DNA of 64,000 nt from a virus. The DNA lies in IMG/VR virus record IMGVR_UViG_3300035665_000023, positions 9,018-73,017 of that record. One strand, given 5' to 3'. Of the stretch, positions 1 to 64,000 are shown in pieces (the stretch's first letter is position 1; each line of letters opens with the position of its first letter). Under the pieces are notes generated by a model. The model saw only the letters and a list, made by a program, of their open reading frames with translations, searched no databases and was not told the DNA's origin. Made by a program: the position numbers and the translations under genes.

Positions 1-636
1 GCCGACAGAATCCTGATGCCGACGATTTGTTGGCTTTAATTTGTCTTTGACTTTCTTGTCGTACCCTGGCTCGTCCATGACCTTTTCGTAGTCAGCACGA
101 TACCTGTGACCGCAATATCGCATCTTGGTCAGTTCTTTGGCTGGCATGTCAAGAATCAGGTCGTCAATGGAAACTCGGTTAAACCAAGGCTGGCCTGGGT
201 CCAACCAAACATCTTCTTCAGATTCAAGCATTCCATGAAAACGAGTGTCGGTGTCTCTCATCATTACAACACCGCACCCAAGACAGAAAAACGCATCCAT
301 GACAATTGCTCGAATTGTCTTATCAAGCGTCATATCGCTTATAAGTTTATTGAGATTTACCTCAAATCGAGCAGCGAACGGCAAGGTTTCCATTCGCGAT
401 GTGGAAACCAAAACTTGCGGATTATTTGCGGCAAGTGCAATAGTGTAGATGCGAGCCGTCTGGTTCATCAGGTTTACGAGCGTTTTGTTTTCCGCACCTG
501 ATTCTGCGTACCAAGATCCAACGTAATCCTTGATAAGCTCTTTTCGAACACGACGAAACGGCTCCATCGCATCACGCGATGAGCGTATGGCTTTAAGAAG
601 TCTCGCTCGTTTTTCGTCGTTATCTAAATCAAACAT
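1..636 (-). CDS. Probable portal protein, N-terminal part (runs off the window edge)
   Basis: Own translation from ATG at 636 (MFDLDNDEKRARLLKAIRSSRDAMEPFRR...) is open to base 1; lies directly downstream of the terminase. Confidence 0.6.
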   Translation of the reverse strand, partial: MFDLDNDEKRARLLKAIRSSRDAMEPFRRVRKELIKDYVGSWYAESGAENKTLVNLMNQTARIYTIALAANNPQVLVSTSRMETLPFAARFEVNLNKLISDMTLDKTIRAIVMDAFFCLGCGVVMMRDTDTRFHGMLESEEDVWLDPGQPWFNRVSIDDLILDMPAKELTKMRYCGHRYRADYEKVMDEPGYDKKVKDKLKPTNRRHQDSVG

Positions 637-718
637 CCACAGCCGAAATGATTACGGAGCTATTCCGAACTTATTTCGACTGGGTTTTATCTCCAGCCAG
701 AGCTAAATTGACACTGTG

Positions 719-898
719 TCAAACAGTTTTCTTGTTAGACGCTGGCGATTTCGATCCTTCGAGAACCGCCTTTGTTTGAGCAAGATTTAGAGCAGACTGA
801 GAAAAGTGCAGTGCCTTCTGAGCATCTGGCTGAGCTTTAACTTGGTCAGCCAACTTTGCAATTGCAACATCAATCTTTTCGCTTAACTCATCTACCAT
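719..898 (-). CDS. Small hypothetical protein (59 aa, MVDELSEKIDVAIAKL...)
   Basis: Own translation; fills the gap between terminase and portal; AAGGA upstream. Confidence 0.6.
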   Translation of the reverse strand: MVDELSEKIDVAIAKLADQVKAQPDAQKALHFSQSALNLAQTKAVLEGSKSPASNKKTV

Positions 899-932
899 CC
901 TACACCAATCCTTCAGGTTTTATCCTTGAATC

Positions 933-2849
933 TTACCTACGCAACACATCACGTATCCCATATCGTGGACTACCCGTGTTAATGCCGCGTCGCTCTTGTC
1001 GCTCTCGCCACAAAAAGCTTCCATATTCTGGATTCTGACCGTTTTCCGTGTCGCTGTCAACTTTATCATTTGCGTGCTCTGATGAAAATATATACCAGCA
1101 ACCAGCCGCCGAAATAGCTCTGTCTGCATGGTTTTTGTTGCCAGCACCTTTGTTTTTTGTCGGAACATGCAAGAGTTTGTCGCCGTCCCATTCATACTCT
1201 CCGCACTCCGTAATCATTTCCTCAGAACGCGGAATGTATAAACCGGCATCCATCGCCATTGAAATGCGATCAAACAAGTCTGCCTTGTCGGAATCTCTGC
1301 GAACTGGCCAACCTACTCTGCGAGTTTTTGTTTGAGATCCGAATTGTTCAGAAGTGCGATAAAACACATTCCAGTACCCGAGTTTCGCTATTTCATCCGC
1401 AAAACCTCCAGAGTTGCCAGCGTCTTCCCAGCCGAGCAAAGCTTTGCGCATCCACACGCAAAGCGCTACCACGGTAAATGCAAACGCCCGAGGCTCAACT
1501 CCTTTGATTGCGTATTCCAGCACTTGTTCTCCGCTGCTGTTGTCAAGCATGGAGATGACGGAAGGCGTTGCGACTGCTGACATACCGCCCGACGCAACGT
1601 CGCAACCTGCTGTATATGGTCCGAGCGGAGGAGAGAAATCTATCCCAGGACGAAACCACAACCTCAACGGCCCATCGTCTCTTGGAGACAACCCCACAAC
1701 TTCTGGTCGCTCTTTGTCGATTACTGGTACGCCCTGCCAAACAGGCCGTTTGCAATGCTCTTTTTTCATTCGTTCGAGCAAAGCAGGTTGGAAGCACTTG
1801 CTAGCTGCGCCCTTTGCATCCATGTCAAGTTCACGCGCAATAAATCGAGGTGTAGCACCTGGAAGGAGGCAATGGGAGTCGTACCAAGGCGATCGGAACC
1901 TCCCTTCAATCACATGCCCTCTTCGTTCGATAGCACGCAACTCGCGAGCATGGGTACTAATGTACTCATCGACAGCTTCTTGCTCTTCGGGCCTGACTGA
2001 TTTGGCAATTCCATTTTGCTTGATGTAAGCAAGCTTTGAATGAACTGGATTGTCTTTCCAATTCAAAGAATAGACTCGAGGGTTATCTGGATCGGTCGCA
2101 GATTCGTAGAACACGCCAGCGTCGGCGCCAAACGTTGAGCACAAAAATACGCAATTCGTGACATGCGCCACGCTGCTCATGATTTTGTAGTCAACACCAC
2201 CAGCAATGAACTCTTCAGAGCCTACTTCGTCAAATGCGAACATACTGGTTCTACCACCACGCGCCACGTCTGCTGTTGCTGAATACCCAACCCATATTGA
2301 GTTTGTCTTCGGCAATCGAATGGTATGGTCGGTAATGTTGCGATCGTACTTATCTAGCATCCACACTGGCAGCTTATCGAGCATCGACGACAACTTGTTC
2401 ATGACAGCCGATGGATCCTTAGAGTCCATCATCTTTTCGTTACGAGAAACCAATCCTGACGAAAAACCATTTTCAAACAATGCACGCCGAATTTGCACAC
2501 CAAGATAGGTGTACGTTCCACCTTGGGCTCGAGACTTCTTCACTGTAGCGGAAACAGGATGACCTTCATTCATTCCTTCGGTTATTGTTTCATCCATGCC
2601 AACGATAACTGCATCTTGATGGGGCCAAGGCACAAACGGACGCAACTTAATTCTTTCGCGAGGTTCTTCTACCCACAAAGCAAATGCAAAGAAGAAAAGA
2701 ACATCATTTTCGCACGCTTGTATTAAAGCGTTTCGAAATTGCTCGTCTACCAATGCTCTTTCGCGGCAGCGAATGCGCCAGCGTAGATTTTCCTCAAGTC
2801 CGCGAGGAACCAAATCGTAAAAAGGTGTGTTCATGCCAAGATTGTGCAA
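933..2849 (-). CDS. terL: Terminase large subunit
   Basis: Walker A-like KKSRAQGGT, Walker B FAFDE, C-terminal nuclease motifs AGCDVASG and NHADRAIS. Confidence 0.9.
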   Translation of the reverse strand: MHNLGMNTPFYDLVPRGLEENLRWRIRCRERALVDEQFRNALIQACENDVLFFFAFALWVEEPRERIKLRPFVPWPHQDAVIVGMDETITEGMNEGHPVSATVKKSRAQGGTYTYLGVQIRRALFENGFSSGLVSRNEKMMDSKDPSAVMNKLSSMLDKLPVWMLDKYDRNITDHTIRLPKTNSIWVGYSATADVARGGRTSMFAFDEVGSEEFIAGGVDYKIMSSVAHVTNCVFLCSTFGADAGVFYESATDPDNPRVYSLNWKDNPVHSKLAYIKQNGIAKSVRPEEQEAVDEYISTHARELRAIERRGHVIEGRFRSPWYDSHCLLPGATPRFIARELDMDAKGAASKCFQPALLERMKKEHCKRPVWQGVPVIDKERPEVVGLSPRDDGPLRLWFRPGIDFSPPLGPYTAGCDVASGGMSAVATPSVISMLDNSSGEQVLEYAIKGVEPRAFAFTVVALCVWMRKALLGWEDAGNSGGFADEIAKLGYWNVFYRTSEQFGSQTKTRRVGWPVRRDSDKADLFDRISMAMDAGLYIPRSEEMITECGEYEWDGDKLLHVPTKNKGAGNKNHADRAISAAGCWYIFSSEHANDKVDSDTENGQNPEYGSFLWRERQERRGINTGSPRYGIRDVLRR

Positions 2850-2881
2850 ATTACAATCAACTTAGTCAAACTTGGCAAATA

Positions 2882-3199
2882 TCAATTTCTTAGACTTCGC
2901 TCCAACGCTTCTCCTATCGACATAACCTTCAGTCTCGCCCTCAAAGTGCTTTCATTAAGTCCATAAGCCTCGGCCCACTGTTTGATGGTCATGCGTTTAC
3001 CAGCATACGATATGCCGCAGGATCCGCAGCTTGAAGTGTGTCCGCTGCGAAGATGATCAAGACGAACTTCCACGTTCGCGCCACAGTCACATTTACATTG
3101 GAATTTACGCTTGCCATTCGAGGAAATTTCGCAAATCACCCGCAACTCCCCGTATTTCTCTCCTGCAGCAACATTGATTCGACGCATCAACAATCCCAC
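2882..3199 (-). CDS. HNH homing-endonuclease-derived protein lacking the nuclease core
   Basis: CKCDCG...LRSGHTSSCG N-terminal module joined directly to a TIKQWAEAYGL..STLRARL HTH-like tail. Confidence 0.6.
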   Translation of the reverse strand: MGLLMRRINVAAGEKYGELRVICEISSNGKRKFQCKCDCGANVEVRLDHLRSGHTSSCGSCGISYAGKRMTIKQWAEAYGLNESTLRARLKVMSIGEALERSLRN

Positions 3200-3462
3200 T
3201 TTCTTCGAGCTTTCCTGAGCCTGCTGTTCGGGTCTTTAGCCGCTTCCGGCCACATTTTCATCTGACCGGCGCTACGAGCACAGAAAGATTTTCTGCGAGC
3301 GGCAGACTTCGGATATTTTAACGCTTGCTCTTTCGAAACGGGTGGTTTGAGATTTGACCCTTCGGCTTTAGCCGAAGCCCTGCCCTTAGCGTTCAAGCCA
3401 CCATCTGGATCTTGACCTTCCGCTCGAGACCAAGCAGGGGTTTTGTACTTCCTCTTTGTCAT
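3187..3462 (-). CDS. Small basic phage protein (DUF6321-like)
   Basis: GGLNAKGRAS...RRKSFCARS...DPNSRLRKARRKWDC motifs. Confidence 0.6.
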   Translation of the reverse strand: MTKRKYKTPAWSRAEGQDPDGGLNAKGRASAKAEGSNLKPPVSKEQALKYPKSAARRKSFCARSAGQMKMWPEAAKDPNSRLRKARRKWDC

Positions 3463-3694
3463 TTTACTTGCTCTTCGGTTTTGGTTTCGGTTGAGTTTTC
3501 TTTTGGGGATTCGACTTCTTGCAACTCCCCTTACTGTACGCCTTTTTGCCCTTTACGGGCTCGTAACCTTGCCAACATCTATTGTCTTTCATCCGGCCAA
3601 CCCTTCATCTGAGTGTTATTTGCCACGCACACCGAACACAGCCTAGCAAAATTGCCCCAAAAACGAAATTACATCAAATACGCTCCCACCCTAA

Positions 3695-3723
3695 TTGACT
3701 TATTGCGTTACGGGGGCTATCCT
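3695..3723 (+). promoter_or_regulatory. Sigma70-type promoter for the resolvase
   Basis: TTGACT-N17-TATCCT; shares ACCCTAATTGACTT with the promoter at 7211. Confidence 0.55.
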
Positions 3724-3768
3724 TGGAGTAGGAGACTTGTTTTCTGCTTTTTGCCAAGGAGATTTGCG

Positions 3769-4377
3769 ATGACGATTGCCATGTATGTCCGTGTAAGCAC
3801 TGAAGAACAGAACGAAGATGGTCAGCGTCGTGAGTTGAAAAAATGGATCGTTGCCAACGGAATCGACTACAAATCCGTTCATTGGTACGTTGACAAAGCC
3901 AATGGATCTACGTTGGATCGACCGGAGCTTGACCAGCTTCGACGAGACGTTCGGAACGGGACCATCAAGACCGTTGTCGTTTGGAAACTTGATCGCTTGT
4001 CCAGAAACGCAATGCAAGGTTACAACCTGATAGGAGAGTGGTGCGACAAAAAAGTACGGATCGTCTCCGTCACTGAGCCTATCGACCTTAGCGGGCTTAT
4101 TGGGCAGGCTATTGCCAATTTGTTTCTTACTTTTGCTCAGATCGAAAAGCAAAACATCAAGCAACGCCAAACTGCTGGCATCGAAGCCGCCAAAGAACGT
4201 GGTGTGTACAAAGGCAGGAAGCCAGGAGCTATCAAGGCGGGTGTCAATCTCAAAAAGGTATTCAAGCTTCGCGACAAAGGATTTACGCAAGAAGAGATCG
4301 CTCGAGCAATGGGAATCAGCCTTAGCTCCGTAGGCAGATACTTGAAATTAGAGCAGGATGTAGCACTAAAAGATTAG
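3769..4377 (+). CDS. Small serine recombinase (resolvase/invertase family) with C-terminal HTH
   Basis: YVRVSTEEQ catalytic motif, VVWKLDRLSRN, C-terminal HTH; AAGGAG RBS before ATG at 3769. Confidence 0.93.
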   Translation: MTIAMYVRVSTEEQNEDGQRRELKKWIVANGIDYKSVHWYVDKANGSTLDRPELDQLRRDVRNGTIKTVVVWKLDRLSRNAMQGYNLIGEWCDKKVRIVSVTEPIDLSGLIGQAIANLFLTFAQIEKQNIKQRQTAGIEAAKERGVYKGRKPGAIKAGVNLKKVFKLRDKGFTQEEIARAMGISLSSVGRYLKLEQDVALKD

Positions 4378-4380
4378 TTA

Positions 4381-4671
4381 CTAATCATCTCCAACCTCGT
4401 CAGCGAGCATCCGCCTTAACTCGCGAGCTTCTACAGTTAGCGACTTAGCCAATTTTTCCAATGACTCAACTGCCCGCTGCTTTACGTCTTTTTCGACTGC
4501 AATCAACGACCGATCTCGCTCACTGCCAGAAAGAGTTTCTACTAACTCAGCCGCTTGTAAATGAAACTCTGTCTTAGTGCATACTTTTCCGTGAATCACC
4601 TGGGACCGATTAGCAGCGCGTGAAGCCTGCACCTTGTGCCACTCAGCAAGAGATCGAACATCCATTTGCAT
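4381..4671 (-). CDS. Hypothetical protein
   Basis: 96-aa ORF convergent on the resolvase. Confidence 0.55.
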   Translation of the reverse strand: MQMDVRSLAEWHKVQASRAANRSQVIHGKVCTKTEFHLQAAELVETLSGSERDRSLIAVEKDVKQRAVESLEKLAKSLTVEARELRRMLADEVGDD

Positions 4672-4818
4672 CGCTCTTTAATTACTTTTTGCACTGGATA
4701 AAAATCAAACAATCCAAATCGGTCGTTCAGGAGTCTAACCCAAAGCAACTACGCCGCATGAAGCGAAATTTGAGTTGCAACACCATCGACCGCACAAACA
4801 TCTTAGCATCACGCTAGC

Positions 4819-5232
4819 CTATCTTCTACGCGGCCAGACATAAAGCCGCTGTGTCGAATACGGGCTCCCATAACCGTACGGATTGTTGATGCTGTCAGAA
4901 CTAAAGGGAGAGCCATACCGCCCATAAGGATTGGAAATCGAGTCCGACGCGTAAGGATTAGAACTCAACTCACCAAGATACCGCCCGCTTCGAGTGTAAA
5001 TCCTCGGCGGGTTGGTCGCATACGGGTTCGTCCAAGAGTAATCGCTGTACGGGCTCCCGTACCGGCTGTACGGATTCATCAGCCCATCTTGACGGTAAGG
5101 ACTTCCGGCACCGTAAGGATTACTCAGCGAATTGTCGTCGTAAGGACCAGCATTCAGATCGCCTAACGAATACTGCCCATACGACAACGACGAAAACAAC
5201 ACTACCAACAAGACACTTAACAGAGATCGCAT
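4819..5232 (-). CDS. Secreted protein with NPYG/GSPYS repeats
   Basis: Signal-peptide-like MRSLLSVLLVVLFSS, then repeated SNPYG/YGSPYS motifs; GGAGG RBS. Confidence 0.75.
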   Translation of the reverse strand: MRSLLSVLLVVLFSSLSYGQYSLGDLNAGPYDDNSLSNPYGAGSPYRQDGLMNPYSRYGSPYSDYSWTNPYATNPPRIYTRSGRYLGELSSNPYASDSISNPYGRYGSPFSSDSINNPYGYGSPYSTQRLYVWPRRR

Positions 5233-6029
5233 AGATCCACCCTCCATACGCATAATCGAAAACCACTACCCAACGTTCGATCAATCTACCAGTATGGACC
5301 CAAGAACGCAACAAGAATGTTGTACGCAACAAAAAACGGCATCGCGGCAGGAGGTAGCGGACGCCCAGGGGAGACGGATCAATTTCCGGCAGGATGCTAA
5401 CAAATTTTGCGGATCATCTAATAAAAAATGGGCGGGCTATTTCCACCACTGGTAGCGATGAGCATTTCCAGTGACTTCCAATCTCTCTACGGCTCCCCCG
5501 CATCTCCGTAGTTCATCTGGGAGCGACCCAGCAAACTCACTCCTCGTCAAACACCAACGAAGAAACCTTGATCCACTCCAACCACCTCAAACCCCGAAAC
5601 CGAACAATACTAATCTTACCAATCCACCACCCACACTCCGATACAATCCGACGACGACCACGCCACCTAGCAGGAATAAAATACTCACTGTCACCAAGAT
5701 ATATCACAACATCTTCGTCAGGTAACCGCATAAAATCACCATATCAGCATGGACCCGATAGAGCAACCGAAAATGGGTGTGCAATGAGAAGGGGCATACG
5801 CTGGGAGTCCCGCCGAGCGGGGTGGGGGGTCTGGGTCGTTTTCCGGCGTCCAATGCTTGTGATCGTCCTTGCGGTCCAGTGTCGGTGCCATCGATCTCAA
5901 CGACAAACACACGTCAAATAGGGTCTCCAGTCCGCAGCGCTCGAAAACACAGGGAAAACACGCAGGAATCACCGCAGAAAACCCCCTTCATCAAGCGTAT
6001 ACCCTAGCAGGCATGGCAATGTGGCAGTC

Positions 6030-6755
6030 TCACCCCTCGACCATCTCCGCGAGGAGTTTGCGGATGTCATCGATGGCTAGCCGTTCCCTGCGAACGTGCT
6101 CCCGTTCGTCTTCGAGGCTCGCTGTGGCTTTGGCCGCGACATCGACGAACTTGGTGTAGGCTCGGATGCTCGTTTCCAACCAGCCCAACGCCGCGTAAGA
6201 GGGTGCCGGGGTCAACGCTCGGGACAGATCGACGACCGACCTCTCTCCAACGTCTGTGACGCACTGGAGGCGATTGGCCTGCACCCACTGGATCTCAGCG
6301 GCGAGGGGAGCATTAGCGGGCAACTTCCCCCAGATCTCCGGCAGATCGCCAAGGCCGACAACCTGGGAATCGGCGTCACCCCGCGCGCGAGCGCCGGATC
6401 CGCTCTTGCCGTCGGTAACGCCGTCCATGCGAGAAGCCGCACCCCCCTGCGTTTGCCCTCTCGGTTCCCCCTCAGTCCGATTCCCGTCGCCATCCGGTCG
6501 CGGAAGCTCTTCCCACGGTTGCGCCGCTGTCGCTTCCGTCACTGTTGATGGTAGCGGTGGGAACATCTCGTCGATCGCGAGGTATGCGCGCCGTTGAGCG
6601 TCGTCCTTGGTTAACCCGGCATCACGCGCCTCGCGGATCAGCGTGTCCTTTGCGGCAACAACTTCGGACCAGCGGTCTTCAGCGAGGAGTCGGCGGTAGA
6701 TGCGGTACTTCAGTTCTACCAGCGGTTCGTTGGCGGTTTGTTCGTTGTCGTCCAT
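6030..6755 (-). CDS. Hypothetical protein, first gene of the leftward block (possible small terminase)
   Basis: GAGG RBS before MDDNEQ at 6755; function inferred from position only. Confidence 0.5.
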   Translation of the reverse strand: MDDNEQTANEPLVELKYRIYRRLLAEDRWSEVVAAKDTLIREARDAGLTKDDAQRRAYLAIDEMFPPLPSTVTEATAAQPWEELPRPDGDGNRTEGEPRGQTQGGAASRMDGVTDGKSGSGARARGDADSQVVGLGDLPEIWGKLPANAPLAAEIQWVQANRLQCVTDVGERSVVDLSRALTPAPSYAALGWLETSIRAYTKFVDVAAKATASLEDEREHVRRERLAIDDIRKLLAEMVEG

Positions 6756-6851
6756 GTTCCTCGGTCTTTCAGCGCGCATACCCCCCCCTCCCCCCCAAAC
6801 TGGTAAAAACATGCGTTTTCCCAGGGTTTTTGGGGTTTCGATAGGTATTGG

Positions 6852-6894
6852 ATACCCTATCCATACCCTATCCATAGGGTATCTATACCCTATC
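6852..6894. repeat. ATACCCTAT iteron-like cluster (3 direct copies, 1 inverted)
   Basis: Direct copies at 6852, 6863 and 6885; inverted ATAGGGTAT at 6874. Confidence 0.8.
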
Positions 6895-7210
6895 GCCCCC
6901 CGTTGGCTCTGCGGGCTGTAGGGGGGCAAGCGAACTGGCTCGGTCAGTCCTGTCGGTGATTGCCTGGGTCTGTGCTTTCGCCTTGGACGCTTTTCTGTGG
7001 GGGGCAACCACACTCCCCGCGTTTCGAAGATCCTACCAAATTTCGTCCCGAACGCAAACTCTGCGGGTGCGGTCCTCGATCCTGCAGCGACTTCCCCGCC
7101 GCATTCCCAGTCAATTTTCCGAAAAAACTTTCCTGGCAAAAAAACCAGCAAAACCCCTGCGAAAACCTCTATTTCGAACAGTCAAATAGGATTATTTTGG
7201 ATTACCCTAA

Positions 7211-7239
7211 TTGACTTGCTCTCCGAGATCCGATATTGT
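7211..7239 (+). promoter_or_regulatory. Sigma70-type promoter of the early operon
   Basis: TTGACT-N17-TATTGT upstream of the radC-like gene. Confidence 0.65.
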
Positions 7240-7311
7240 GAATAAAGAGACCGAGGTTGTCTCGGTCAAAAGAGTTCTAGCTGACCCCGCAAGGGTCAAG
7301 GAGAATCGACA

Positions 7312-7758
7312 GTGAAAACCATTTTTGAAACACGTTTCGCGAAAGTTGGCGAAACATCCTCGCATTACCAATCAGCAAGGATTACGTCTTCCGCCGCCGC
7401 TTGCCATTGGGCGAAGCACTGCCTGGGCGAGTATTTCAGCGACAAGCTGGATCAGGAGGAATTCCTGATCGCGATTTTAGATACGAAATTTTTCGTTCGT
7501 CGCGTCGTCCGCATCACTCGCGGGACGTTGGACGCGAGCTTAGTTCACCCCCGCGAAGTCTTTAGGCCCGCAATTGCAGATGCGGCCTCGGCGATTTTGT
7601 GCATCCACAATCATCCCTCAGGAGATCCCACGCCAAGCCCCCAGGACCACCAAATCACCGAGCGCCTGCGAGAGGCTGGGCGAATCTTGGGTATTAACGT
7701 CCTCGATCACATTGTGGTGGGCGATTACGCAGTATCGTTGGCGGAGGTGGTATCGTGA
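7312..7758 (+). CDS. RadC-like JAB/MPN domain protein
   Basis: GTLDASLVHPREVF and HNHPSGDPTPSPQD...VLDHIVVG motifs. Confidence 0.92.
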   Translation: MKTIFETRFAKVGETSSHYQSARITSSAAACHWAKHCLGEYFSDKLDQEEFLIAILDTKFFVRRVVRITRGTLDASLVHPREVFRPAIADAASAILCIHNHPSGDPTPSPQDHQITERLREAGRILGINVLDHIVVGDYAVSLAEVVS

Positions 7759-8099
7759 ACCTCGAACAATTCGTGAGTGCATACATTGCATGCGCTTTGT
7801 GGTCTTCAGTCGACGAAAATTGCGAGCCGCTAGATCTGTACTCACCTGACGACATCGACCCGCAAACCCTTGAGGTAATGCGGTCGGACTGCAAAGACTT
7901 CATTGAGTCCAATGCGGACCTCCTCAAGGGTCTCGACCCAGAGCAATGCGGGCATGACTTTTGGCTGACCAGGAACAGGCACGGCGCTGGGTTCTGGGAT
8001 CGAGGCCTTGGAGATGTTGGTCAACAGCTCACTGAGGCATGTCGACCATACGGCGAATTCAACCTCTACGAAGCTGAAGGGGTGATCCATGGCCAGTAA
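7755..8099 (+). CDS. Phage early hypothetical protein
   Basis: GHDFWLTRNRHGAGFWDRG motif; start overlaps the upstream stop. Confidence 0.75.
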   Translation: MNLEQFVSAYIACALWSSVDENCEPLDLYSPDDIDPQTLEVMRSDCKDFIESNADLLKGLDPEQCGHDFWLTRNRHGAGFWDRGLGDVGQQLTEACRPYGEFNLYEAEGVIHGQ

Positions 8100-8355
8100 G
8101 ATCAAACAACTCAAAGAGGCTATTCGACATCCGTACTCGTGGCCAGGAGGCTACGAGATCTCTGCCATCATGTCAGATGGTGGCGTTCTCTGCATGAAGT
8201 GCTGCAAGGAGAACTTCAGCAACATCGTGGATAGCACCAAGAAGGACATTCGGGACGGTTGGAAACTCGAAGCGATCGACTGCATCTGGGAGGGCGATTG
8301 CAACTGCGATCAATGCGGAAAGAGCGTGGTAGTGTACCCGAGCCACGAAGAGTAG
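8089..8355 (+). CDS. Phage hypothetical protein with Cys pairs
   Basis: YSWPGGY motif, CMKC and CDQC; translationally coupled. Confidence 0.7.
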   Translation: MASKIKQLKEAIRHPYSWPGGYEISAIMSDGGVLCMKCCKENFSNIVDSTKKDIRDGWKLEAIDCIWEGDCNCDQCGKSVVVYPSHEE

Positions 8356-8453
8356 CGACGTTGCGAGGGTGAGGGGCTGATCTTTTCGCCCCGATCCCCC
8401 GCGACGTTGCGGGTGTGTTATGTGTTCTAGCTGCCCCGCAAGGGCAAGGAGAA

Positions 8454-9278
8454 ATGACGATGGTGACCAAGACAAGAAAGCTTATCAAGACCAAGGCCGA
8501 GCGCATGCTCGCGGACAAGTTGGATTTTCGGGGGAAGTACCTCGATTCGTTGTTGGCCAAGGCGTTGCAGAATCTGAAACTGGAATCGCCACTGCCCGAC
8601 GCAGCAAGCTACCTGCGCGCGATGAAGCGACGGCGCGCCGAGCGGATCAAAGCGAAGTGGGGAATGGGAGTCCGCGCATTCGAGCGACTGCGCGAAAAGG
8701 GCAGGCAAATCCTCAGGGATTTTAGCACTGGTTATTCTATGGGCGAGTGGAAAACGATTGAGATTGGCGGGGAGGTTTTTCTGCGGGTTGACAACACTCG
8801 CGAATACGCCACTTCGTCGCGGTACAAAGCAACTCATGGCGACTTGACGATCAGAATCGACCTGCTCAGTCTGCGCAAGATCGAGCGCATACAAGGTGTG
8901 TGGACAATTCGTCGGGCAGGAAATCGCGCCAGTTGGTTGCAAAGCGAAAGCAGCAAGAACCGCTACCGCATCCGATGGGTACACGGATTTCTCGTTGGCG
9001 CATCGCATGGAGCTAGTATCGAGGAGTGCCGAGCGCTCGAGGAAAAGAAGGCGATCCGAACCGACGAGGGAGAGATCAAACGCCTGGATCGATTCGTCGG
9101 TCTCCAAGACAGAGTGACCGCAGGAGCCTGCGAAGCTGGCGTACTGGCGTTTTGCCAGCGCCACAACCTGGATCCGAGCATGGGCTACCGTATGGATTAC
9201 CTTTTGCAATTGGACGACCCAACAGCCAAGCCTTACATCGGAATATTGGCGCGACGGCTCGCACGTAGCCGGGCATAA
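8454..9278 (+). CDS. Hypothetical protein
   Basis: AAGGAG RBS; C-terminal GACEAGVLAFC motif. Confidence 0.7.
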   Translation: MTMVTKTRKLIKTKAERMLADKLDFRGKYLDSLLAKALQNLKLESPLPDAASYLRAMKRRRAERIKAKWGMGVRAFERLREKGRQILRDFSTGYSMGEWKTIEIGGEVFLRVDNTREYATSSRYKATHGDLTIRIDLLSLRKIERIQGVWTIRRAGNRASWLQSESSKNRYRIRWVHGFLVGASHGASIEECRALEEKKAIRTDEGEIKRLDRFVGLQDRVTAGACEAGVLAFCQRHNLDPSMGYRMDYLLQLDDPTAKPYIGILARRLARSRA

Positions 9279-9298
9279 CACAACATCCAACAACCACA

Positions 9299-9544
9299 AT
9301 GGAGGATCTTAAAATGAAGATAGGAACGCGATTAGTGATTAGTGACCCAGATACGATACTAACCGGCGCGGAGGTCGTTGTGACTGACACGATACGCGAA
9401 GGTCGGTATTTGTGCCAAATTGTCAAATTGCCACAGTCTGACAAATTCAAGAAGTCAGGGAGTTTCTTATTTCATCTCGGTCGGCAAGTTTACGTTAGCA
9501 ATGGACAGTACGAACAATCGCCACAACAAGGAGAAAAGCAATGA
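9299..9544 (+). CDS. Hypothetical protein (start may be the second Met)
   Basis: ORF in the early operon. Confidence 0.55.
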   Translation: MEDLKMKIGTRLVISDPDTILTGAEVVVTDTIREGRYLCQIVKLPQSDKFKKSGSFLFHLGRQVYVSNGQYEQSPQQGEKQ

Positions 9545-9888
9545 CCACAGCAACCGCAATAAGCGAAGCGCGTACGATGGCCGAACGACTGCTAAGGCTC
9601 GATCCCTCGGGAGGGCGCGTGTTTCTGGGTGCCAATGCTCAGAATGGAGTCAGCCATGAAAACTACTCAGTTGACTACTTTGCCGACAATTCAATATTGA
9701 TTTGGGCTAAGGGTGAGGGTTGCATCGTCCTTGATGGTGCCCAAACGTACTATCGCGATACGGTTGAGCACCTTGCGCGATGCCTTGGGACATTTACCAA
9801 GGCCGAGCGCGCGGCCATGATCGGCGGCAAGTCGAAATGGATTGATGGCATCCATTGGAGCGCGGACGGCGAATGCATCGGACTGTAA
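9541..9888 (+). CDS. Hypothetical protein
   Basis: AAGGAG RBS; coupled to the previous ORF. Confidence 0.65.
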   Translation: MTTATAISEARTMAERLLRLDPSGGRVFLGANAQNGVSHENYSVDYFADNSILIWAKGEGCIVLDGAQTYYRDTVEHLARCLGTFTKAERAAMIGGKSKWIDGIHWSADGECIGL

Positions 9889-9976
9889 CCACGCTACGTT
9901 TCGGGATCGCGCTCTGGTCTGGCCAGGGCGCATTCCTGCAACGTCGCAGGAACACAACACCACAAGGAGATTTATT

Positions 9977-18655: not shown

Positions 18656-19581
18656 TGCTTCCTCCCAGCTTCAGCTGCTTCTGCTTTAAGAATTGCTGCC
18701 TTCTCCGCATCGGTTAGACCGCCAGTAGCAGCGTGTTTTTCAACTTGCTTTGATGTCGCCGTGTCAGTTCCACCTCGCCGCTCCGCGATCTTTTCCTTGA
18801 CCATCTCGGCCTTAGTCTTGATCGGCCCAAAATACTCCTCGATCGGCTCTCCTTCTTTGAGCGCCGTGGAGACGAGACGCAACTCATCGATGTGCGCCAG
18901 CCCGATGTCGTCTACTCCCTCCACATCGAGGTAAGCAAACACCTGCTCAGGTGTGACTCGATACGTACGTGCAAAGTGTTCAAGCATATCCTTGCGAGTC
19001 TGCTCGACCGACTTGACGTTGCTGTTGGCTACTTTCCTCGCAGCCTCCAGCAGGTCGTTGATGTACGCTCTAGGAATCGCAGCTTGGATTGCATTGCGAC
19101 GAGCCTTGGATGCTGTCGCCATGATTGCGTTCTCGATCATGTGCTGTGCGTATCGTTTGCCGTTCTTTTGAACGATCGACGTAGACGAAATACCGGGAAC
19201 CCGCACATTCCGCTCGAGATCCCATGCGGTCGCGTGAACCGTCACCGAAGTCTCGGTGATGACTGGCTCACCAATTTCGACTTCGATGTTGCCCCAACAC
19301 ATGCAAGCGATCTCAGCGAGCCGAACGGACGGACCAGTGACAGACCCGTCTCCCACCGGCTTGCGATACTCAGCACTGCGAGCGGTTTCAATGTCGTCCT
19401 GCAGTAGAGCAATCGCCTCCTGCTTAAATCGCGACACCGACCGTGGCCATTGCCTTGCCGTGGTGATCCGCTTGTCCAGAACCGCAGCAGCCAATGCAAT
19501 TGCGTGATCTGGCGTTGCGGTCGGCATTGCAATAGCCGTGCCCACCACTTGGTTGTCTCGAGTAATCAATTCCTGGCTCAT
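18652..19581 (-). CDS. Putative single-strand annealing / recombination protein
   Basis: Follows the exonuclease; GPSVRLAE...AWDLERN...KARRNAI motifs. Confidence 0.6.
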   Translation of the reverse strand: MSQELITRDNQVVGTAIAMPTATPDHAIALAAAVLDKRITTARQWPRSVSRFKQEAIALLQDDIETARSAEYRKPVGDGSVTGPSVRLAEIACMCWGNIEVEIGEPVITETSVTVHATAWDLERNVRVPGISSTSIVQKNGKRYAQHMIENAIMATASKARRNAIQAAIPRAYINDLLEAARKVANSNVKSVEQTRKDMLEHFARTYRVTPEQVFAYLDVEGVDDIGLAHIDELRLVSTALKEGEPIEEYFGPIKTKAEMVKEKIAERRGGTDTATSKQVEKHAATGGLTDAEKAAILKAEAAEAGRKQ

Positions 19582-20429
19582 GTAAAATCCTCCAAATCCA
19601 ACTTTGCGAAACGGGGTTGCGGCAACTCAACCGGCTTAGCGTCAAGAAATGACGCCAAGTCGAAATGATTCATTTCATCGACGAGCATGACCAAACGCGC
19701 CTCTGCGTCGTCCAGCCAAGTGTCGGGTATGCGATAAGGTGTGACTCGATAGCTTCCAGATGAACGGATCGCGACAACATAAATTTCTGGATCGGCACCG
19801 AACAGATTGCGGTATCCGCGCCGATACAACGAAAGACGAACGTCATAGCCCATGCCCGCCGCATCGTTGGCAAAGCTTCTCGTGTCGGTTTTGTTGGTCG
19901 TCTTCCAGTCAATAAGCAATGGACCGGCAATACAGTCCGCTTTCATCCGGCATGGGCCGAGATAATCGTCATCCCAAACGTGAACCTTTTCCAGTCCGCC
20001 TTCAGCCCGAGCAACATCCAGCGAAGTTCTGCAAAACGTATTGGATTGCAAGTGGTTCCATATCTCAGCCAACGGATTGCGTTCTCCCGGCTTGAAATAA
20101 ACAAGAGCCTCATTCGCCGCCTTCCACGCCGTCCAAGCCTTGCCCTTGCAATGGCCGTCGTCGTTCAGGACGTTGGCAGGAATCTCCATCGCCAACCCGT
20201 CCCATCCACCTCGTTCCGCGCAAAGATGAACAGCAGTGCCAAACTCCATGGCTGGCGAAACTTCCTTTTTCCAACGTGGGTCCGCTTTGTAGCTGCCCCA
20301 CCACTCCAGCGGATCCCGCAAATACATCGCAACTTCAGAAGACGACAATTCAGGCCGCGAATGGTAGTCCACGTTTGGATCCACTGACGTTAGCTTTTCG
20401 AGAACTTCCACAATGCTCATAAATGACAA
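19578..20429 (-). CDS. PD-(D/E)XK exonuclease (RecE/ExoVIII, DUF3799-like)
   Basis: YH...LSSS, FGTAVH and KADC...IDWKTT motifs. Confidence 0.85.
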   Translation of the reverse strand: MSFMSIVEVLEKLTSVDPNVDYHSRPELSSSEVAMYLRDPLEWWGSYKADPRWKKEVSPAMEFGTAVHLCAERGGWDGLAMEIPANVLNDDGHCKGKAWTAWKAANEALVYFKPGERNPLAEIWNHLQSNTFCRTSLDVARAEGGLEKVHVWDDDYLGPCRMKADCIAGPLLIDWKTTNKTDTRSFANDAAGMGYDVRLSLYRRGYRNLFGADPEIYVVAIRSSGSYRVTPYRIPDTWLDDAEARLVMLVDEMNHFDLASFLDAKPVELPQPRFAKLDLEDFT

Positions 20430-20463
20430 CTCCCATCACTAACACGTATCGATAACAAACCAA

Positions 20464-20539
20464 AACGAGGAGCAGGAGTTGAACCTGCAACGCGGCTCGC
20501 CCGATAGCCGCTGTTTTGCCTGGATTAAACTACCCTCGT
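20464..20539 (-). tRNA. tRNA-like gene with aberrant anticodon loop
   Basis: Acceptor ACGAGGG/TCCTCGT, D arm, T arm GCAGG-TTCAACT-CCTGC; anticodon stem GCGGC/GCCGC closes a 10-nt loop. Confidence 0.55.
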
Positions 20540-20651
20540 TGCCATTACAAAAACCCGAGCATCCACGCTGCCAACGCCAGGATCGAGCACCACACAATCA
20601 ATCCTGACACAACAAACTGAATGATCGGAACCTCTGCAAACTCATCGTCAT

Positions 20652-21002
20652 TCATCGCGCAACACCTTCGTGCTTCGCAATCGCCTCCATAGCTCGCTTC
20701 GTCCAATCCGTAGGAACGTTGACGATGTCTACGCAGTCCACGCTGGTCGAATACTGCATGCAGCCCAATATCAGCTTCAAGCAATACGACAATTCCTCGG
20801 CCTCTCTTGCGTGAGGCGGATCAATCACCTCCTCCGTCACCGTCACCTCCGTTTTGACGACCATTTCGCCACGCAGCACCCGCATCGCTCGAGGTGCCTC
20901 AATACCAAGCTGCACTCGGTTTCCAGAGATCTCCACGACACGGACACTTGCGTCCGGTCCAAGCTTGATCGACTCGCCGTTCTTCCTTGACAAAACCAAC
21001 AT
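20652..21002 (-). CDS. csrA: Carbon storage regulator CsrA with C-terminal extension
   Basis: MLVLSRKNGESIKLG...VQLGIEAP...VLRGE. Confidence 0.9.
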   Translation of the reverse strand: MLVLSRKNGESIKLGPDASVRVVEISGNRVQLGIEAPRAMRVLRGEMVVKTEVTVTEEVIDPPHAREAEELSYCLKLILGCMQYSTSVDCVDIVNVPTDWTKRAMEAIAKHEGVAR

Positions 21003-21081
21003 TTAGGCTGCTCCTTTTTCGTAAACTAAAAAACGCCCGGCCTGCACCATGCAGACCGAGCGACGGTAGCCCCGCCAGGAA

Positions 21082-21291
21082 CTACTTGTTTCGTTGTTTC
21101 GCTACCCACTGAACCAAAGCAGGGCGTTTTTTCCCCTTCCAAGCAAATCGCTCCAATCGATCAAGAGCTTTCTCGTCTCCGTTGATCGCGCGATTGATCA
21201 CGCTCCAGCCGAGAGACTTGGAAACTCGCCAAAGCAACATGTACTCTGCGCCGAACCGTGTTTTGCTTGACTTGTCCAAATGAGTAACCAT
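21082..21291 (-). CDS. Small basic protein, possible Cro-like regulator
   Basis: First gene of the leftward operon; function by position only. Confidence 0.45.
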   Translation of the reverse strand: MVTHLDKSSKTRFGAEYMLLWRVSKSLGWSVINRAINGDEKALDRLERFAWKGKKRPALVQWVAKQRNK

Positions 21292-21427
21292 GATGAAAGA
21301 CTGTATCGGCGTTCACTAGTGATTGCAACAGCATCCGTTAGCGATTGCGCCTTGATTGCGCCGGAAATGCTTGTGGCGTAACCAGTTGAAGCTTGGAAAA
21401 TTTTTTCAAAATGGTTACATTTTTTGC

Positions 21428-21781
21428 ATGGGCGGAACACCTGAACCAAAAAAAACGGAAGCGGTCACAGCACAGCAGCTTTCTGCGTTAGCGGCTGACC
21501 TGAAAGAATTTGCGGCAAAGCTGGAGTTGGCTGCGAAAGTCGCGATGGAGCAAGAAGGTCAAGTAATCGCTTTGTATAACTTGCGTTCTGCAGTTACATC
21601 GGTAACGGCATTGCAGCGGTTCGTCGCAAGAGCGGATGAGCATCGCCGTGCAGCGCAGCTTGGAAAACCCGTTCCGGTTGGACAACCCAAACCGCGATCG
21701 GCGACTGCACGCAAGCCAACTGTCGCAGCAGCAAAAGAAACGCTTGCGAAAGCCAGACAAAAAAAGAAACCTGGAAACTAG
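21428..21781 (+). CDS. Hypothetical protein with basic C-terminus
   Basis: ORF divergent from the leftward operon; start uncertain. Confidence 0.55.
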   Translation: MGGTPEPKKTEAVTAQQLSALAADLKEFAAKLELAAKVAMEQEGQVIALYNLRSAVTSVTALQRFVARADEHRRAAQLGKPVPVGQPKPRSATARKPTVAAAKETLAKARQKKKPGN

Positions 21782-22188
21782 GAGTCTTTTGACACCTTCC
21801 ACTCCGAGGGCATTGCTTGACCGCTCGGCCACAGCATGCACCCTACTGTGCGATCGTGCCGAGCCCAACGCAGAGCAAAGATTGCCGCATCTCGCACGCT
21901 GACTCGTCGCATCAGCAATACGATTTCCTGGCTCTCTGGATCGGCCAGCAGAACATCCGTTTTGCATTGCCGCACTCTTGGCCGTTTTCCTTTTGCGGCC
22001 ATGTCGCGACCCATCTTAAACGCGCGAACTGCCGACTCCACTAGCGTTACACGATCCTGTCCTCGCCTGTCCACATACCGAATTTCCCACATAGCTGACT
22101 CTTTCATAAATGGTGATTTTGATGACAGCGGGATTTTTTTCGCAAGATTGACACGTCTGGTCATCTCTTGACTTACTTTCCAGTTCAT
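21778..22188 (-). CDS. Hypothetical protein (start uncertain)
   Basis: ORF track. Confidence 0.45.
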   Translation of the reverse strand: MNWKVSQEMTRRVNLAKKIPLSSKSPFMKESAMWEIRYVDRRGQDRVTLVESAVRAFKMGRDMAAKGKRPRVRQCKTDVLLADPESQEIVLLMRRVSVRDAAIFALRWARHDRTVGCMLWPSGQAMPSEWKVSKDS

Positions 22189-22196
22189 CGCATATT
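22168..22196 (+). promoter_or_regulatory. Sigma70-type promoter for the xis/cassette operon
   Basis: TTGACT-N17-CATATT. Confidence 0.5.
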
Positions 22197-22247
22197 TAGT
22201 GCATCTCCTTCGGTAGCCCCGCCAGGTTTTTGACCGAGGGGAGAAAC

Positions 22248-22496
22248 ATGGAAGACATTCTGACGATCGCAGAAGTCGCTGATCGACTTCGCTGTTCTGT
22301 TTCTACCGTGCGGCAGCATATCGCACGCGGTCGGCTTGCTGCCGTCAACCTTGGGACCGGAGGTCACAAGCACTACCGGATCACCGAGTCGGCACTCGCT
22401 GACTTTCTCCAGTCAGCCCCTCAATTGGCAACTTCTCTGCCTCCTGCACCCAAGCTGTCTATCAACACTTCGCGATTCATGAAGCGACTTGGTTGA
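22248..22496 (+). CDS. Excisionase-like HTH DNA-binding protein
   Basis: LTIAEVADRLRCSVSTVRQHIARGRL...YRI (HTH_17-type). Confidence 0.85.
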   Translation: MEDILTIAEVADRLRCSVSTVRQHIARGRLAAVNLGTGGHKHYRITESALADFLQSAPQLATSLPPAPKLSINTSRFMKRLG

Positions 22497-22798
22497 TGAT
22501 AATGCGAACGAAAACACCGATCGAATTACTCGAAGATTTAGCCTACGAAAGCGAGTCGATCGCGGTCAAAGCTAGATTGGCGATTGTCATCGCGCACATT
22601 CAGACTATGGAGCAGCAACGGATCGAAATGCGGTATCGGCAAATCGCGGTGCTGCAAGGAATCAAGCTTTTGGCTTCCTGGCATTATGACCCAGAAGCGA
22701 ATTTCGATGATGTGTCGCCAGACGATCAGGTAGCGCATGTTAATGCAAGGATTGTCTGGGAGTGCGATATGGCGTTGCGAGAACTTGGGGTGAATTAG
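22493..22798 (+). CDS. Hypothetical protein
   Basis: Coupled to the xis-like gene. Confidence 0.6.
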   Translation: MMIMRTKTPIELLEDLAYESESIAVKARLAIVIAHIQTMEQQRIEMRYRQIAVLQGIKLLASWHYDPEANFDDVSPDDQVAHVNARIVWECDMALRELGVN

Positions 22799-22829
22799 GT
22801 AAAGAAATAGGTAAAGAAATAGGTAACAA

Positions 22830-22929
22830 GGATCGGTGGACTAGACGACGGCGTTTTGCGCCGAGAGAGCAGAAACGGTATCTGTAGCCACGTCGGCTGT
22901 CTTTGCAGGTTCGAGTCCTGCCCGATCCA
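22830..22929 (+). ncRNA. tRNA-like element (acceptor and T arm intact, non-canonical D and anticodon arms)
   Basis: GGATCGG/CCGATCC acceptor stem; GCAGG-TTCGAGT-CCTGC T arm. Confidence 0.55.
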
Positions 22930-22975
22930 TTGAGACGAACGCTAATCAATTGTTATGCGGTTTGGAGGTTTGATA

Positions 22976-23179
22976 ATGGCACAATTTACGTACAGAGACA
23001 AGTTGATAATCATGCAGGAGCAAGCCATGTGGATCGTGGCAAACATCTTGCGAGACGAAGCATCATCGGTAGATCACACTTGGCAGGCTCGAATTCGGAA
23101 GCTGTCGGAAGAATCGCGACAAATCGCACAGGAGCTACGCGATCACAACGAACAGTTTGAAGAAGAGGACGACGAGTAA
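22976..23179 (+). CDS. Cassette gene, hypothetical
   Basis: GGAGG RBS. Confidence 0.65.
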   Translation: MAQFTYRDKLIIMQEQAMWIVANILRDEASSVDHTWQARIRKLSEESRQIAQELRDHNEQFEEEDDE

Positions 23180-23331
23180 TCCGCATAACGCACAAAATCA
23201 CCGGGTTGCCGCCGGTGAGTATCGATTGAAAAACAGCCGGACGGCAACTCCGGTGCATTTTTTTGTTATGCCATGCCGAACCATTTAAGGTTACCTACAG
23301 TTGTAGTGCGGCGTTCCTTTGGAGCGATGCC

Positions 23332-23817
23332 ATGCAGTTGTATTTTGACGATCATTATCCAAATGTCCCGAATTACTTTATTCGTCGTTCGGATCTTCAG
23401 CCGCGTCACATGCCGGAGTATTCAGCCGTGTACATCGTTATAGATCGACAACGAAGAGTCGAGTATGTGGGAGAAACCAAGAACCTTCGGCATCGCATAA
23501 GTGAACACGGCGGTTTTTCACACAACAGCGGTATTGCATGGATCAACGTTGACAGTTCGATGTTGGCTTTTACCGAGTGCTGGTTTATTGCGACGCTAAG
23601 ACCTTACAGGAACGGTACGCAACGGAAGTATTTGAAAGATTGCTCACGCTCAGCAGTCGTCGATAGAACGATTCATCGTTTGTGGGTTGTTGGTCGCCAC
23701 GTTCGTCTTTGCGACGGGACGAGCGGTTTTATTGATAGGGTTTACGAGTCGTCGAAGCGCATCGTGGTGAATGGCGTTTCGTATAGAATATGTCAGGCAA
23801 CTGTGACATTGGCATAA
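23332..23817 (+). CDS. Cassette gene, GIY-YIG nuclease-like
   Basis: AVYIV...YVGETKNLRHRISEH. Confidence 0.75.
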   Translation: MQLYFDDHYPNVPNYFIRRSDLQPRHMPEYSAVYIVIDRQRRVEYVGETKNLRHRISEHGGFSHNSGIAWINVDSSMLAFTECWFIATLRPYRNGTQRKYLKDCSRSAVVDRTIHRLWVVGRHVRLCDGTSGFIDRVYESSKRIVVNGVSYRICQATVTLA

Positions 23818-23850
23818 CGCTTGGGTTCACGGGGCCGCGAGGAAAAAACT

Positions 23851-24426
23851 ATGAACAAATCAAACGACGTTGACGCGGCTCCCGTGCAACCCATTGTTAT
23901 GCGTTTCTGTTACGCAGATCCGCCCTACCTTGGATGTGGCAAGAAGCTGTATGGCGACATGCACGAACAGGCAGCAGATTGGGACAACCCCGAGAGGCAT
24001 AGCCAATTGGTAGAGCAATTGTGCGACGAGTTCCCAGACGGTTGGGCAATGTCGTTGCATAGCCCGAGCCTGCGGACGATTCTTCCAATGTGCCCAGAGG
24101 ATTGCCGTGTAGCAGCATGGGTGAAACCATTCGCAGTGTTCAAAGCGAACGTAACGGTAGCGTATGCGTGGGAACCAGTCATCTTCCGTGGCGGTCGGAA
24201 ACGACCGCGAACGATGCCAACTGTTAGAGATTGGGTCAGCGAGTGCATTACGTTGAAGAAGGGTTGCCCTGGGGCAAAACCCGAGGGGTTTAGTATGTGG
24301 CTGTTCGACCTGTTGAACATGGAACCGCAAGACGATTTCGTTGATATGTTTCCCGGCAGCGGGAGCGTGCAAAAGGCGTGGGACAAGTTTCGCCACACGC
24401 CGATGCTGCCACTGGAATACGCATAA
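23851..24426 (+). CDS. Cassette gene, amino-type DNA methyltransferase-like
   Basis: YADPPY and DMFPGSG motifs; start codon lies inside the attC loop. Confidence 0.75.
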   Translation: MNKSNDVDAAPVQPIVMRFCYADPPYLGCGKKLYGDMHEQAADWDNPERHSQLVEQLCDEFPDGWAMSLHSPSLRTILPMCPEDCRVAAWVKPFAVFKANVTVAYAWEPVIFRGGRKRPRTMPTVRDWVSECITLKKGCPGAKPEGFSMWLFDLLNMEPQDDFVDMFPGSGSVQKAWDKFRHTPMLPLEYA

Positions 24427-24529
24427 CGCTAGCGGTAACCGAATCGCCGCCAAGAGACTCGGCTTGAGAACTAGGTGACCGGCGACTTCGGTTCACCGCT
24501 TTGTTATCCCAAAGTTTAGAAGGTGAGCC

Positions 24530-24748
24530 GTGGCTGGTTGGCAACCGATTGAAACCGCACCGAAAGACGGCACAAAGATTTTGGGATGCGATAGTAATGG
24601 TGAACTTGCCGTTGTGCATTGGGATCAAAATTTAGTTCGTGGCTTGAAGGGTTTTCAGATTGGAATTGGCGGAGTGAATTGGAATTGGTTGCAACATTAT
24701 TTTATACCAGTAATGTGGCAACCATTGCCTAATTCACCTGATGGATAA
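24530..24748 (+). CDS. Cassette gene, DUF551-like
   Basis: WQPIETAPKDGT...WQPLP. Confidence 0.8.
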   Translation: MAGWQPIETAPKDGTKILGCDSNGELAVVHWDQNLVRGLKGFQIGIGGVNWNWLQHYFIPVMWQPLPNSPDG

Positions 24749-24789
24749 CGCTCGGATTCACCGAGCCGAAAGGAAAGAGGTAAACGAGA

Positions 24790-25047
24790 ATGAGCGATAC
24801 GAATGAGGCTTCGGTGCAATCCGTTGTTCGTCGGCTTTTGGCTAACGACCAATTGAGGAAGATCTACGATGTTGACGAAGATACGTTGTGGGAGTGCTTG
24901 CGAGTTCTTGCTCGCATGGTGCGGGACAAGACGATTGATGCAGACAAGGCATTGAAGGCCGAAGCAGAGCGAAGTCGTCCACGGTCTGTAGGAAATCAGT
25001 TGTTTGAGGCCGCAATGCGAGATTTTGAGCGAGACGGTATTCGTTAG
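24790..25047 (+). CDS. Cassette gene, hypothetical
   Basis: RBS and ATG inside the attC loop. Confidence 0.65.
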   Translation: MSDTNEASVQSVVRRLLANDQLRKIYDVDEDTLWECLRVLARMVRDKTIDADKALKAEAERSRPRSVGNQLFEAAMRDFERDGIR

Positions 25048-25094
25048 GTCGGACGAACGGTAGCCGTCAGCGGGCGGCGAAAGGAAGATTAACC

Positions 25095-25433
25095 ATGTCG
25101 AACGACTCTGCCGCCGCTCCGTTGCACGGCGTTGTTCTACTGCCATGTCCCTTTTGCGGAGGCGAGGCAGTAGAGTGCTATCAACGTGACGACCTTGACG
25201 ATTGGAAGATTGAGTGCAGTGGGTGTGGTGCAGTATCGTGTCCAGATGGGATGCGGTACGACAAGCATTTGGCAATTAAAGATTGGAACACGCGAATCGT
25301 CAAAGGCGTGCGAACAGTGTTCAGTTACGAAATGTTCGGCAAGATCGGATTCGTATGGATGGCAAGAACCGGTGGGGAAATGTACGGCCCATGCTTGTCG
25401 CTAGACGAATTGTACTCCGATTTAGGTCAGTAG
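25095..25433 (+). CDS. Cassette gene, Lar-family restriction alleviation protein
   Basis: LPCPFCGG...IECSGCG...AIKDWNTR. Confidence 0.8.
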   Translation: MSNDSAAAPLHGVVLLPCPFCGGEAVECYQRDDLDDWKIECSGCGAVSCPDGMRYDKHLAIKDWNTRIVKGVRTVFSYEMFGKIGFVWMARTGGEMYGPCLSLDELYSDLGQ

Positions 25434-25537
25434 AACGCTGGCAATCACGGGGCCGCGACCGTGAAAGCCAGCCATCAGAAAAGACGTTGACGCGGCTCCC
25501 GTGCATTGCTTTGTTCGTCGTCCTTGGAGGTTTGATT

Positions 25538-25801
25538 ATGAGAGTCGCAGAGTTGATTGAAGAGTTGAAGAAGTTACCACCAGAGTCGGAAGTCATCCTC
25601 CAGAAAGACGCGGAAGGTAATGGGTACAGTCCATTGTACAAAGTGGATGGTAATGCCATTTACATAGAGGATTTGGCATGGAGTGGCAAAGTCGTTTCGA
25701 CGGAGTGGTCGGCCTGCGATGCATGTTACGAGTCAGAGGAAGAGTGGGAAGCATTTAAGGCGTCGAATCCGCGTTGCTGTGTTTTGGCACCAGTGAACTA
25801 G
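25538..25801 (+). CDS. Cassette gene, hypothetical
   Basis: GGAGG RBS; MRVAELIEELKKLP...DAEGNGYSPL. Confidence 0.7.
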   Translation: MRVAELIEELKKLPPESEVILQKDAEGNGYSPLYKVDGNAIYIEDLAWSGKVVSTEWSACDACYESEEEWEAFKASNPRCCVLAPVN

Positions 25802-25847
25802 GTAGGACGAACGCTGGCGATGACCCAGCCCGAAAGGAGATTTCAAA

Positions 25848-26144
25848 ATGTCAGAAACCAGTAATGAGGGCTTGGGTCCATCGTATCGTTCTACGTCCAA
25901 GCGGTGTGAGTTTGTTTATGAAGTCGAAACAGCACTGCGTTCCGTAACCCATGAATGTCGATTGGCTAATGCCGTAGAAATCAGTTACGAGATTCGAGAT
26001 GGCGAAGGTTTTATTCGGATCGTGTCGGTAGAAGATAAAGCGGATGCGAAAGCGTATCGTGCGTTGAGAAAATTGTTTAGCCGTCCCGACCAGATGAGAT
26101 TGGACATCGCGCCAGTCTGGGATTCGCGAAATATCGGGCAGTAG
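25848..26144 (+). CDS. Cassette gene, hypothetical
   Basis: AAGGAG and ATG inside the attC loop. Confidence 0.65.
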   Translation: MSETSNEGLGPSYRSTSKRCEFVYEVETALRSVTHECRLANAVEISYEIRDGEGFIRIVSVEDKADAKAYRALRKLFSRPDQMRLDIAPVWDSRNIGQ

Positions 26145-26183
26145 AACGCACAGGATAACCCAGTGCGAGAAAGGAAAGTAGCA

Positions 26184-26459
26184 ATGACAGAAGACACTAA
26201 CGAGCACTTGGGTTCATCCGATTGTTCGTCGGCTTTTAATGTGCTCTCGCGAATGCTTGAATCTGGATGTGACTTGCATAAGCAATCGGGCATTTGCTGG
26301 ATACATGATTGGGCTGGTCGATGTTTAGCAGAAGCAAAGACGCTTACCGACATGCGAGAACAATTGGAGCGATTCGACATCGAAGCACACGAACGTCGCT
26401 ACAAGGCTAGGTGCGATTGGTATGCAAAAAACAGGAACAAGCTTTTAGGTCGGCAGTAA
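26184..26459 (+). CDS. Cassette gene, hypothetical
   Basis: AAGGA and ATG inside the attC loop. Confidence 0.65.
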   Translation: MTEDTNEHLGSSDCSSAFNVLSRMLESGCDLHKQSGICWIHDWAGRCLAEAKTLTDMREQLERFDIEAHERRYKARCDWYAKNRNKLLGRQ

Positions 26460-26567
26460 GTCCGACGAACAAGTATTATATGGAATTGACCATATCACCG
26501 TGTTATGTGGAATTCAATATATCCTGGGTTTGCGAGTCTTTGCACGACTCGCAGGGACCGGAAACGC

Positions 26568-26783
26568 TGGCACCAAAACGGCACCAAACGAGTGATTTTG
26601 ATACGATTTCCACAGCAATGGCACCATTGAAAAGCAGCAAAAACGCAGGAAATTGCGAGGATTTTTGCGTTGACATCGTTGAGGTCACAGATTCGAGTTC
26701 TGTACCGCCCACTAGGGAAAACGCTGAGAAAACGAACAAAACGACTGAACGATAAATGGTGCCCGGCACCAAAATTGGCACCA
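26568..26783 (+). other. attP: tRNA-Val(GAC) 3'-half core (26668-26712) with GGCACCA arm-type repeats on both sides
   Basis: CG-TTGACAT-CG anticodon loop through the T arm ACAGA-TTCGAGT-TCTGT to ACCGCCCA; no tRNA 5' half; five GGCACCA copies flank it; adjacent to the integrase. Confidence 0.8.
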
Positions 26784-26796
26784 GCGATTTTCAGAT

Positions 26797-27873
26797 TTGT
26801 TTGAGTTGCTGACCATACGTGTCAATCGCATGGCAAAATCTAGGCTCATGCGTAAACCATTTTTTCGTAAAGCAAGGCAGTGCTGGTACGTCAAGGATGA
26901 TCAAGGGCACTTCATACGTCTGGATCCAGACGAGAAGAAGGCGTTCGCGATTTGGGAACGTCTGCGGAACATTGCGGACTACCAGCACCATGACGCAACG
27001 CTGGAGGCGATCTGCGAGGCGTTCCTAAAGCACCATGAGCCGGAGCTGAGTAAGGTTAGGTTTGCTGATTTGACTTGGATCCTAGAGGAATTCGCTTTGT
27101 GGTTCGGCCCGACCCGACTGGCTCGAGAAGTTGGCAAGGCAGATGTGTTGCGATGGATGCGGTCGGAGCGGGATTTGCGAGGTGGTCGAGGTGTTTGGTC
27201 GGCAGCTCGGCAACGGGACGCTGGGCACACGGTAAAGCGAGTGCTGGACTGGGCAATCAGGCGGCAATACTTGCCCTGGTCGGATGTAACGGAGATGCGG
27301 CTCCCAAGCCCAGAACCTCGGGACGAAATGATTTGCTACGCAGATCACTGCCGTCTAATCGGTGGGTGCAAGGCACGAAAATCACGTCCGTTTCGATTGG
27401 TGCTAATTGCACTGAGGTTATCGGGGGCACGGCCCGCACAAGTGCGGGAGTTGACGGCTAGCAACGTGATCGGGGATAGTTGGGTGTTTCGTCGGCACAA
27501 GACAAGTGCGAAGACGGGTAAGCCGTTGGTGGTTCGCTGTGGGCCTTGCCTGCAGACCCTGACGCGGATATTGACTCACGCTAGACCCAGCGGCCCAATG
27601 CTTCTATCGGCCCATCGCAAGCCTTGGCCGAAGGATGGGATCGTTCTTCGTTTTCGTCGCCTTCGAGAAGCGGTTGGGCTAGACGGGGTCACGGCCTATT
27701 CGTATCGGCACACCTACGCGACAGATGCACTGCAGGCGGGTATCTCGCTGCCGACCGTTGCAGCGTTGTTGGGACATGTCAACCCGACGATGGTTTCGCG
27801 AGTGTATGGGCACCTGGAAAAGCGATCGGATCACCTGAGTGATGCGGTCGCTAAAATCAAACGGGCTGAGTGA
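26797..27873 (+). CDS. int: Tyrosine integrase (true start probably 26830 or 26848)
   Basis: SGARP, HKT, YSYRHTYAT, LLGH and VYGH catalytic motifs; N-terminal arm-binding-like KPFFRKARQCWYV. Confidence 0.92.
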   Translation: MFELLTIRVNRMAKSRLMRKPFFRKARQCWYVKDDQGHFIRLDPDEKKAFAIWERLRNIADYQHHDATLEAICEAFLKHHEPELSKVRFADLTWILEEFALWFGPTRLAREVGKADVLRWMRSERDLRGGRGVWSAARQRDAGHTVKRVLDWAIRRQYLPWSDVTEMRLPSPEPRDEMICYADHCRLIGGCKARKSRPFRLVLIALRLSGARPAQVRELTASNVIGDSWVFRRHKTSAKTGKPLVVRCGPCLQTLTRILTHARPSGPMLLSAHRKPWPKDGIVLRFRRLREAVGLDGVTAYSYRHTYATDALQAGISLPTVAALLGHVNPTMVSRVYGHLEKRSDHLSDAVAKIKRAE

Positions 27874-28114
27874 GATGCTGGGCTTTGCGAAGAACTTCAA
27901 GCTTTCGGATTGCCGCCCGAAGGATGGTGTAGACAACTACGTTTTCGTCAATTTCAGCCGAACCCGAGTACACAAACGAACCAATCAATAGCGACCTTCT
28001 GTCCTTACGCAGAACGGTCCCGAACACCTCGAACACGATGTGCTGCTCGCCTTCGGAATGGTCGTCAAAAACGACCGCAACAACGTCACCAAGATTGCAT
28101 GGTGTTCGCATCAT
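27857..28114 (-). CDS. Hypothetical protein
   Basis: Coupled to the phosphoesterase gene. Confidence 0.6.
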   Translation of the reverse strand: MMRTPCNLGDVVAVVFDDHSEGEQHIVFEVFGTVLRKDRRSLLIGSFVYSGSAEIDENVVVYTILRAAIRKLEVLRKAQHLTQPV

Positions 28115-28977
28115 TTCGCCCTCATTGTCTCGAACTTGACCCGCTCCGATCGTTCATCCCAAAAAAACCGTAGCCAGGCTGAGCCCAGTGCCTTTGGCCC
28201 GAGCATTCGCTCGACTTCCCAACCAGCGTGTCCGTCGCCCCATGCGTCTTTGTATCCTGGGCATCGAACGTGCAATTGCTCATCGTGATACAACCCGCCT
28301 CTTGAGCTAATCCTTTGGCGCGGAATTGTAAAAGACCACTCATCGTGAGTATGACCCGTTAGCACGATGTCTGCGTCAGGAGTGAATGTCGCTATTCTCG
28401 ATGGTTGGAGCGTCCCCTTGGTGATAATCCCTCCACCACCCGACCCATGGTAGTGATAAAGAAATTTGGAATCCTTGATGCGGCTTTCAGAGGCAATAAA
28501 ACGAAATACGACCCAACCACCGTAGCCACTAGACTCGACAATGCCTCCTTGCTGTCGCATTTGAGAAACAAGTCGATCGGTAAGGTCGGTTTCGTGTTGC
28601 TTTGCAATTGCTGTTTCATGGTTGCCTCGACCCATAACTGCAAAGTGTTGCAAATATGGCTTGTAGAACTCAGCAGCAGTTTCGACGATCAAGTCAAAAT
28701 AGTTATTCCCTTGGTGCTCCGGTCGCAACGCACTTTTATCTGCACGTTTATCCCAACGCCCCTGCATTACGCAGTGCAAGTCTCCGTTGTCCAAAATCGG
28801 TGCGTTGTATTCAACCGCTTCGTCGAGGTGCTTCCGCTCAAGCGCCTGATTGCATTTTGGGTTGTCGTGGTGAACGTCGCTGCGGAGCAAGACCCATTGC
28901 TCCCAGTCCGTCCGTTTTGACACCTCAACCCTGATTTCGACAACATTTTTCGCCAGCTTGCGTAGCGACCATGACAT
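28111..28977 (-). CDS. Calcineurin-like metallophosphoesterase
   Basis: SDVH, GDL, GNHE, YHG and GHTH motifs; GGAGG RBS. Confidence 0.88.
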   Translation of the reverse strand: MSWSLRKLAKNVVEIRVEVSKRTDWEQWVLLRSDVHHDNPKCNQALERKHLDEAVEYNAPILDNGDLHCVMQGRWDKRADKSALRPEHQGNNYFDLIVETAAEFYKPYLQHFAVMGRGNHETAIAKQHETDLTDRLVSQMRQQGGIVESSGYGGWVVFRFIASESRIKDSKFLYHYHGSGGGGIITKGTLQPSRIATFTPDADIVLTGHTHDEWSFTIPRQRISSRGGLYHDEQLHVRCPGYKDAWGDGHAGWEVERMLGPKALGSAWLRFFWDERSERVKFETMRAK

Positions 28978-29214
28978 GCGTCTTCCTCCGTGCAAGAGCA
29001 CCGCAATAAAGGCTTCAATTGTCGCGATTCTGTTGTTAAAATCAAAAAAGTTGCGTTGATGGAAAATCATGAATGAAACGCAATAGGCACTACTCCAATT
29101 TGTGTTTTTTCCGCGAATTGTGAATAATCATTGCAATTGTCGATTGCTGCAAAAAGTCAAGCTTGCAAATCTCACAGTTTATTACCTATCAATTACTGCG
29201 AAAATCAGAAGAAA

Positions 29215-29880
29215 ATGAATACGCACTACACGCAAAACGCTTCAGTTCCGAATCATCGTTACGGACTGGTGTCGAGAGCGATTTTGACAGGCATGGACAT
29301 TTCTCAGGCAAACAGTTTTGAGCGGTGCGTAATTTTTGGAGTAACTAGCGTTCCATCTCGCGCTCTTATGTTTTCAATTATGTGCGAGTCTGGTGCGCAA
29401 TGGGCAAGGATTCCATTGCACATGCTGCGACATGAGGAGCCAAGAAAAACTGACGCTCCAGTGCATTCGCTTTGCGAGCTGCAGATGTGGGATAATCACG
29501 GGTGGGAGTTTTCAATAACCTGCTACGAGTATCTCCGCGACATGTCTTGCTCTTTTATGAAGCGAGATGGTTCATCTGTTCCTGCAAGCTATTGGTTTAC
29601 GCTAGATCACACGGAAAACGGATGGAGTCTTTATCCACCAGAACATAAGTGCTATCACCTTTTATTCCTTGAGGACGGTTCCGGTCAGATCGCAGCTCAG
29701 CCAAACAATCGGATTCGATGGAAAGACGACTCGTTTACTAATCACAAACTGCCATTAAATTACCGTGTCATGGGAGAGCAAACTTGGCACGCTGAAGTGA
29801 GTCGAGTCAATGCGCAAGACACTGCATTTACACAAGAGGATTTAAGTAAACATATCAACAACATAGTTGTGGCGTTGTAA
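29215..29880 (+). CDS. Phage hypothetical protein
   Basis: GAQWARIP...LQMWD...EHKCYH...GQIAAQPNNRI motifs. Confidence 0.7.
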   Translation: MNTHYTQNASVPNHRYGLVSRAILTGMDISQANSFERCVIFGVTSVPSRALMFSIMCESGAQWARIPLHMLRHEEPRKTDAPVHSLCELQMWDNHGWEFSITCYEYLRDMSCSFMKRDGSSVPASYWFTLDHTENGWSLYPPEHKCYHLLFLEDGSGQIAAQPNNRIRWKDDSFTNHKLPLNYRVMGEQTWHAEVSRVNAQDTAFTQEDLSKHINNIVVAL

Positions 29881-29907
29881 GCAAAAATGTTGCGGCACTT
29901 CTGCAAT

Positions 29908-32900
29908 CTATTTCCGTTCCAGCACTTTTCGCAGCTGCCGTAGTCTCTGCACGTAGCTTTCCCTCAAGACGTAGTTATTGCCACGCATTTCGTAAGCAGA
30001 ACCGTACTGTCGCTTGTAATAATCCAGCAGCATGAGACGAGCATCGTTAAAGTCGAGTCCCATCGTGCGGAACTTCTCAATGGCTTTATCTCGCTCGGAA
30101 ACCGATTTCTGGAACGACTCGTCGCTCTTGTGTGTTTTCCTCTGCGGATTGGCTAGCGCGGCATACACGACAGCTTGTTTCTTAGCTTCCCTTTGGTCGA
30201 ACATCTGCTTGCGTTGTTTATCCGTCAGCAAGTCCTTGTACCCAAAGTCTGGAGTGTTGTAATCCATCGCTTCGAGGTCTTTTTCAAACTGTTTCTTTCG
30301 GTCTTCTTCTGATGCCTTTTTGTACTTAGACCGCGATCCGTGCGTTGAAACTGACACACCGAAGAAAGCTTCCAATGCCGCGAGAGTACCTCGCTTAAGA
30401 CCGAGTTCGCTCTCTGCTGCGTATATCTCTCGATAGGTCAGTGGAGTAATGCGACTCCCAACGATGTTGCGATAAATCGCTGTGGGGTCGTCCTTGTCCG
30501 CTATCACGTTGCCAACCGCATCTCGTCCGCTAGCCCATTCCAAAATTGCCGATGGAGCTGTTCCTAACTTGTATCGACCGTAGTTGATAATAAAGTCTGC
30601 TGCGGTCTTTCCACCGTACTGAACGTCATCTCCATAAATCGACTTGATCTCACCCTCGCTCGTCTTCATTTTGCCCGTCAATATTCTTGAGGCAAGGACA
30701 ATGGCTGGCATCAAACCACCTTCGTCTTTGAATCGAGTCTCGCCGATCTTCATTGCAAGAGCATCGCTCGACCGCAAGTCGAATTCAAAGGTTGGCATTT
30801 CTTCTTCGTCGTCGCCTGCAAGCAAGCGATACGCTACGTAAGCAACCGCCATTTTCGCTGTGTGACCAACCATTGCCTGAATGTACAGCTTGGCCAATGC
30901 GACCCGCATACCCCTGTCAGCATTCCATTGCCCAATCCATTGCGGAGTCACCAACTGGAACGGAACAATGAAGTCAGCTTGGATTCGCGACCACGTCCAG
31001 CGTCTAGCGAGGAACAACCAATCAAGCCATGGATTGCCACCCTTCAAGCCAGTCCCTCGTCCGCTGAATATGTTGGCAATCCTTCCTGTCTCTTTGATGT
31101 CGTCTTCCGTCCATCCCGTGTTGACCTTAAAAAACTCTCTGGCGGCAAGAGTGTCTCGCTTCTGAATGTCGTACATGTCTGCCTTCATGATGTTGGAGAA
31201 CGTGCGGTTGCCACGCTCTGCCATCGCATACAGCTTTGCCCATGTGCGGAGGGGGAGCAAAAGTTTTGTTTCTGTATTCTCGAGCCACCGAATGATCGCC
31301 GATTGATACAGTTCTTCTAATTTCGCCTGAGGACCAGTGACCTGCGTAAAGTCAACTTTCGCCAGTTCGTATTCTTTTGCATTGGGCCTGCTCTTCAGTC
31401 CATCTGCCGATTCCAACGCGAGTCGCTGGCTAAACACTGCAGGTATTGCTTCCATCAGTGCGTAAAAAGCTTTCATCGGCTGCGAATACGTGTAGAAGAA
31501 GCCTTGCCGCAGAACAAAAGACATTTCTAAGCCGAGCATTAGCGTCTTTGGAATCAACGAAGTGGCCTCAAGAATCCCTTGGCCAATCCACTGTCCCGTG
31601 TTCCATGTCGCTCGCTTTGCCTTTTCGATGGCAATCATCGCGTCATATTGCACCTCCTCGATTTCCATGTTCTTTTCGAGGATGGCTTTTTCCGTGATAG
31701 TACGCTTCTTCAAGGGCACCGGAATACGACCAGCCTTTGCTTCCTCAAGTCGCCTCTGCCAAAACGCTAGCCGCCTTTCTTGCGCCTTGCGATAACGTTG
31801 CCAATACTTCAATTCCTCCGTAGCTTGATACACGGGATTTGCTTCTAGCGCTACTTTCCGCAGTTGCCTCAAAGATCGCAACTCGGCCATGAGTTCTTCT
31901 TTTCGCTCCGAAGTCAACTCTGAGTTTTTCGCGGCAGGAGCCCATGTGCCATCCTCAAGAGCTTTAACGTCAGCCTTGACCGCACTTATCTGCCGCTCAA
32001 GCATTCGCACCGAAGCATCGAGTCGTTGCTCTTCAGTGAGTGGCTTGCGTCCCTTCTTGGGCTTCGTGGGTGGGAAGATCTTTTCGTAGTCAGCCTTAAG
32101 CTTGTCTCTCACCCTACGCTTCTGTTCGAGTTGGCTACGAAGATCCAACAAATCCTCATCTGGCTCGAGAGGTGTCTTTTCATCGACTGGTTTGACAAGT
32201 TTCGTCCTGCTCTTTACCGCCTCGTCCAGAGCAGCGATGTCCTTATCAAGCATCTCCAGCCTGTTTTTTGCTGCCGTTTTTGCTGTTGTCAGAGCAGACT
32301 TCAGTTGACCCTCCTTCGATTCAGCGGGAACCGGAAGCGTCTTCTTTAGCTTGTTGAATTGCGAAATCAACTCTCGCTCAATGCTGTCAGGTGTTGCCCT
32401 CTCCTGGCCAGTTGCTTTTGGAAGAAGACCCTTCTCTCGTAGGCGGCGAGCCACTTCTTCTGGAGTAACGCCTTTATTGAGCCACTCTTCACTTTGCTTG
32501 ATAGCGTTAATCGTGTCTTCGATTTTAAGTGATTGCCTAGCCTTGCCGCGAATCGCCCGAATGATGACTTCGACTGGCTCTGTGTTTAGCGATTGCCAGA
32601 CACCGTAATCGGACATCGCCTGCATTGTTTCGTATTTCGATATCCCAGGCACTTCGGTTGACAGTTGTTCGTACACAACATCAACGACATCCTTCCAATT
32701 TTCTTCCTCAGCGCCGTAACCCAACTCAACCGCTGCCCGCATCAACTCCTTCGCTCTTGCTCCAAGTTCTGAATCCGTAGGGTTGTCGCCAATTGGAGAT
32801 TCAGGTTTGTTCTTTGAAATGCTTTCGTTCCATGCGTCTCGAATCGCTTGTATTTGCTCTGGAGAAGCATTGCGAAGGTTAGCTTTGATCTGCGCTTCTA

Positions 32901-35900
32901 CCTCCAAAATGGAGCTGACGCCAGCCTCTCGTAATGCGGAAACGACATTGTTCGCTGCAGCTTTGATGTCGTTTGGTTGCCGACTTGGTGAGTAGCGGAT
33001 GTCTGGATTGTTTGGGTCGAACGTGCCTCGGTTGCCGGTGGCGGATTTGATCTGGCTCTTATCTCGAACCCAAATTACGTCACGCCCCCGTACCTGCCAC
33101 TTTCCACCATCCTTGTCCCATTCGTTAACTTTCAAATAAACAGGCAGGACTTTCTCGCCATACTGTGCAGCCAACTCCTTGTCGATCGCAAACCAAATCA
33201 TCCCATGCATCGGTGTATCTTCAAACACATCAAACTCAGCATTTGTACCATGGTAAACAACCAATGGCTTCCCATCAGCATCGACTACCTTGCTGTCGCC
33301 GAACCACTTCTTGAACTCAGGGGTATCTGTTTGAGGTCGAAGATTGCGACCAGCCGCAGGACGATTGCCACCGCTCCACAGATTCTGAAACACCGAAAAC
33401 GCATCGGCAACCTTTTTAACTACCGTAGCACGCTTAGTCCCCAGCTTGGGCTTTTCTGGTTCGGGTTGCGCCGCCGCTTCCGCCTTCTTCCTAGCGATGG
33501 TCTCTTTTGCCAGTTCCTCTACAAGTTTTGCGTTCTGCGCTTCTAGCTTTTTGATGCGGTCAGCCAATTGAGCATACTCTTGTAGTTGCGATTCGGTTGG
33601 TCGCTGCTGCACTTCTCGCAAATGTCGCCGAACAAGCCCAGCCACAGAAAAATCAGATGCCAACTCAACTTGGCGAGAAACACCCGTCTGACCCCAAATA
33701 CTCCCAGCTTTCTCCGAAGCTTCAGTGGCTGTCAGTATTTCATCAAGAACACTTTCGCCAGCTTGGCGGCGGTTTTCAAGATCACGGATATACCTGCCTA
33801 AAACGGCTTCTTCAACACGATCTATAGCTCTTGGGTTGTTAGCCAGCTCCTCTGCAAGACGTGCTGGATAACCTGGGGTCTTTGCAATTCGCCTAGCAGC
33901 TTCCGCCTGCCATTGATCAACCGATTCTCGCTCTGGCATCACCCGTTCACCAAGACCAGCCAAAGCCCGCAATTCGTTCGTCTTTACGTTTTTTGTACCA
34001 GTTGTTTCATCACTTGCGGGCGGAGACGGTTCTCTAACTTGCGGCTTAATCAGCCCTTCCTCTTCGAGACGCTTGTACAACCCAGCAAGGATGTCGTCCT
34101 TTGGTTTTCGCCTTGGTGAGTAGCGAACGTCAGGCAGCGTCTCGTCAAATCGCTTGCTCAACGGGACGACATTTCCAGAGTCATCGTAAGTTACAGCATC
34201 AGATGATTTGATTTGTGATGGGGTAAATGCAACGTAAGCGTCGAAGTCAGACGTTCCGTCAGTATCTTTGATAATTACCCCGTCGTAGCCCATCTTTTGA
34301 ATTGCCTTGACGAGAGTTCCATCGGGATCCTCTTCCTTGTCAAACAACTCCCACGAAGCGCCCTTGCGATCAAGCCATCTCGAGTTGACACCTTTAGAAA
34401 CCAACGTGTTAAACTGAGCGTCAGTTATGCCGTTCCTCCAATCCAGCAGCTCACCAAATACACGGAACTTACGTACGCTTCCGCCTTTTCTTCCTCCCTG
34501 CTCTCGATATCGAGACGCCGCCTCTTCGTCGGTCGTAAAAAACGCGGCGTTCCTGCTTACCTCGTACGAACCGAATACAGTGCTGTTGAATCCCTTGCTA
34601 GGAATTTGAAACTCGTAGAAGTTGGAGTGCGGGCTACCGTGGTACAAAACTGGTGACACTCCACCAGCAACTTCGCCAGCACCTGCAGCCGCTGCATCAA
34701 CCATACGCTGTGCCTTCGCCATGTCGCCCTGGTCTACTGCGGCAAGATACTTGGCGTCATTATTGCGACCTGGGGAGTAACGATAGTCCTCTCGTCGTCC
34801 CAGCACAGGATTCTTAGCCAATACCATACCGCCAACTTGCACCACTTCTTCTGCCGATACCACTGGGGTCTGCGTATCTTTATCATAGAAGTAAGTGTGA
34901 CGGATGGGATTCATCCCAATCTCAACCCACCGATCCTTGTTAGTCTCTGCCAGTTTGTAGGCTTGCTGCGCCGTCATCGGCACATACTCGCCTCGCATGG
35001 TAGCGATCGTGGACTTGGGCTTACCAGCGGCGATATTCAGAGCGGCGTTTTCGGTGACCCCGAAAGTAACATTTCTCAATACAGATGTCGGAGTATAGGC
35101 GACAACTCGACCGGCACTTCCTTTGTTCAGGTCTGGGCGAGGTTCATGCAAAGAGACTACCCAAACGTTTTCGTCATCGTAGGCAGGAATATCCAGTCGA
35201 GTTTCAAGCAATCTTCCTTTGGCAATGTCTTCAGGATTTTGGATTAGATCTCTCTTTAGTCGATCTCCAGCTTTGCGATCACCTAATCCGCGAAGCATAT
35301 CTTCCTTGCTTGCTGGAATCGGCACCTCGTCAAACTTGCGAAGAGGCATTCGCATGTCCACGATCCTCTGATACTGATTACGATCGATCAGACCAGCTTT
35401 CAGATCCTGTGCAGCTTTCGTGATCTCGGGATCACGTTTTCTCTTTGCTTGACGACTTGGTGAGTAGCGAACACCTTCATCGCCCGTCTCCTCCATGTCT
35501 GCGGCACGACCCTCAGTCCATGTCCACTCAGGCATCAAGCCGATTTTGTTTTCTGCAAATACCGTGTCTAGTACGCTGGCGGTTTTATTTTTTTCTGCGT
35601 ATGGACCGAAGTTCAACCAGGAGTTTTGACCGCGAGTCTCGCTAGTCATTGCACCTATGGCGGGTCCGTAGTACAACCGAACATGCGCCTGCCACGCGTT
35701 TTCCTCGCCACGGGCTCTAAAGCCAGCCCCCTCCATGCTGTGCCCAAATGCGTCGTGTACAGCGCGAAACAAATCGTTAGCGGCGACTGGGTGAGAAACC
35801 CCTTTTTGATCCTTCCACCTCAACCCAGTATCGGCAAGCATTGGGTTGTTTGCTAATTCAGTAGCCGTAATGCCTTCAGTTCCGTATCCAGCATATGTGC

Positions 35901-38900
35901 CGTACACAGCCATCTTCTTGTTTTGACGCAAGTCACGCACGGCAGAAGATGGATTGCCGTCATACGGATCCGTGTCGCCATCATAGAAAGTAAACGTGTA
36001 TCCAGCCTTTACCAACGCATCGTACTGCGACTTCGTTTGACGAATCATGTCGTCATACGCCTCTTTGACCGCTGGGTCATTTGGCGAATGCTGCATCTCC
36101 TCAAACGCTTGCGCAATACGCTTAGCCCTCTCTTCGTCTACCCGGACGTATTTGGCTTGCCGTTTGAGATTGATGCCGTTATCGCGAGCGTACTGCTCTG
36201 CGGCGTCAACTATCCCTGGGTCTGGTCCTGACGCCCCTTGAACAGATGGTGAACCTTCAAGCGGCGTATAGCTTCGGCCCTGATCCCGTCCTCTTCCGTC
36301 TCCGGTCGATTCGGATCGTCGTCCTGGGGAGTATCTTTGGCCTGAGTCTTTGATGGGGGCTGCTGTGAATTCGGTGTTCCAGCCTTGCTCTCTGGCGAAC
36401 TTTCTTGTTGCGGAAATGACGGCTTGGCGTACATTGTCACTCCTTCTTTGTAGATCGGGTCGTCCGGTCCCGCCGATCCGAGATGTGTATTCTTCCCCAT
36501 TTGGATTGCTTTGCCAGCTGTTAGAGGTTGCGTTGTATTCGTTGCCTTCGCTGCGGAAGGATTTTGTTGTCGTAGTGCCACCAAGGAAGCTTGGATTGCT
36601 TCCATGGAGAGCGCTGACTACCTTTTCCATTCTACTGTGGAAGTCTAGGTTATCAATGGAGAAGTTGAGTATTCTGGCTCCATTCGGCATGAAGGCTGGA
36701 GCGAGATCCGTATCTTTCCCGAATTCCCGAAGCATGGCGTCGTAGAGATCTTTGAATTCCGACCCTTTCCATGCCCTATTACCTGTGATTTCAAACCCAT
36801 TTTCAAGAGCAGGATCGCTCGAATAAACAGGTAAATGCCAGTAGACACCATCTTGAGACAGGACATATCCCAAGATGTTGGCGTACAAATCCAGTTTCTT
36901 CCTGTACTCCTCAGTGATGGTCTTGACGCCACCATTGTTCTCCAGCATGACCTCAAACTTCGATTGCGAACCAGCACCGATGTCACCCTGCCATGCAGAG
37001 AATCCGGTGATTGTGACTGGAACATCGAGTCCTACAGCCTTCGCAATCCAATCGCCGTTCTTGAACAGGACGTCAGTAATCCTCTTCAGATATTCTTTTT
37101 TTACGGCATAACTTGCATTATGAATCTCTGGAATTATGTCAAGCGTCTTAGATGGAATAGCTTCCCATGAAAGTTGAGAATCTTTTATTCCACGACTAAC
37201 CAGCTTGCCGTAAACTTCCTGCATTGCCGGGGAAATTTCAAGATTGACTACCGGATCCGAACTTGTCTTGTTATCAATCGATTTGTATATCTTCCTGAGC
37301 CAGCTAACAACTTTTTCAAACACAGACCTAAGAGTTTTTGATGTAAATTTCCCGCCCTTAATGTATTTAAGCAGACCGTTGGCAAACTTTTCTTCGGCCT
37401 CAGTTGTCCAGTTGCCATCAACTACACCAGACCATTTCATTGCAACGTCAATGTCAGCGTCAGTAATCCCCTCTCGCATGTCTTTTGGAATGCTTTTATC
37501 GAACAGGAACATCCTTGCTACGTGCCCTAGTTCGTGAATCCCATCTGCAACCGTTGGCTTGTTAAACGCACGCATTAGTGCTATGCCAGAATCAGTAAGT
37601 TCTACTGACGCCTTAACAGAAGCAGTCAAAGACCTCAATACCCCGTCAGATGGATAGGAAGTATCAGTAGAAACTCCCATCATCCCGTAGAACAACTTTT
37701 CCATGTCCCACATCATCTCTTGAACGATGGCTGGTTCAACACCCAACGTTTCTGCGACCTGAACCCACGCATCTTCGAGAATTTGCCTCTTGATCCTGCC
37801 TAGCTGATTGGTGTGCTTCCAAGGAACTCCAGTGTTTGGCTCTCTGAAGTAGCGAGACATCGTTCTGGCGACCCACATGTCCTTGGTAATCGTCTTAAGT
37901 TTTTGCCATCGATTCAGGATATAAGAGCCTTGCTTTGGATTGTCGCCCAATGCAAACGCGCCAACTATTTTTAGATTTGGATCATTTGGGTTCTTAAGGT
38001 CTCTTTTGAGATACTCGTGAACCTTAAGTTTTTTTGCTGCCTTATCTCCGATGACCGAAACAATCTCGGCCCATGTGTGCTCAGACTCCATCCACTTTAT
38101 GGCTTTTGCTAGTCCCGATTTACCTCCGCCGAAGTGATCGACAAGCTTGCTAAAACTTCTTGCTGACGCCAAATTGAATGTTCTGGAGATTTTCTTGAAC
38201 TTACCAGGAACAAGATTTGGCTCGTTAGGAATTTTTTTGCCGCTAGAAGTTACTCGACTCGACTCAAAAGTGATCTTACCTCTCGGAGTAACATACGTCG
38301 GCTTACGTGGACGCTGCCCATTCATGTCTCTAGGAGCGTTGTAATCTGTCTTCCAGACATGCTTCGGATTGGATGTCATGCCCGTTAGCGTTCCGTGTAA
38401 CATCCACTCTTTCAGGACCATTAATCCAATCAACGTATCTACACTTGGTATAGCGTTGGCAGATGAAAACGAACCCATAATGTGAAGCAGCTTAACTTCA
38501 TCATCAGTAAGTTTATCCCTACCCTCCGCAGCCATTTTAGCTGCAATGTCCTTGTCTCTTTTAGCCCATTTACTCAACCATGGGTTCGCCCTATCGATAA
38601 TGTCAGTGGTATAAAAACTGATATATGATCGGTTGAGTTTTTTCCAAGCGTTAATTTCTAATAGCGTGTGCTTTACGATGGCATCAACGGCAGCTTGACG
38701 CCCATCGGATGTGTTAAAGTCAACACCTTCTGGAACAACCTTGTTTTGATTGGCATACTCACCAATCCACGCCACCGCAGACTTTAATGTCTTTTGAACA
38801 GCAACCGGTTCTTCACCAGAGAGAATTTTGTGGACTTGGAATAAAGCGTTTTCCGCAGGCATTCCGCCTTTGACTAGCTGTATCCGTGACTTGTCCAATC

Positions 38901-41900
38901 CCATTGCCTCGGCAATAGAACTAACAGCAGTGGCAACATCCTTAGGGACGCCGAAAACTTTCTCGATAACACCTGGAGTAAAAGCTTTTTCAGAAAACTC
39001 TTCTTTGCCTCTTGCAGGTGCCGCACGACGACCACCCTTGCCCTTCATGGCAACGTTGTTTCGCTTCATCGCCCTTTCGATCGCTTGGCGTGTCTGCCCA
39101 GCAAGCGTGTTTGGGTTGGTCACTCCTGGCTCAGCAAACCGCAACACTCGTCGCACCCAACGACCGATTCTTGCTAGTAATCCTGGCTTTGCCTTGCCGA
39201 GGTCGTTCCAGAACTTGAAGTAAGCCGCCCTGTCTTCTAGGTAGCGAGACAAGCCCTCGTCGTTTAGCAAGTCCTCGTCTTCGAGCAGACGTTCGTAGTA
39301 TCCGGCATCTACTTCTTTCATGTCTGCGAGATACGCGACTTTAGCCTTGCCTAGCCCAACCGAATCGTTTTTGCTGACCCAGTTGTAGAGCGATCTCCAT
39401 GCCTTGGGTGACGACCGCTTGATTGCATGGAACATTTCATGGGCAAACAAACCCCATGTCATTGCCTTCTCTGGGCGACCCTCTTTCTTCAGAAGGCTAT
39501 CCCATTTTTCTACATAGTTCCGAACAAGCCAAATAGTGCGAGAGTTTGGAATAAACAGCCCAGGTACTCCTTGGTCGGGACTACCTTCGACCAGCCGAAG
39601 CGTAATGCCGATCTTATTGAGTATCTGCTTCTGCTTACGCTCGTCTTCGGTAAAGTCTTTGGACGGGATCTCTTTCCCTTCCGGCTTTTTGGGGGGACTT
39701 GCGTCTTTATCGGATTCACCGCGAGGAGCTGCTTGACGTTTCTTCTTTCTAGATGGTTTTGCTTTTGCAGCAGCGGTTTCGAGATACTCTCTGATTGTTG
39801 GTTGGCTATTAAGCTTATCTGATATTTCGTCAACAATATCTTCTCGTTCAGTAGCCTTAACATCCAACTCTCTCGCCAAGTCTTGCAGGTCTTCCTTATT
39901 TAGACTGCGAAGGTAAGTCTTTGCTGGCGACTCCTTCGTCTCCTGCTTGGCTTTAACTTCGGGCTGCGCAGGAGCGATTTCTGGCTTATCTTCTTGCTGT
40001 GAAGCGGCTTTGTCAAAATCTTCTGCTGTTACAAGATCGCTTGTCGGCTCCGTTCCTTTCCATGCATACACTGGCGTACCATCTGGTCGATACATTTGCG
40101 TAAGAAGCCCCGCATCAACCATTGGTCGCAACGAACGTGCAACCCACCCACGCGAATCTTTGCCAGGCAATCTGTCAGATATTTCATTCGCTGCCAGCCA
40201 ACGGTTTTCTGGCATTTTGTTTCGAAACGTGAACGCAAAAGACTTCTTGCCAGCGTCTTCTGGTCTCATCTCGCCAGACTGCACCATCGCTTCCGTAAAT
40301 TGCTCTGGGGTTGGCTTTTTTTGTTTTCCTGCAGCTTTTGGAGGTTGCTCAGCGGGTTGTTTTTTAGAAGGAGCCTTTTTCTTAACCGACCTTGGCTTTG
40401 GCAATTCCTTCTGACCAGCAAAGTCATACGTGCCAGCAATCATGTCCGCCAGATACGTGTCTACCTTTGGAACACTTAGCGGCATTAGCAAACCAACCAC
40501 CTCGCCGTTAACAGCGTAAACTACCGGCGTGGTTATTTCATTACCTTTCTTCGCCTCTCCGTATATCGTTGCTTTTGGGTGTCGCTTCAATATCGTGTCG
40601 TGATAAGCCTTGCTCAAAAGAACATAATCGCCGCTATCGTTTTTTAGCATGACTTGTCTTTCAGACATGTCTCCGCCGCGATAACCGACAACAGTCATTT
40701 CATTGCCTGGTTTAATGGTGTTTCTGGTGGGAGCGATAACAGACTCTACCTTCACCTCCCTGCCTATGCCTTCAATTCCAGATCTTTTCTTCGATGAAGC
40801 TAATATTGCGTCCCTGTCTTTATCGGGAGCCTTGATTAGCACTCGACCATCTGTGTAATAACCAGTAGCCTTCAGAGTTGCTGCAAGACTTTCACCCTGA
40901 GCCACATTCCACAAGCCAGCCAGCTTTTCATTTGAGTACGACATGCTCCCAGAGTCAGTCTGGGTGAACCTCTTGTCATCGTCTTTGTCAAATGCGCCTT
41001 CAAAAACACGTTCCGCTATGTCTTTTGCCTTTTTCTGGTCCGAAATGTTAGACGCCTCAAAGTCCCATGATTTCGAACCAGCTTGCCTCACGGTCCAAGT
41101 GCCGCTATCCTTGGACTTCTCAATGAGTAACACGCGGTCGCCTCGAGACGCTCGAATTGTCTGAGCAACTCCTGAAGCGTTTTGCTTAATGCTTGTGTAC
41201 TCTGTGGGCATAGGCTCTGCAGAAGGTTCTGGAAAAACAGGCGACGGCGCTTCGTCCGCCGCCTGCTCCTCCATAGGACTTATTTGCCCTTCGGACGGCC
41301 TTTGCCCCCCTTCGGTTTGCACTTGCACATTAGGATCACCTCCCCCCTTGGTTCCACGAGCATCTTGCACCTCCTCACGTTGACGATCTCCCGACACCGC
41401 ATCAGGAGACTCGGAAATCTTTTGACTTCCATTCGGAACAATCCACTCCGATTCATCAGCATCAAAAAGACCAAGAGATTTTACCTCTAAACCAACGGCA
41501 CCTTCCTTGGTGTAAACCGTCCCGCCGTACTCCTTGGCCCATTTCTCTGCTTGCTTTTTATCAGATGTCCAGCCCAGGTACGGACTGTCGTTTTTACTGG
41601 GGTCTTTATTATCGCCTCTGTACAAGGTCGGCGCAGCTTTGGATCGTTCGGCAACGCCATCCACAAACGCCCTAGCGAGTTCAACGCCCTCTTTGACGTT
41701 GCCGCCTTCGACATTCCCGCCTTCCAAGAAAACTTTCAGGTATCGCTTTAGATTTGAGGGACTGCCCTTCCATGTTCTTATAGCTTCTTTTAGCTTCTCG
41801 CTAACTTCAGGTTGGAAAGAAGGCGTTGGCGCTGACACCGCGTCAACAGGCGTGGGCTCAATTGGATTCTGTACAGGAAACGGATCGCTTGACTGCGGTG

Positions 41901-44031
41901 GTGTTTGCTGCTTGCGATACGAGATCTTCTTTGCGGGCAACGGAGTCGCTGCGACCACCTCAAACGGGTTTGCGACCTCGGCCTCCGTAGGCTGCACGTT
42001 GTAGCCTGACATCGCCGTCTCCACTTGCGGCTGCTGCACCTGAGCTTCTTGTGGTGCCTGCCGCAACGGAACGTCAAACGGGTCGGTAGAAGGCGGCATG
42101 CCCTCTGGCTGCGACACTGGAGGTTGCTGTGTGGCGGGAGGTATTGCCTGTTCCGATGACGGTGGGAACGGGTCGGTAGAAGGCGGTATAGCTTCCGGTT
42201 GCACAACAGGAGATTGTGGCTGATCCAATGAAGGAACAGCAGGTTGCGGCGTTGCGGATCGCATCCTCTCCATTTCTATCGCAGCCTGCCTAGCCACCTC
42301 TTCGTCGTTAATCAACGCTTCTTCGTTAAGCGGATCAGTTGGAGGTTGTTGCTGAGCATTGGGTTCTGGTGCAGGCGTTTCCTCGAATGCATCGCTAGGC
42401 GGTGGCGTAACCGGGGGCATTTGTCCCGCAACTGGTGGGACAGCTTCGTCAGCTGACGAACCAAGCATGCTTCTTAGTTGCTTTTCAAGATTTGCAATTT
42501 CCTGTTGAGCACTTGCTAATCGATTTTCTTTTGTAGTGGGTTCACCTGTTGCAATATCAATAAGGGTTGTTCCGTTATTGGCTTCCCTGACAAGTCCCTG
42601 TTGTCTAGCGAGTTCTCTCGGGAAAGATTCCCTTTTTCCCGTTTTGACTTCATTAACCACTCTTTTCAGCAACTCTAACCTTGCCTGAACATTGCTCGGG
42701 TCTTCGCTTGTGTCGGCTCCAGGCGGGAGCTGTGGGATGAACGGGTCGGTAGAAGAGTCTGCGCCACGACGACCGCCACGACCGCCTCGCAACCCAACCA
42801 ACTCAACGCCCGTTGTGCCAGATTTAACCGCGCCTCCAACAAGAGCCCCACCCGCAGCGGCCTCTGCCCACTGCATGAAGTTCTCTTTGTTGAACAAGTC
42901 GGACTTCGGGTCGTTGATCTCCTTGTTAAGCGATCCGAGAAATTCCTGAAAACCTTCCTGAACGCCTTCTTCTCCAGACGCCTTCGCTGTATCCCATAAA
43001 TATCCAGCAGCCGCCCTCCAGCCTTCTCTGCGAGCTATTTCATCGACGCCAGATCTACCAGCAAACGACTTCAGTACACCTGGAGCGGCTCCAAGCAAAG
43101 ATTCAGAAAGGCCAGAAGCCAAACCAAGCCCCATTGCAGTCCCTGGAGAGTCGTAGCCAGCTTCTCTACCCTCCATATACATGCCGCCGCCTTCATGAAG
43201 GCCTGTAACAGCAGTTGTGGCCGCAGCAGACCCAAAACGCTTAGCGACCTCTCTTCCAACGTATTGTTTAGCAAGCCCCTCAGCAGCTTCAGCAGCCATT
43301 CCTCGCTTGACATACTCCGCTGCAGCATTGGAAATGGCTTTTTTGATAGCACCTTTGGCGAAAACACCACCCACTGCCCCAATAGGAACTGTCGCAACGT
43401 CAAGCGGGTCAGGAGCTGGCACAACAGCAGCACCAAGAGCAGCACCAGCAATACCTGTTAAAACCGACTCAGCCAATGATGGAACCGCCTCGCCTAAAGT
43501 TCCAGCAGCGTAAGTTCCAAAGTTGCTAAAACTACCGAACGCGCCCGTTTTCGGATCTGTAGAGAAAAAATCAATGTTGTCTCGCGGGTTTTCAGACGCT
43601 TGACGCATCTCGTCTTTATACGCCTGGAAATATTGTTGAGCCGAAGGTTCGTCTCCAGCTAAGGAACTCAACATTCCTAAGCCGCCTTGATAAGTCCCTT
43701 GAAGATTGTCAAACCCGCGATACAGCCCTCGCAGAAAAGGATTGCGAGCCTCAAGGTTTATCTTTCCAAAAGCTTCCGAATTGCGACGGCGAAAATCCTC
43801 AATTTCTCTTTTTGCTTGTTCGCGATAAAACAAATCAAGAATTGGAGTAGGTGCTCGCTTCCTGCTATCCATAATTGCCTGTTCGCGAGGGTCATCATAT
43901 GCAGGGACAGGGATTTGCTCGGCCCAATTAGAAGTTAGACTTTGATCGTCTGATGCATTTATGTCGCTAGGAAGGCTTCCAGAATTCATTTCGTCCCTTA
44001 TTTGCCGAAAACGATCAAGAATCTCGCCCAT
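29908..44031 (-). CDS. Giant polyvalent (probably injected virion) protein with ADP-ribosyltransferase-like domains
   Basis: 4707 aa; Gly/Ala-rich N-terminus; ART-like modules LYHGSP..DGVII..SQIKS and FKKWFGDSKVVD..VVYHGT..QIKSATGNRGTF; repeated RYSP linkers. Confidence 0.8.
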   Translation of the reverse strand: MGEILDRFRQIRDEMNSGSLPSDINASDDQSLTSNWAEQIPVPAYDDPREQAIMDSRKRAPTPILDLFYREQAKREIEDFRRRNSEAFGKINLEARNPFLRGLYRGFDNLQGTYQGGLGMLSSLAGDEPSAQQYFQAYKDEMRQASENPRDNIDFFSTDPKTGAFGSFSNFGTYAAGTLGEAVPSLAESVLTGIAGAALGAAVVPAPDPLDVATVPIGAVGGVFAKGAIKKAISNAAAEYVKRGMAAEAAEGLAKQYVGREVAKRFGSAAATTAVTGLHEGGGMYMEGREAGYDSPGTAMGLGLASGLSESLLGAAPGVLKSFAGRSGVDEIARREGWRAAAGYLWDTAKASGEEGVQEGFQEFLGSLNKEINDPKSDLFNKENFMQWAEAAAGGALVGGAVKSGTTGVELVGLRGGRGGRRGADSSTDPFIPQLPPGADTSEDPSNVQARLELLKRVVNEVKTGKRESFPRELARQQGLVREANNGTTLIDIATGEPTTKENRLASAQQEIANLEKQLRSMLGSSADEAVPPVAGQMPPVTPPPSDAFEETPAPEPNAQQQPPTDPLNEEALINDEEVARQAAIEMERMRSATPQPAVPSLDQPQSPVVQPEAIPPSTDPFPPSSEQAIPPATQQPPVSQPEGMPPSTDPFDVPLRQAPQEAQVQQPQVETAMSGYNVQPTEAEVANPFEVVAATPLPAKKISYRKQQTPPQSSDPFPVQNPIEPTPVDAVSAPTPSFQPEVSEKLKEAIRTWKGSPSNLKRYLKVFLEGGNVEGGNVKEGVELARAFVDGVAERSKAAPTLYRGDNKDPSKNDSPYLGWTSDKKQAEKWAKEYGGTVYTKEGAVGLEVKSLGLFDADESEWIVPNGSQKISESPDAVSGDRQREEVQDARGTKGGGDPNVQVQTEGGQRPSEGQISPMEEQAADEAPSPVFPEPSAEPMPTEYTSIKQNASGVAQTIRASRGDRVLLIEKSKDSGTWTVRQAGSKSWDFEASNISDQKKAKDIAERVFEGAFDKDDDKRFTQTDSGSMSYSNEKLAGLWNVAQGESLAATLKATGYYTDGRVLIKAPDKDRDAILASSKKRSGIEGIGREVKVESVIAPTRNTIKPGNEMTVVGYRGGDMSERQVMLKNDSGDYVLLSKAYHDTILKRHPKATIYGEAKKGNEITTPVVYAVNGEVVGLLMPLSVPKVDTYLADMIAGTYDFAGQKELPKPRSVKKKAPSKKQPAEQPPKAAGKQKKPTPEQFTEAMVQSGEMRPEDAGKKSFAFTFRNKMPENRWLAANEISDRLPGKDSRGWVARSLRPMVDAGLLTQMYRPDGTPVYAWKGTEPTSDLVTAEDFDKAASQQEDKPEIAPAQPEVKAKQETKESPAKTYLRSLNKEDLQDLARELDVKATEREDIVDEISDKLNSQPTIREYLETAAAKAKPSRKKKRQAAPRGESDKDASPPKKPEGKEIPSKDFTEDERKQKQILNKIGITLRLVEGSPDQGVPGLFIPNSRTIWLVRNYVEKWDSLLKKEGRPEKAMTWGLFAHEMFHAIKRSSPKAWRSLYNWVSKNDSVGLGKAKVAYLADMKEVDAGYYERLLEDEDLLNDEGLSRYLEDRAAYFKFWNDLGKAKPGLLARIGRWVRRVLRFAEPGVTNPNTLAGQTRQAIERAMKRNNVAMKGKGGRRAAPARGKEEFSEKAFTPGVIEKVFGVPKDVATAVSSIAEAMGLDKSRIQLVKGGMPAENALFQVHKILSGEEPVAVQKTLKSAVAWIGEYANQNKVVPEGVDFNTSDGRQAAVDAIVKHTLLEINAWKKLNRSYISFYTTDIIDRANPWLSKWAKRDKDIAAKMAAEGRDKLTDDEVKLLHIMGSFSSANAIPSVDTLIGLMVLKEWMLHGTLTGMTSNPKHVWKTDYNAPRDMNGQRPRKPTYVTPRGKITFESSRVTSSGKKIPNEPNLVPGKFKKISRTFNLASARSFSKLVDHFGGGKSGLAKAIKWMESEHTWAEIVSVIGDKAAKKLKVHEYLKRDLKNPNDPNLKIVGAFALGDNPKQGSYILNRWQKLKTITKDMWVARTMSRYFREPNTGVPWKHTNQLGRIKRQILEDAWVQVAETLGVEPAIVQEMMWDMEKLFYGMMGVSTDTSYPSDGVLRSLTASVKASVELTDSGIALMRAFNKPTVADGIHELGHVARMFLFDKSIPKDMREGITDADIDVAMKWSGVVDGNWTTEAEEKFANGLLKYIKGGKFTSKTLRSVFEKVVSWLRKIYKSIDNKTSSDPVVNLEISPAMQEVYGKLVSRGIKDSQLSWEAIPSKTLDIIPEIHNASYAVKKEYLKRITDVLFKNGDWIAKAVGLDVPVTITGFSAWQGDIGAGSQSKFEVMLENNGGVKTITEEYRKKLDLYANILGYVLSQDGVYWHLPVYSSDPALENGFEITGNRAWKGSEFKDLYDAMLREFGKDTDLAPAFMPNGARILNFSIDNLDFHSRMEKVVSALHGSNPSFLGGTTTTKSFRSEGNEYNATSNSWQSNPNGEEYTSRIGGTGRPDLQRRSDNVRQAVISATRKFAREQGWNTEFTAAPIKDSGQRYSPGRRSESTGDGRGRDQGRSYTPLEGSPSVQGASGPDPGIVDAAEQYARDNGINLKRQAKYVRVDEERAKRIAQAFEEMQHSPNDPAVKEAYDDMIRQTKSQYDALVKAGYTFTFYDGDTDPYDGNPSSAVRDLRQNKKMAVYGTYAGYGTEGITATELANNPMLADTGLRWKDQKGVSHPVAANDLFRAVHDAFGHSMEGAGFRARGEENAWQAHVRLYYGPAIGAMTSETRGQNSWLNFGPYAEKNKTASVLDTVFAENKIGLMPEWTWTEGRAADMEETGDEGVRYSPSRQAKRKRDPEITKAAQDLKAGLIDRNQYQRIVDMRMPLRKFDEVPIPASKEDMLRGLGDRKAGDRLKRDLIQNPEDIAKGRLLETRLDIPAYDDENVWVVSLHEPRPDLNKGSAGRVVAYTPTSVLRNVTFGVTENAALNIAAGKPKSTIATMRGEYVPMTAQQAYKLAETNKDRWVEIGMNPIRHTYFYDKDTQTPVVSAEEVVQVGGMVLAKNPVLGRREDYRYSPGRNNDAKYLAAVDQGDMAKAQRMVDAAAAGAGEVAGGVSPVLYHGSPHSNFYEFQIPSKGFNSTVFGSYEVSRNAAFFTTDEEAASRYREQGGRKGGSVRKFRVFGELLDWRNGITDAQFNTLVSKGVNSRWLDRKGASWELFDKEEDPDGTLVKAIQKMGYDGVIIKDTDGTSDFDAYVAFTPSQIKSSDAVTYDDSGNVVPLSKRFDETLPDVRYSPRRKPKDDILAGLYKRLEEEGLIKPQVREPSPPASDETTGTKNVKTNELRALAGLGERVMPERESVDQWQAEAARRIAKTPGYPARLAEELANNPRAIDRVEEAVLGRYIRDLENRRQAGESVLDEILTATEASEKAGSIWGQTGVSRQVELASDFSVAGLVRRHLREVQQRPTESQLQEYAQLADRIKKLEAQNAKLVEELAKETIARKKAEAAAQPEPEKPKLGTKRATVVKKVADAFSVFQNLWSGGNRPAAGRNLRPQTDTPEFKKWFGDSKVVDADGKPLVVYHGTNAEFDVFEDTPMHGMIWFAIDKELAAQYGEKVLPVYLKVNEWDKDGGKWQVRGRDVIWVRDKSQIKSATGNRGTFDPNNPDIRYSPSRQPNDIKAAANNVVSALREAGVSSILEVEAQIKANLRNASPEQIQAIRDAWNESISKNKPESPIGDNPTDSELGARAKELMRAAVELGYGAEEENWKDVVDVVYEQLSTEVPGISKYETMQAMSDYGVWQSLNTEPVEVIIRAIRGKARQSLKIEDTINAIKQSEEWLNKGVTPEEVARRLREKGLLPKATGQERATPDSIERELISQFNKLKKTLPVPAESKEGQLKSALTTAKTAAKNRLEMLDKDIAALDEAVKSRTKLVKPVDEKTPLEPDEDLLDLRSQLEQKRRVRDKLKADYEKIFPPTKPKKGRKPLTEEQRLDASVRMLERQISAVKADVKALEDGTWAPAAKNSELTSERKEELMAELRSLRQLRKVALEANPVYQATEELKYWQRYRKAQERRLAFWQRRLEEAKAGRIPVPLKKRTITEKAILEKNMEIEEVQYDAMIAIEKAKRATWNTGQWIGQGILEATSLIPKTLMLGLEMSFVLRQGFFYTYSQPMKAFYALMEAIPAVFSQRLALESADGLKSRPNAKEYELAKVDFTQVTGPQAKLEELYQSAIIRWLENTETKLLLPLRTWAKLYAMAERGNRTFSNIMKADMYDIQKRDTLAAREFFKVNTGWTEDDIKETGRIANIFSGRGTGLKGGNPWLDWLFLARRWTWSRIQADFIVPFQLVTPQWIGQWNADRGMRVALAKLYIQAMVGHTAKMAVAYVAYRLLAGDDEEEMPTFEFDLRSSDALAMKIGETRFKDEGGLMPAIVLASRILTGKMKTSEGEIKSIYGDDVQYGGKTAADFIINYGRYKLGTAPSAILEWASGRDAVGNVIADKDDPTAIYRNIVGSRITPLTYREIYAAESELGLKRGTLAALEAFFGVSVSTHGSRSKYKKASEEDRKKQFEKDLEAMDYNTPDFGYKDLLTDKQRKQMFDQREAKKQAVVYAALANPQRKTHKSDESFQKSVSERDKAIEKFRTMGLDFNDARLMLLDYYKRQYGSAYEMRGNNYVLRESYVQRLRQLRKVLERK

Positions 44032-44074
44032 TTACTTATCTCCGTGGCTTCTTCATGTTGCCTAAAAAATCAAG

Positions 44075-47000
44075 TCAGGAAGTTCTTCTTTGACTGGGAG
44101 AAGCGAAGCTTTTTTTCCCACCGCGATTTATGCCGTCCTTGTTCTGTGGTTTCGTTTCGTATTTTTGTTTTTTGGGTTTCGGTTCTTGACTTATGTCGCC
44201 CTCATTACTGTTTGCCGGAATTCCTCTCGGTGCCATCTCTGCCATAGCCATCAACTTGCTTTGGTCCTCTTCGCTAAGTTGCCCGCTGTAGAAATTCACA
44301 ACAGCACCGTCTTCTCGCTTGAACGTGATTACCCTTTGACCGCCAATTTCTTTCATTGGATGGGAAATCAACTCGACAGTGCCTTTCATCTTTCTGTTTC
44401 CATCTGCTGCTGTCAGTTCAACCATTGAATTATTTTGGTCTTTAGAAGACTGATAAGGTGCAGAATTTGTGCTCCACCACTCGTTCCAAAATTCGTTTTG
44501 TACTGCCGGTTGATCTTTAGGCAAACCAATAGGTTTTTTCTGTTCGAGTAAATCTTTTCTTGACGGAGTTGTCTGCGATTGATCAGGAGCAATTTCAGAT
44601 GCAATTGCATCAATTGTTGGGGAACCCTGTTTAGGCACCGTAGGCTGCGGTTGCGTAGTATTTGGAGGCGCAGGTTTTTGTCCATAATCAATTACTATTG
44701 GATTTTCAAATCCAGGCACTGGTTTTACGCCAGAAGGAAGTTTAGGTGCCTTACGATTTGCAGATTTCGAAGACTTATTAGATTCTCTTTCTTTTTCAAT
44801 ATTAGCAATATATTCGATCGTCGCTCCTGCAATTGATAAGGTCTGAATTGCGGAATTTATATCTGCCTGAGTCGATGCTGGATTTCTAATAACTTCAGCA
44901 GCTTTTATAGCAATTTCCGTACTTGGCTCAAAAGCACCTTGCGGCGTTGACTGTGGTGCCTGTTGTTGCGGCGCAGACGGTGGTTGCATCACCGGACGAC
45001 CTTGCGAATCACGCGGTATCGGCACCACTTGTCCTGCTTGGTTCACCATGTAGCCTCTCGAGGCAAGTTCCTCTGGAGTCAGCCGTCGTTCTTGAGCGTT
45101 AGGATCTCTCCACCCATCCCACCACGCTGGTCTTGCGGGGGGTTGAAATTGTGACTCATCACTGGGTGAAGCGTATGGTTTTCCGTATCCGTCAACGCCT
45201 CGCTTTTTGAGTTTACCTACTTTCTTTAACAACTCTTCAGAGTCTGCATCCCTAAATAACCACCGACCCTTCTTTTTCAATGCCGCCGTAAACTTTGCTC
45301 CCTCCGTTGGTCCTAGTTCAGCAAGAATTTGAGTGTATGGACTCGTATCTCGCGGGTCCATGTTCGCGCCAGCAGGCGGCAATCGTTCGCCTTTCGGACC
45401 TGTGACTCTAATTCCTGGTTGACTTGCTAAACCAGGAGATGTCGCAATTTGCCCGTCTTGCAGCACAGGCTGCTCGTAAGCCGGAGGAGCTTCTTGGCGG
45501 GCACCTCCTCGCTGAGATAAAATACCTCCGCTAACTCCACCAACACCGTATTTGCCCTTGCGTCCGGATTCCAATTGCTCTGGCGTTGGAGTCTGCCGAG
45601 GTCGCGGCTCACGCATTCGTTGACCTTCAGGCGTATCTGGATTAAACATCTCTTGGTAAGTTCCTTGGTTTTCACCCTCCATCCTAGTTTCGCTAGCGTA
45701 ATCCGGTGTCTGCATAACGATGGCGCGATCTTTTTCGCTGAGGTCTTGCAATGGGACAACATATGTTTTTCCGTCTTTTGTGCGTATTACCGCAACGTCG
45801 CTAACTGCTGGATCGCCATCATTGAAATGACGGACACCACGAAGCTCACCTTTGAACGTCTTACCTTTATTGTTAGTCCAAACTCTAGGCTTGCCAATTG
45901 ACGGCGTATCGCGAGCGACTGGCCTTTGATTGTATAGCCTGTTAGCTTCATTGCGTTTCCACTGGTCGTATTCCTTTTCGTGTGCATCTATCGCATCAAG
46001 TACTTTCTGGCCATCCGGACGCTTTGCTATTTCCTTCCTAAGAGCATCAGCGGATTGCTCGTAGCTGATATTTGGGTTGTATTGAATTTCAGCAGATGGA
46101 GCGGCGGGACTTGACTGAGGACCGTTCTGCGCTGGAGCCGCTGGTTGCGCAAGAACATTCTCTCGCCCCCAAACTTGGTTATAATACGATGGAGTTGCTC
46201 GAGAAATATCGCCAGTTTTTCCCGTAACATTACCCTTTGATGTTGCATCTGTGTACTCGTTAATCACATTTGCGGATCTTCTTTGATCTTTTAAGCTTCC
46301 GTCTGGATGATCAAGCCTAACGACGGATTGTGTCGCTTTACCTCCGGTACTCATAGCCAAGGAGTCCCTTGGGTCTACCTTGCTGCCGTCACTCATAATG
46401 ACATAGCCGTGTTCGTCTGTCCGATTGGTTGGTGTCGGGTCTGGCTTGTAATCTGGGTGTGCTGGAGCCAACGCTGGACCCAACGCTGTCCAATCACCAT
46501 TGCGCGAAGCAGGGGGATTCGCCTGAGAACCGGGCTGCACTGGCGTGCCTTGCTGTTGTCTTGCCGACCTTAGCGCCGGAAGGAAAACATCTTGCATTAG
46601 CACCTGCTGGTCTGGTGTTAAGTAATGCTGCCAGCCACCACCTAACCCAGCCATAATCCTCGGATCGCTACCAGGGCCGAAAAGCATCTTGTTTTGCTGC
46701 GAGCCACCCTGCGGTAGAATAGTTTCCTGACTAAAGCTATTCGGATACATATCTTCCTGCATTCTAGCCATCGTCGCTGGGTTCGGCGCAACCTGAGCCA
46801 CACCGTCGTACCCAACCTGCATCAGTTCTGGTCCTTCTTCCCCGACCGTTACCGTTTGGCCGGGATACACAGGACCGCCGTAACGACGTTCTCCAATCCT
46901 TCGTTCCTTTTGAAGCTCGTCAAGCACACTGTTGTACGGATTATCGTCGTCAGCCGCCGCTGCCGGAAGTTGTGCTTGAGGTGTTGCGGCCTTGGGTTGT

Positions 47001-47686
47001 AAAGCGGTAATAGGGGCTCTCAATGCGTTCAAAATATCCTGGTCAGACGGCACAGCGCCATTTTGATTTTGCTCCATAAGCCGAGTCCTAGTATTGTTCC
47101 ACGCCTCAAAGTAATCTTTGGGGTTTTCTTGAGCCCACTTATTAAACGCATCAGGCGCTTGACGTTGCTCGCGAACAGCATTCGCAGTAGATGGGTCCAA
47201 TGTGCTCGTTCCCAAAAGAGCTTCCTTGTTTCTGAGAATTCTATCTAAGCCTTCTTGTTTCTGTGCGTCGTTAAGTCGCGTATTATTTCGCAGTGTATTT
47301 TCTCTGTCTATGAGATTTCGTAATTGCCTAGATACTCCATAGCCAAACCCACCTGCATCGATCATCTTTTGGATTTCTGCATTGTCTTCTTGCCACGATG
47401 CCATTGACGGCTGTTGCGGCAAAACTGGGTCAACACCAAACACTGGCTCCGCACCGATCCCTGGCTTGGCTTTTTTCTTTTGATCGCCAATGCCGATGCC
47501 ACCATACGTGCCGCCAGTGTTGTACTTCAGCGGTTGCATTTGCGATGAACGCATTGCGTTATCACGTTCTTGCTGACGCTGAACCATCTGCATGCCAGCG
47601 TTGAAACGCGAGTCGTCCTTGGTTTGCATTATGCCAGCAACGTCGTGTCGTAATTTAATTCCCATGAAACTTCTCCTTTTAATCAA
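44075..47686 (-). CDS. Large Pro/Gln-rich virion or ejection protein with two SHD1-like domains
   Basis: RVWTNNKGKTFKG...VPLQDLSEKDR and a second ...GQLSEEDQ copy; GGPV..VGEEGPEL motif. Confidence 0.6.
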   Translation of the reverse strand: MIKRRSFMGIKLRHDVAGIMQTKDDSRFNAGMQMVQRQQERDNAMRSSQMQPLKYNTGGTYGGIGIGDQKKKAKPGIGAEPVFGVDPVLPQQPSMASWQEDNAEIQKMIDAGGFGYGVSRQLRNLIDRENTLRNNTRLNDAQKQEGLDRILRNKEALLGTSTLDPSTANAVREQRQAPDAFNKWAQENPKDYFEAWNNTRTRLMEQNQNGAVPSDQDILNALRAPITALQPKAATPQAQLPAAAADDDNPYNSVLDELQKERRIGERRYGGPVYPGQTVTVGEEGPELMQVGYDGVAQVAPNPATMARMQEDMYPNSFSQETILPQGGSQQNKMLFGPGSDPRIMAGLGGGWQHYLTPDQQVLMQDVFLPALRSARQQQGTPVQPGSQANPPASRNGDWTALGPALAPAHPDYKPDPTPTNRTDEHGYVIMSDGSKVDPRDSLAMSTGGKATQSVVRLDHPDGSLKDQRRSANVINEYTDATSKGNVTGKTGDISRATPSYYNQVWGRENVLAQPAAPAQNGPQSSPAAPSAEIQYNPNISYEQSADALRKEIAKRPDGQKVLDAIDAHEKEYDQWKRNEANRLYNQRPVARDTPSIGKPRVWTNNKGKTFKGELRGVRHFNDGDPAVSDVAVIRTKDGKTYVVPLQDLSEKDRAIVMQTPDYASETRMEGENQGTYQEMFNPDTPEGQRMREPRPRQTPTPEQLESGRKGKYGVGGVSGGILSQRGGARQEAPPAYEQPVLQDGQIATSPGLASQPGIRVTGPKGERLPPAGANMDPRDTSPYTQILAELGPTEGAKFTAALKKKGRWLFRDADSEELLKKVGKLKKRGVDGYGKPYASPSDESQFQPPARPAWWDGWRDPNAQERRLTPEELASRGYMVNQAGQVVPIPRDSQGRPVMQPPSAPQQQAPQSTPQGAFEPSTEIAIKAAEVIRNPASTQADINSAIQTLSIAGATIEYIANIEKERESNKSSKSANRKAPKLPSGVKPVPGFENPIVIDYGQKPAPPNTTQPQPTVPKQGSPTIDAIASEIAPDQSQTTPSRKDLLEQKKPIGLPKDQPAVQNEFWNEWWSTNSAPYQSSKDQNNSMVELTAADGNRKMKGTVELISHPMKEIGGQRVITFKREDGAVVNFYSGQLSEEDQSKLMAMAEMAPRGIPANSNEGDISQEPKPKKQKYETKPQNKDGINRGGKKSFASPSQRRTS

Positions 47687-47692
47687 GCGATT

Positions 47693-49723
47693 TTACTGCA
47701 TTTCCAATTTTTTTGGTATTTTCGCTTCGAAGGCATTAGGACAAGGTTTAGGCTCAATAGAAATCACGGTCTTTCGCAGAATCTGAGACATGACCTTAGC
47801 CTGTTCGTAGCTAGACTCTATGAACCAGCCGACATTGAATTTTTGGCACTGCTCTGCTTTCCAAGAACCCATGCAAGAACGGTTCCGTTCTTCAAATGTG
47901 CCTGGATACATCACGAGTTGACCGTAGCTGATGCGATATCGACTTAACCACTCCTCTGTTAAATCTCGGTACGCCTCTCGCCTAGCAGTGATAATAAAAG
48001 GGACGGTGTAATCTCGAGGAGTTCGTATGGGCTTCCGAGTCGTCATCCATTCTCGATACCTCGGCCCATCGTCGTCGTCACCTATCGGGCAGTCGTCGCA
48101 TAAAACTCCGTCAAAGTCGATTCCCACATTCATCGTTCGAAACGTATAGCCATTATTGAACAAGTTCCAGTCAAAAAGGTGAGGCATTTCCAAGTCTACG
48201 GCACAACCCGTTATCTTTTGTTTGCCGCGATTGGTTGCATAGACGACATAAAAAGGCAAGTCAGTGTTTATTTCTTCAGCCGAACGTCCAGTACACGATG
48301 AATCATCTACTACGATGATTTCGCCCCCATGCTCAATGCGTTTCCCATGTACACTTGGAACTCGAATGCGAGAACCGCCTCCGATGTATCGCAAGCCAGC
48401 GGCAGTGATTTCATACAACGGAACACCGAGTCGAATGGATATATCGCAAGCTGCACGCATGCCAGAACGCGGGACGCCAGCAATCCCAGCCACATCTGGA
48501 TGCCTGTCGAGAATAATTTGCGATAAGGTCAAAGTATCTCGAGTAAACTGGTCCCATGTTATGACCGACTGCACCAAATCTTTACCTTGAAGCACATCGA
48601 TGTACTCTTTAATGGCTTCACATCTATTTGGATGGGCAGCGAAATGTGCAATATACGCATCTCGCAAGCCAGCATCAAATTCTCCTGCGTTGTTATTGTT
48701 AAACCACCACTGCCAATTCCACTTGGAGTCTAGTGTTTTGAGCGTTGCACCATTTTTCACTGCTTTTCTAAGTTGCTCTCCCACCCAAGTTTGTTCTATG
48801 CAATGCGATGTGCCGATATACTGTTCTGGTCTTTTCCAAATGTCACATGCGAGCTTGCGAGACAAAACCACTCCAGAATTAAAACATTGAGAAGTGTGTG
48901 GAATTCTTTTTCCAGTGACTGCTGCAATCGCCTTTCGGTCCCGCCTAAGCCACTCGGCATCTCCGATCCTTGGTCCGTCATCGTGTACGCAGATTGTTTC
49001 GCTGTACTCGTCAAAAATATTAGGCGCTGTTGGCTTGACAACGCAGTCGGCGTCAAGGAACAAAACTTCGTCATATTGTTGGCAAAAGTGCCAAGTTCGG
49101 AACTTCTCCATGAGTGCCCATTCTTCTGTCTGATTATCCAGACCGATAAAATCCGCTTCGCATCTATCGGCATACGCCTGCATCAAAGGCCACGTGAGCC
49201 TTGACATCGCGATGTAGTCATAACCAGTTGCCACCGAAACAATACATCGCTTACGTCCCGTGTCTGGCCTTCTGTGCCTCCAAAGAGCGTAAGCGCGATC
49301 GAGACTGCAAACAGGTTTATTAAGCGCCTTGTTCACTTCGTTGTGCAAAACAATAGAAGATTCAAAAAACGCTTGCTCAGATTCAAAAGATATTGGGTGC
49401 GTTTTTTCGAGGCTCGCAAAATGATTTCCGCAACCACATTTACTCCCTACAACCTCATCTTTCCATGCTTTATACCAAATTCGGCTACAGTCTTTATTAA
49501 GGTGCAAGGCTTTCCATCTTTTGCGTCCCTGCTCTTCTTTGAGGCGTTGCGATTCCCTGACCTTTTCTCTGTTCGCCGCACGGGCTTCGCTTTGCAGCTT
49601 TTGCAAACCAGGAATTTTCCATGTGCGCCGTGTCGTCAAAACTGCCTTGGTACATGTGCAAACATACGGCAAGCGACAGTCGCCAGGAACCTCTTTAGAA
49701 CATTCTGGGCAAATCTCAAACAT
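47693..49723 (-). CDS. Fusion: Erv1/Alr-like + glycosyltransferase + phosphoribosyltransferase + HAD-like
   Basis: CGCGNHF...LHNEVNKALNKP; FLDADC and FNSGV; GVPRSG and VVDDSSCTG; IDFDGVL. Confidence 0.75.
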   Translation of the reverse strand: MFEICPECSKEVPGDCRLPYVCTCTKAVLTTRRTWKIPGLQKLQSEARAANREKVRESQRLKEEQGRKRWKALHLNKDCSRIWYKAWKDEVVGSKCGCGNHFASLEKTHPISFESEQAFFESSIVLHNEVNKALNKPVCSLDRAYALWRHRRPDTGRKRCIVSVATGYDYIAMSRLTWPLMQAYADRCEADFIGLDNQTEEWALMEKFRTWHFCQQYDEVLFLDADCVVKPTAPNIFDEYSETICVHDDGPRIGDAEWLRRDRKAIAAVTGKRIPHTSQCFNSGVVLSRKLACDIWKRPEQYIGTSHCIEQTWVGEQLRKAVKNGATLKTLDSKWNWQWWFNNNNAGEFDAGLRDAYIAHFAAHPNRCEAIKEYIDVLQGKDLVQSVITWDQFTRDTLTLSQIILDRHPDVAGIAGVPRSGMRAACDISIRLGVPLYEITAAGLRYIGGGSRIRVPSVHGKRIEHGGEIIVVDDSSCTGRSAEEINTDLPFYVVYATNRGKQKITGCAVDLEMPHLFDWNLFNNGYTFRTMNVGIDFDGVLCDDCPIGDDDDGPRYREWMTTRKPIRTPRDYTVPFIITARREAYRDLTEEWLSRYRISYGQLVMYPGTFEERNRSCMGSWKAEQCQKFNVGWFIESSYEQAKVMSQILRKTVISIEPKPCPNAFEAKIPKKLEMQ

Positions 49724-50849
49724 CTAATGCGCAAACCTCAACTAAATATCTGCAACTTCCCCTGTTGCCTGCGTTCATAGGGTCAATTGGAACAGTGGTG
49801 CAAAAACAAAGCAAATTACTTGAAACTACAGTTATAGGTCCAAACATTGCACACGGTTGGCTGCAATCAGTACTGTAAGCTGGGAAAGATAATTGAGCCG
49901 AACATCCAATCGACACATTCAAATTTAACAAAGTGCCGCCGTATCCATTGCTTCCGCAACTGACCTCTAACGAAAAGTATTCATCTCCTAAACAACAAAA
50001 ACCATCTCCTTCCCATACGCCATCTAACCTATTCCACTGCAACACAATTTCGCAAGGTGCGTTTATTTGCTCCATCTTGTCAAGGCGAATGCAAGGAACG
50101 TCGTCTGGGTGAACATAAATTTTAGCTACTAACGTCGGACCCCATTCAACCGAACCGTCAATACCATCGCACGTGCAAATACACGAATTGCATACGCCAA
50201 ACGGAGCTGACTCTAAAAGATATCTGAAAAACGAAAACTTCCTTATAGTCATTCCGACTTCACTCAGCGAAAAACCAGAATAGTATCCGTTGGCGAACAA
50301 GCCACCATGAACTGTCGAAACAAGAGACAAGACTGCATTAGTTACACCTCCGCATAGAACATTGTCGGTGATAAACGCCCAAACAGTTCTTGTGTCTCCA
50401 GTCAAACCTATGATGTCATCCTCTTTGAGGATTGCTTCAACACCACCGCTGACTATCCCCAGCCGCAGAACAGAATTGGCTATGCCTTGCACCTCGAACT
50501 CGACAAAATAGTAATTCTCTGAATCGCACACCAACGGATCGCCGCTTGCTGTTCTATCTACGTTGACGAGCACTCTGTATTTGTCACCGCTATCAACAAC
50601 TTCATCGCAAGTGACCAAAGAAGCGATCATACTTCCTTCGGGCACTGGATGCGGGACATTAAGAATGGCAAGTGCGTTTGCGACCAAACATCTCGCTCCT
50701 CCGCACTGCTCGTCGATAATTGCCGCTGCTATTTCGTAATCGCCCTCTTCGTCGCACCAGCGTCCACGCAGAGGTGTACCAGGGGTTCTGCCGAAACCAT
50801 CTTCGTGAATTAAACATGTTGCATCACAGCAACAATTCCACCATGCCAT
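49716..50849 (-). CDS. Cys-rich virion protein
   Basis: MAWWNCCC start, many Cys, structural gene block. Confidence 0.6.
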   Translation of the reverse strand: MAWWNCCCDATCLIHEDGFGRTPGTPLRGRWCDEEGDYEIAAAIIDEQCGGARCLVANALAILNVPHPVPEGSMIASLVTCDEVVDSGDKYRVLVNVDRTASGDPLVCDSENYYFVEFEVQGIANSVLRLGIVSGGVEAILKEDDIIGLTGDTRTVWAFITDNVLCGGVTNAVLSLVSTVHGGLFANGYYSGFSLSEVGMTIRKFSFFRYLLESAPFGVCNSCICTCDGIDGSVEWGPTLVAKIYVHPDDVPCIRLDKMEQINAPCEIVLQWNRLDGVWEGDGFCCLGDEYFSLEVSCGSNGYGGTLLNLNVSIGCSAQLSFPAYSTDCSQPCAMFGPITVVSSNLLCFCTTVPIDPMNAGNRGSCRYLVEVCALDV

Positions 50850-50859
50850 GAATTATTCC

Positions 50860-51651
50860 CTATTCCTCTTGCAAGCACTCGCAGTCATTCTCTCCTGCAG
50901 GTTCGCATTCGCATGCGTCAACTTCATCTGGGTCGCATTTAGCTTGTAAGATGTAGTATTTGCCCTCTTGAAACAAAACTAATCCTTTCGTACCTTCTTC
51001 CATGTTAGTAAACAGACCGTCTGGATCGTAAATGTTTGCAGTATGGGGCCAGTAACCAGACATCTGCCTTACGCAAGCCTCGCAAAATGTTCCAGTTAAT
51101 GTTTCTAATGACTGAAACCTAAAGATTTTTGTCTCAGTATGAACAAACAACCAATTTATGACCTTACCGTTGTGGTCATAAAGGATTGATATTTTGTTTG
51201 TCAAACACTTTGGATGACCTCCGTATTCTGGAGAGTCGGAAACACCAGAGTTTTGCCCAACTCTCCATTTTACTTCAACTGGCGACGGAGGCACATAATG
51301 CGGGGCATAATCAGCTGTGCCTTGTGTTGGCAAAACAGCAGGAAATATATCTCCTATGCGATATCGCTTCGCTCCACCCGATGTAACCCTACACCCATAT
51401 GGCTTTGCAACGGATATTCCAGGTTTTTCAGAATTGTTTTCCTCGAAATCAATGAACTTAAGCATTCTGGGGTCGAAACCTCTGCAGATCACGTGATTCG
51501 GATAATTGTCTTCACATGCAACTTGCAGCATTGCACAATACGGAAAAACTCCGAAAATCTCCAAATCATTATGCTCACCACGCACAGGGTTGTACGGTGG
51601 CGGTATTGTGAATTCTGGAGTAGGCCTGCGTAGTTTGCGAAAACCAGACAT
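50860..51651 (-). CDS. Hypothetical virion protein with Cys-rich C-terminus
   Basis: 263-aa coupled ORF. Confidence 0.6.
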   Translation of the reverse strand: MSGFRKLRRPTPEFTIPPPYNPVRGEHNDLEIFGVFPYCAMLQVACEDNYPNHVICRGFDPRMLKFIDFEENNSEKPGISVAKPYGCRVTSGGAKRYRIGDIFPAVLPTQGTADYAPHYVPPSPVEVKWRVGQNSGVSDSPEYGGHPKCLTNKISILYDHNGKVINWLFVHTETKIFRFQSLETLTGTFCEACVRQMSGYWPHTANIYDPDGLFTNMEEGTKGLVLFQEGKYYILQAKCDPDEVDACECEPAGENDCECLQEE

Positions 51652-51652
51652 A

Positions 51653-53653
51653 TTAGTTTGGAGTCAACCATCCTCCTCCAGCATCAGCAAGACCAGCTAT
51701 CATAGATGCCATGTCTTTCCATTCAGGAGCCACGTCTTCGCGTCGTTCCACAAACGAATACAAACCAATAAGCAGTTTGTTGCGTTCGTCAATCTGGTAA
51801 GCCATAAGCCTTGTGTTCTCAGCGGCAACACTTTTCCATCCTTCTAGTCTCCTGACAGATGTCTCCATCAACTGCACGACTGCCCTATTTTTGTGCTCAG
51901 CCAGAGAGTTTGCGTTCTGCATCAGAAGAACCGCATACCTTTCTTTGCCAGAAATAAATGCAGTCAAAGCTGCTTGCAATTGGCTAAGCAAAGTATGTCT
52001 TTCGGACATTTCTGTTTTCGAAACATCTTGCGAAGCTGCGTACTGGCGCTGTATCGACTCCAGAAACTGAGCTTCAATCTGTTGTATGCGTTCGTAACGC
52101 TTTCCGGCGTCGTCCATCTTCCATTTAGCAAAGATGTCTCGCAACTGATATATCCTATCAACCGATTCGATTGTTCTCTGCCTGATATCCTGCAACTTCG
52201 CATACAAATTTGAAGATAGCTCAATCCCGTATTTGTAATTGGCATCTTTCGCAGAGAATATAGCCTGCTTGCCAGCAAGCACTCGATTTCGTACTTCATT
52301 ACGCAGTGCGTATATGTTGCTGACAAGTGAAGCTTGGTATCGCAAAACCTCTTGCTGAGCTGAGTGAAGCCTATCCTTTCCGTCAAGAGTTCGCGAATTC
52401 AGCAGCGTGCTTTGTTCGTAAATCCTGTGTTGGTTTTCAAGCTTTTCTCGATTCAACCTGTCGTTTAGCAGCTGTATGTTTTCATCCCTGTCTCTGTTAT
52501 TCCTAGCTGTCAAGTCGCTTATGATGGTCGAAGTGTAAAGCCCTCTACTGACAAGCTGCTGCATTTGAATTGACAGATTCGCGACAAACTGCTCGTTGAT
52601 CCTCGCAAGATCCGCAGCCCCGAGATCCGTAAGAAACTGCCGAGCCAATGCCTTGTGTTCATTGTACTCGTTCTGTAGGCGACCCAAAACAGAGTTAAAG
52701 TCGCTCGAAAATTGATTAGAAAGCGTACCAGCGTCCGTCTTAAATTTATCTAAATCTACAGCAATGCTTTGGAAATCTGTTTCAAGCAAAATAAGTATTT
52801 CGTCTACCTTGACAACATACTCGTTCACATTTACATCTACGCTTGCCAGCTGTGTGTCAATGTCCGCTGCGTGAGATGTGTAATTGTTTGCAAGGAGTGT
52901 AAATTGCTGCGTGTAGTCTGCAATGTGACTGTTGAGCACAGTGCCAAGTGAAGTGATTTGCGACAAAACATCTGACAAGTAAGACGCAAAGTTTTGATCT
53001 AATTCGGTAAGCTTGCTATTGTAATTGTTGATAAAATTAGACAGAAACGTCTCTTGCTCAGAAAACAACGTATTGATTTTGCTTGCGTTGGCAGTCGCGT
53101 TTTGCTCAAGCTCTCCAAGTCTGAGCAAAGTTTCGTTCAGTGCTATCTTCGCGGCTTGCGCATCAAGTATTGTCTGCGTCTTGTTTTCCTCTATCATCGT
53201 TTCAATGGCTGTCATATATGTGTCTAAGTCAGCCAAATACACGCCAGACTGCAAATTTTGCTCTTCTATTTGAGCATTGAAATGAGTCTGGGACGTATCA
53301 ATCATTTGCGTCCAATTCCTGACAATCTGATTGTACCTAAGTTCGTTTGCCGTCCTTGCGTCGTTTGCGGCAATTGTGTAGTTGTTACAAAGGTCAAGTA
53401 GCAATCGCTGTCGTTGCAATCCCTCCTTTCTTAAGCTGAAATAATTAGTCGGAGGAACGGTCGTGTTGTCTTGGGTTATTCCAGTGACCTCGAACCCCTG
53501 GGCAACAAGCCATCCCATAATGTTTTCTGGCACTTGCGAAATGCTTTGCACCACCCACCACACCCCAAGAGCTGGGTTTGGGACGCGATCAAGATCAATC
53601 TCCTGCTGACTTGGATTTAGAGCTGGAACATTAGGAATTACGTTTGCTGTCAC
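51653..53653 (-). CDS. Coiled-coil virion protein (possible DNA transfer protein)
   Basis: 666 aa, helical and Q/N/L-rich; AAGGAG RBS. Confidence 0.6.
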   Translation of the reverse strand: MTANVIPNVPALNPSQQEIDLDRVPNPALGVWWVVQSISQVPENIMGWLVAQGFEVTGITQDNTTVPPTNYFSLRKEGLQRQRLLLDLCNNYTIAANDARTANELRYNQIVRNWTQMIDTSQTHFNAQIEEQNLQSGVYLADLDTYMTAIETMIEENKTQTILDAQAAKIALNETLLRLGELEQNATANASKINTLFSEQETFLSNFINNYNSKLTELDQNFASYLSDVLSQITSLGTVLNSHIADYTQQFTLLANNYTSHAADIDTQLASVDVNVNEYVVKVDEILILLETDFQSIAVDLDKFKTDAGTLSNQFSSDFNSVLGRLQNEYNEHKALARQFLTDLGAADLARINEQFVANLSIQMQQLVSRGLYTSTIISDLTARNNRDRDENIQLLNDRLNREKLENQHRIYEQSTLLNSRTLDGKDRLHSAQQEVLRYQASLVSNIYALRNEVRNRVLAGKQAIFSAKDANYKYGIELSSNLYAKLQDIRQRTIESVDRIYQLRDIFAKWKMDDAGKRYERIQQIEAQFLESIQRQYAASQDVSKTEMSERHTLLSQLQAALTAFISGKERYAVLLMQNANSLAEHKNRAVVQLMETSVRRLEGWKSVAAENTRLMAYQIDERNKLLIGLYSFVERREDVAPEWKDMASMIAGLADAGGGWLTPN

Positions 53654-53667
53654 AATGAACTCCTTTA

Positions 53668-55812
53668 TTAAGCGTTAGCCGCTCTTGCCGTCATTTCAAA
53701 AACAGTCCAAGTGTCAGCCGCAGAACAGAAACACCTGACTCCCTTGTCCGCTGGAATAACGATAGCAGCGTTCGCTCCTTGACCGTTTAAGAATCCGCCA
53801 GTTGCTGGATACAACTTTGCGGAAGTGCCGCTAGTGTTGATTATTTCCATGATATCGCCAGCTACACCGTTTGGAAGCTTTACGCCTTTAACCGAACTGT
53901 CGCAAGTAATAAATGTCGTGTTGGTCGTTGCTAACGCAGCAGCGTCTCCAGCAACGCTACCATTAGCAGCAACTGGCGTGGCAGTCAGGCTTGCGAATGT
54001 AGCCCAAGAACCATCCCCTCGCAAAAACTGTCTCGCGTTATTACTCAGTTTAGGTAGAAGGCCGTGATATGTAGACGTTGCGTTCAGATCGGTGTTGTCG
54101 TCGGGAATGGCAAAGTCATCTAACTTGATTGCTTTTGCGTCGTCCAAGAACCTAAAATCCCAAAGATTTCCTAACGACAGCTTTTTTGCTGTTCCGCCAG
54201 CAATAATGTACAAGGTGTCGGCATCTGCTGCAGGACTTGCGCTTGACAGAGTAGGAACGTAAATCGCAAACTCAGACCAAAAGTGCGACCTCAAATTTGC
54301 TAAGGTGACTTTTGAATTTGTTGCCCCTTCATCGACAAGGAACAAGTCATCATTGGAAAGTGTTGCACTGGTGACCAAACCGCCGATATCGATGCTGTTA
54401 GTAACAACGGAACCAATATAATTTGCGAGCGCCGTGACGCTTACCGTGTAACTTACTCCAGATCGCCGCATCCAAAAAGTATCGCCCACCAAAACGGGTG
54501 ATGCAGCCGATTTGTCCCACATTTCTGTTTCCATGTAGGATGCGATAGTTGAACTAGCAACCTTCTTCGGCGTAGTGCCTTCTATAACATAAAACACATC
54601 TGCGTCTTCAAGCGGCGTAAGCGTTGTCAATCCTGAAACGTACGACTGGAAATCGGTCCACAGCTTTGTCTCAAGCTCCGTAAGCGTTGCCTTCTTTGGG
54701 GTGGCTCCATCACCAATCAGAAAAATTGAACTAGGAGCCAAAGTTGCAGGAGTTAAACCAGTAAGGTCCAATACGCCAGACTGAACTCCAACTAAGACGA
54801 ATGTTCTCAACTGGTCTACGGTCACGCTATAGGTAGTTGATCCTCGACCAATGATAACTTTGTCGCCAGTCGTAACAGGGTTTCCGCTTGCTGCCGACCA
54901 GCCAGAAGCCAGCACATGCGTTGATAGCAAGCCAATATCCAGCTTGTTCTGAGTGCCAGACCTGAATATCAAAAAGCTGTCCCCAGCTAACGCACTACCA
55001 GCCGCTGCAGCGCTATCTTGTGTCGCCACGACGTACGAGGCAATGTTCGCTCCTGTGGCTGTCCTGCCTGTTCCGCTTCTCTCAAGAAGAAACACGTCTG
55101 TTGCGTTTGCTGGAGCGCCCAAAGCGGCGTAATTGTCCCAAGCATCAGAAACAACAGCAGCACCTACCTCTGAGCGAACGTAGGTTGCAATGGTCTGCGC
55201 TGTAACTTTGCTAGCCACGCCGCTGTCGCTTGCATAGAACGTATCTCCGTCATCGAGAACAGATATTGCTGGCAAACCTGCAACGTAAGCAAGGTAGTCA
55301 GTGTACACCCGATCCCTGATCACCTGTAACGTCGTCTTGAGTGCTGTCGAACCCTGAGCCAAAACAAATTGATCTGTGAGATTGAGCGGAGTTGTCGCGG
55401 CAGTTAAACCGTTAATTTGCGCACCGAGCGCAACATCGGTAGAGTTAAGAAAAGTCCTGACGGTGGCGATGTCAATCTGCTTAAGCACACCTCCGTCATT
55501 AAAGACCAGCTTGTCCCCATTGACAATCGTAGTCTCGGTAGGAAGAGCCTCGAGCTTATCAACTATCCAGTTAAAAAAGTTTTGAACTGTTATTATTTTT
55601 TCAACGTCAGACTGAAAAACATTAACTTCGTCCGCATCGTTCAGCGTCGTAACAACTGCCGCCTTATGCAACGTTTCGACAACAAATGCCGCCAGCAAAG
55701 TAGCCGTGACATGACGCGATGTAGTGCCGTCAACAAGCGGAACCTTCTCTGGACCCGTAAGCGTGTCAGCCGCAAGTCCAGCAATCCAATTTGAAAATGT
55801 TACGTCAGGCAA
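53668..55812 (-). CDS. Tail fibre-like protein with degenerate ~45-aa repeats
   Basis: Recurrent D.F....G..KK.T motif; GGAGG RBS before TTG at 55812. Confidence 0.6.
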   Translation of the reverse strand: MPDVTFSNWIAGLAADTLTGPEKVPLVDGTTSRHVTATLLAAFVVETLHKAAVVTTLNDADEVNVFQSDVEKIITVQNFFNWIVDKLEALPTETTIVNGDKLVFNDGGVLKQIDIATVRTFLNSTDVALGAQINGLTAATTPLNLTDQFVLAQGSTALKTTLQVIRDRVYTDYLAYVAGLPAISVLDDGDTFYASDSGVASKVTAQTIATYVRSEVGAAVVSDAWDNYAALGAPANATDVFLLERSGTGRTATGANIASYVVATQDSAAAAGSALAGDSFLIFRSGTQNKLDIGLLSTHVLASGWSAASGNPVTTGDKVIIGRGSTTYSVTVDQLRTFVLVGVQSGVLDLTGLTPATLAPSSIFLIGDGATPKKATLTELETKLWTDFQSYVSGLTTLTPLEDADVFYVIEGTTPKKVASSTIASYMETEMWDKSAASPVLVGDTFWMRRSGVSYTVSVTALANYIGSVVTNSIDIGGLVTSATLSNDDLFLVDEGATNSKVTLANLRSHFWSEFAIYVPTLSSASPAADADTLYIIAGGTAKKLSLGNLWDFRFLDDAKAIKLDDFAIPDDNTDLNATSTYHGLLPKLSNNARQFLRGDGSWATFASLTATPVAANGSVAGDAAALATTNTTFITCDSSVKGVKLPNGVAGDIMEIINTSGTSAKLYPATGGFLNGQGANAAIVIPADKGVRCFCSAADTWTVFEMTARAANA

Positions 55813-55814
55813 AG

Positions 55815-57059
55815 TTACCTCCACGCCCCAGAGGGCTCGATGACCGCGTTTGCACCTTCCCATGCCCAGTTGCCGCTTGGAGCAGAAACAAGCAGGATCA
55901 TGTATTTACCCCTAGCACGGGGATAGCTTCTATGGTTTACACCGGCGACCCAGGTTCCACTGCTATGCACGTTTGCTGGAGTAGTTCCAGCAATTAACGC
56001 CTCGATAGCAGCCTTCGCATTGACGCTCACCTGTTCTGCGGTATCGGAAACCATAACCCTCCAGGTAACGTTCACGCTCCCAGACGCAGTTATACCATGC
56101 AACTGGATCAGCCTTCCGTAAGTGTTTCCGTTGCCAAGCCGCAATGGACCTATCGCCACGTAAGACCCTGAATGCCCGACCTTAAACGGCCAAAAACCCT
56201 GCCTCTCAGTATCAAACATCCAAGAAACGGAAGCTGTAGGAATGTGGATGTACACACCTCTCGTTTCGTGATCGTAATCCAGCACCGTATTGACATCCGT
56301 AACGCCAGTCAAATGCTCTGGTATGACATCTTCAGAGATCGCCTGCAGCCCTTCCCCAGACGCAGACACGGTGTAAAGACCATGCGAAGACAAGAAGTAA
56401 TACCTATCGAGATGGTCACGACACCATGCCTTTGCGCCAACCATGCCTACTTCGCGAGAAATGTTTCGCAAGCCGCCATCCGCCACTGGATCTCCTTGCA
56501 CAACCCAAAGCGACCCACTAGTCGCTGCCAGCATATAAGCGTCTTTGTGCGGAATTAGTGAAACAATGTCACCTCCGATTTCGCCAGCTTCAGAAAGTTG
56601 CATCACAAACGGACGCATAACGTCTGAAACATCAGAACCCAAAAACCAATCCGAGTAATTCCCTTGACGGCTAGCGTAAATAATCTTCCCAACTGGTCTG
56701 ATAAGCCTGTCTCGGTAAACACACTGAGAAGGCTGACTTGCTGGTGCATTTGTGCCAGGATTTACGTAAACAGTACCTCCACTATGCAACGCCGCTTCTC
56801 CAGAATTACCAACAATGTAATTTCCAGAATCGTCTGTTATCCTGTTACCAGCGCCGTCAGCAAAATACTCAGCAGAAGTAGGAAGAGGAGGAGAATAACC
56901 AGACTGAGACCACGAGCCACCACGAAGACGCCCCTGGAAGTCTTCCGAACGACAGTTTACAGCCCAAGGACTGAAATACTGCTCCCTCCTGCCTGTTTCT
57001 TGTCGAAGAGACAGCCTTCTGTTTACTCCAGATGGAAACAGTATTTCTTTGTTTGACAT
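55815..57059 (-). CDS. Tail nozzle / DNA-stabilisation-like beta-rich protein
   Basis: Propeller-like pattern (YRDRLI...IYASRQG, YYFLSSHGLY); position in the tail block. Confidence 0.6.
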   Translation of the reverse strand: MSNKEILFPSGVNRRLSLRQETGRREQYFSPWAVNCRSEDFQGRLRGGSWSQSGYSPPLPTSAEYFADGAGNRITDDSGNYIVGNSGEAALHSGGTVYVNPGTNAPASQPSQCVYRDRLIRPVGKIIYASRQGNYSDWFLGSDVSDVMRPFVMQLSEAGEIGGDIVSLIPHKDAYMLAATSGSLWVVQGDPVADGGLRNISREVGMVGAKAWCRDHLDRYYFLSSHGLYTVSASGEGLQAISEDVIPEHLTGVTDVNTVLDYDHETRGVYIHIPTASVSWMFDTERQGFWPFKVGHSGSYVAIGPLRLGNGNTYGRLIQLHGITASGSVNVTWRVMVSDTAEQVSVNAKAAIEALIAGTTPANVHSSGTWVAGVNHRSYPRARGKYMILLVSAPSGNWAWEGANAVIEPSGAWR

Positions 57060-57067
57060 GTCATCGC

Positions 57068-57469
57068 TTAAGCATCAGGAACTGCAAGTTGACCAGGAGT
57101 TCCGTTCGCAGCAACAGTAAACCCCTTCCAATTAGTTGGCGACTCGCAAATCAGGATCGCCATTACATTTTGGGAGAGCGCAGACTCGAAGTTAGTACCT
57201 GTAGTTCCGTTGATACCAACAGCAGCTGGAGAAGTCGTTCGGATTTCGCCACCCGTGGCCGCTCCAGCAATGATAACAATCTTTCCTGGGTCTGGAGCAG
57301 GAAGAATCAAAATGTTATCAACCGCGCCCCAAGTAGGGATAACGAGTTGAAGCAAACGCTCCTCTGGAATCCTTGTGCCTGCTGCAGTGGCGGTCAAACG
57401 CACAACACCAGGACCGCCAGAAGCAAAGGCTTGCAATGCGTCATTCAGAAGATTATGAGGCGACGACAT
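57068..57469 (-). CDS. Hypothetical virion protein
   Basis: AAGGAG RBS. Confidence 0.6.
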   Translation of the reverse strand: MSSPHNLLNDALQAFASGGPGVVRLTATAAGTRIPEERLLQLVIPTWGAVDNILILPAPDPGKIVIIAGAATGGEIRTTSPAAVGINGTTGTNFESALSQNVMAILICESPTNWKGFTVAANGTPGQLAVPDA

Positions 57470-57491
57470 AAAATTACTCCTTGTAAAAAAC

Positions 57492-57821
57492 TCAGTCTTT
57501 CAGCGTAACACCGACAACGCCAGCGGCATTACCTGTAATCTTGACAAAACGCGCTCCGCTTAACGCAGCGGGAATCGGATGGGCTTGGCCCGCAGCCACA
57601 GTTTGCGTAACAGCAGCACTGGAGGCATCTTCAGCCGCCAAATAAGCACCGTCGATTTTAGTGCTGGAATGCCATGTCAACGTCGTTAGAGATGACCCAG
57701 ATGGGATGTGAACCATTCCAAATTCGAAATCTCCAATGTTAATAGCTGTGCTGTCGGCAATATTGGCAACAAGCGCGACATTGATTGATTCAATTGATAC
57801 ACTGTATTTCGCGGTTGTCAT
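57492..57821 (-). CDS. Hypothetical virion protein
   Basis: Coupled ORF. Confidence 0.6.
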   Translation of the reverse strand: MTTAKYSVSIESINVALVANIADSTAINIGDFEFGMVHIPSGSSLTTLTWHSSTKIDGAYLAAEDASSAAVTQTVAAGQAHPIPAALSGARFVKITGNAAGVVGVTLKD

Positions 57822-59068
57822 AATTCGTTTCCATTCAAAGATATTCCGCTTATTCGCTGTTCGCGACTGCGATAATCATAGTCGAAAACGCCAAATTTAC
57901 CACTTTCCCCTCGCGGCATATCTCTTCCGAGGCTAGTCGGGCTAGAGCGATCTTGGTCGTTCCGAATAGCCAGAGCAATCAATTCTAAAAATCGCTTCTC
58001 GTGGACGTGCTCTCTTTCTTCGTAATTATGCTCTGCCGCAGCTAAACACGCTTCGAGAATAACCTGACTTAGCATTTCACCCCCAATTGGATATGGATTC
58101 GATTCGTCGATGTCAACTGGACGAAGAATCATTGGTACTCGCAAGGTGTAAGCCGCATCTGGGGCTGGATAAAACGCTAATGATTTGCGACTCCCAACAG
58201 TTGGGTCAAACCTTTCTGTCCTGATAGTGTAGAAAACAGGCCTGTTAAACTCAGGGTGGTCGGCTTCAAGTTTCCTGATTGTTGAGTTGTGCCTTTGCCG
58301 AACAGATGGATACCATTGGTCTGGACCTGGATAAAACGCTAAATCGCTGTCGTTTGCCACCGTGTCAAAGGCCGCATCCATTGGAATTTCTGGTCGAGCG
58401 AGCTTGTACGACGAAGCGCTAGCAACGGCAACGGAAGTGTCGTCAAGAGTTATTTGAGAGTTACTTTGGCGACTTGCTACTGAATAATACTTGTTGTTTA
58501 CCGTAAAAACGCCACTTGCAGCCCAAGCCGGGAACGTCCCTCCAGCCAGCGTTACAACCCCAGCGGCAATCGTCACCGTCCCAGTAGCGTACGGAGCCGT
58601 TGTGACCACATCAGCTAGCGGCCTAAAAAAAGACCATTCGTGGGCCGAGTAAACGCGATAAAGACCGTCGTGAATGCAATATTTTATCCTAGTCAACTGA
58701 TCTGCAGAAAATGAATCCCCAGACTCAGCACCGAACAGATAATGACCAACTCGCTCTACCAGACTTGAATAGCTAGTCGGCCCAGCTGCAGCGCTTGTGC
58801 GAGCCGCAAAGTCAATTTCGAAATGATAGGTTGCACCTTCGTAAACAAACTCAACATACCCAGTGTATGCAACATTGATCACATCAGTGAACTCGTACTG
58901 ATATGTACCCGTTGCAACCTGTGTCATTGCAGTGTTGTTGGCGACAACGACCGCATTTGTGTCGTTTCGTTTCACACCAAACGTATTTGTCGGGTCTGAC
59001 AAAGTTGCCGAGGTGACGTTTGTAGGGACGCCCTCAACCCTAAATGTTTTCCGTATTATTCTTGCCAT
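57818..59068 (-). CDS. Head-tail adaptor-like protein
   Basis: EWSFFR...ATGTVT insert...LAFYPAPDAAYTL pattern. Confidence 0.6.
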   Translation of the reverse strand: MARIIRKTFRVEGVPTNVTSATLSDPTNTFGVKRNDTNAVVVANNTAMTQVATGTYQYEFTDVINVAYTGYVEFVYEGATYHFEIDFAARTSAAAGPTSYSSLVERVGHYLFGAESGDSFSADQLTRIKYCIHDGLYRVYSAHEWSFFRPLADVVTTAPYATGTVTIAAGVVTLAGGTFPAWAASGVFTVNNKYYSVASRQSNSQITLDDTSVAVASASSYKLARPEIPMDAAFDTVANDSDLAFYPGPDQWYPSVRQRHNSTIRKLEADHPEFNRPVFYTIRTERFDPTVGSRKSLAFYPAPDAAYTLRVPMILRPVDIDESNPYPIGGEMLSQVILEACLAAAEHNYEEREHVHEKRFLELIALAIRNDQDRSSPTSLGRDMPRGESGKFGVFDYDYRSREQRISGISLNGNEL

Positions 59069-59070
59069 AA

Positions 59071-59391
59071 TCAGTCAATAGTTATGCTATTGTCCTCTAC
59101 GGAAATGTTTTTTATACCTGTCGCTGCCGCTTCGTCTCTTGGGTAAAACGTCGCCGTGCTCAACGTGAGGTCGTACACCTCATTGGCGAACCCACCCGTC
59201 GCACCAACAAACGCATTGAGCCGATACGCACCGGCAGCAATGTCGGTAAATGCCACGCTGTAGCGGTTCTTGTCGTTTGTCTTCTCGCTTGCCGATGCGG
59301 TAGCGACGACCGTATCGCTGCCCAAGGCGAACAGTTTGCACGAAAGCGTCAATCCAGTACCGGCAGAAAACTCAAGCGTCTGCGTTGCCAT
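59071..59391 (-). CDS. Hypothetical virion protein
   Basis: ORF track; operon context. Confidence 0.6.
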   Translation of the reverse strand: MATQTLEFSAGTGLTLSCKLFALGSDTVVATASASEKTNDKNRYSVAFTDIAAGAYRLNAFVGATGGFANEVYDLTLSTATFYPRDEAAATGIKNISVEDNSITID

Positions 59392-59532
59392 CCGTTTCGT
59401 CCTTCAATGCTTGGATCTTCGCTGCCAACGGCAACAGCACACTTGCGGCTTGGAGTCCACCGTTCTTAACGGCCAAGTCTAAGCATGCCATCAGTTGCTG
59501 CTGTTCTTCTTTGGTGATTTCGAGGTTCATGA

Positions 59533-59859
59533 TTACTCCGGTAAAACGTCAGGAATCTGCAACTGGGCTACGAGTGCCGCTTGTTGCTCTGGACTTAAAG
59601 AATCAAACATCTGCAACGCCGACTTCTTCTTGAAATCGATGAGTTGCTTGTAGTAGCTATCGCAAGCCGACCGTATTACCGAATCAAGATAGCTCTGTGC
59701 CGTGAACAGTTCCTTGAGCGGCTTCTTGTCCGCTTCGGGCAGACTCGCATTACTTGCGGTGATCTGTTCGTTCTCGGTGACGATGGGCTTGTTCGCTTCA
59801 AGGCAAGCGAAGCCTACGCCCCATTGTTGTTCTTGTGTTAACTGTGTTAGGTCGATCAT
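59533..59859 (-). CDS. Hypothetical protein
   Basis: ORF track; operon context. Confidence 0.6.
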   Translation of the reverse strand: MIDLTQLTQEQQWGVGFACLEANKPIVTENEQITASNASLPEADKKPLKELFTAQSYLDSVIRSACDSYYKQLIDFKKKSALQMFDSLSPEQQAALVAQLQIPDVLPE

Positions 59860-59903
59860 GGTTTGGGTTCCTATGTATGTATATACACGAAATTAGTTAA
59901 TGT

Positions 59904-60122
59904 TTATTTAATTTGGCTGGCTGTGGTAGTCGCTAATGATTGCTTAATTTCTGGCAAATAGAAAGCCTCGGCATCGACTACACTATTAAACCATCGCCAG
60001 CCATCGACAGGGTAGGTGTATGTATCTTTTTGGTCGCGGAACAACTGGTATTCGTTGCATCGCACGAAATTAGGTGCGTGGTGTATTGTTCCGCTTTCCA
60101 GCTTATAAAAACCGTCGCTCAT
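59904..60122 (-). CDS. Small tail-associated protein
   Basis: MSDGFYK...HAPNFV...YPVDGWRWF; coupled to the LRR gene. Confidence 0.6.
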   Translation of the reverse strand: MSDGFYKLESGTIHHAPNFVRCNEYQLFRDQKDTYTYPVDGWRWFNSVVDAEAFYLPEIKQSLATTTASQIK

Positions 60123-62167
60123 GTTGTCACGGTCCATCCTTTGTTGGTCGCTATTGTTTCGTCATCGGTTGCTGTTCCTGGATTTCCTGTGACCGTGATA
60201 GTTCGATTATTCTGAATTGCAGCAACGCCGCCAGAAACATATGTGCCGGTTGCCGCGTTGGTCACAGTAAATGTTCCGTTCGTCGTGTTCACCGTCGCAA
60301 CCGTTGCGTTTGTCAGGTTATAAGCAACTGGACTAACGCCCGTGATAGTCACCGTCCTGCCTGCGACGAATGCCGTGATGTCGTCCACGGTATAAGTAAC
60401 CGTCGTTCCGTTGCCAGTAACATTGGTCACGTTCGGATTTAGCTTATCGAGTGCCGTGTACATTTCGTTTAGCTCTGCGGCGCTCATATTGCAGCCGTTA
60501 AACGACTGTGTCCACCGCATTCCTGTTAGCTTTGCTTTTCCGAGAGTTACAGATCCAGACAATGTCATATTGTTATTGTTTACCGAGGAGATTGCGGATA
60601 GCGTTAGTTCTGGTATTGTGCGTAACGATGAACAGCTTGAAAACATGCTAGCCATGGTTGTCACCGCAGCCGTATTAAACAGCGGGACACTCTGGAGCGA
60701 TGAGCAGGTGTTAAACATGCTATTCATGGCTGTCACCGCAGCCGTGTTAAACAGCGGGACGCTTTGAAGCGATGTGCAGTCGTTAAACATGCTAGCCATG
60801 GTCGTTACCGCAGCCGTGTTAAACAGCGGGACGCTCTGGAGCGATGCGCAGCCGTTAAACATGCTAGCCATGGTCGTTACCGCAGCCGTGTTAAACAGCG
60901 GGACACTCTGGAGCGATGAGCAGCCGTTAAACATGCTAGTCATGGCTGTCACCGCTGCCGTGTTAAACAGCGGGACACTCTGGAGCGATGAGCAGGTGTT
61001 AAACATGCTAGTCATGGCTGTCACCGCAGCCGTGTTAAATAGCGGGACGCTTTGAAGCGATGTGCAGTCGTTAAACATGCTAGTCATGGTCGTTACCGCA
61101 GCCGTGTTAAACAGCGGGACGCTCTGGAGCGATGCGCAGCCGTTAAACATGCTAGCCATGGTCGTTACCGCAGCCGTGTTAAACAGCGGGACGCTCTGGA
61201 GCGATGCGCAGCCGTTAAACATGCTAGCCATGGTCGTTACCGCAGCCGTGTTAAACAGCGGGACGCTCTGGAGCGATGCGCAGCCGTTAAACATGCTAGC
61301 CATGGTCGTTACCGCAGCCGTGTTAAACAGCGGGACGCTCTGGAGCGATGCGCAGTCGTTAAACATGCTATCCATGGTCGTTACCGCAGCCGTGTTAAAC
61401 GCCGGTACGCTCTGGAGCGATGTGCAGCCGTTAAACATGCTAGCCATGGTCGTTACCGCAGCCGTGTTAAACAGCGGGACACTCTGGAGCGATGAGCAGC
61501 CGTTAAACATGCTAGCCATGGTCGTTACCGCAGCCGTGTTAAACAGCGGGACACTCTGTAATTCACGACAACCGTTAAACATATTCGCCATTGTTGTCGT
61601 ATTGTGCGAGACGATAGTTGCCTGCTCTAAAAACGTTAGTAAGCACGTTTGCGTACCGGCGCTATTAACTCCACCTAATCTCAGCGTCGTAGCATTTGGT
61701 GCAGATACTGCGACATCTAGCCATGTCACAACCGTACTCGTCGATGACCTCGCCGAATGTCGGTAATTAAGTCCGACCTCGGAAAACGTAGCACCCGCAG
61801 TGGTTGGCGTTACCGTGACGATTGCCTGCCGATATCCGCGAGAGCAATCTGTCGATGAGCTTAAATTAGAGTATGTGTAGTTGTATTCCGCAGTCGTGTT
61901 CGTCGTGTATGTTTGCGGTGCTGTTCCATCACCCCAATCTACGGTGTATGTGCCCGTGGAAACTTGACATCGCAAAGCGACGTAGTTAGACGCTTGATCG
62001 AAGACAGCTATCAACCCAACAAATTTTTGTTCTGCTGCACCTGGAATAGTCAACGCTAACCAATCCGATGGACGAACCCACTGTGCAGGCTGAACTGGAT
62101 TGTTCGTCTTGTTTGGCTTGCCACCGCGTAGCGATATACTGCTCTGATTGGCACGGTACAGGGACAT
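60119..62167 (-). CDS. BspA/DUF285-type leucine-rich repeat protein (putative receptor-binding protein)
   Basis: 13 x LQSVPLFNTAAVTTMASMFNGCxS; PKD-like VDWGDG motif. Confidence 0.85.
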   Translation of the reverse strand: MSLYRANQSSISLRGGKPNKTNNPVQPAQWVRPSDWLALTIPGAAEQKFVGLIAVFDQASNYVALRCQVSTGTYTVDWGDGTAPQTYTTNTTAEYNYTYSNLSSSTDCSRGYRQAIVTVTPTTAGATFSEVGLNYRHSARSSTSTVVTWLDVAVSAPNATTLRLGGVNSAGTQTCLLTFLEQATIVSHNTTTMANMFNGCRELQSVPLFNTAAVTTMASMFNGCSSLQSVPLFNTAAVTTMASMFNGCTSLQSVPAFNTAAVTTMDSMFNDCASLQSVPLFNTAAVTTMASMFNGCASLQSVPLFNTAAVTTMASMFNGCASLQSVPLFNTAAVTTMASMFNGCASLQSVPLFNTAAVTTMTSMFNDCTSLQSVPLFNTAAVTAMTSMFNTCSSLQSVPLFNTAAVTAMTSMFNGCSSLQSVPLFNTAAVTTMASMFNGCASLQSVPLFNTAAVTTMASMFNDCTSLQSVPLFNTAAVTAMNSMFNTCSSLQSVPLFNTAAVTTMASMFSSCSSLRTIPELTLSAISSVNNNNMTLSGSVTLGKAKLTGMRWTQSFNGCNMSAAELNEMYTALDKLNPNVTNVTGNGTTVTYTVDDITAFVAGRTVTITGVSPVAYNLTNATVATVNTTNGTFTVTNAATGTYVSGGVAAIQNNRTITVTGNPGTATDDETIATNKGWTVTT
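60626..61561. repeat. 72-bp tandem repeat, 13 near-identical copies
   Basis: Directly visible; encodes the 24-aa LRR unit. Confidence 0.95.
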
Positions 62168-62493
62168 TACGTAATCTCCGTTCCGTAAGCGGAAAACGCA
62201 AACGAGGTATTACTCGCTTGCACCGTAATGACATCCGTCGCTGCCAAAGTGATGCCAAGAGTGAACATCATCGAATCGTTGGCGTTTACGGCAACATCGA
62301 AAGCGATGTAATGCTGATTCGCAATTGCGGCTCCAGCAGGACGAATGGCTATCCGAAATGTTCCAGAGGTTCCGAGGTTGGCAACGGAAATCGTCGATAC
62401 AACCGTCGATGTTGACGCTGGAACCGTATAAAGGGTCGTGTCAGTCGTCGCGGCTGGATTCGATTGTCCGAGTACTTTGTATGCTGATGGCAT
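62167..62493 (-). CDS. Small virion protein
   Basis: YKVLGQSNPAATTDTTLYTVP...FSAYGTEIT. Confidence 0.7.
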   Translation of the reverse strand: MPSAYKVLGQSNPAATTDTTLYTVPASTSTVVSTISVANLGTSGTFRIAIRPAGAAIANQHYIAFDVAVNANDSMMFTLGITLAATDVITVQASNTSFAFSAYGTEIT

Positions 62494-62497
62494 GTTG

Positions 62498-63322
62498 CTA
62501 GCCTCCCATCAAAAGGAAGGGATCAATTACAGTTGCAGAGCTTCCTGTGCTTGCAGGAGTTTGCCAGGTAACTGTGCCTGATCCGTTGGTTGTTAAAACT
62601 TGTCCGTTAGTTCCAGTCGTTGTAGGCAGTGTATTGCCTGTTATTGTGACTGCGCCACTGCTTGCAATCGTCAACCTCGTCACCCCATCCGTCTGCAACT
62701 CCAGTGCCCTAGCACTGCCAGTCCCCGCTTTCTCTGTGCCGATGCGGTATGCCGTGCCAGTGGTGTTGTACTCCAAGAACATGCGTTCGTAGTTCGAGGA
62801 GTTGGTAAACGTTCCATAAAGGTTGAAACGCTGTGCATTTCCGGCATTTCTCTGGGCGAGGGTGTTGGCGGCGTCGTTGATTAGCCAAGCTCCGTTAGAC
62901 ATACCGCCACCAGCAGCGATTCCGATTCCCAATCCAGATATTGGATCAATTTCAACGCGAGGAACTTCGTTTGCACCTAACCTCAACGAATGCGAGTAAG
63001 CAGTATAAACAATACTTTGAGCGGATACGTTTTCTGATGCAATATATGGACTACCGTAAAGCCGTAAGTAAGGCGTTCTGACCCAACCATCTTTAGTGAC
63101 ACGGAACCTGCTAACTCCTCCAGTTTGCAAGTCCATAAGCAGCGAATTTGCATTACTCGCCGTGTCGGTGACATTCACCTTGATGAGCGTTGGCGTTCCA
63201 GTGGTGTTCCAGGTTTGCGAAATATCTAAGGCAGATGTAGCAGATGAGCCGGTGAGGGATGCGGGGGTAAATGATACATTACCGCTAGTTAATAGATTAT
63301 GCAAACCATAGTCGATAGCCAT
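62498..63322 (-). CDS. Tail fibre-like beta-rich protein
   Basis: GTNGQVLTTNGSGTVTW motif; Thr/Gly-rich. Confidence 0.65.
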   Translation of the reverse strand: MAIDYGLHNLLTSGNVSFTPASLTGSSATSALDISQTWNTTGTPTLIKVNVTDTASNANSLLMDLQTGGVSRFRVTKDGWVRTPYLRLYGSPYIASENVSAQSIVYTAYSHSLRLGANEVPRVEIDPISGLGIGIAAGGGMSNGAWLINDAANTLAQRNAGNAQRFNLYGTFTNSSNYERMFLEYNTTGTAYRIGTEKAGTGSARALELQTDGVTRLTIASSGAVTITGNTLPTTTGTNGQVLTTNGSGTVTWQTPASTGSSATVIDPFLLMGG

Positions 63323-63325
63323 AAA

Positions 63326-63664
63326 TTACTCCGCTGGCGGTACGATATTGACCGAGCCGTCTTCGTTGTATGTAAAATTGCCCACCACGGACACGCCGCG
63401 TTCTATTGCGTCTGGATTTATTGTTGCCAATAATGCCCCTAGCTTTGCGTGAAGCTCGAACATTTCTCGCGCATTGGTTCCGAGTTCTGCCGCTATTTGC
63501 TCGGGCGTTGCTCCATCGCGACCAAGCCAAAAAGACTCTGCGCCCTCGTTGAACGAATTCGTCATTTGAGCGTATAATTGTCGCGTATTATTTATTAATC
63601 TTCTGGCTATTCTTTTTGCCGGTTCTGGTTGTGGAGCATCAAAATTTCCGTCTAAAATTCCCAT
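63326..63664 (-). CDS. Hypothetical protein
   Basis: GGAG RBS before MGILDG. Confidence 0.6.
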   Translation of the reverse strand: MGILDGNFDAPQPEPAKRIARRLINNTRQLYAQMTNSFNEGAESFWLGRDGATPEQIAAELGTNAREMFELHAKLGALLATINPDAIERGVSVVGNFTYNEDGSVNIVPPAE

Positions 63665-63665
63665 G

Positions 63666-64000
63666 TTAATTTCTCCAAATCTCAAGATTGGAATATTTTT
63701 CCGTTAACGACGGCCCCAGTATTTTACTGCTATTATGCGGCACTGGTTCTACAGCAGGTTTGATTCGGTGTAAATTTGGTATTCTGTGAACTCCTTCGTC
63801 GTCTTCCTGAGTGTATTGTTGTACGTTATCAAAGCAGTGATTGTAGTAGGGTAGTTCTAGATAATCATACACGTTTTTTAGTGTTTGCTGTGGATGTGCG
63901 GTTAAGTCGTCAAACTCTACAAACAATAACTTGTTTTTGTAACCGCGCGATATTGCGTCCTTTACTCTATTATACGCTAAACCTACGGGCTGTTCCGCGC
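63666..64000 (-). CDS. Sulfotransferase-family protein, C-terminal part (runs off the window edge)
   Basis: LLFVEFDDLTAHPQQTLKNVYDYLEL motif; frame open to the window end. Confidence 0.7.
   Translation of the reverse strand, partial: AEQPVGLAYNRVKDAISRGYKNKLLFVEFDDLTAHPQQTLKNVYDYLELPYYNHCFDNVQQYTQEDDEGVHRIPNLHRIKPAVEPVPHNSSKILGPSLTEKYSNLEIWRN

Follow-up and report, generated by a model that had tools for sequence, protein, structure and literature searches.

Some toxin-antitoxin cassettes of sedentary chromosomal integrons lie in reverse orientation. Promoter-bearing toxin-antitoxin cassettes have been reported from such integrons (available part of Richard et al. 2024, PMC13108822), and IntI has been reported to insert cassettes into genomes at GTT positions other than att sites (available part of Loot et al., bioRxiv 10.1101/2022.09.11.507474). 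Clusters of attC sites in phages have also been published: Qi et al. 2023 (PMC9892861) described 17 CALINs, each of two sites or more, found that IntI1 recombined 5/6 of the phage attC sites tested, and suggested that phages gain counter-defence genes via attC arrays. The main text of that paper makes no mention of words beginning with Planctomyc-, of antisense or of 'start codon'.

Here we analyzed a window of 64,000 nt, positions 9,018 to 73,017 of IMG/VR record IMGVR_UViG_3300035665_000023, whose features are collected in Table 1. We consider it likely that the window contains an integrase-less integron platform, made up of an attI-like site, eight full and one degenerate attC and nine Pirellulaceae-type cassettes, which lies between xis and attP-int of a temperate phage integrating at tRNA-Val and is served by host IntI in trans. 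A temperate Pirellulaceae phage would then probably be borrowing its host's integrase to swap accessory genes.

Table 1. Features of the array and its flanks (window positions; a slash marks a breakpoint)
Feature	Position	Strand	Evidence and remarks
xis, excisionase-type HTH gene	22248..22496	+	PHROG excisionase families E 4.6e-8; conserved left flank of variable region
tRNA-like element, ~100 nt	22830..22929	+	Rfam tRNA 28.1 bits, gathering score 29; directly adjoins array
S0, degenerate attC mini-site without hairpin	22934-22958	+	GACGAAC-11 nt-GTTATGC
Cassette gene 1	22976..23179	+	67 aa, no family
attC S1	23183-23271	+ (bottom strand on +)	R1 match 78.3 bits; folded
Cassette gene 2, GIY-YIG nuclease domain	23332..23817	+	PF01541 25 bits, cut-off 22.6; start beyond attC
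attC S2	23812-23902	+	R1 87.7 bits; folded; SD and ATG of gene 3 in loop
Cassette gene 3, possible N6-adenine methyltransferase fragment	23851..24426	+	191 aa; PF02086 17.1 bits, cut-off 22
attC S3	24421-24509	+	R1 76.7 bits; folded
Cassette gene 4	24530..24748	+	72 aa, GTG start, no family
attC S4	24743-24832	+	R1 match; folded; SD and ATG of gene 5 in loop; 'MSETNEAS' hairpin family
Cassette gene 5	24790..25047	+	85 aa; start in S4 loop
attC S5	25052-25140	+	R1 match; folded; SD and ATG of gene 6 in loop
Cassette gene 6, Lar-like restriction alleviation protein	25095..25433	+	PF14354 44.8 bits; phrog_599 E 1.1e-11
attC S6	25430-25519	+	R1 match; folded
Cassette gene 7	25538..25801	+	87 aa; weak PHROGs of unknown function
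attC S7	25806-25894	+	R1 match; folded; SD and ATG of gene 8 in loop
Cassette gene 8	25848..26144	+	98 aa; start in S7 loop
attC S8	26141-26230	+	R1 match; folded; SD and ATG of gene 9 in loop
Cassette gene 9	26184..26459	+	91 aa; start in S8 loop
S9, lone terminal heptamer	26464-26470	+	start of attI-like site
attI-like site	26464-26527	+	terminal heptamer GACGAA/C, 11 nt, box GGAATTGACCATAT, second box GGAATTCAATATAT
attP region	26569..26800	+	repeated GGCACCA arm-type motifs; 46-nt core at about 26668-26713
Phage tyrosine integrase, 347 aa	26830..27873	+	PF00589 50.7 bits; phrog_1 E 4.5e-30

On the + strand, each of S1-S8 has a 5' arm consisting of a heptamer ending in AAC, 6 nt, 3 bp, 6 bp and stem, then a loop, and a 3' arm with the stem, a bulged T, 6 bp, a bulged C, 3 bp, 5 nt and a heptamer starting with GTT; the register of the T bulge is shifted by one in S3, and S1 has a third bulge. 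The original prediction of eight hairpins with one plus-strand geometry was thus borne out, but not the length of 89-100 bp that it gave them, as the sites measured 89-91 nt. AAC and GTT, which end and begin the inverse core sites (R and L boxes) of an attC, were invariant across S1-S8 (8/8). Pairing was found in 98.4% of 128 cells vs 75.7% in shuffles, with compensatory changes at 10/13 pairs of the long (L) helix and a covariation score reached by 0/500 shuffles; with the 3' partners slid out of register, pairing was only 26–45%. Folding of the + strand placed the extrahelical T and C on the 3' arm, opposite AAC, with a central spacer of 6 nt/5 nt, and the + strand gave a more stable fold than the - strand in 7/8 sites. 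This agrees with the bottom strand of attC as laid out in the available part of Nivina et al. 2016 (PMC5027507), in which AAC is in R', the extrahelical bases are on the other arm, cleavage occurs between A and C, and the hairpin also has an unpaired central spacer and a terminal loop that varies.

The predicted complementarity of heptamers, with its reported counts, was exact at 9/9 junctions of the window: each 3' heptamer is matched by its complement at the 5' end of the next site (GTTATGC/GCATAAC x3, GTTATCC/GGATAAC, GTTCGTC/GACGAAC x3, GTTCTAC/GTAGAAC x2). A site's own 5' and 3' ends were complementary in S1 and S2 only. This chain rule was followed by 55/65 adjacent pairs in all phage arrays (15% for random pairs) and by 48/70 adjacent pairs in host arrays (7% for random pairs). 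Such complementarity between a 3' core and the 5' core that follows is expected of integron cassette arrays, where the crossover splits the site.

Run over the whole 73,017-bp record, a covariance model built solely from the eight window sites (R1) detected exactly S1-S8, each of them on the + strand. IntI above the TIGR02249 cut-off was present in 98/201 Pirellulaceae genomes, and R1, applied to both flanks of 8 host intI genes (16 in all), gave 83 matches, 81 of them in six integrons (L040, L042, L043, L046, L047, L050) whose intI genes score 397–424 bits on TIGR02249 (cut-off 265). All 81 were upstream of intI and on its coding strand, with 0 on the six opposite flanks. R1 also gave at least 128 matches in strain SH501 and 8 in host contig L077. 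Given the position of these host matches upstream of intI and on its strand, the window sites are bona fide attC, and the + strand is their recombinogenic bottom strand. Most host Pirellulaceae attC beside true intI also carry C, not G, at the extrahelical position, and the detection of these arrays by R1 sustains the earlier identification of the hairpins as integron attC with C in place of the classical G.

The longest ORF lay opposite the R1 strand in host arrays (L043 27/27, L046 8/9, L040 7/8, L042 6/9, L047 4/8) and on the R1 strand in phage arrays (window 6/7, L010 4/5, L011 2/3). A strict cassette-filling test recovered a bottom-strand ORF in 46/57 phage vs 0/62 host intervals, and a top-strand ORF in 1/57 phage vs 26/62 host intervals, so that the genes do run antisense to normal cassettes, as had been claimed. 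While the canonical cassette gene is on the attC top strand, upstream of attC and expressed from Pc, in the phage arrays it occupies the bottom strand and lies downstream of its attC. Each phage cassette is composed, in order, of C, attC hairpin, GTTNNNN, gene and NNNNAA, with the gene on the bottom strand, 3' of its own attC. Copies of shared cassettes differ 68 : 22 : 14 at codon positions 3 : 1 : 2 of the + frame, and this third-position bias, judged from substitutions, shows selection on that frame.

A loop carrying the RBS and ATG, predicted for five sites, was seen in S2, S4, S5, S7 and S8. About half of the bottom-strand phage cassette genes have the SD, the ATG and approximately the first 13–15 codons within the attC loop and 3' arm. 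At the other end of the genes, 4–5 of the stop codons in the window lie within the next 5' heptamer (TAA in GCATAAC x2 and GGATAAC; TAG in GTAGAAC x2), and the remaining ones are 3–4 nt ahead of it. Only about 7/63 phage cassette proteins had a Pfam match, most being ORFans. The proposal that the cargo is phage-type stood for Lar (44.8 bits, above its cut-off) and GIY-YIG (25 bits) but not for the methyltransferase, whose score (17.1 bits) is under the cut-off, nor for DUF551, with no match among the window cassette proteins, even at E<=5. A DPPY motif is present in the translation of cassette gene 3. Lar and DNA methyltransferases would be compatible with the unproven idea of an anti-defence role of the cargo.

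Cassette order was compared in related phages, and the content proved wholly different at 89–91% integrase identity. The integrases of L010 and L011 are 90–91% identical to that of the window in alignment A2 (89–90% by tblastn) and their xis genes 74–80% identical, with everything between xis and attP different and no cassette body in common with the window. The cassette consisting of S4 and gene 5 was found whole in two other phage contigs (97% and 90% identity) with other neighbors, and homology of this recurring cassette ends inside AAC triplets. Across contexts, 6/7 shared cassettes retained the upstream attC (95–99% identity) and not the downstream one (63–72%), with exact breakpoints at xxxx/AAC and GACGAA/C. 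The comparison of contigs shows that cassettes are exchanged in nature; the junctions fall in the AAC of the 5' heptamer on the + strand, where canonical cleavage of the bottom strand takes place.

Since the gene body keeps its upstream attC with its own RBS and ATG in 6/7 cases, the cassette is self-contained; and since a cassette is an attC plus the gene downstream, N-termini normally move with their own gene. The idea that shuffling swaps N-termini and translation signals therefore has to be given up, the hairpin having been exchanged in only 1/7 shared cassettes, where another hairpin was joined at the 3' heptamer. One hairpin family was linked to more than 10 unrelated gene bodies. For this family and for the hairpin swap at the 3' heptamer, the canonical pathway alone is not enough. 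Metagenome contigs link 22936/22937 to the 5' heptamers of S1, S3 and S8; these joints come from assembled contigs with sides of 21–33 letters (23–33 for the seven joining two 5' heptamers), so short that they can derive from repeats or other organisms.

The array is bounded on its attI-distal side by the 5' heptamer of S0. The tRNA-like element beside it was uncalled by ARAGORN; a similar element is also present in L011. On the opposite side, the attP region is conserved in L010 and L011 from 26569 on, and its core corresponds to the 3' half of tRNA-Val(GAC); in three Pirellulaceae genomes the tRNA-Val genes are 93% identical to it over 46 nt, and no full tRNA was found in the attP region itself. 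The start ATG of the integrase was fixed by comparison with L011. The case for a phage is made by its IMG/VR record, by a single weak terminase match among PHROGs (E 1e-9), by genes for replication and by the xis-attP-int module; ten large proteins of the record had no Pfam match.

The phage integrase was considered as an IntI and rejected, as it scored 23 bits on TIGR02249 and matched model positions 253-304 only. No IntI above the cut-off was found in the entire record or in 10 related records (0/11), a set that includes records rated 100%, 100% and 95% complete. As the phage's own integrase is not an IntI and none of the 11 records has one, we infer that host IntI acts in trans; the low score of the integrase against the IntI cut-off likewise favors host IntI as the likely enzyme, as originally suggested. 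The window has at least two attC sites without IntI nearby, the definition given in the available part of the preprint by Darracq et al.; a complete integron has IntI beside its array, and the window has none there.

The array appears to terminate in a putative attI. Its box recurs in a host integron, there too 11 nt after the terminal heptamer, and lies 184 nt before a bona fide intI. Host contig L077 runs in the order 8 attC matches, terminal heptamer, 11 nt, GGAATTTACCATAT box and intI (409.7 bits), and 3/7 of its intervals hold phage-type cassettes. Phage arrays L010, L055, L057, L059 and L062 have the box as well, and a second phage attI type (L011, L054, L060, L066) resembles the attI of host L040. 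Polarity of the array toward its attI-like end is that of host arrays toward attI-intI. Against the phage attP core, the one host integron whose box matches (G217) reaches just 78%, so it need not belong to this phage's host; among the hosts examined, none was identified as having the tRNA-Val target together with this attI type. The phage-type hairpin pattern occurred in 1/401 Pirellulaceae genomes searched, hence exchange with host integrons may be rare.

In the mechanism we propose, host IntI would excise and insert cassettes in trans, through attC x attC and attC x attI reactions, during phage replication or prophage residence. The cassettes would be transcribed from the xis side, co-directionally with int, in which case only bottom-strand genes would be of use to the phage. 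Translation signals placed in the unpaired, purine-rich loop would be accessible within a structured mRNA, and the cargo would be made up of fast-turnover accessory genes, some of them (Lar, methyltransferases, nucleases) possibly aimed at host defence.

The array might instead be a fossil, a piece of host integron (attI and cassettes) captured once by illegitimate recombination or aberrant excision and now passive, without recombination. The lack of IntI in all 11 phage records would suit such an origin, as would the degenerate state of S0 and the position of the array next to attP, where host DNA could be picked up. We regard it as unlikely, however, given the wholly different cassettes on backbones whose integrases are 89–91% identical and the one cassette that recurs in three contigs with different neighbors and clean AAC junctions. 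A passive remnant also fits poorly with phage cassettes that form a class of their own (bottom-strand in 46/57 intervals vs 0/62 in hosts), with the third-position bias that points to selection on the + frame, and with full pairing kept in all eight hairpins through compensatory changes.

Shuffling could also be the work of a recombinase of the phage itself, either the tyrosine integrase at 26830-27873 or, e.g., a serine invertase of the record, the likeness to attC then reflecting mimicry or shared ancestry. This integrase does occupy the place of intI, in the order array, attI-like site, int on the same strand, and at both loci where relatives of it were found in SH501 (L012, L015) attC arrays lie no more than a few kb away; SH501, however, has at least 128 attC matches, and this proximity may therefore be chance. 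A conserved attP of its own, bearing arm repeats and a tRNA-Val core, accompanies this integrase, and on the IntI model the enzyme reaches 23 bits, over positions 253-304 alone. In G205 (100% complete) the sole tyrosine recombinase is ~9 kb from the array, in array-bearing G204 (88% complete) no tyrosine recombinase was found, and hosts use the same attC type and attI box with a true IntI, all of which makes action by a phage enzyme quite unlikely. That the hairpins are mainly RNA or transcription elements (terminators, translational operators or REP-like repeats) and not recombination sites is suggested by the SD and start codons in loops and by the presence of hairpins between all genes, but we hold this to be extremely improbable: the chain rule applies to 9/9 junctions in the window and 55/65 overall vs 15% at random, cassette boundaries fall within AAC, and the same model R1 detects arrays next to intI. 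An RNA role may exist alongside recombination, yet it is unable to explain the chain rule, the AAC boundaries or the R1 arrays.

Beyond the platform served by host IntI in this one phage, we tentatively suggest a wider reading, which we hold to be a little short of even in probability. Pirellulaceae phages might keep integrase-less platforms whose attI matches one class of host integron, tapping through host IntI a separate 'mirror' cassette pool in which the attC loop provides RBS, start codon and N-terminal coding sequence, and orientation creates two expression pools. If this is true, the polarity that IntI imposes on attC means that a single recombination system is split by orientation into two such pools; host cassettes would go unexpressed in the phage, and phage cassettes would be silent once captured by a host integron, as in G217. 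Many unrelated genes are joined in frame to a single hairpin family, and these fusions would then shed light on cassette genesis, an open question in the integron field.

Like the CALINs of Qi et al. 2023, the loci described here are attC arrays without intI in phage genomes, with DNA methyltransferases among their cargo. Unlike those, the present arrays run to as many as about 11 sites, their genes are on the bottom strand and half of these begin in attC loops, an attI-like site is present, and cassettes turn over between backbones that are nearly identical. With Pirellulaceae chromosomal integrons they share the attC geometry (bulged T and C and AACG...TTGTT flanks included), the chain rule, stops inside the heptamer, polarity toward attI and one attI box family, whereas the chromosomal integrons have intI and top-strand genes starting 6–30 nt past the preceding attC. 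Insertion at GTT sites, in the available part of Loot et al., is a possible route by which the first cassette entered the phage, host IntI being sufficient; in contrast to a bare GTT, however, the phage array ends in a structured attI-like site common to a host integron. As in the toxin-antitoxin cassettes covered by the available part of Richard et al. 2024, expression does not depend on Pc; those cassettes are lone exceptions among top-strand genes, while in the phage the bottom strand carries the genes of an entire array, and of a pool numbering at least 46 cassettes, with translation signals in attC. The mirror orientation, the starts in attC loops and the phage attI-like site appear to be new.

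The array, in a 73,017 bp virus record with an IMG/VR completeness rating of 100%, of which the window covers bases 9018–73017, comprises a mini-site without a hairpin (S0), eight hairpins (S1–S8) and a lone terminal heptamer (S9), which separate nine small plus strand genes. When the plus strand was folded as DNA, every hairpin had an unbroken 5′ arm, and the 3′ arm of all eight ran in the order bulged T, 6 bp, bulged C, 3 bp; the helices were framed by unpaired spacers of 6 and 5 nt and by heptamers ending in AAC and starting with GTT. Pairing in the eight-site alignment was 98.4% (26–45% in slid registers), 10 of the 13 long-helix pairs showed compensatory changes, and none of 500 shuffles reached the covariation score. 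At 9/9 junctions the 3′ heptamer was the exact complement of the next site's 5′ heptamer, and only two sites of the array had self-complementary ends. Folding, covariation and the junctions thus confirmed the geometry and chaining originally predicted for the eight sites; their length was 89–91 nt, not the 89–100 bp first given. A tRNA-like element abuts the attI-distal end of the array; the relative phage contig L011 also has one, differently placed with respect to the first gene, and the relative contig L010 has none.

Features of the phage window and of related loci
Feature	Position	Strand	Remarks
tRNA	window 20463–20540	−	ARAGORN: four-letter anticodon (cggg), no amino-acid assignment
CsrA-like gene, 116 aa	window 20652–21002	−	first 48 residues match CsrA
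Tandem GGTAAAGAAATA x2 plus partial third copy	window 22800–22826		between stop of ORF 22496–22798 and tRNA-like element
tRNA-like element, ~100 nt	window 22830–22929	+	acceptor stem, T arm, long insert
tRNA-like element	L011 ~7608–7740
S0, S1–S8 (89–91 nt) and S9	window 22934–26470	+	sequence reading
attI-like region	window 26464–26527
ORF, 4707 aa	window 29908–44031	−	followed by 1203-aa ORF
Second attI-like type	L011 9644–9760; L054 4160–4270; equivalents in L060, L066		ends of phage arrays
SH501 attC arrays (examples)	1.98–2.00, 2.29–2.32, 2.73–2.75, 3.28–3.31 Mb		very large, integrase-less

A covariance model (R1) built from the eight window sites alone matched only these sites in the phage record, all on the plus strand. 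Pirellulaceae genomes were reached via relatives of the phage integrase, and 98 of the 201 searched encoded an integron integrase above the curated TIGR02249 cut-off. Run on both 20-kb flanks of eight host intI genes, R1 gave 83 matches. Six integrons held 81 of these, every one upstream of intI and on its coding strand, with the six opposite flanks empty; the other two (40.8 and 23.9 bits) were isolated, off-pattern and downstream of two further intI genes. The host attC sites share the geometry of the phage sites and, in most cases, their bulged T and C, which bears out the predicted C in place of the usual G. As defined by Nivina et al. (2016, PMC5027507), the bottom strand carries AAC in R′ and its extrahelical bases in the other arm, and is cut between A and C. 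Because the AAC and extrahelical bases of the phage sites fit this definition, the phage plus strand is, judged from its sequence, the attC bottom strand, as was first proposed and as the R1 matches on the intI coding strand of hosts also indicate. In polarity, the phage array towards its right end corresponds to the host arrays towards attI-intI. One genome, Pirellulaceae bacterium SH501 (G001, CP197422.1), gave at least 128 attC matches in large arrays with 150 of 1818 candidates scored, and despite this no IntI above the cut-off; two relatives of the phage integrase are located a few kb or less from its attC arrays.

Cassette genes are usually read with the attC top strand. In host integrons the longest ORF between sites lay on the strand opposite R1 (L043 27/27, L046 8/9, L040 7/8, L042 6/9, L047 4/8), with genes starting 6–30 nt past the preceding attC and often stopping inside their own heptamer, while in the phages it lay on the R1 strand (window 6/7, L010 4/5, L011 2/3). 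We then counted strictly, accepting only an ATG-initiated ORF that filled the interval and stopped −12 to +7 nt from the next site, and omitting L053, L056, L063, L062, L065 and L067 as redundant (copies of a single contig or nearly identical phages). Phage arrays had a bottom-strand ORF in 46/57 intervals and a top-strand ORF in 1/57, against 0/62 and 26/62 in host arrays, in agreement with the prediction that the phage genes run antisense to normal cassettes. The 46 bottom-strand ORFs start in the loop (22) or just past attC (24). Differences among copies of shared cassettes fell 68 : 22 : 14 at codon positions 3 : 1 : 2 of the plus frame, and this concentration at position 3 indicates that the plus strand ORFs are those under selection. 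The mirror orientation breaks the rule of top-strand cassette genes, and attC proves able to hold translation signals and coding sequence.

The integrases of the IMG/VR contigs L010 and L011 are 90–91% identical to that of the window by alignment (89–90% by tblastn), their xis genes are 74–80% identical, and the attP region is kept from window position 26569 onward. At the position of the window array these contigs have six and four attC sites, and comparison of the three arrays found no cassette gene common to the window and L010/L011. The comparison across related phages suggested with the prediction gave arrays in one place with wholly different cassette genes. Searches with the hairpin-family pattern and xis added 17 further viral loci with 68 R1 matches; some of them repeat one and the same contig or belong to phages that are nearly identical, and L053, L056 and L063 were left out of counts. 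Among 63 cassette units compared, seven pairs had a common gene body in different contexts.

Six of these seven pairs kept an upstream attC of 95–99% identity, with downstream attC sites 63–72% identical. Two further viral loci (L055, 97%; L069, 90%) hold the S4 plus gene 5 cassette of the window, with homology starting at xxxx|AAC and ending at GACGAA|C. Since the upstream attC is kept and the breakpoints fall at these positions, the sequences identify the cassette unit as an attC with the gene downstream, cut at the canonical bottom-strand position, and by the same comparison the RBS, ATG and N-terminus stay with their own gene when a cassette moves. The original prediction that shuffling would swap N-termini and translation signals is contradicted by the six pairs, where the attC bearing RBS and ATG travels with the gene body. 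Swapping would follow from a plus strand G|TT crossover, which the breakpoints of shared cassettes rule out as the main route and which we keep as a rare one. In the seventh pair (L011 8802–9250 and the reverse strand of L055) one gene body sits on two unrelated attC hairpins, with matching GTTATCG...CGATAAC ends and a junction at the 3′ heptamer; hairpin families encoding MSETNEASVQSVV or M.ED.NEHLGSSDCS also stand before many unrelated gene bodies, one family being fused in frame to more than 10 unrelated genes. These two observations show that the other core site has been used for joining as well, an event that may date from cassette genesis or reflect rare recombination of the top strand.

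The region was found in 24 lake-water runs, and contigs from four of them join 5′ heptamers of different sites (S0>S1, S0>S3, S0>S8, S1>S4, S1>S8, S5>S8, S7>S9), which lends weak support since the sides are only 23–33 letters long. Joints that do not link two 5′ heptamers (23267>24747, 23271>26491 and 24828>26503, for example), with sides of 21–30 letters, were set aside. Contig depth differed greatly between cassettes and backbone and cannot rank the parts.

Phage arrays end in a lone heptamer complementary to the 3′ heptamer of the last attC, exactly in the window and L011 and with one mismatch in L010. In the window this heptamer is followed by 11 nt, GGAATTGACCATAT and a second similar box. 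The window box also lies past the terminal heptamer in L010, L055 and the host contig L077, and deeper inside the attI-like region in L057, L059 and L062; matches in L015 and L027 from the box search of all loci, in positions without meaning, were treated as chance. The Pirellulaceae contig L077 carries eight attC matches, a terminal heptamer, 11 nt, GGAATTTACCATAT, 184 nt and then intI (409.7 bits). In 3/7 of its intervals there are cassettes of the phage type, whose start is in the loop; the only match of its cassettes to the phage loci was a 102-nt hairpin match (86%), and no gene body common to both was found. A second attI-like type, AAC-N5-ATTC(A/T)CC-N11-inverted copy followed by two or three direct repeats, has the same layout as the attI beside the true intI of host L040. 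Among 12 further intI loci (L023–L034, blastn-short) the search for a shared attI gave one 14-nt match, in L034, and the upstream repeats all differed. S0 had been considered as an attI at the array start and was rejected, since polarity, the comparison with hosts and the box at 26482 all place attI at the opposite end.

None of 11 phage records encoded IntI above the cut-off. The adjacent phage integrase is ordinary, with matches to PF00589 and phrog_1 and a score of 23 bits on the IntI model; its attP contains arm repeats, and the attP core equals the 3′ half of tRNA-Val(GAC). In one 100% complete phage the array lies ~9 kb from the only tyrosine recombinase, and in one array-bearing phage, 88% complete, none was found. 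As the phage records lack IntI, the adjacent integrase is ordinary and some arrays stand remote from or without a tyrosine recombinase, we infer from these sequences that host IntI acts in trans on the phage cassettes, the enzyme originally suggested. One of 40 scanned proteins matched both the DNA invertase family of PHROGs (E 1.2e-54) and the integrase family phrog_95; given the invertase match, the record also encodes a serine recombinase.

The cargo was predicted to include Lar, methyltransferase, DUF551 and GIY-YIG. Lar and GIY-YIG scored above threshold and the methyltransferase-like protein below it; the family search did not find DUF551 in gene 4, and the remaining six window cassette proteins had no family. 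Pfam matches among 63 phage cassette proteins were GIY-YIG (2), N6_N4_Mtase, Lar, crAss001_48 and three weak others, to which PHROGs added several methyltransferase families. A few cassette proteins may plausibly act in counter-defence. Beyond the array, Pfam gave no match for 10 large phage proteins, PHROGs almost nothing for eight of structural size, and the scan of 40 proteins one weak terminase match plus replication and recombination genes; the scanned large ORFs near the 4707-aa ORF, the 1203-aa ORF included, had no PHROG match. The 116-aa gene (56 bits vs a cut-off of 73) appears to be a carbon storage regulator-like gene carried by the phage, and the tRNA at 20463–20540 (Rfam tRNA 38.6 bits, above the gathering score) is perhaps a phage tRNA whose anticodon loop has 8 nt.

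Integrons are familiar as devices of bacteria. Here a phage lineage bears the platform (attI-like site and cassettes) without the enzyme, with fast turnover of accessory genes by what appears to be the integrase of its host. Recent work describes integrons as stockpiling anti-phage defences, and the phage array is the other side of that contest. The phage sites are substrates for studying strand choice by non-proteobacterial IntI, translation within a structured recombination site and, because one hairpin family is fused to so many unrelated genes, cassette genesis; the ~60 small phage ORFans are good candidates for counter-defence screens.

The window array is genuinely of the integron type and phage-borne, and such arrays are already published: Qi et al. 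(2023, PMC9892861) described 17 phage attC clusters that lacked an integrase and had methyltransferases among their cargo, and reported recombination of phage attC sites by IntI1. The text of that article makes no mention of Planctomycetes, of genes in antisense or of attC sites that hold start codons. Bottom-strand cassette arrays, start codons in attC loops and a phage attI were likewise absent from the full-text literature searched, which took in few subscription journals and no supplements. Promoter-facing cassettes were stated never to have been observed (Nivina et al., 2016, PMC5027507); that statement concerns whole inverted cassettes, whereas here attC polarity is normal and the gene alone is reversed. 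What appears new is an intI-less array that has an attI-like site, genes in mirror orientation and starts of translation within attC.
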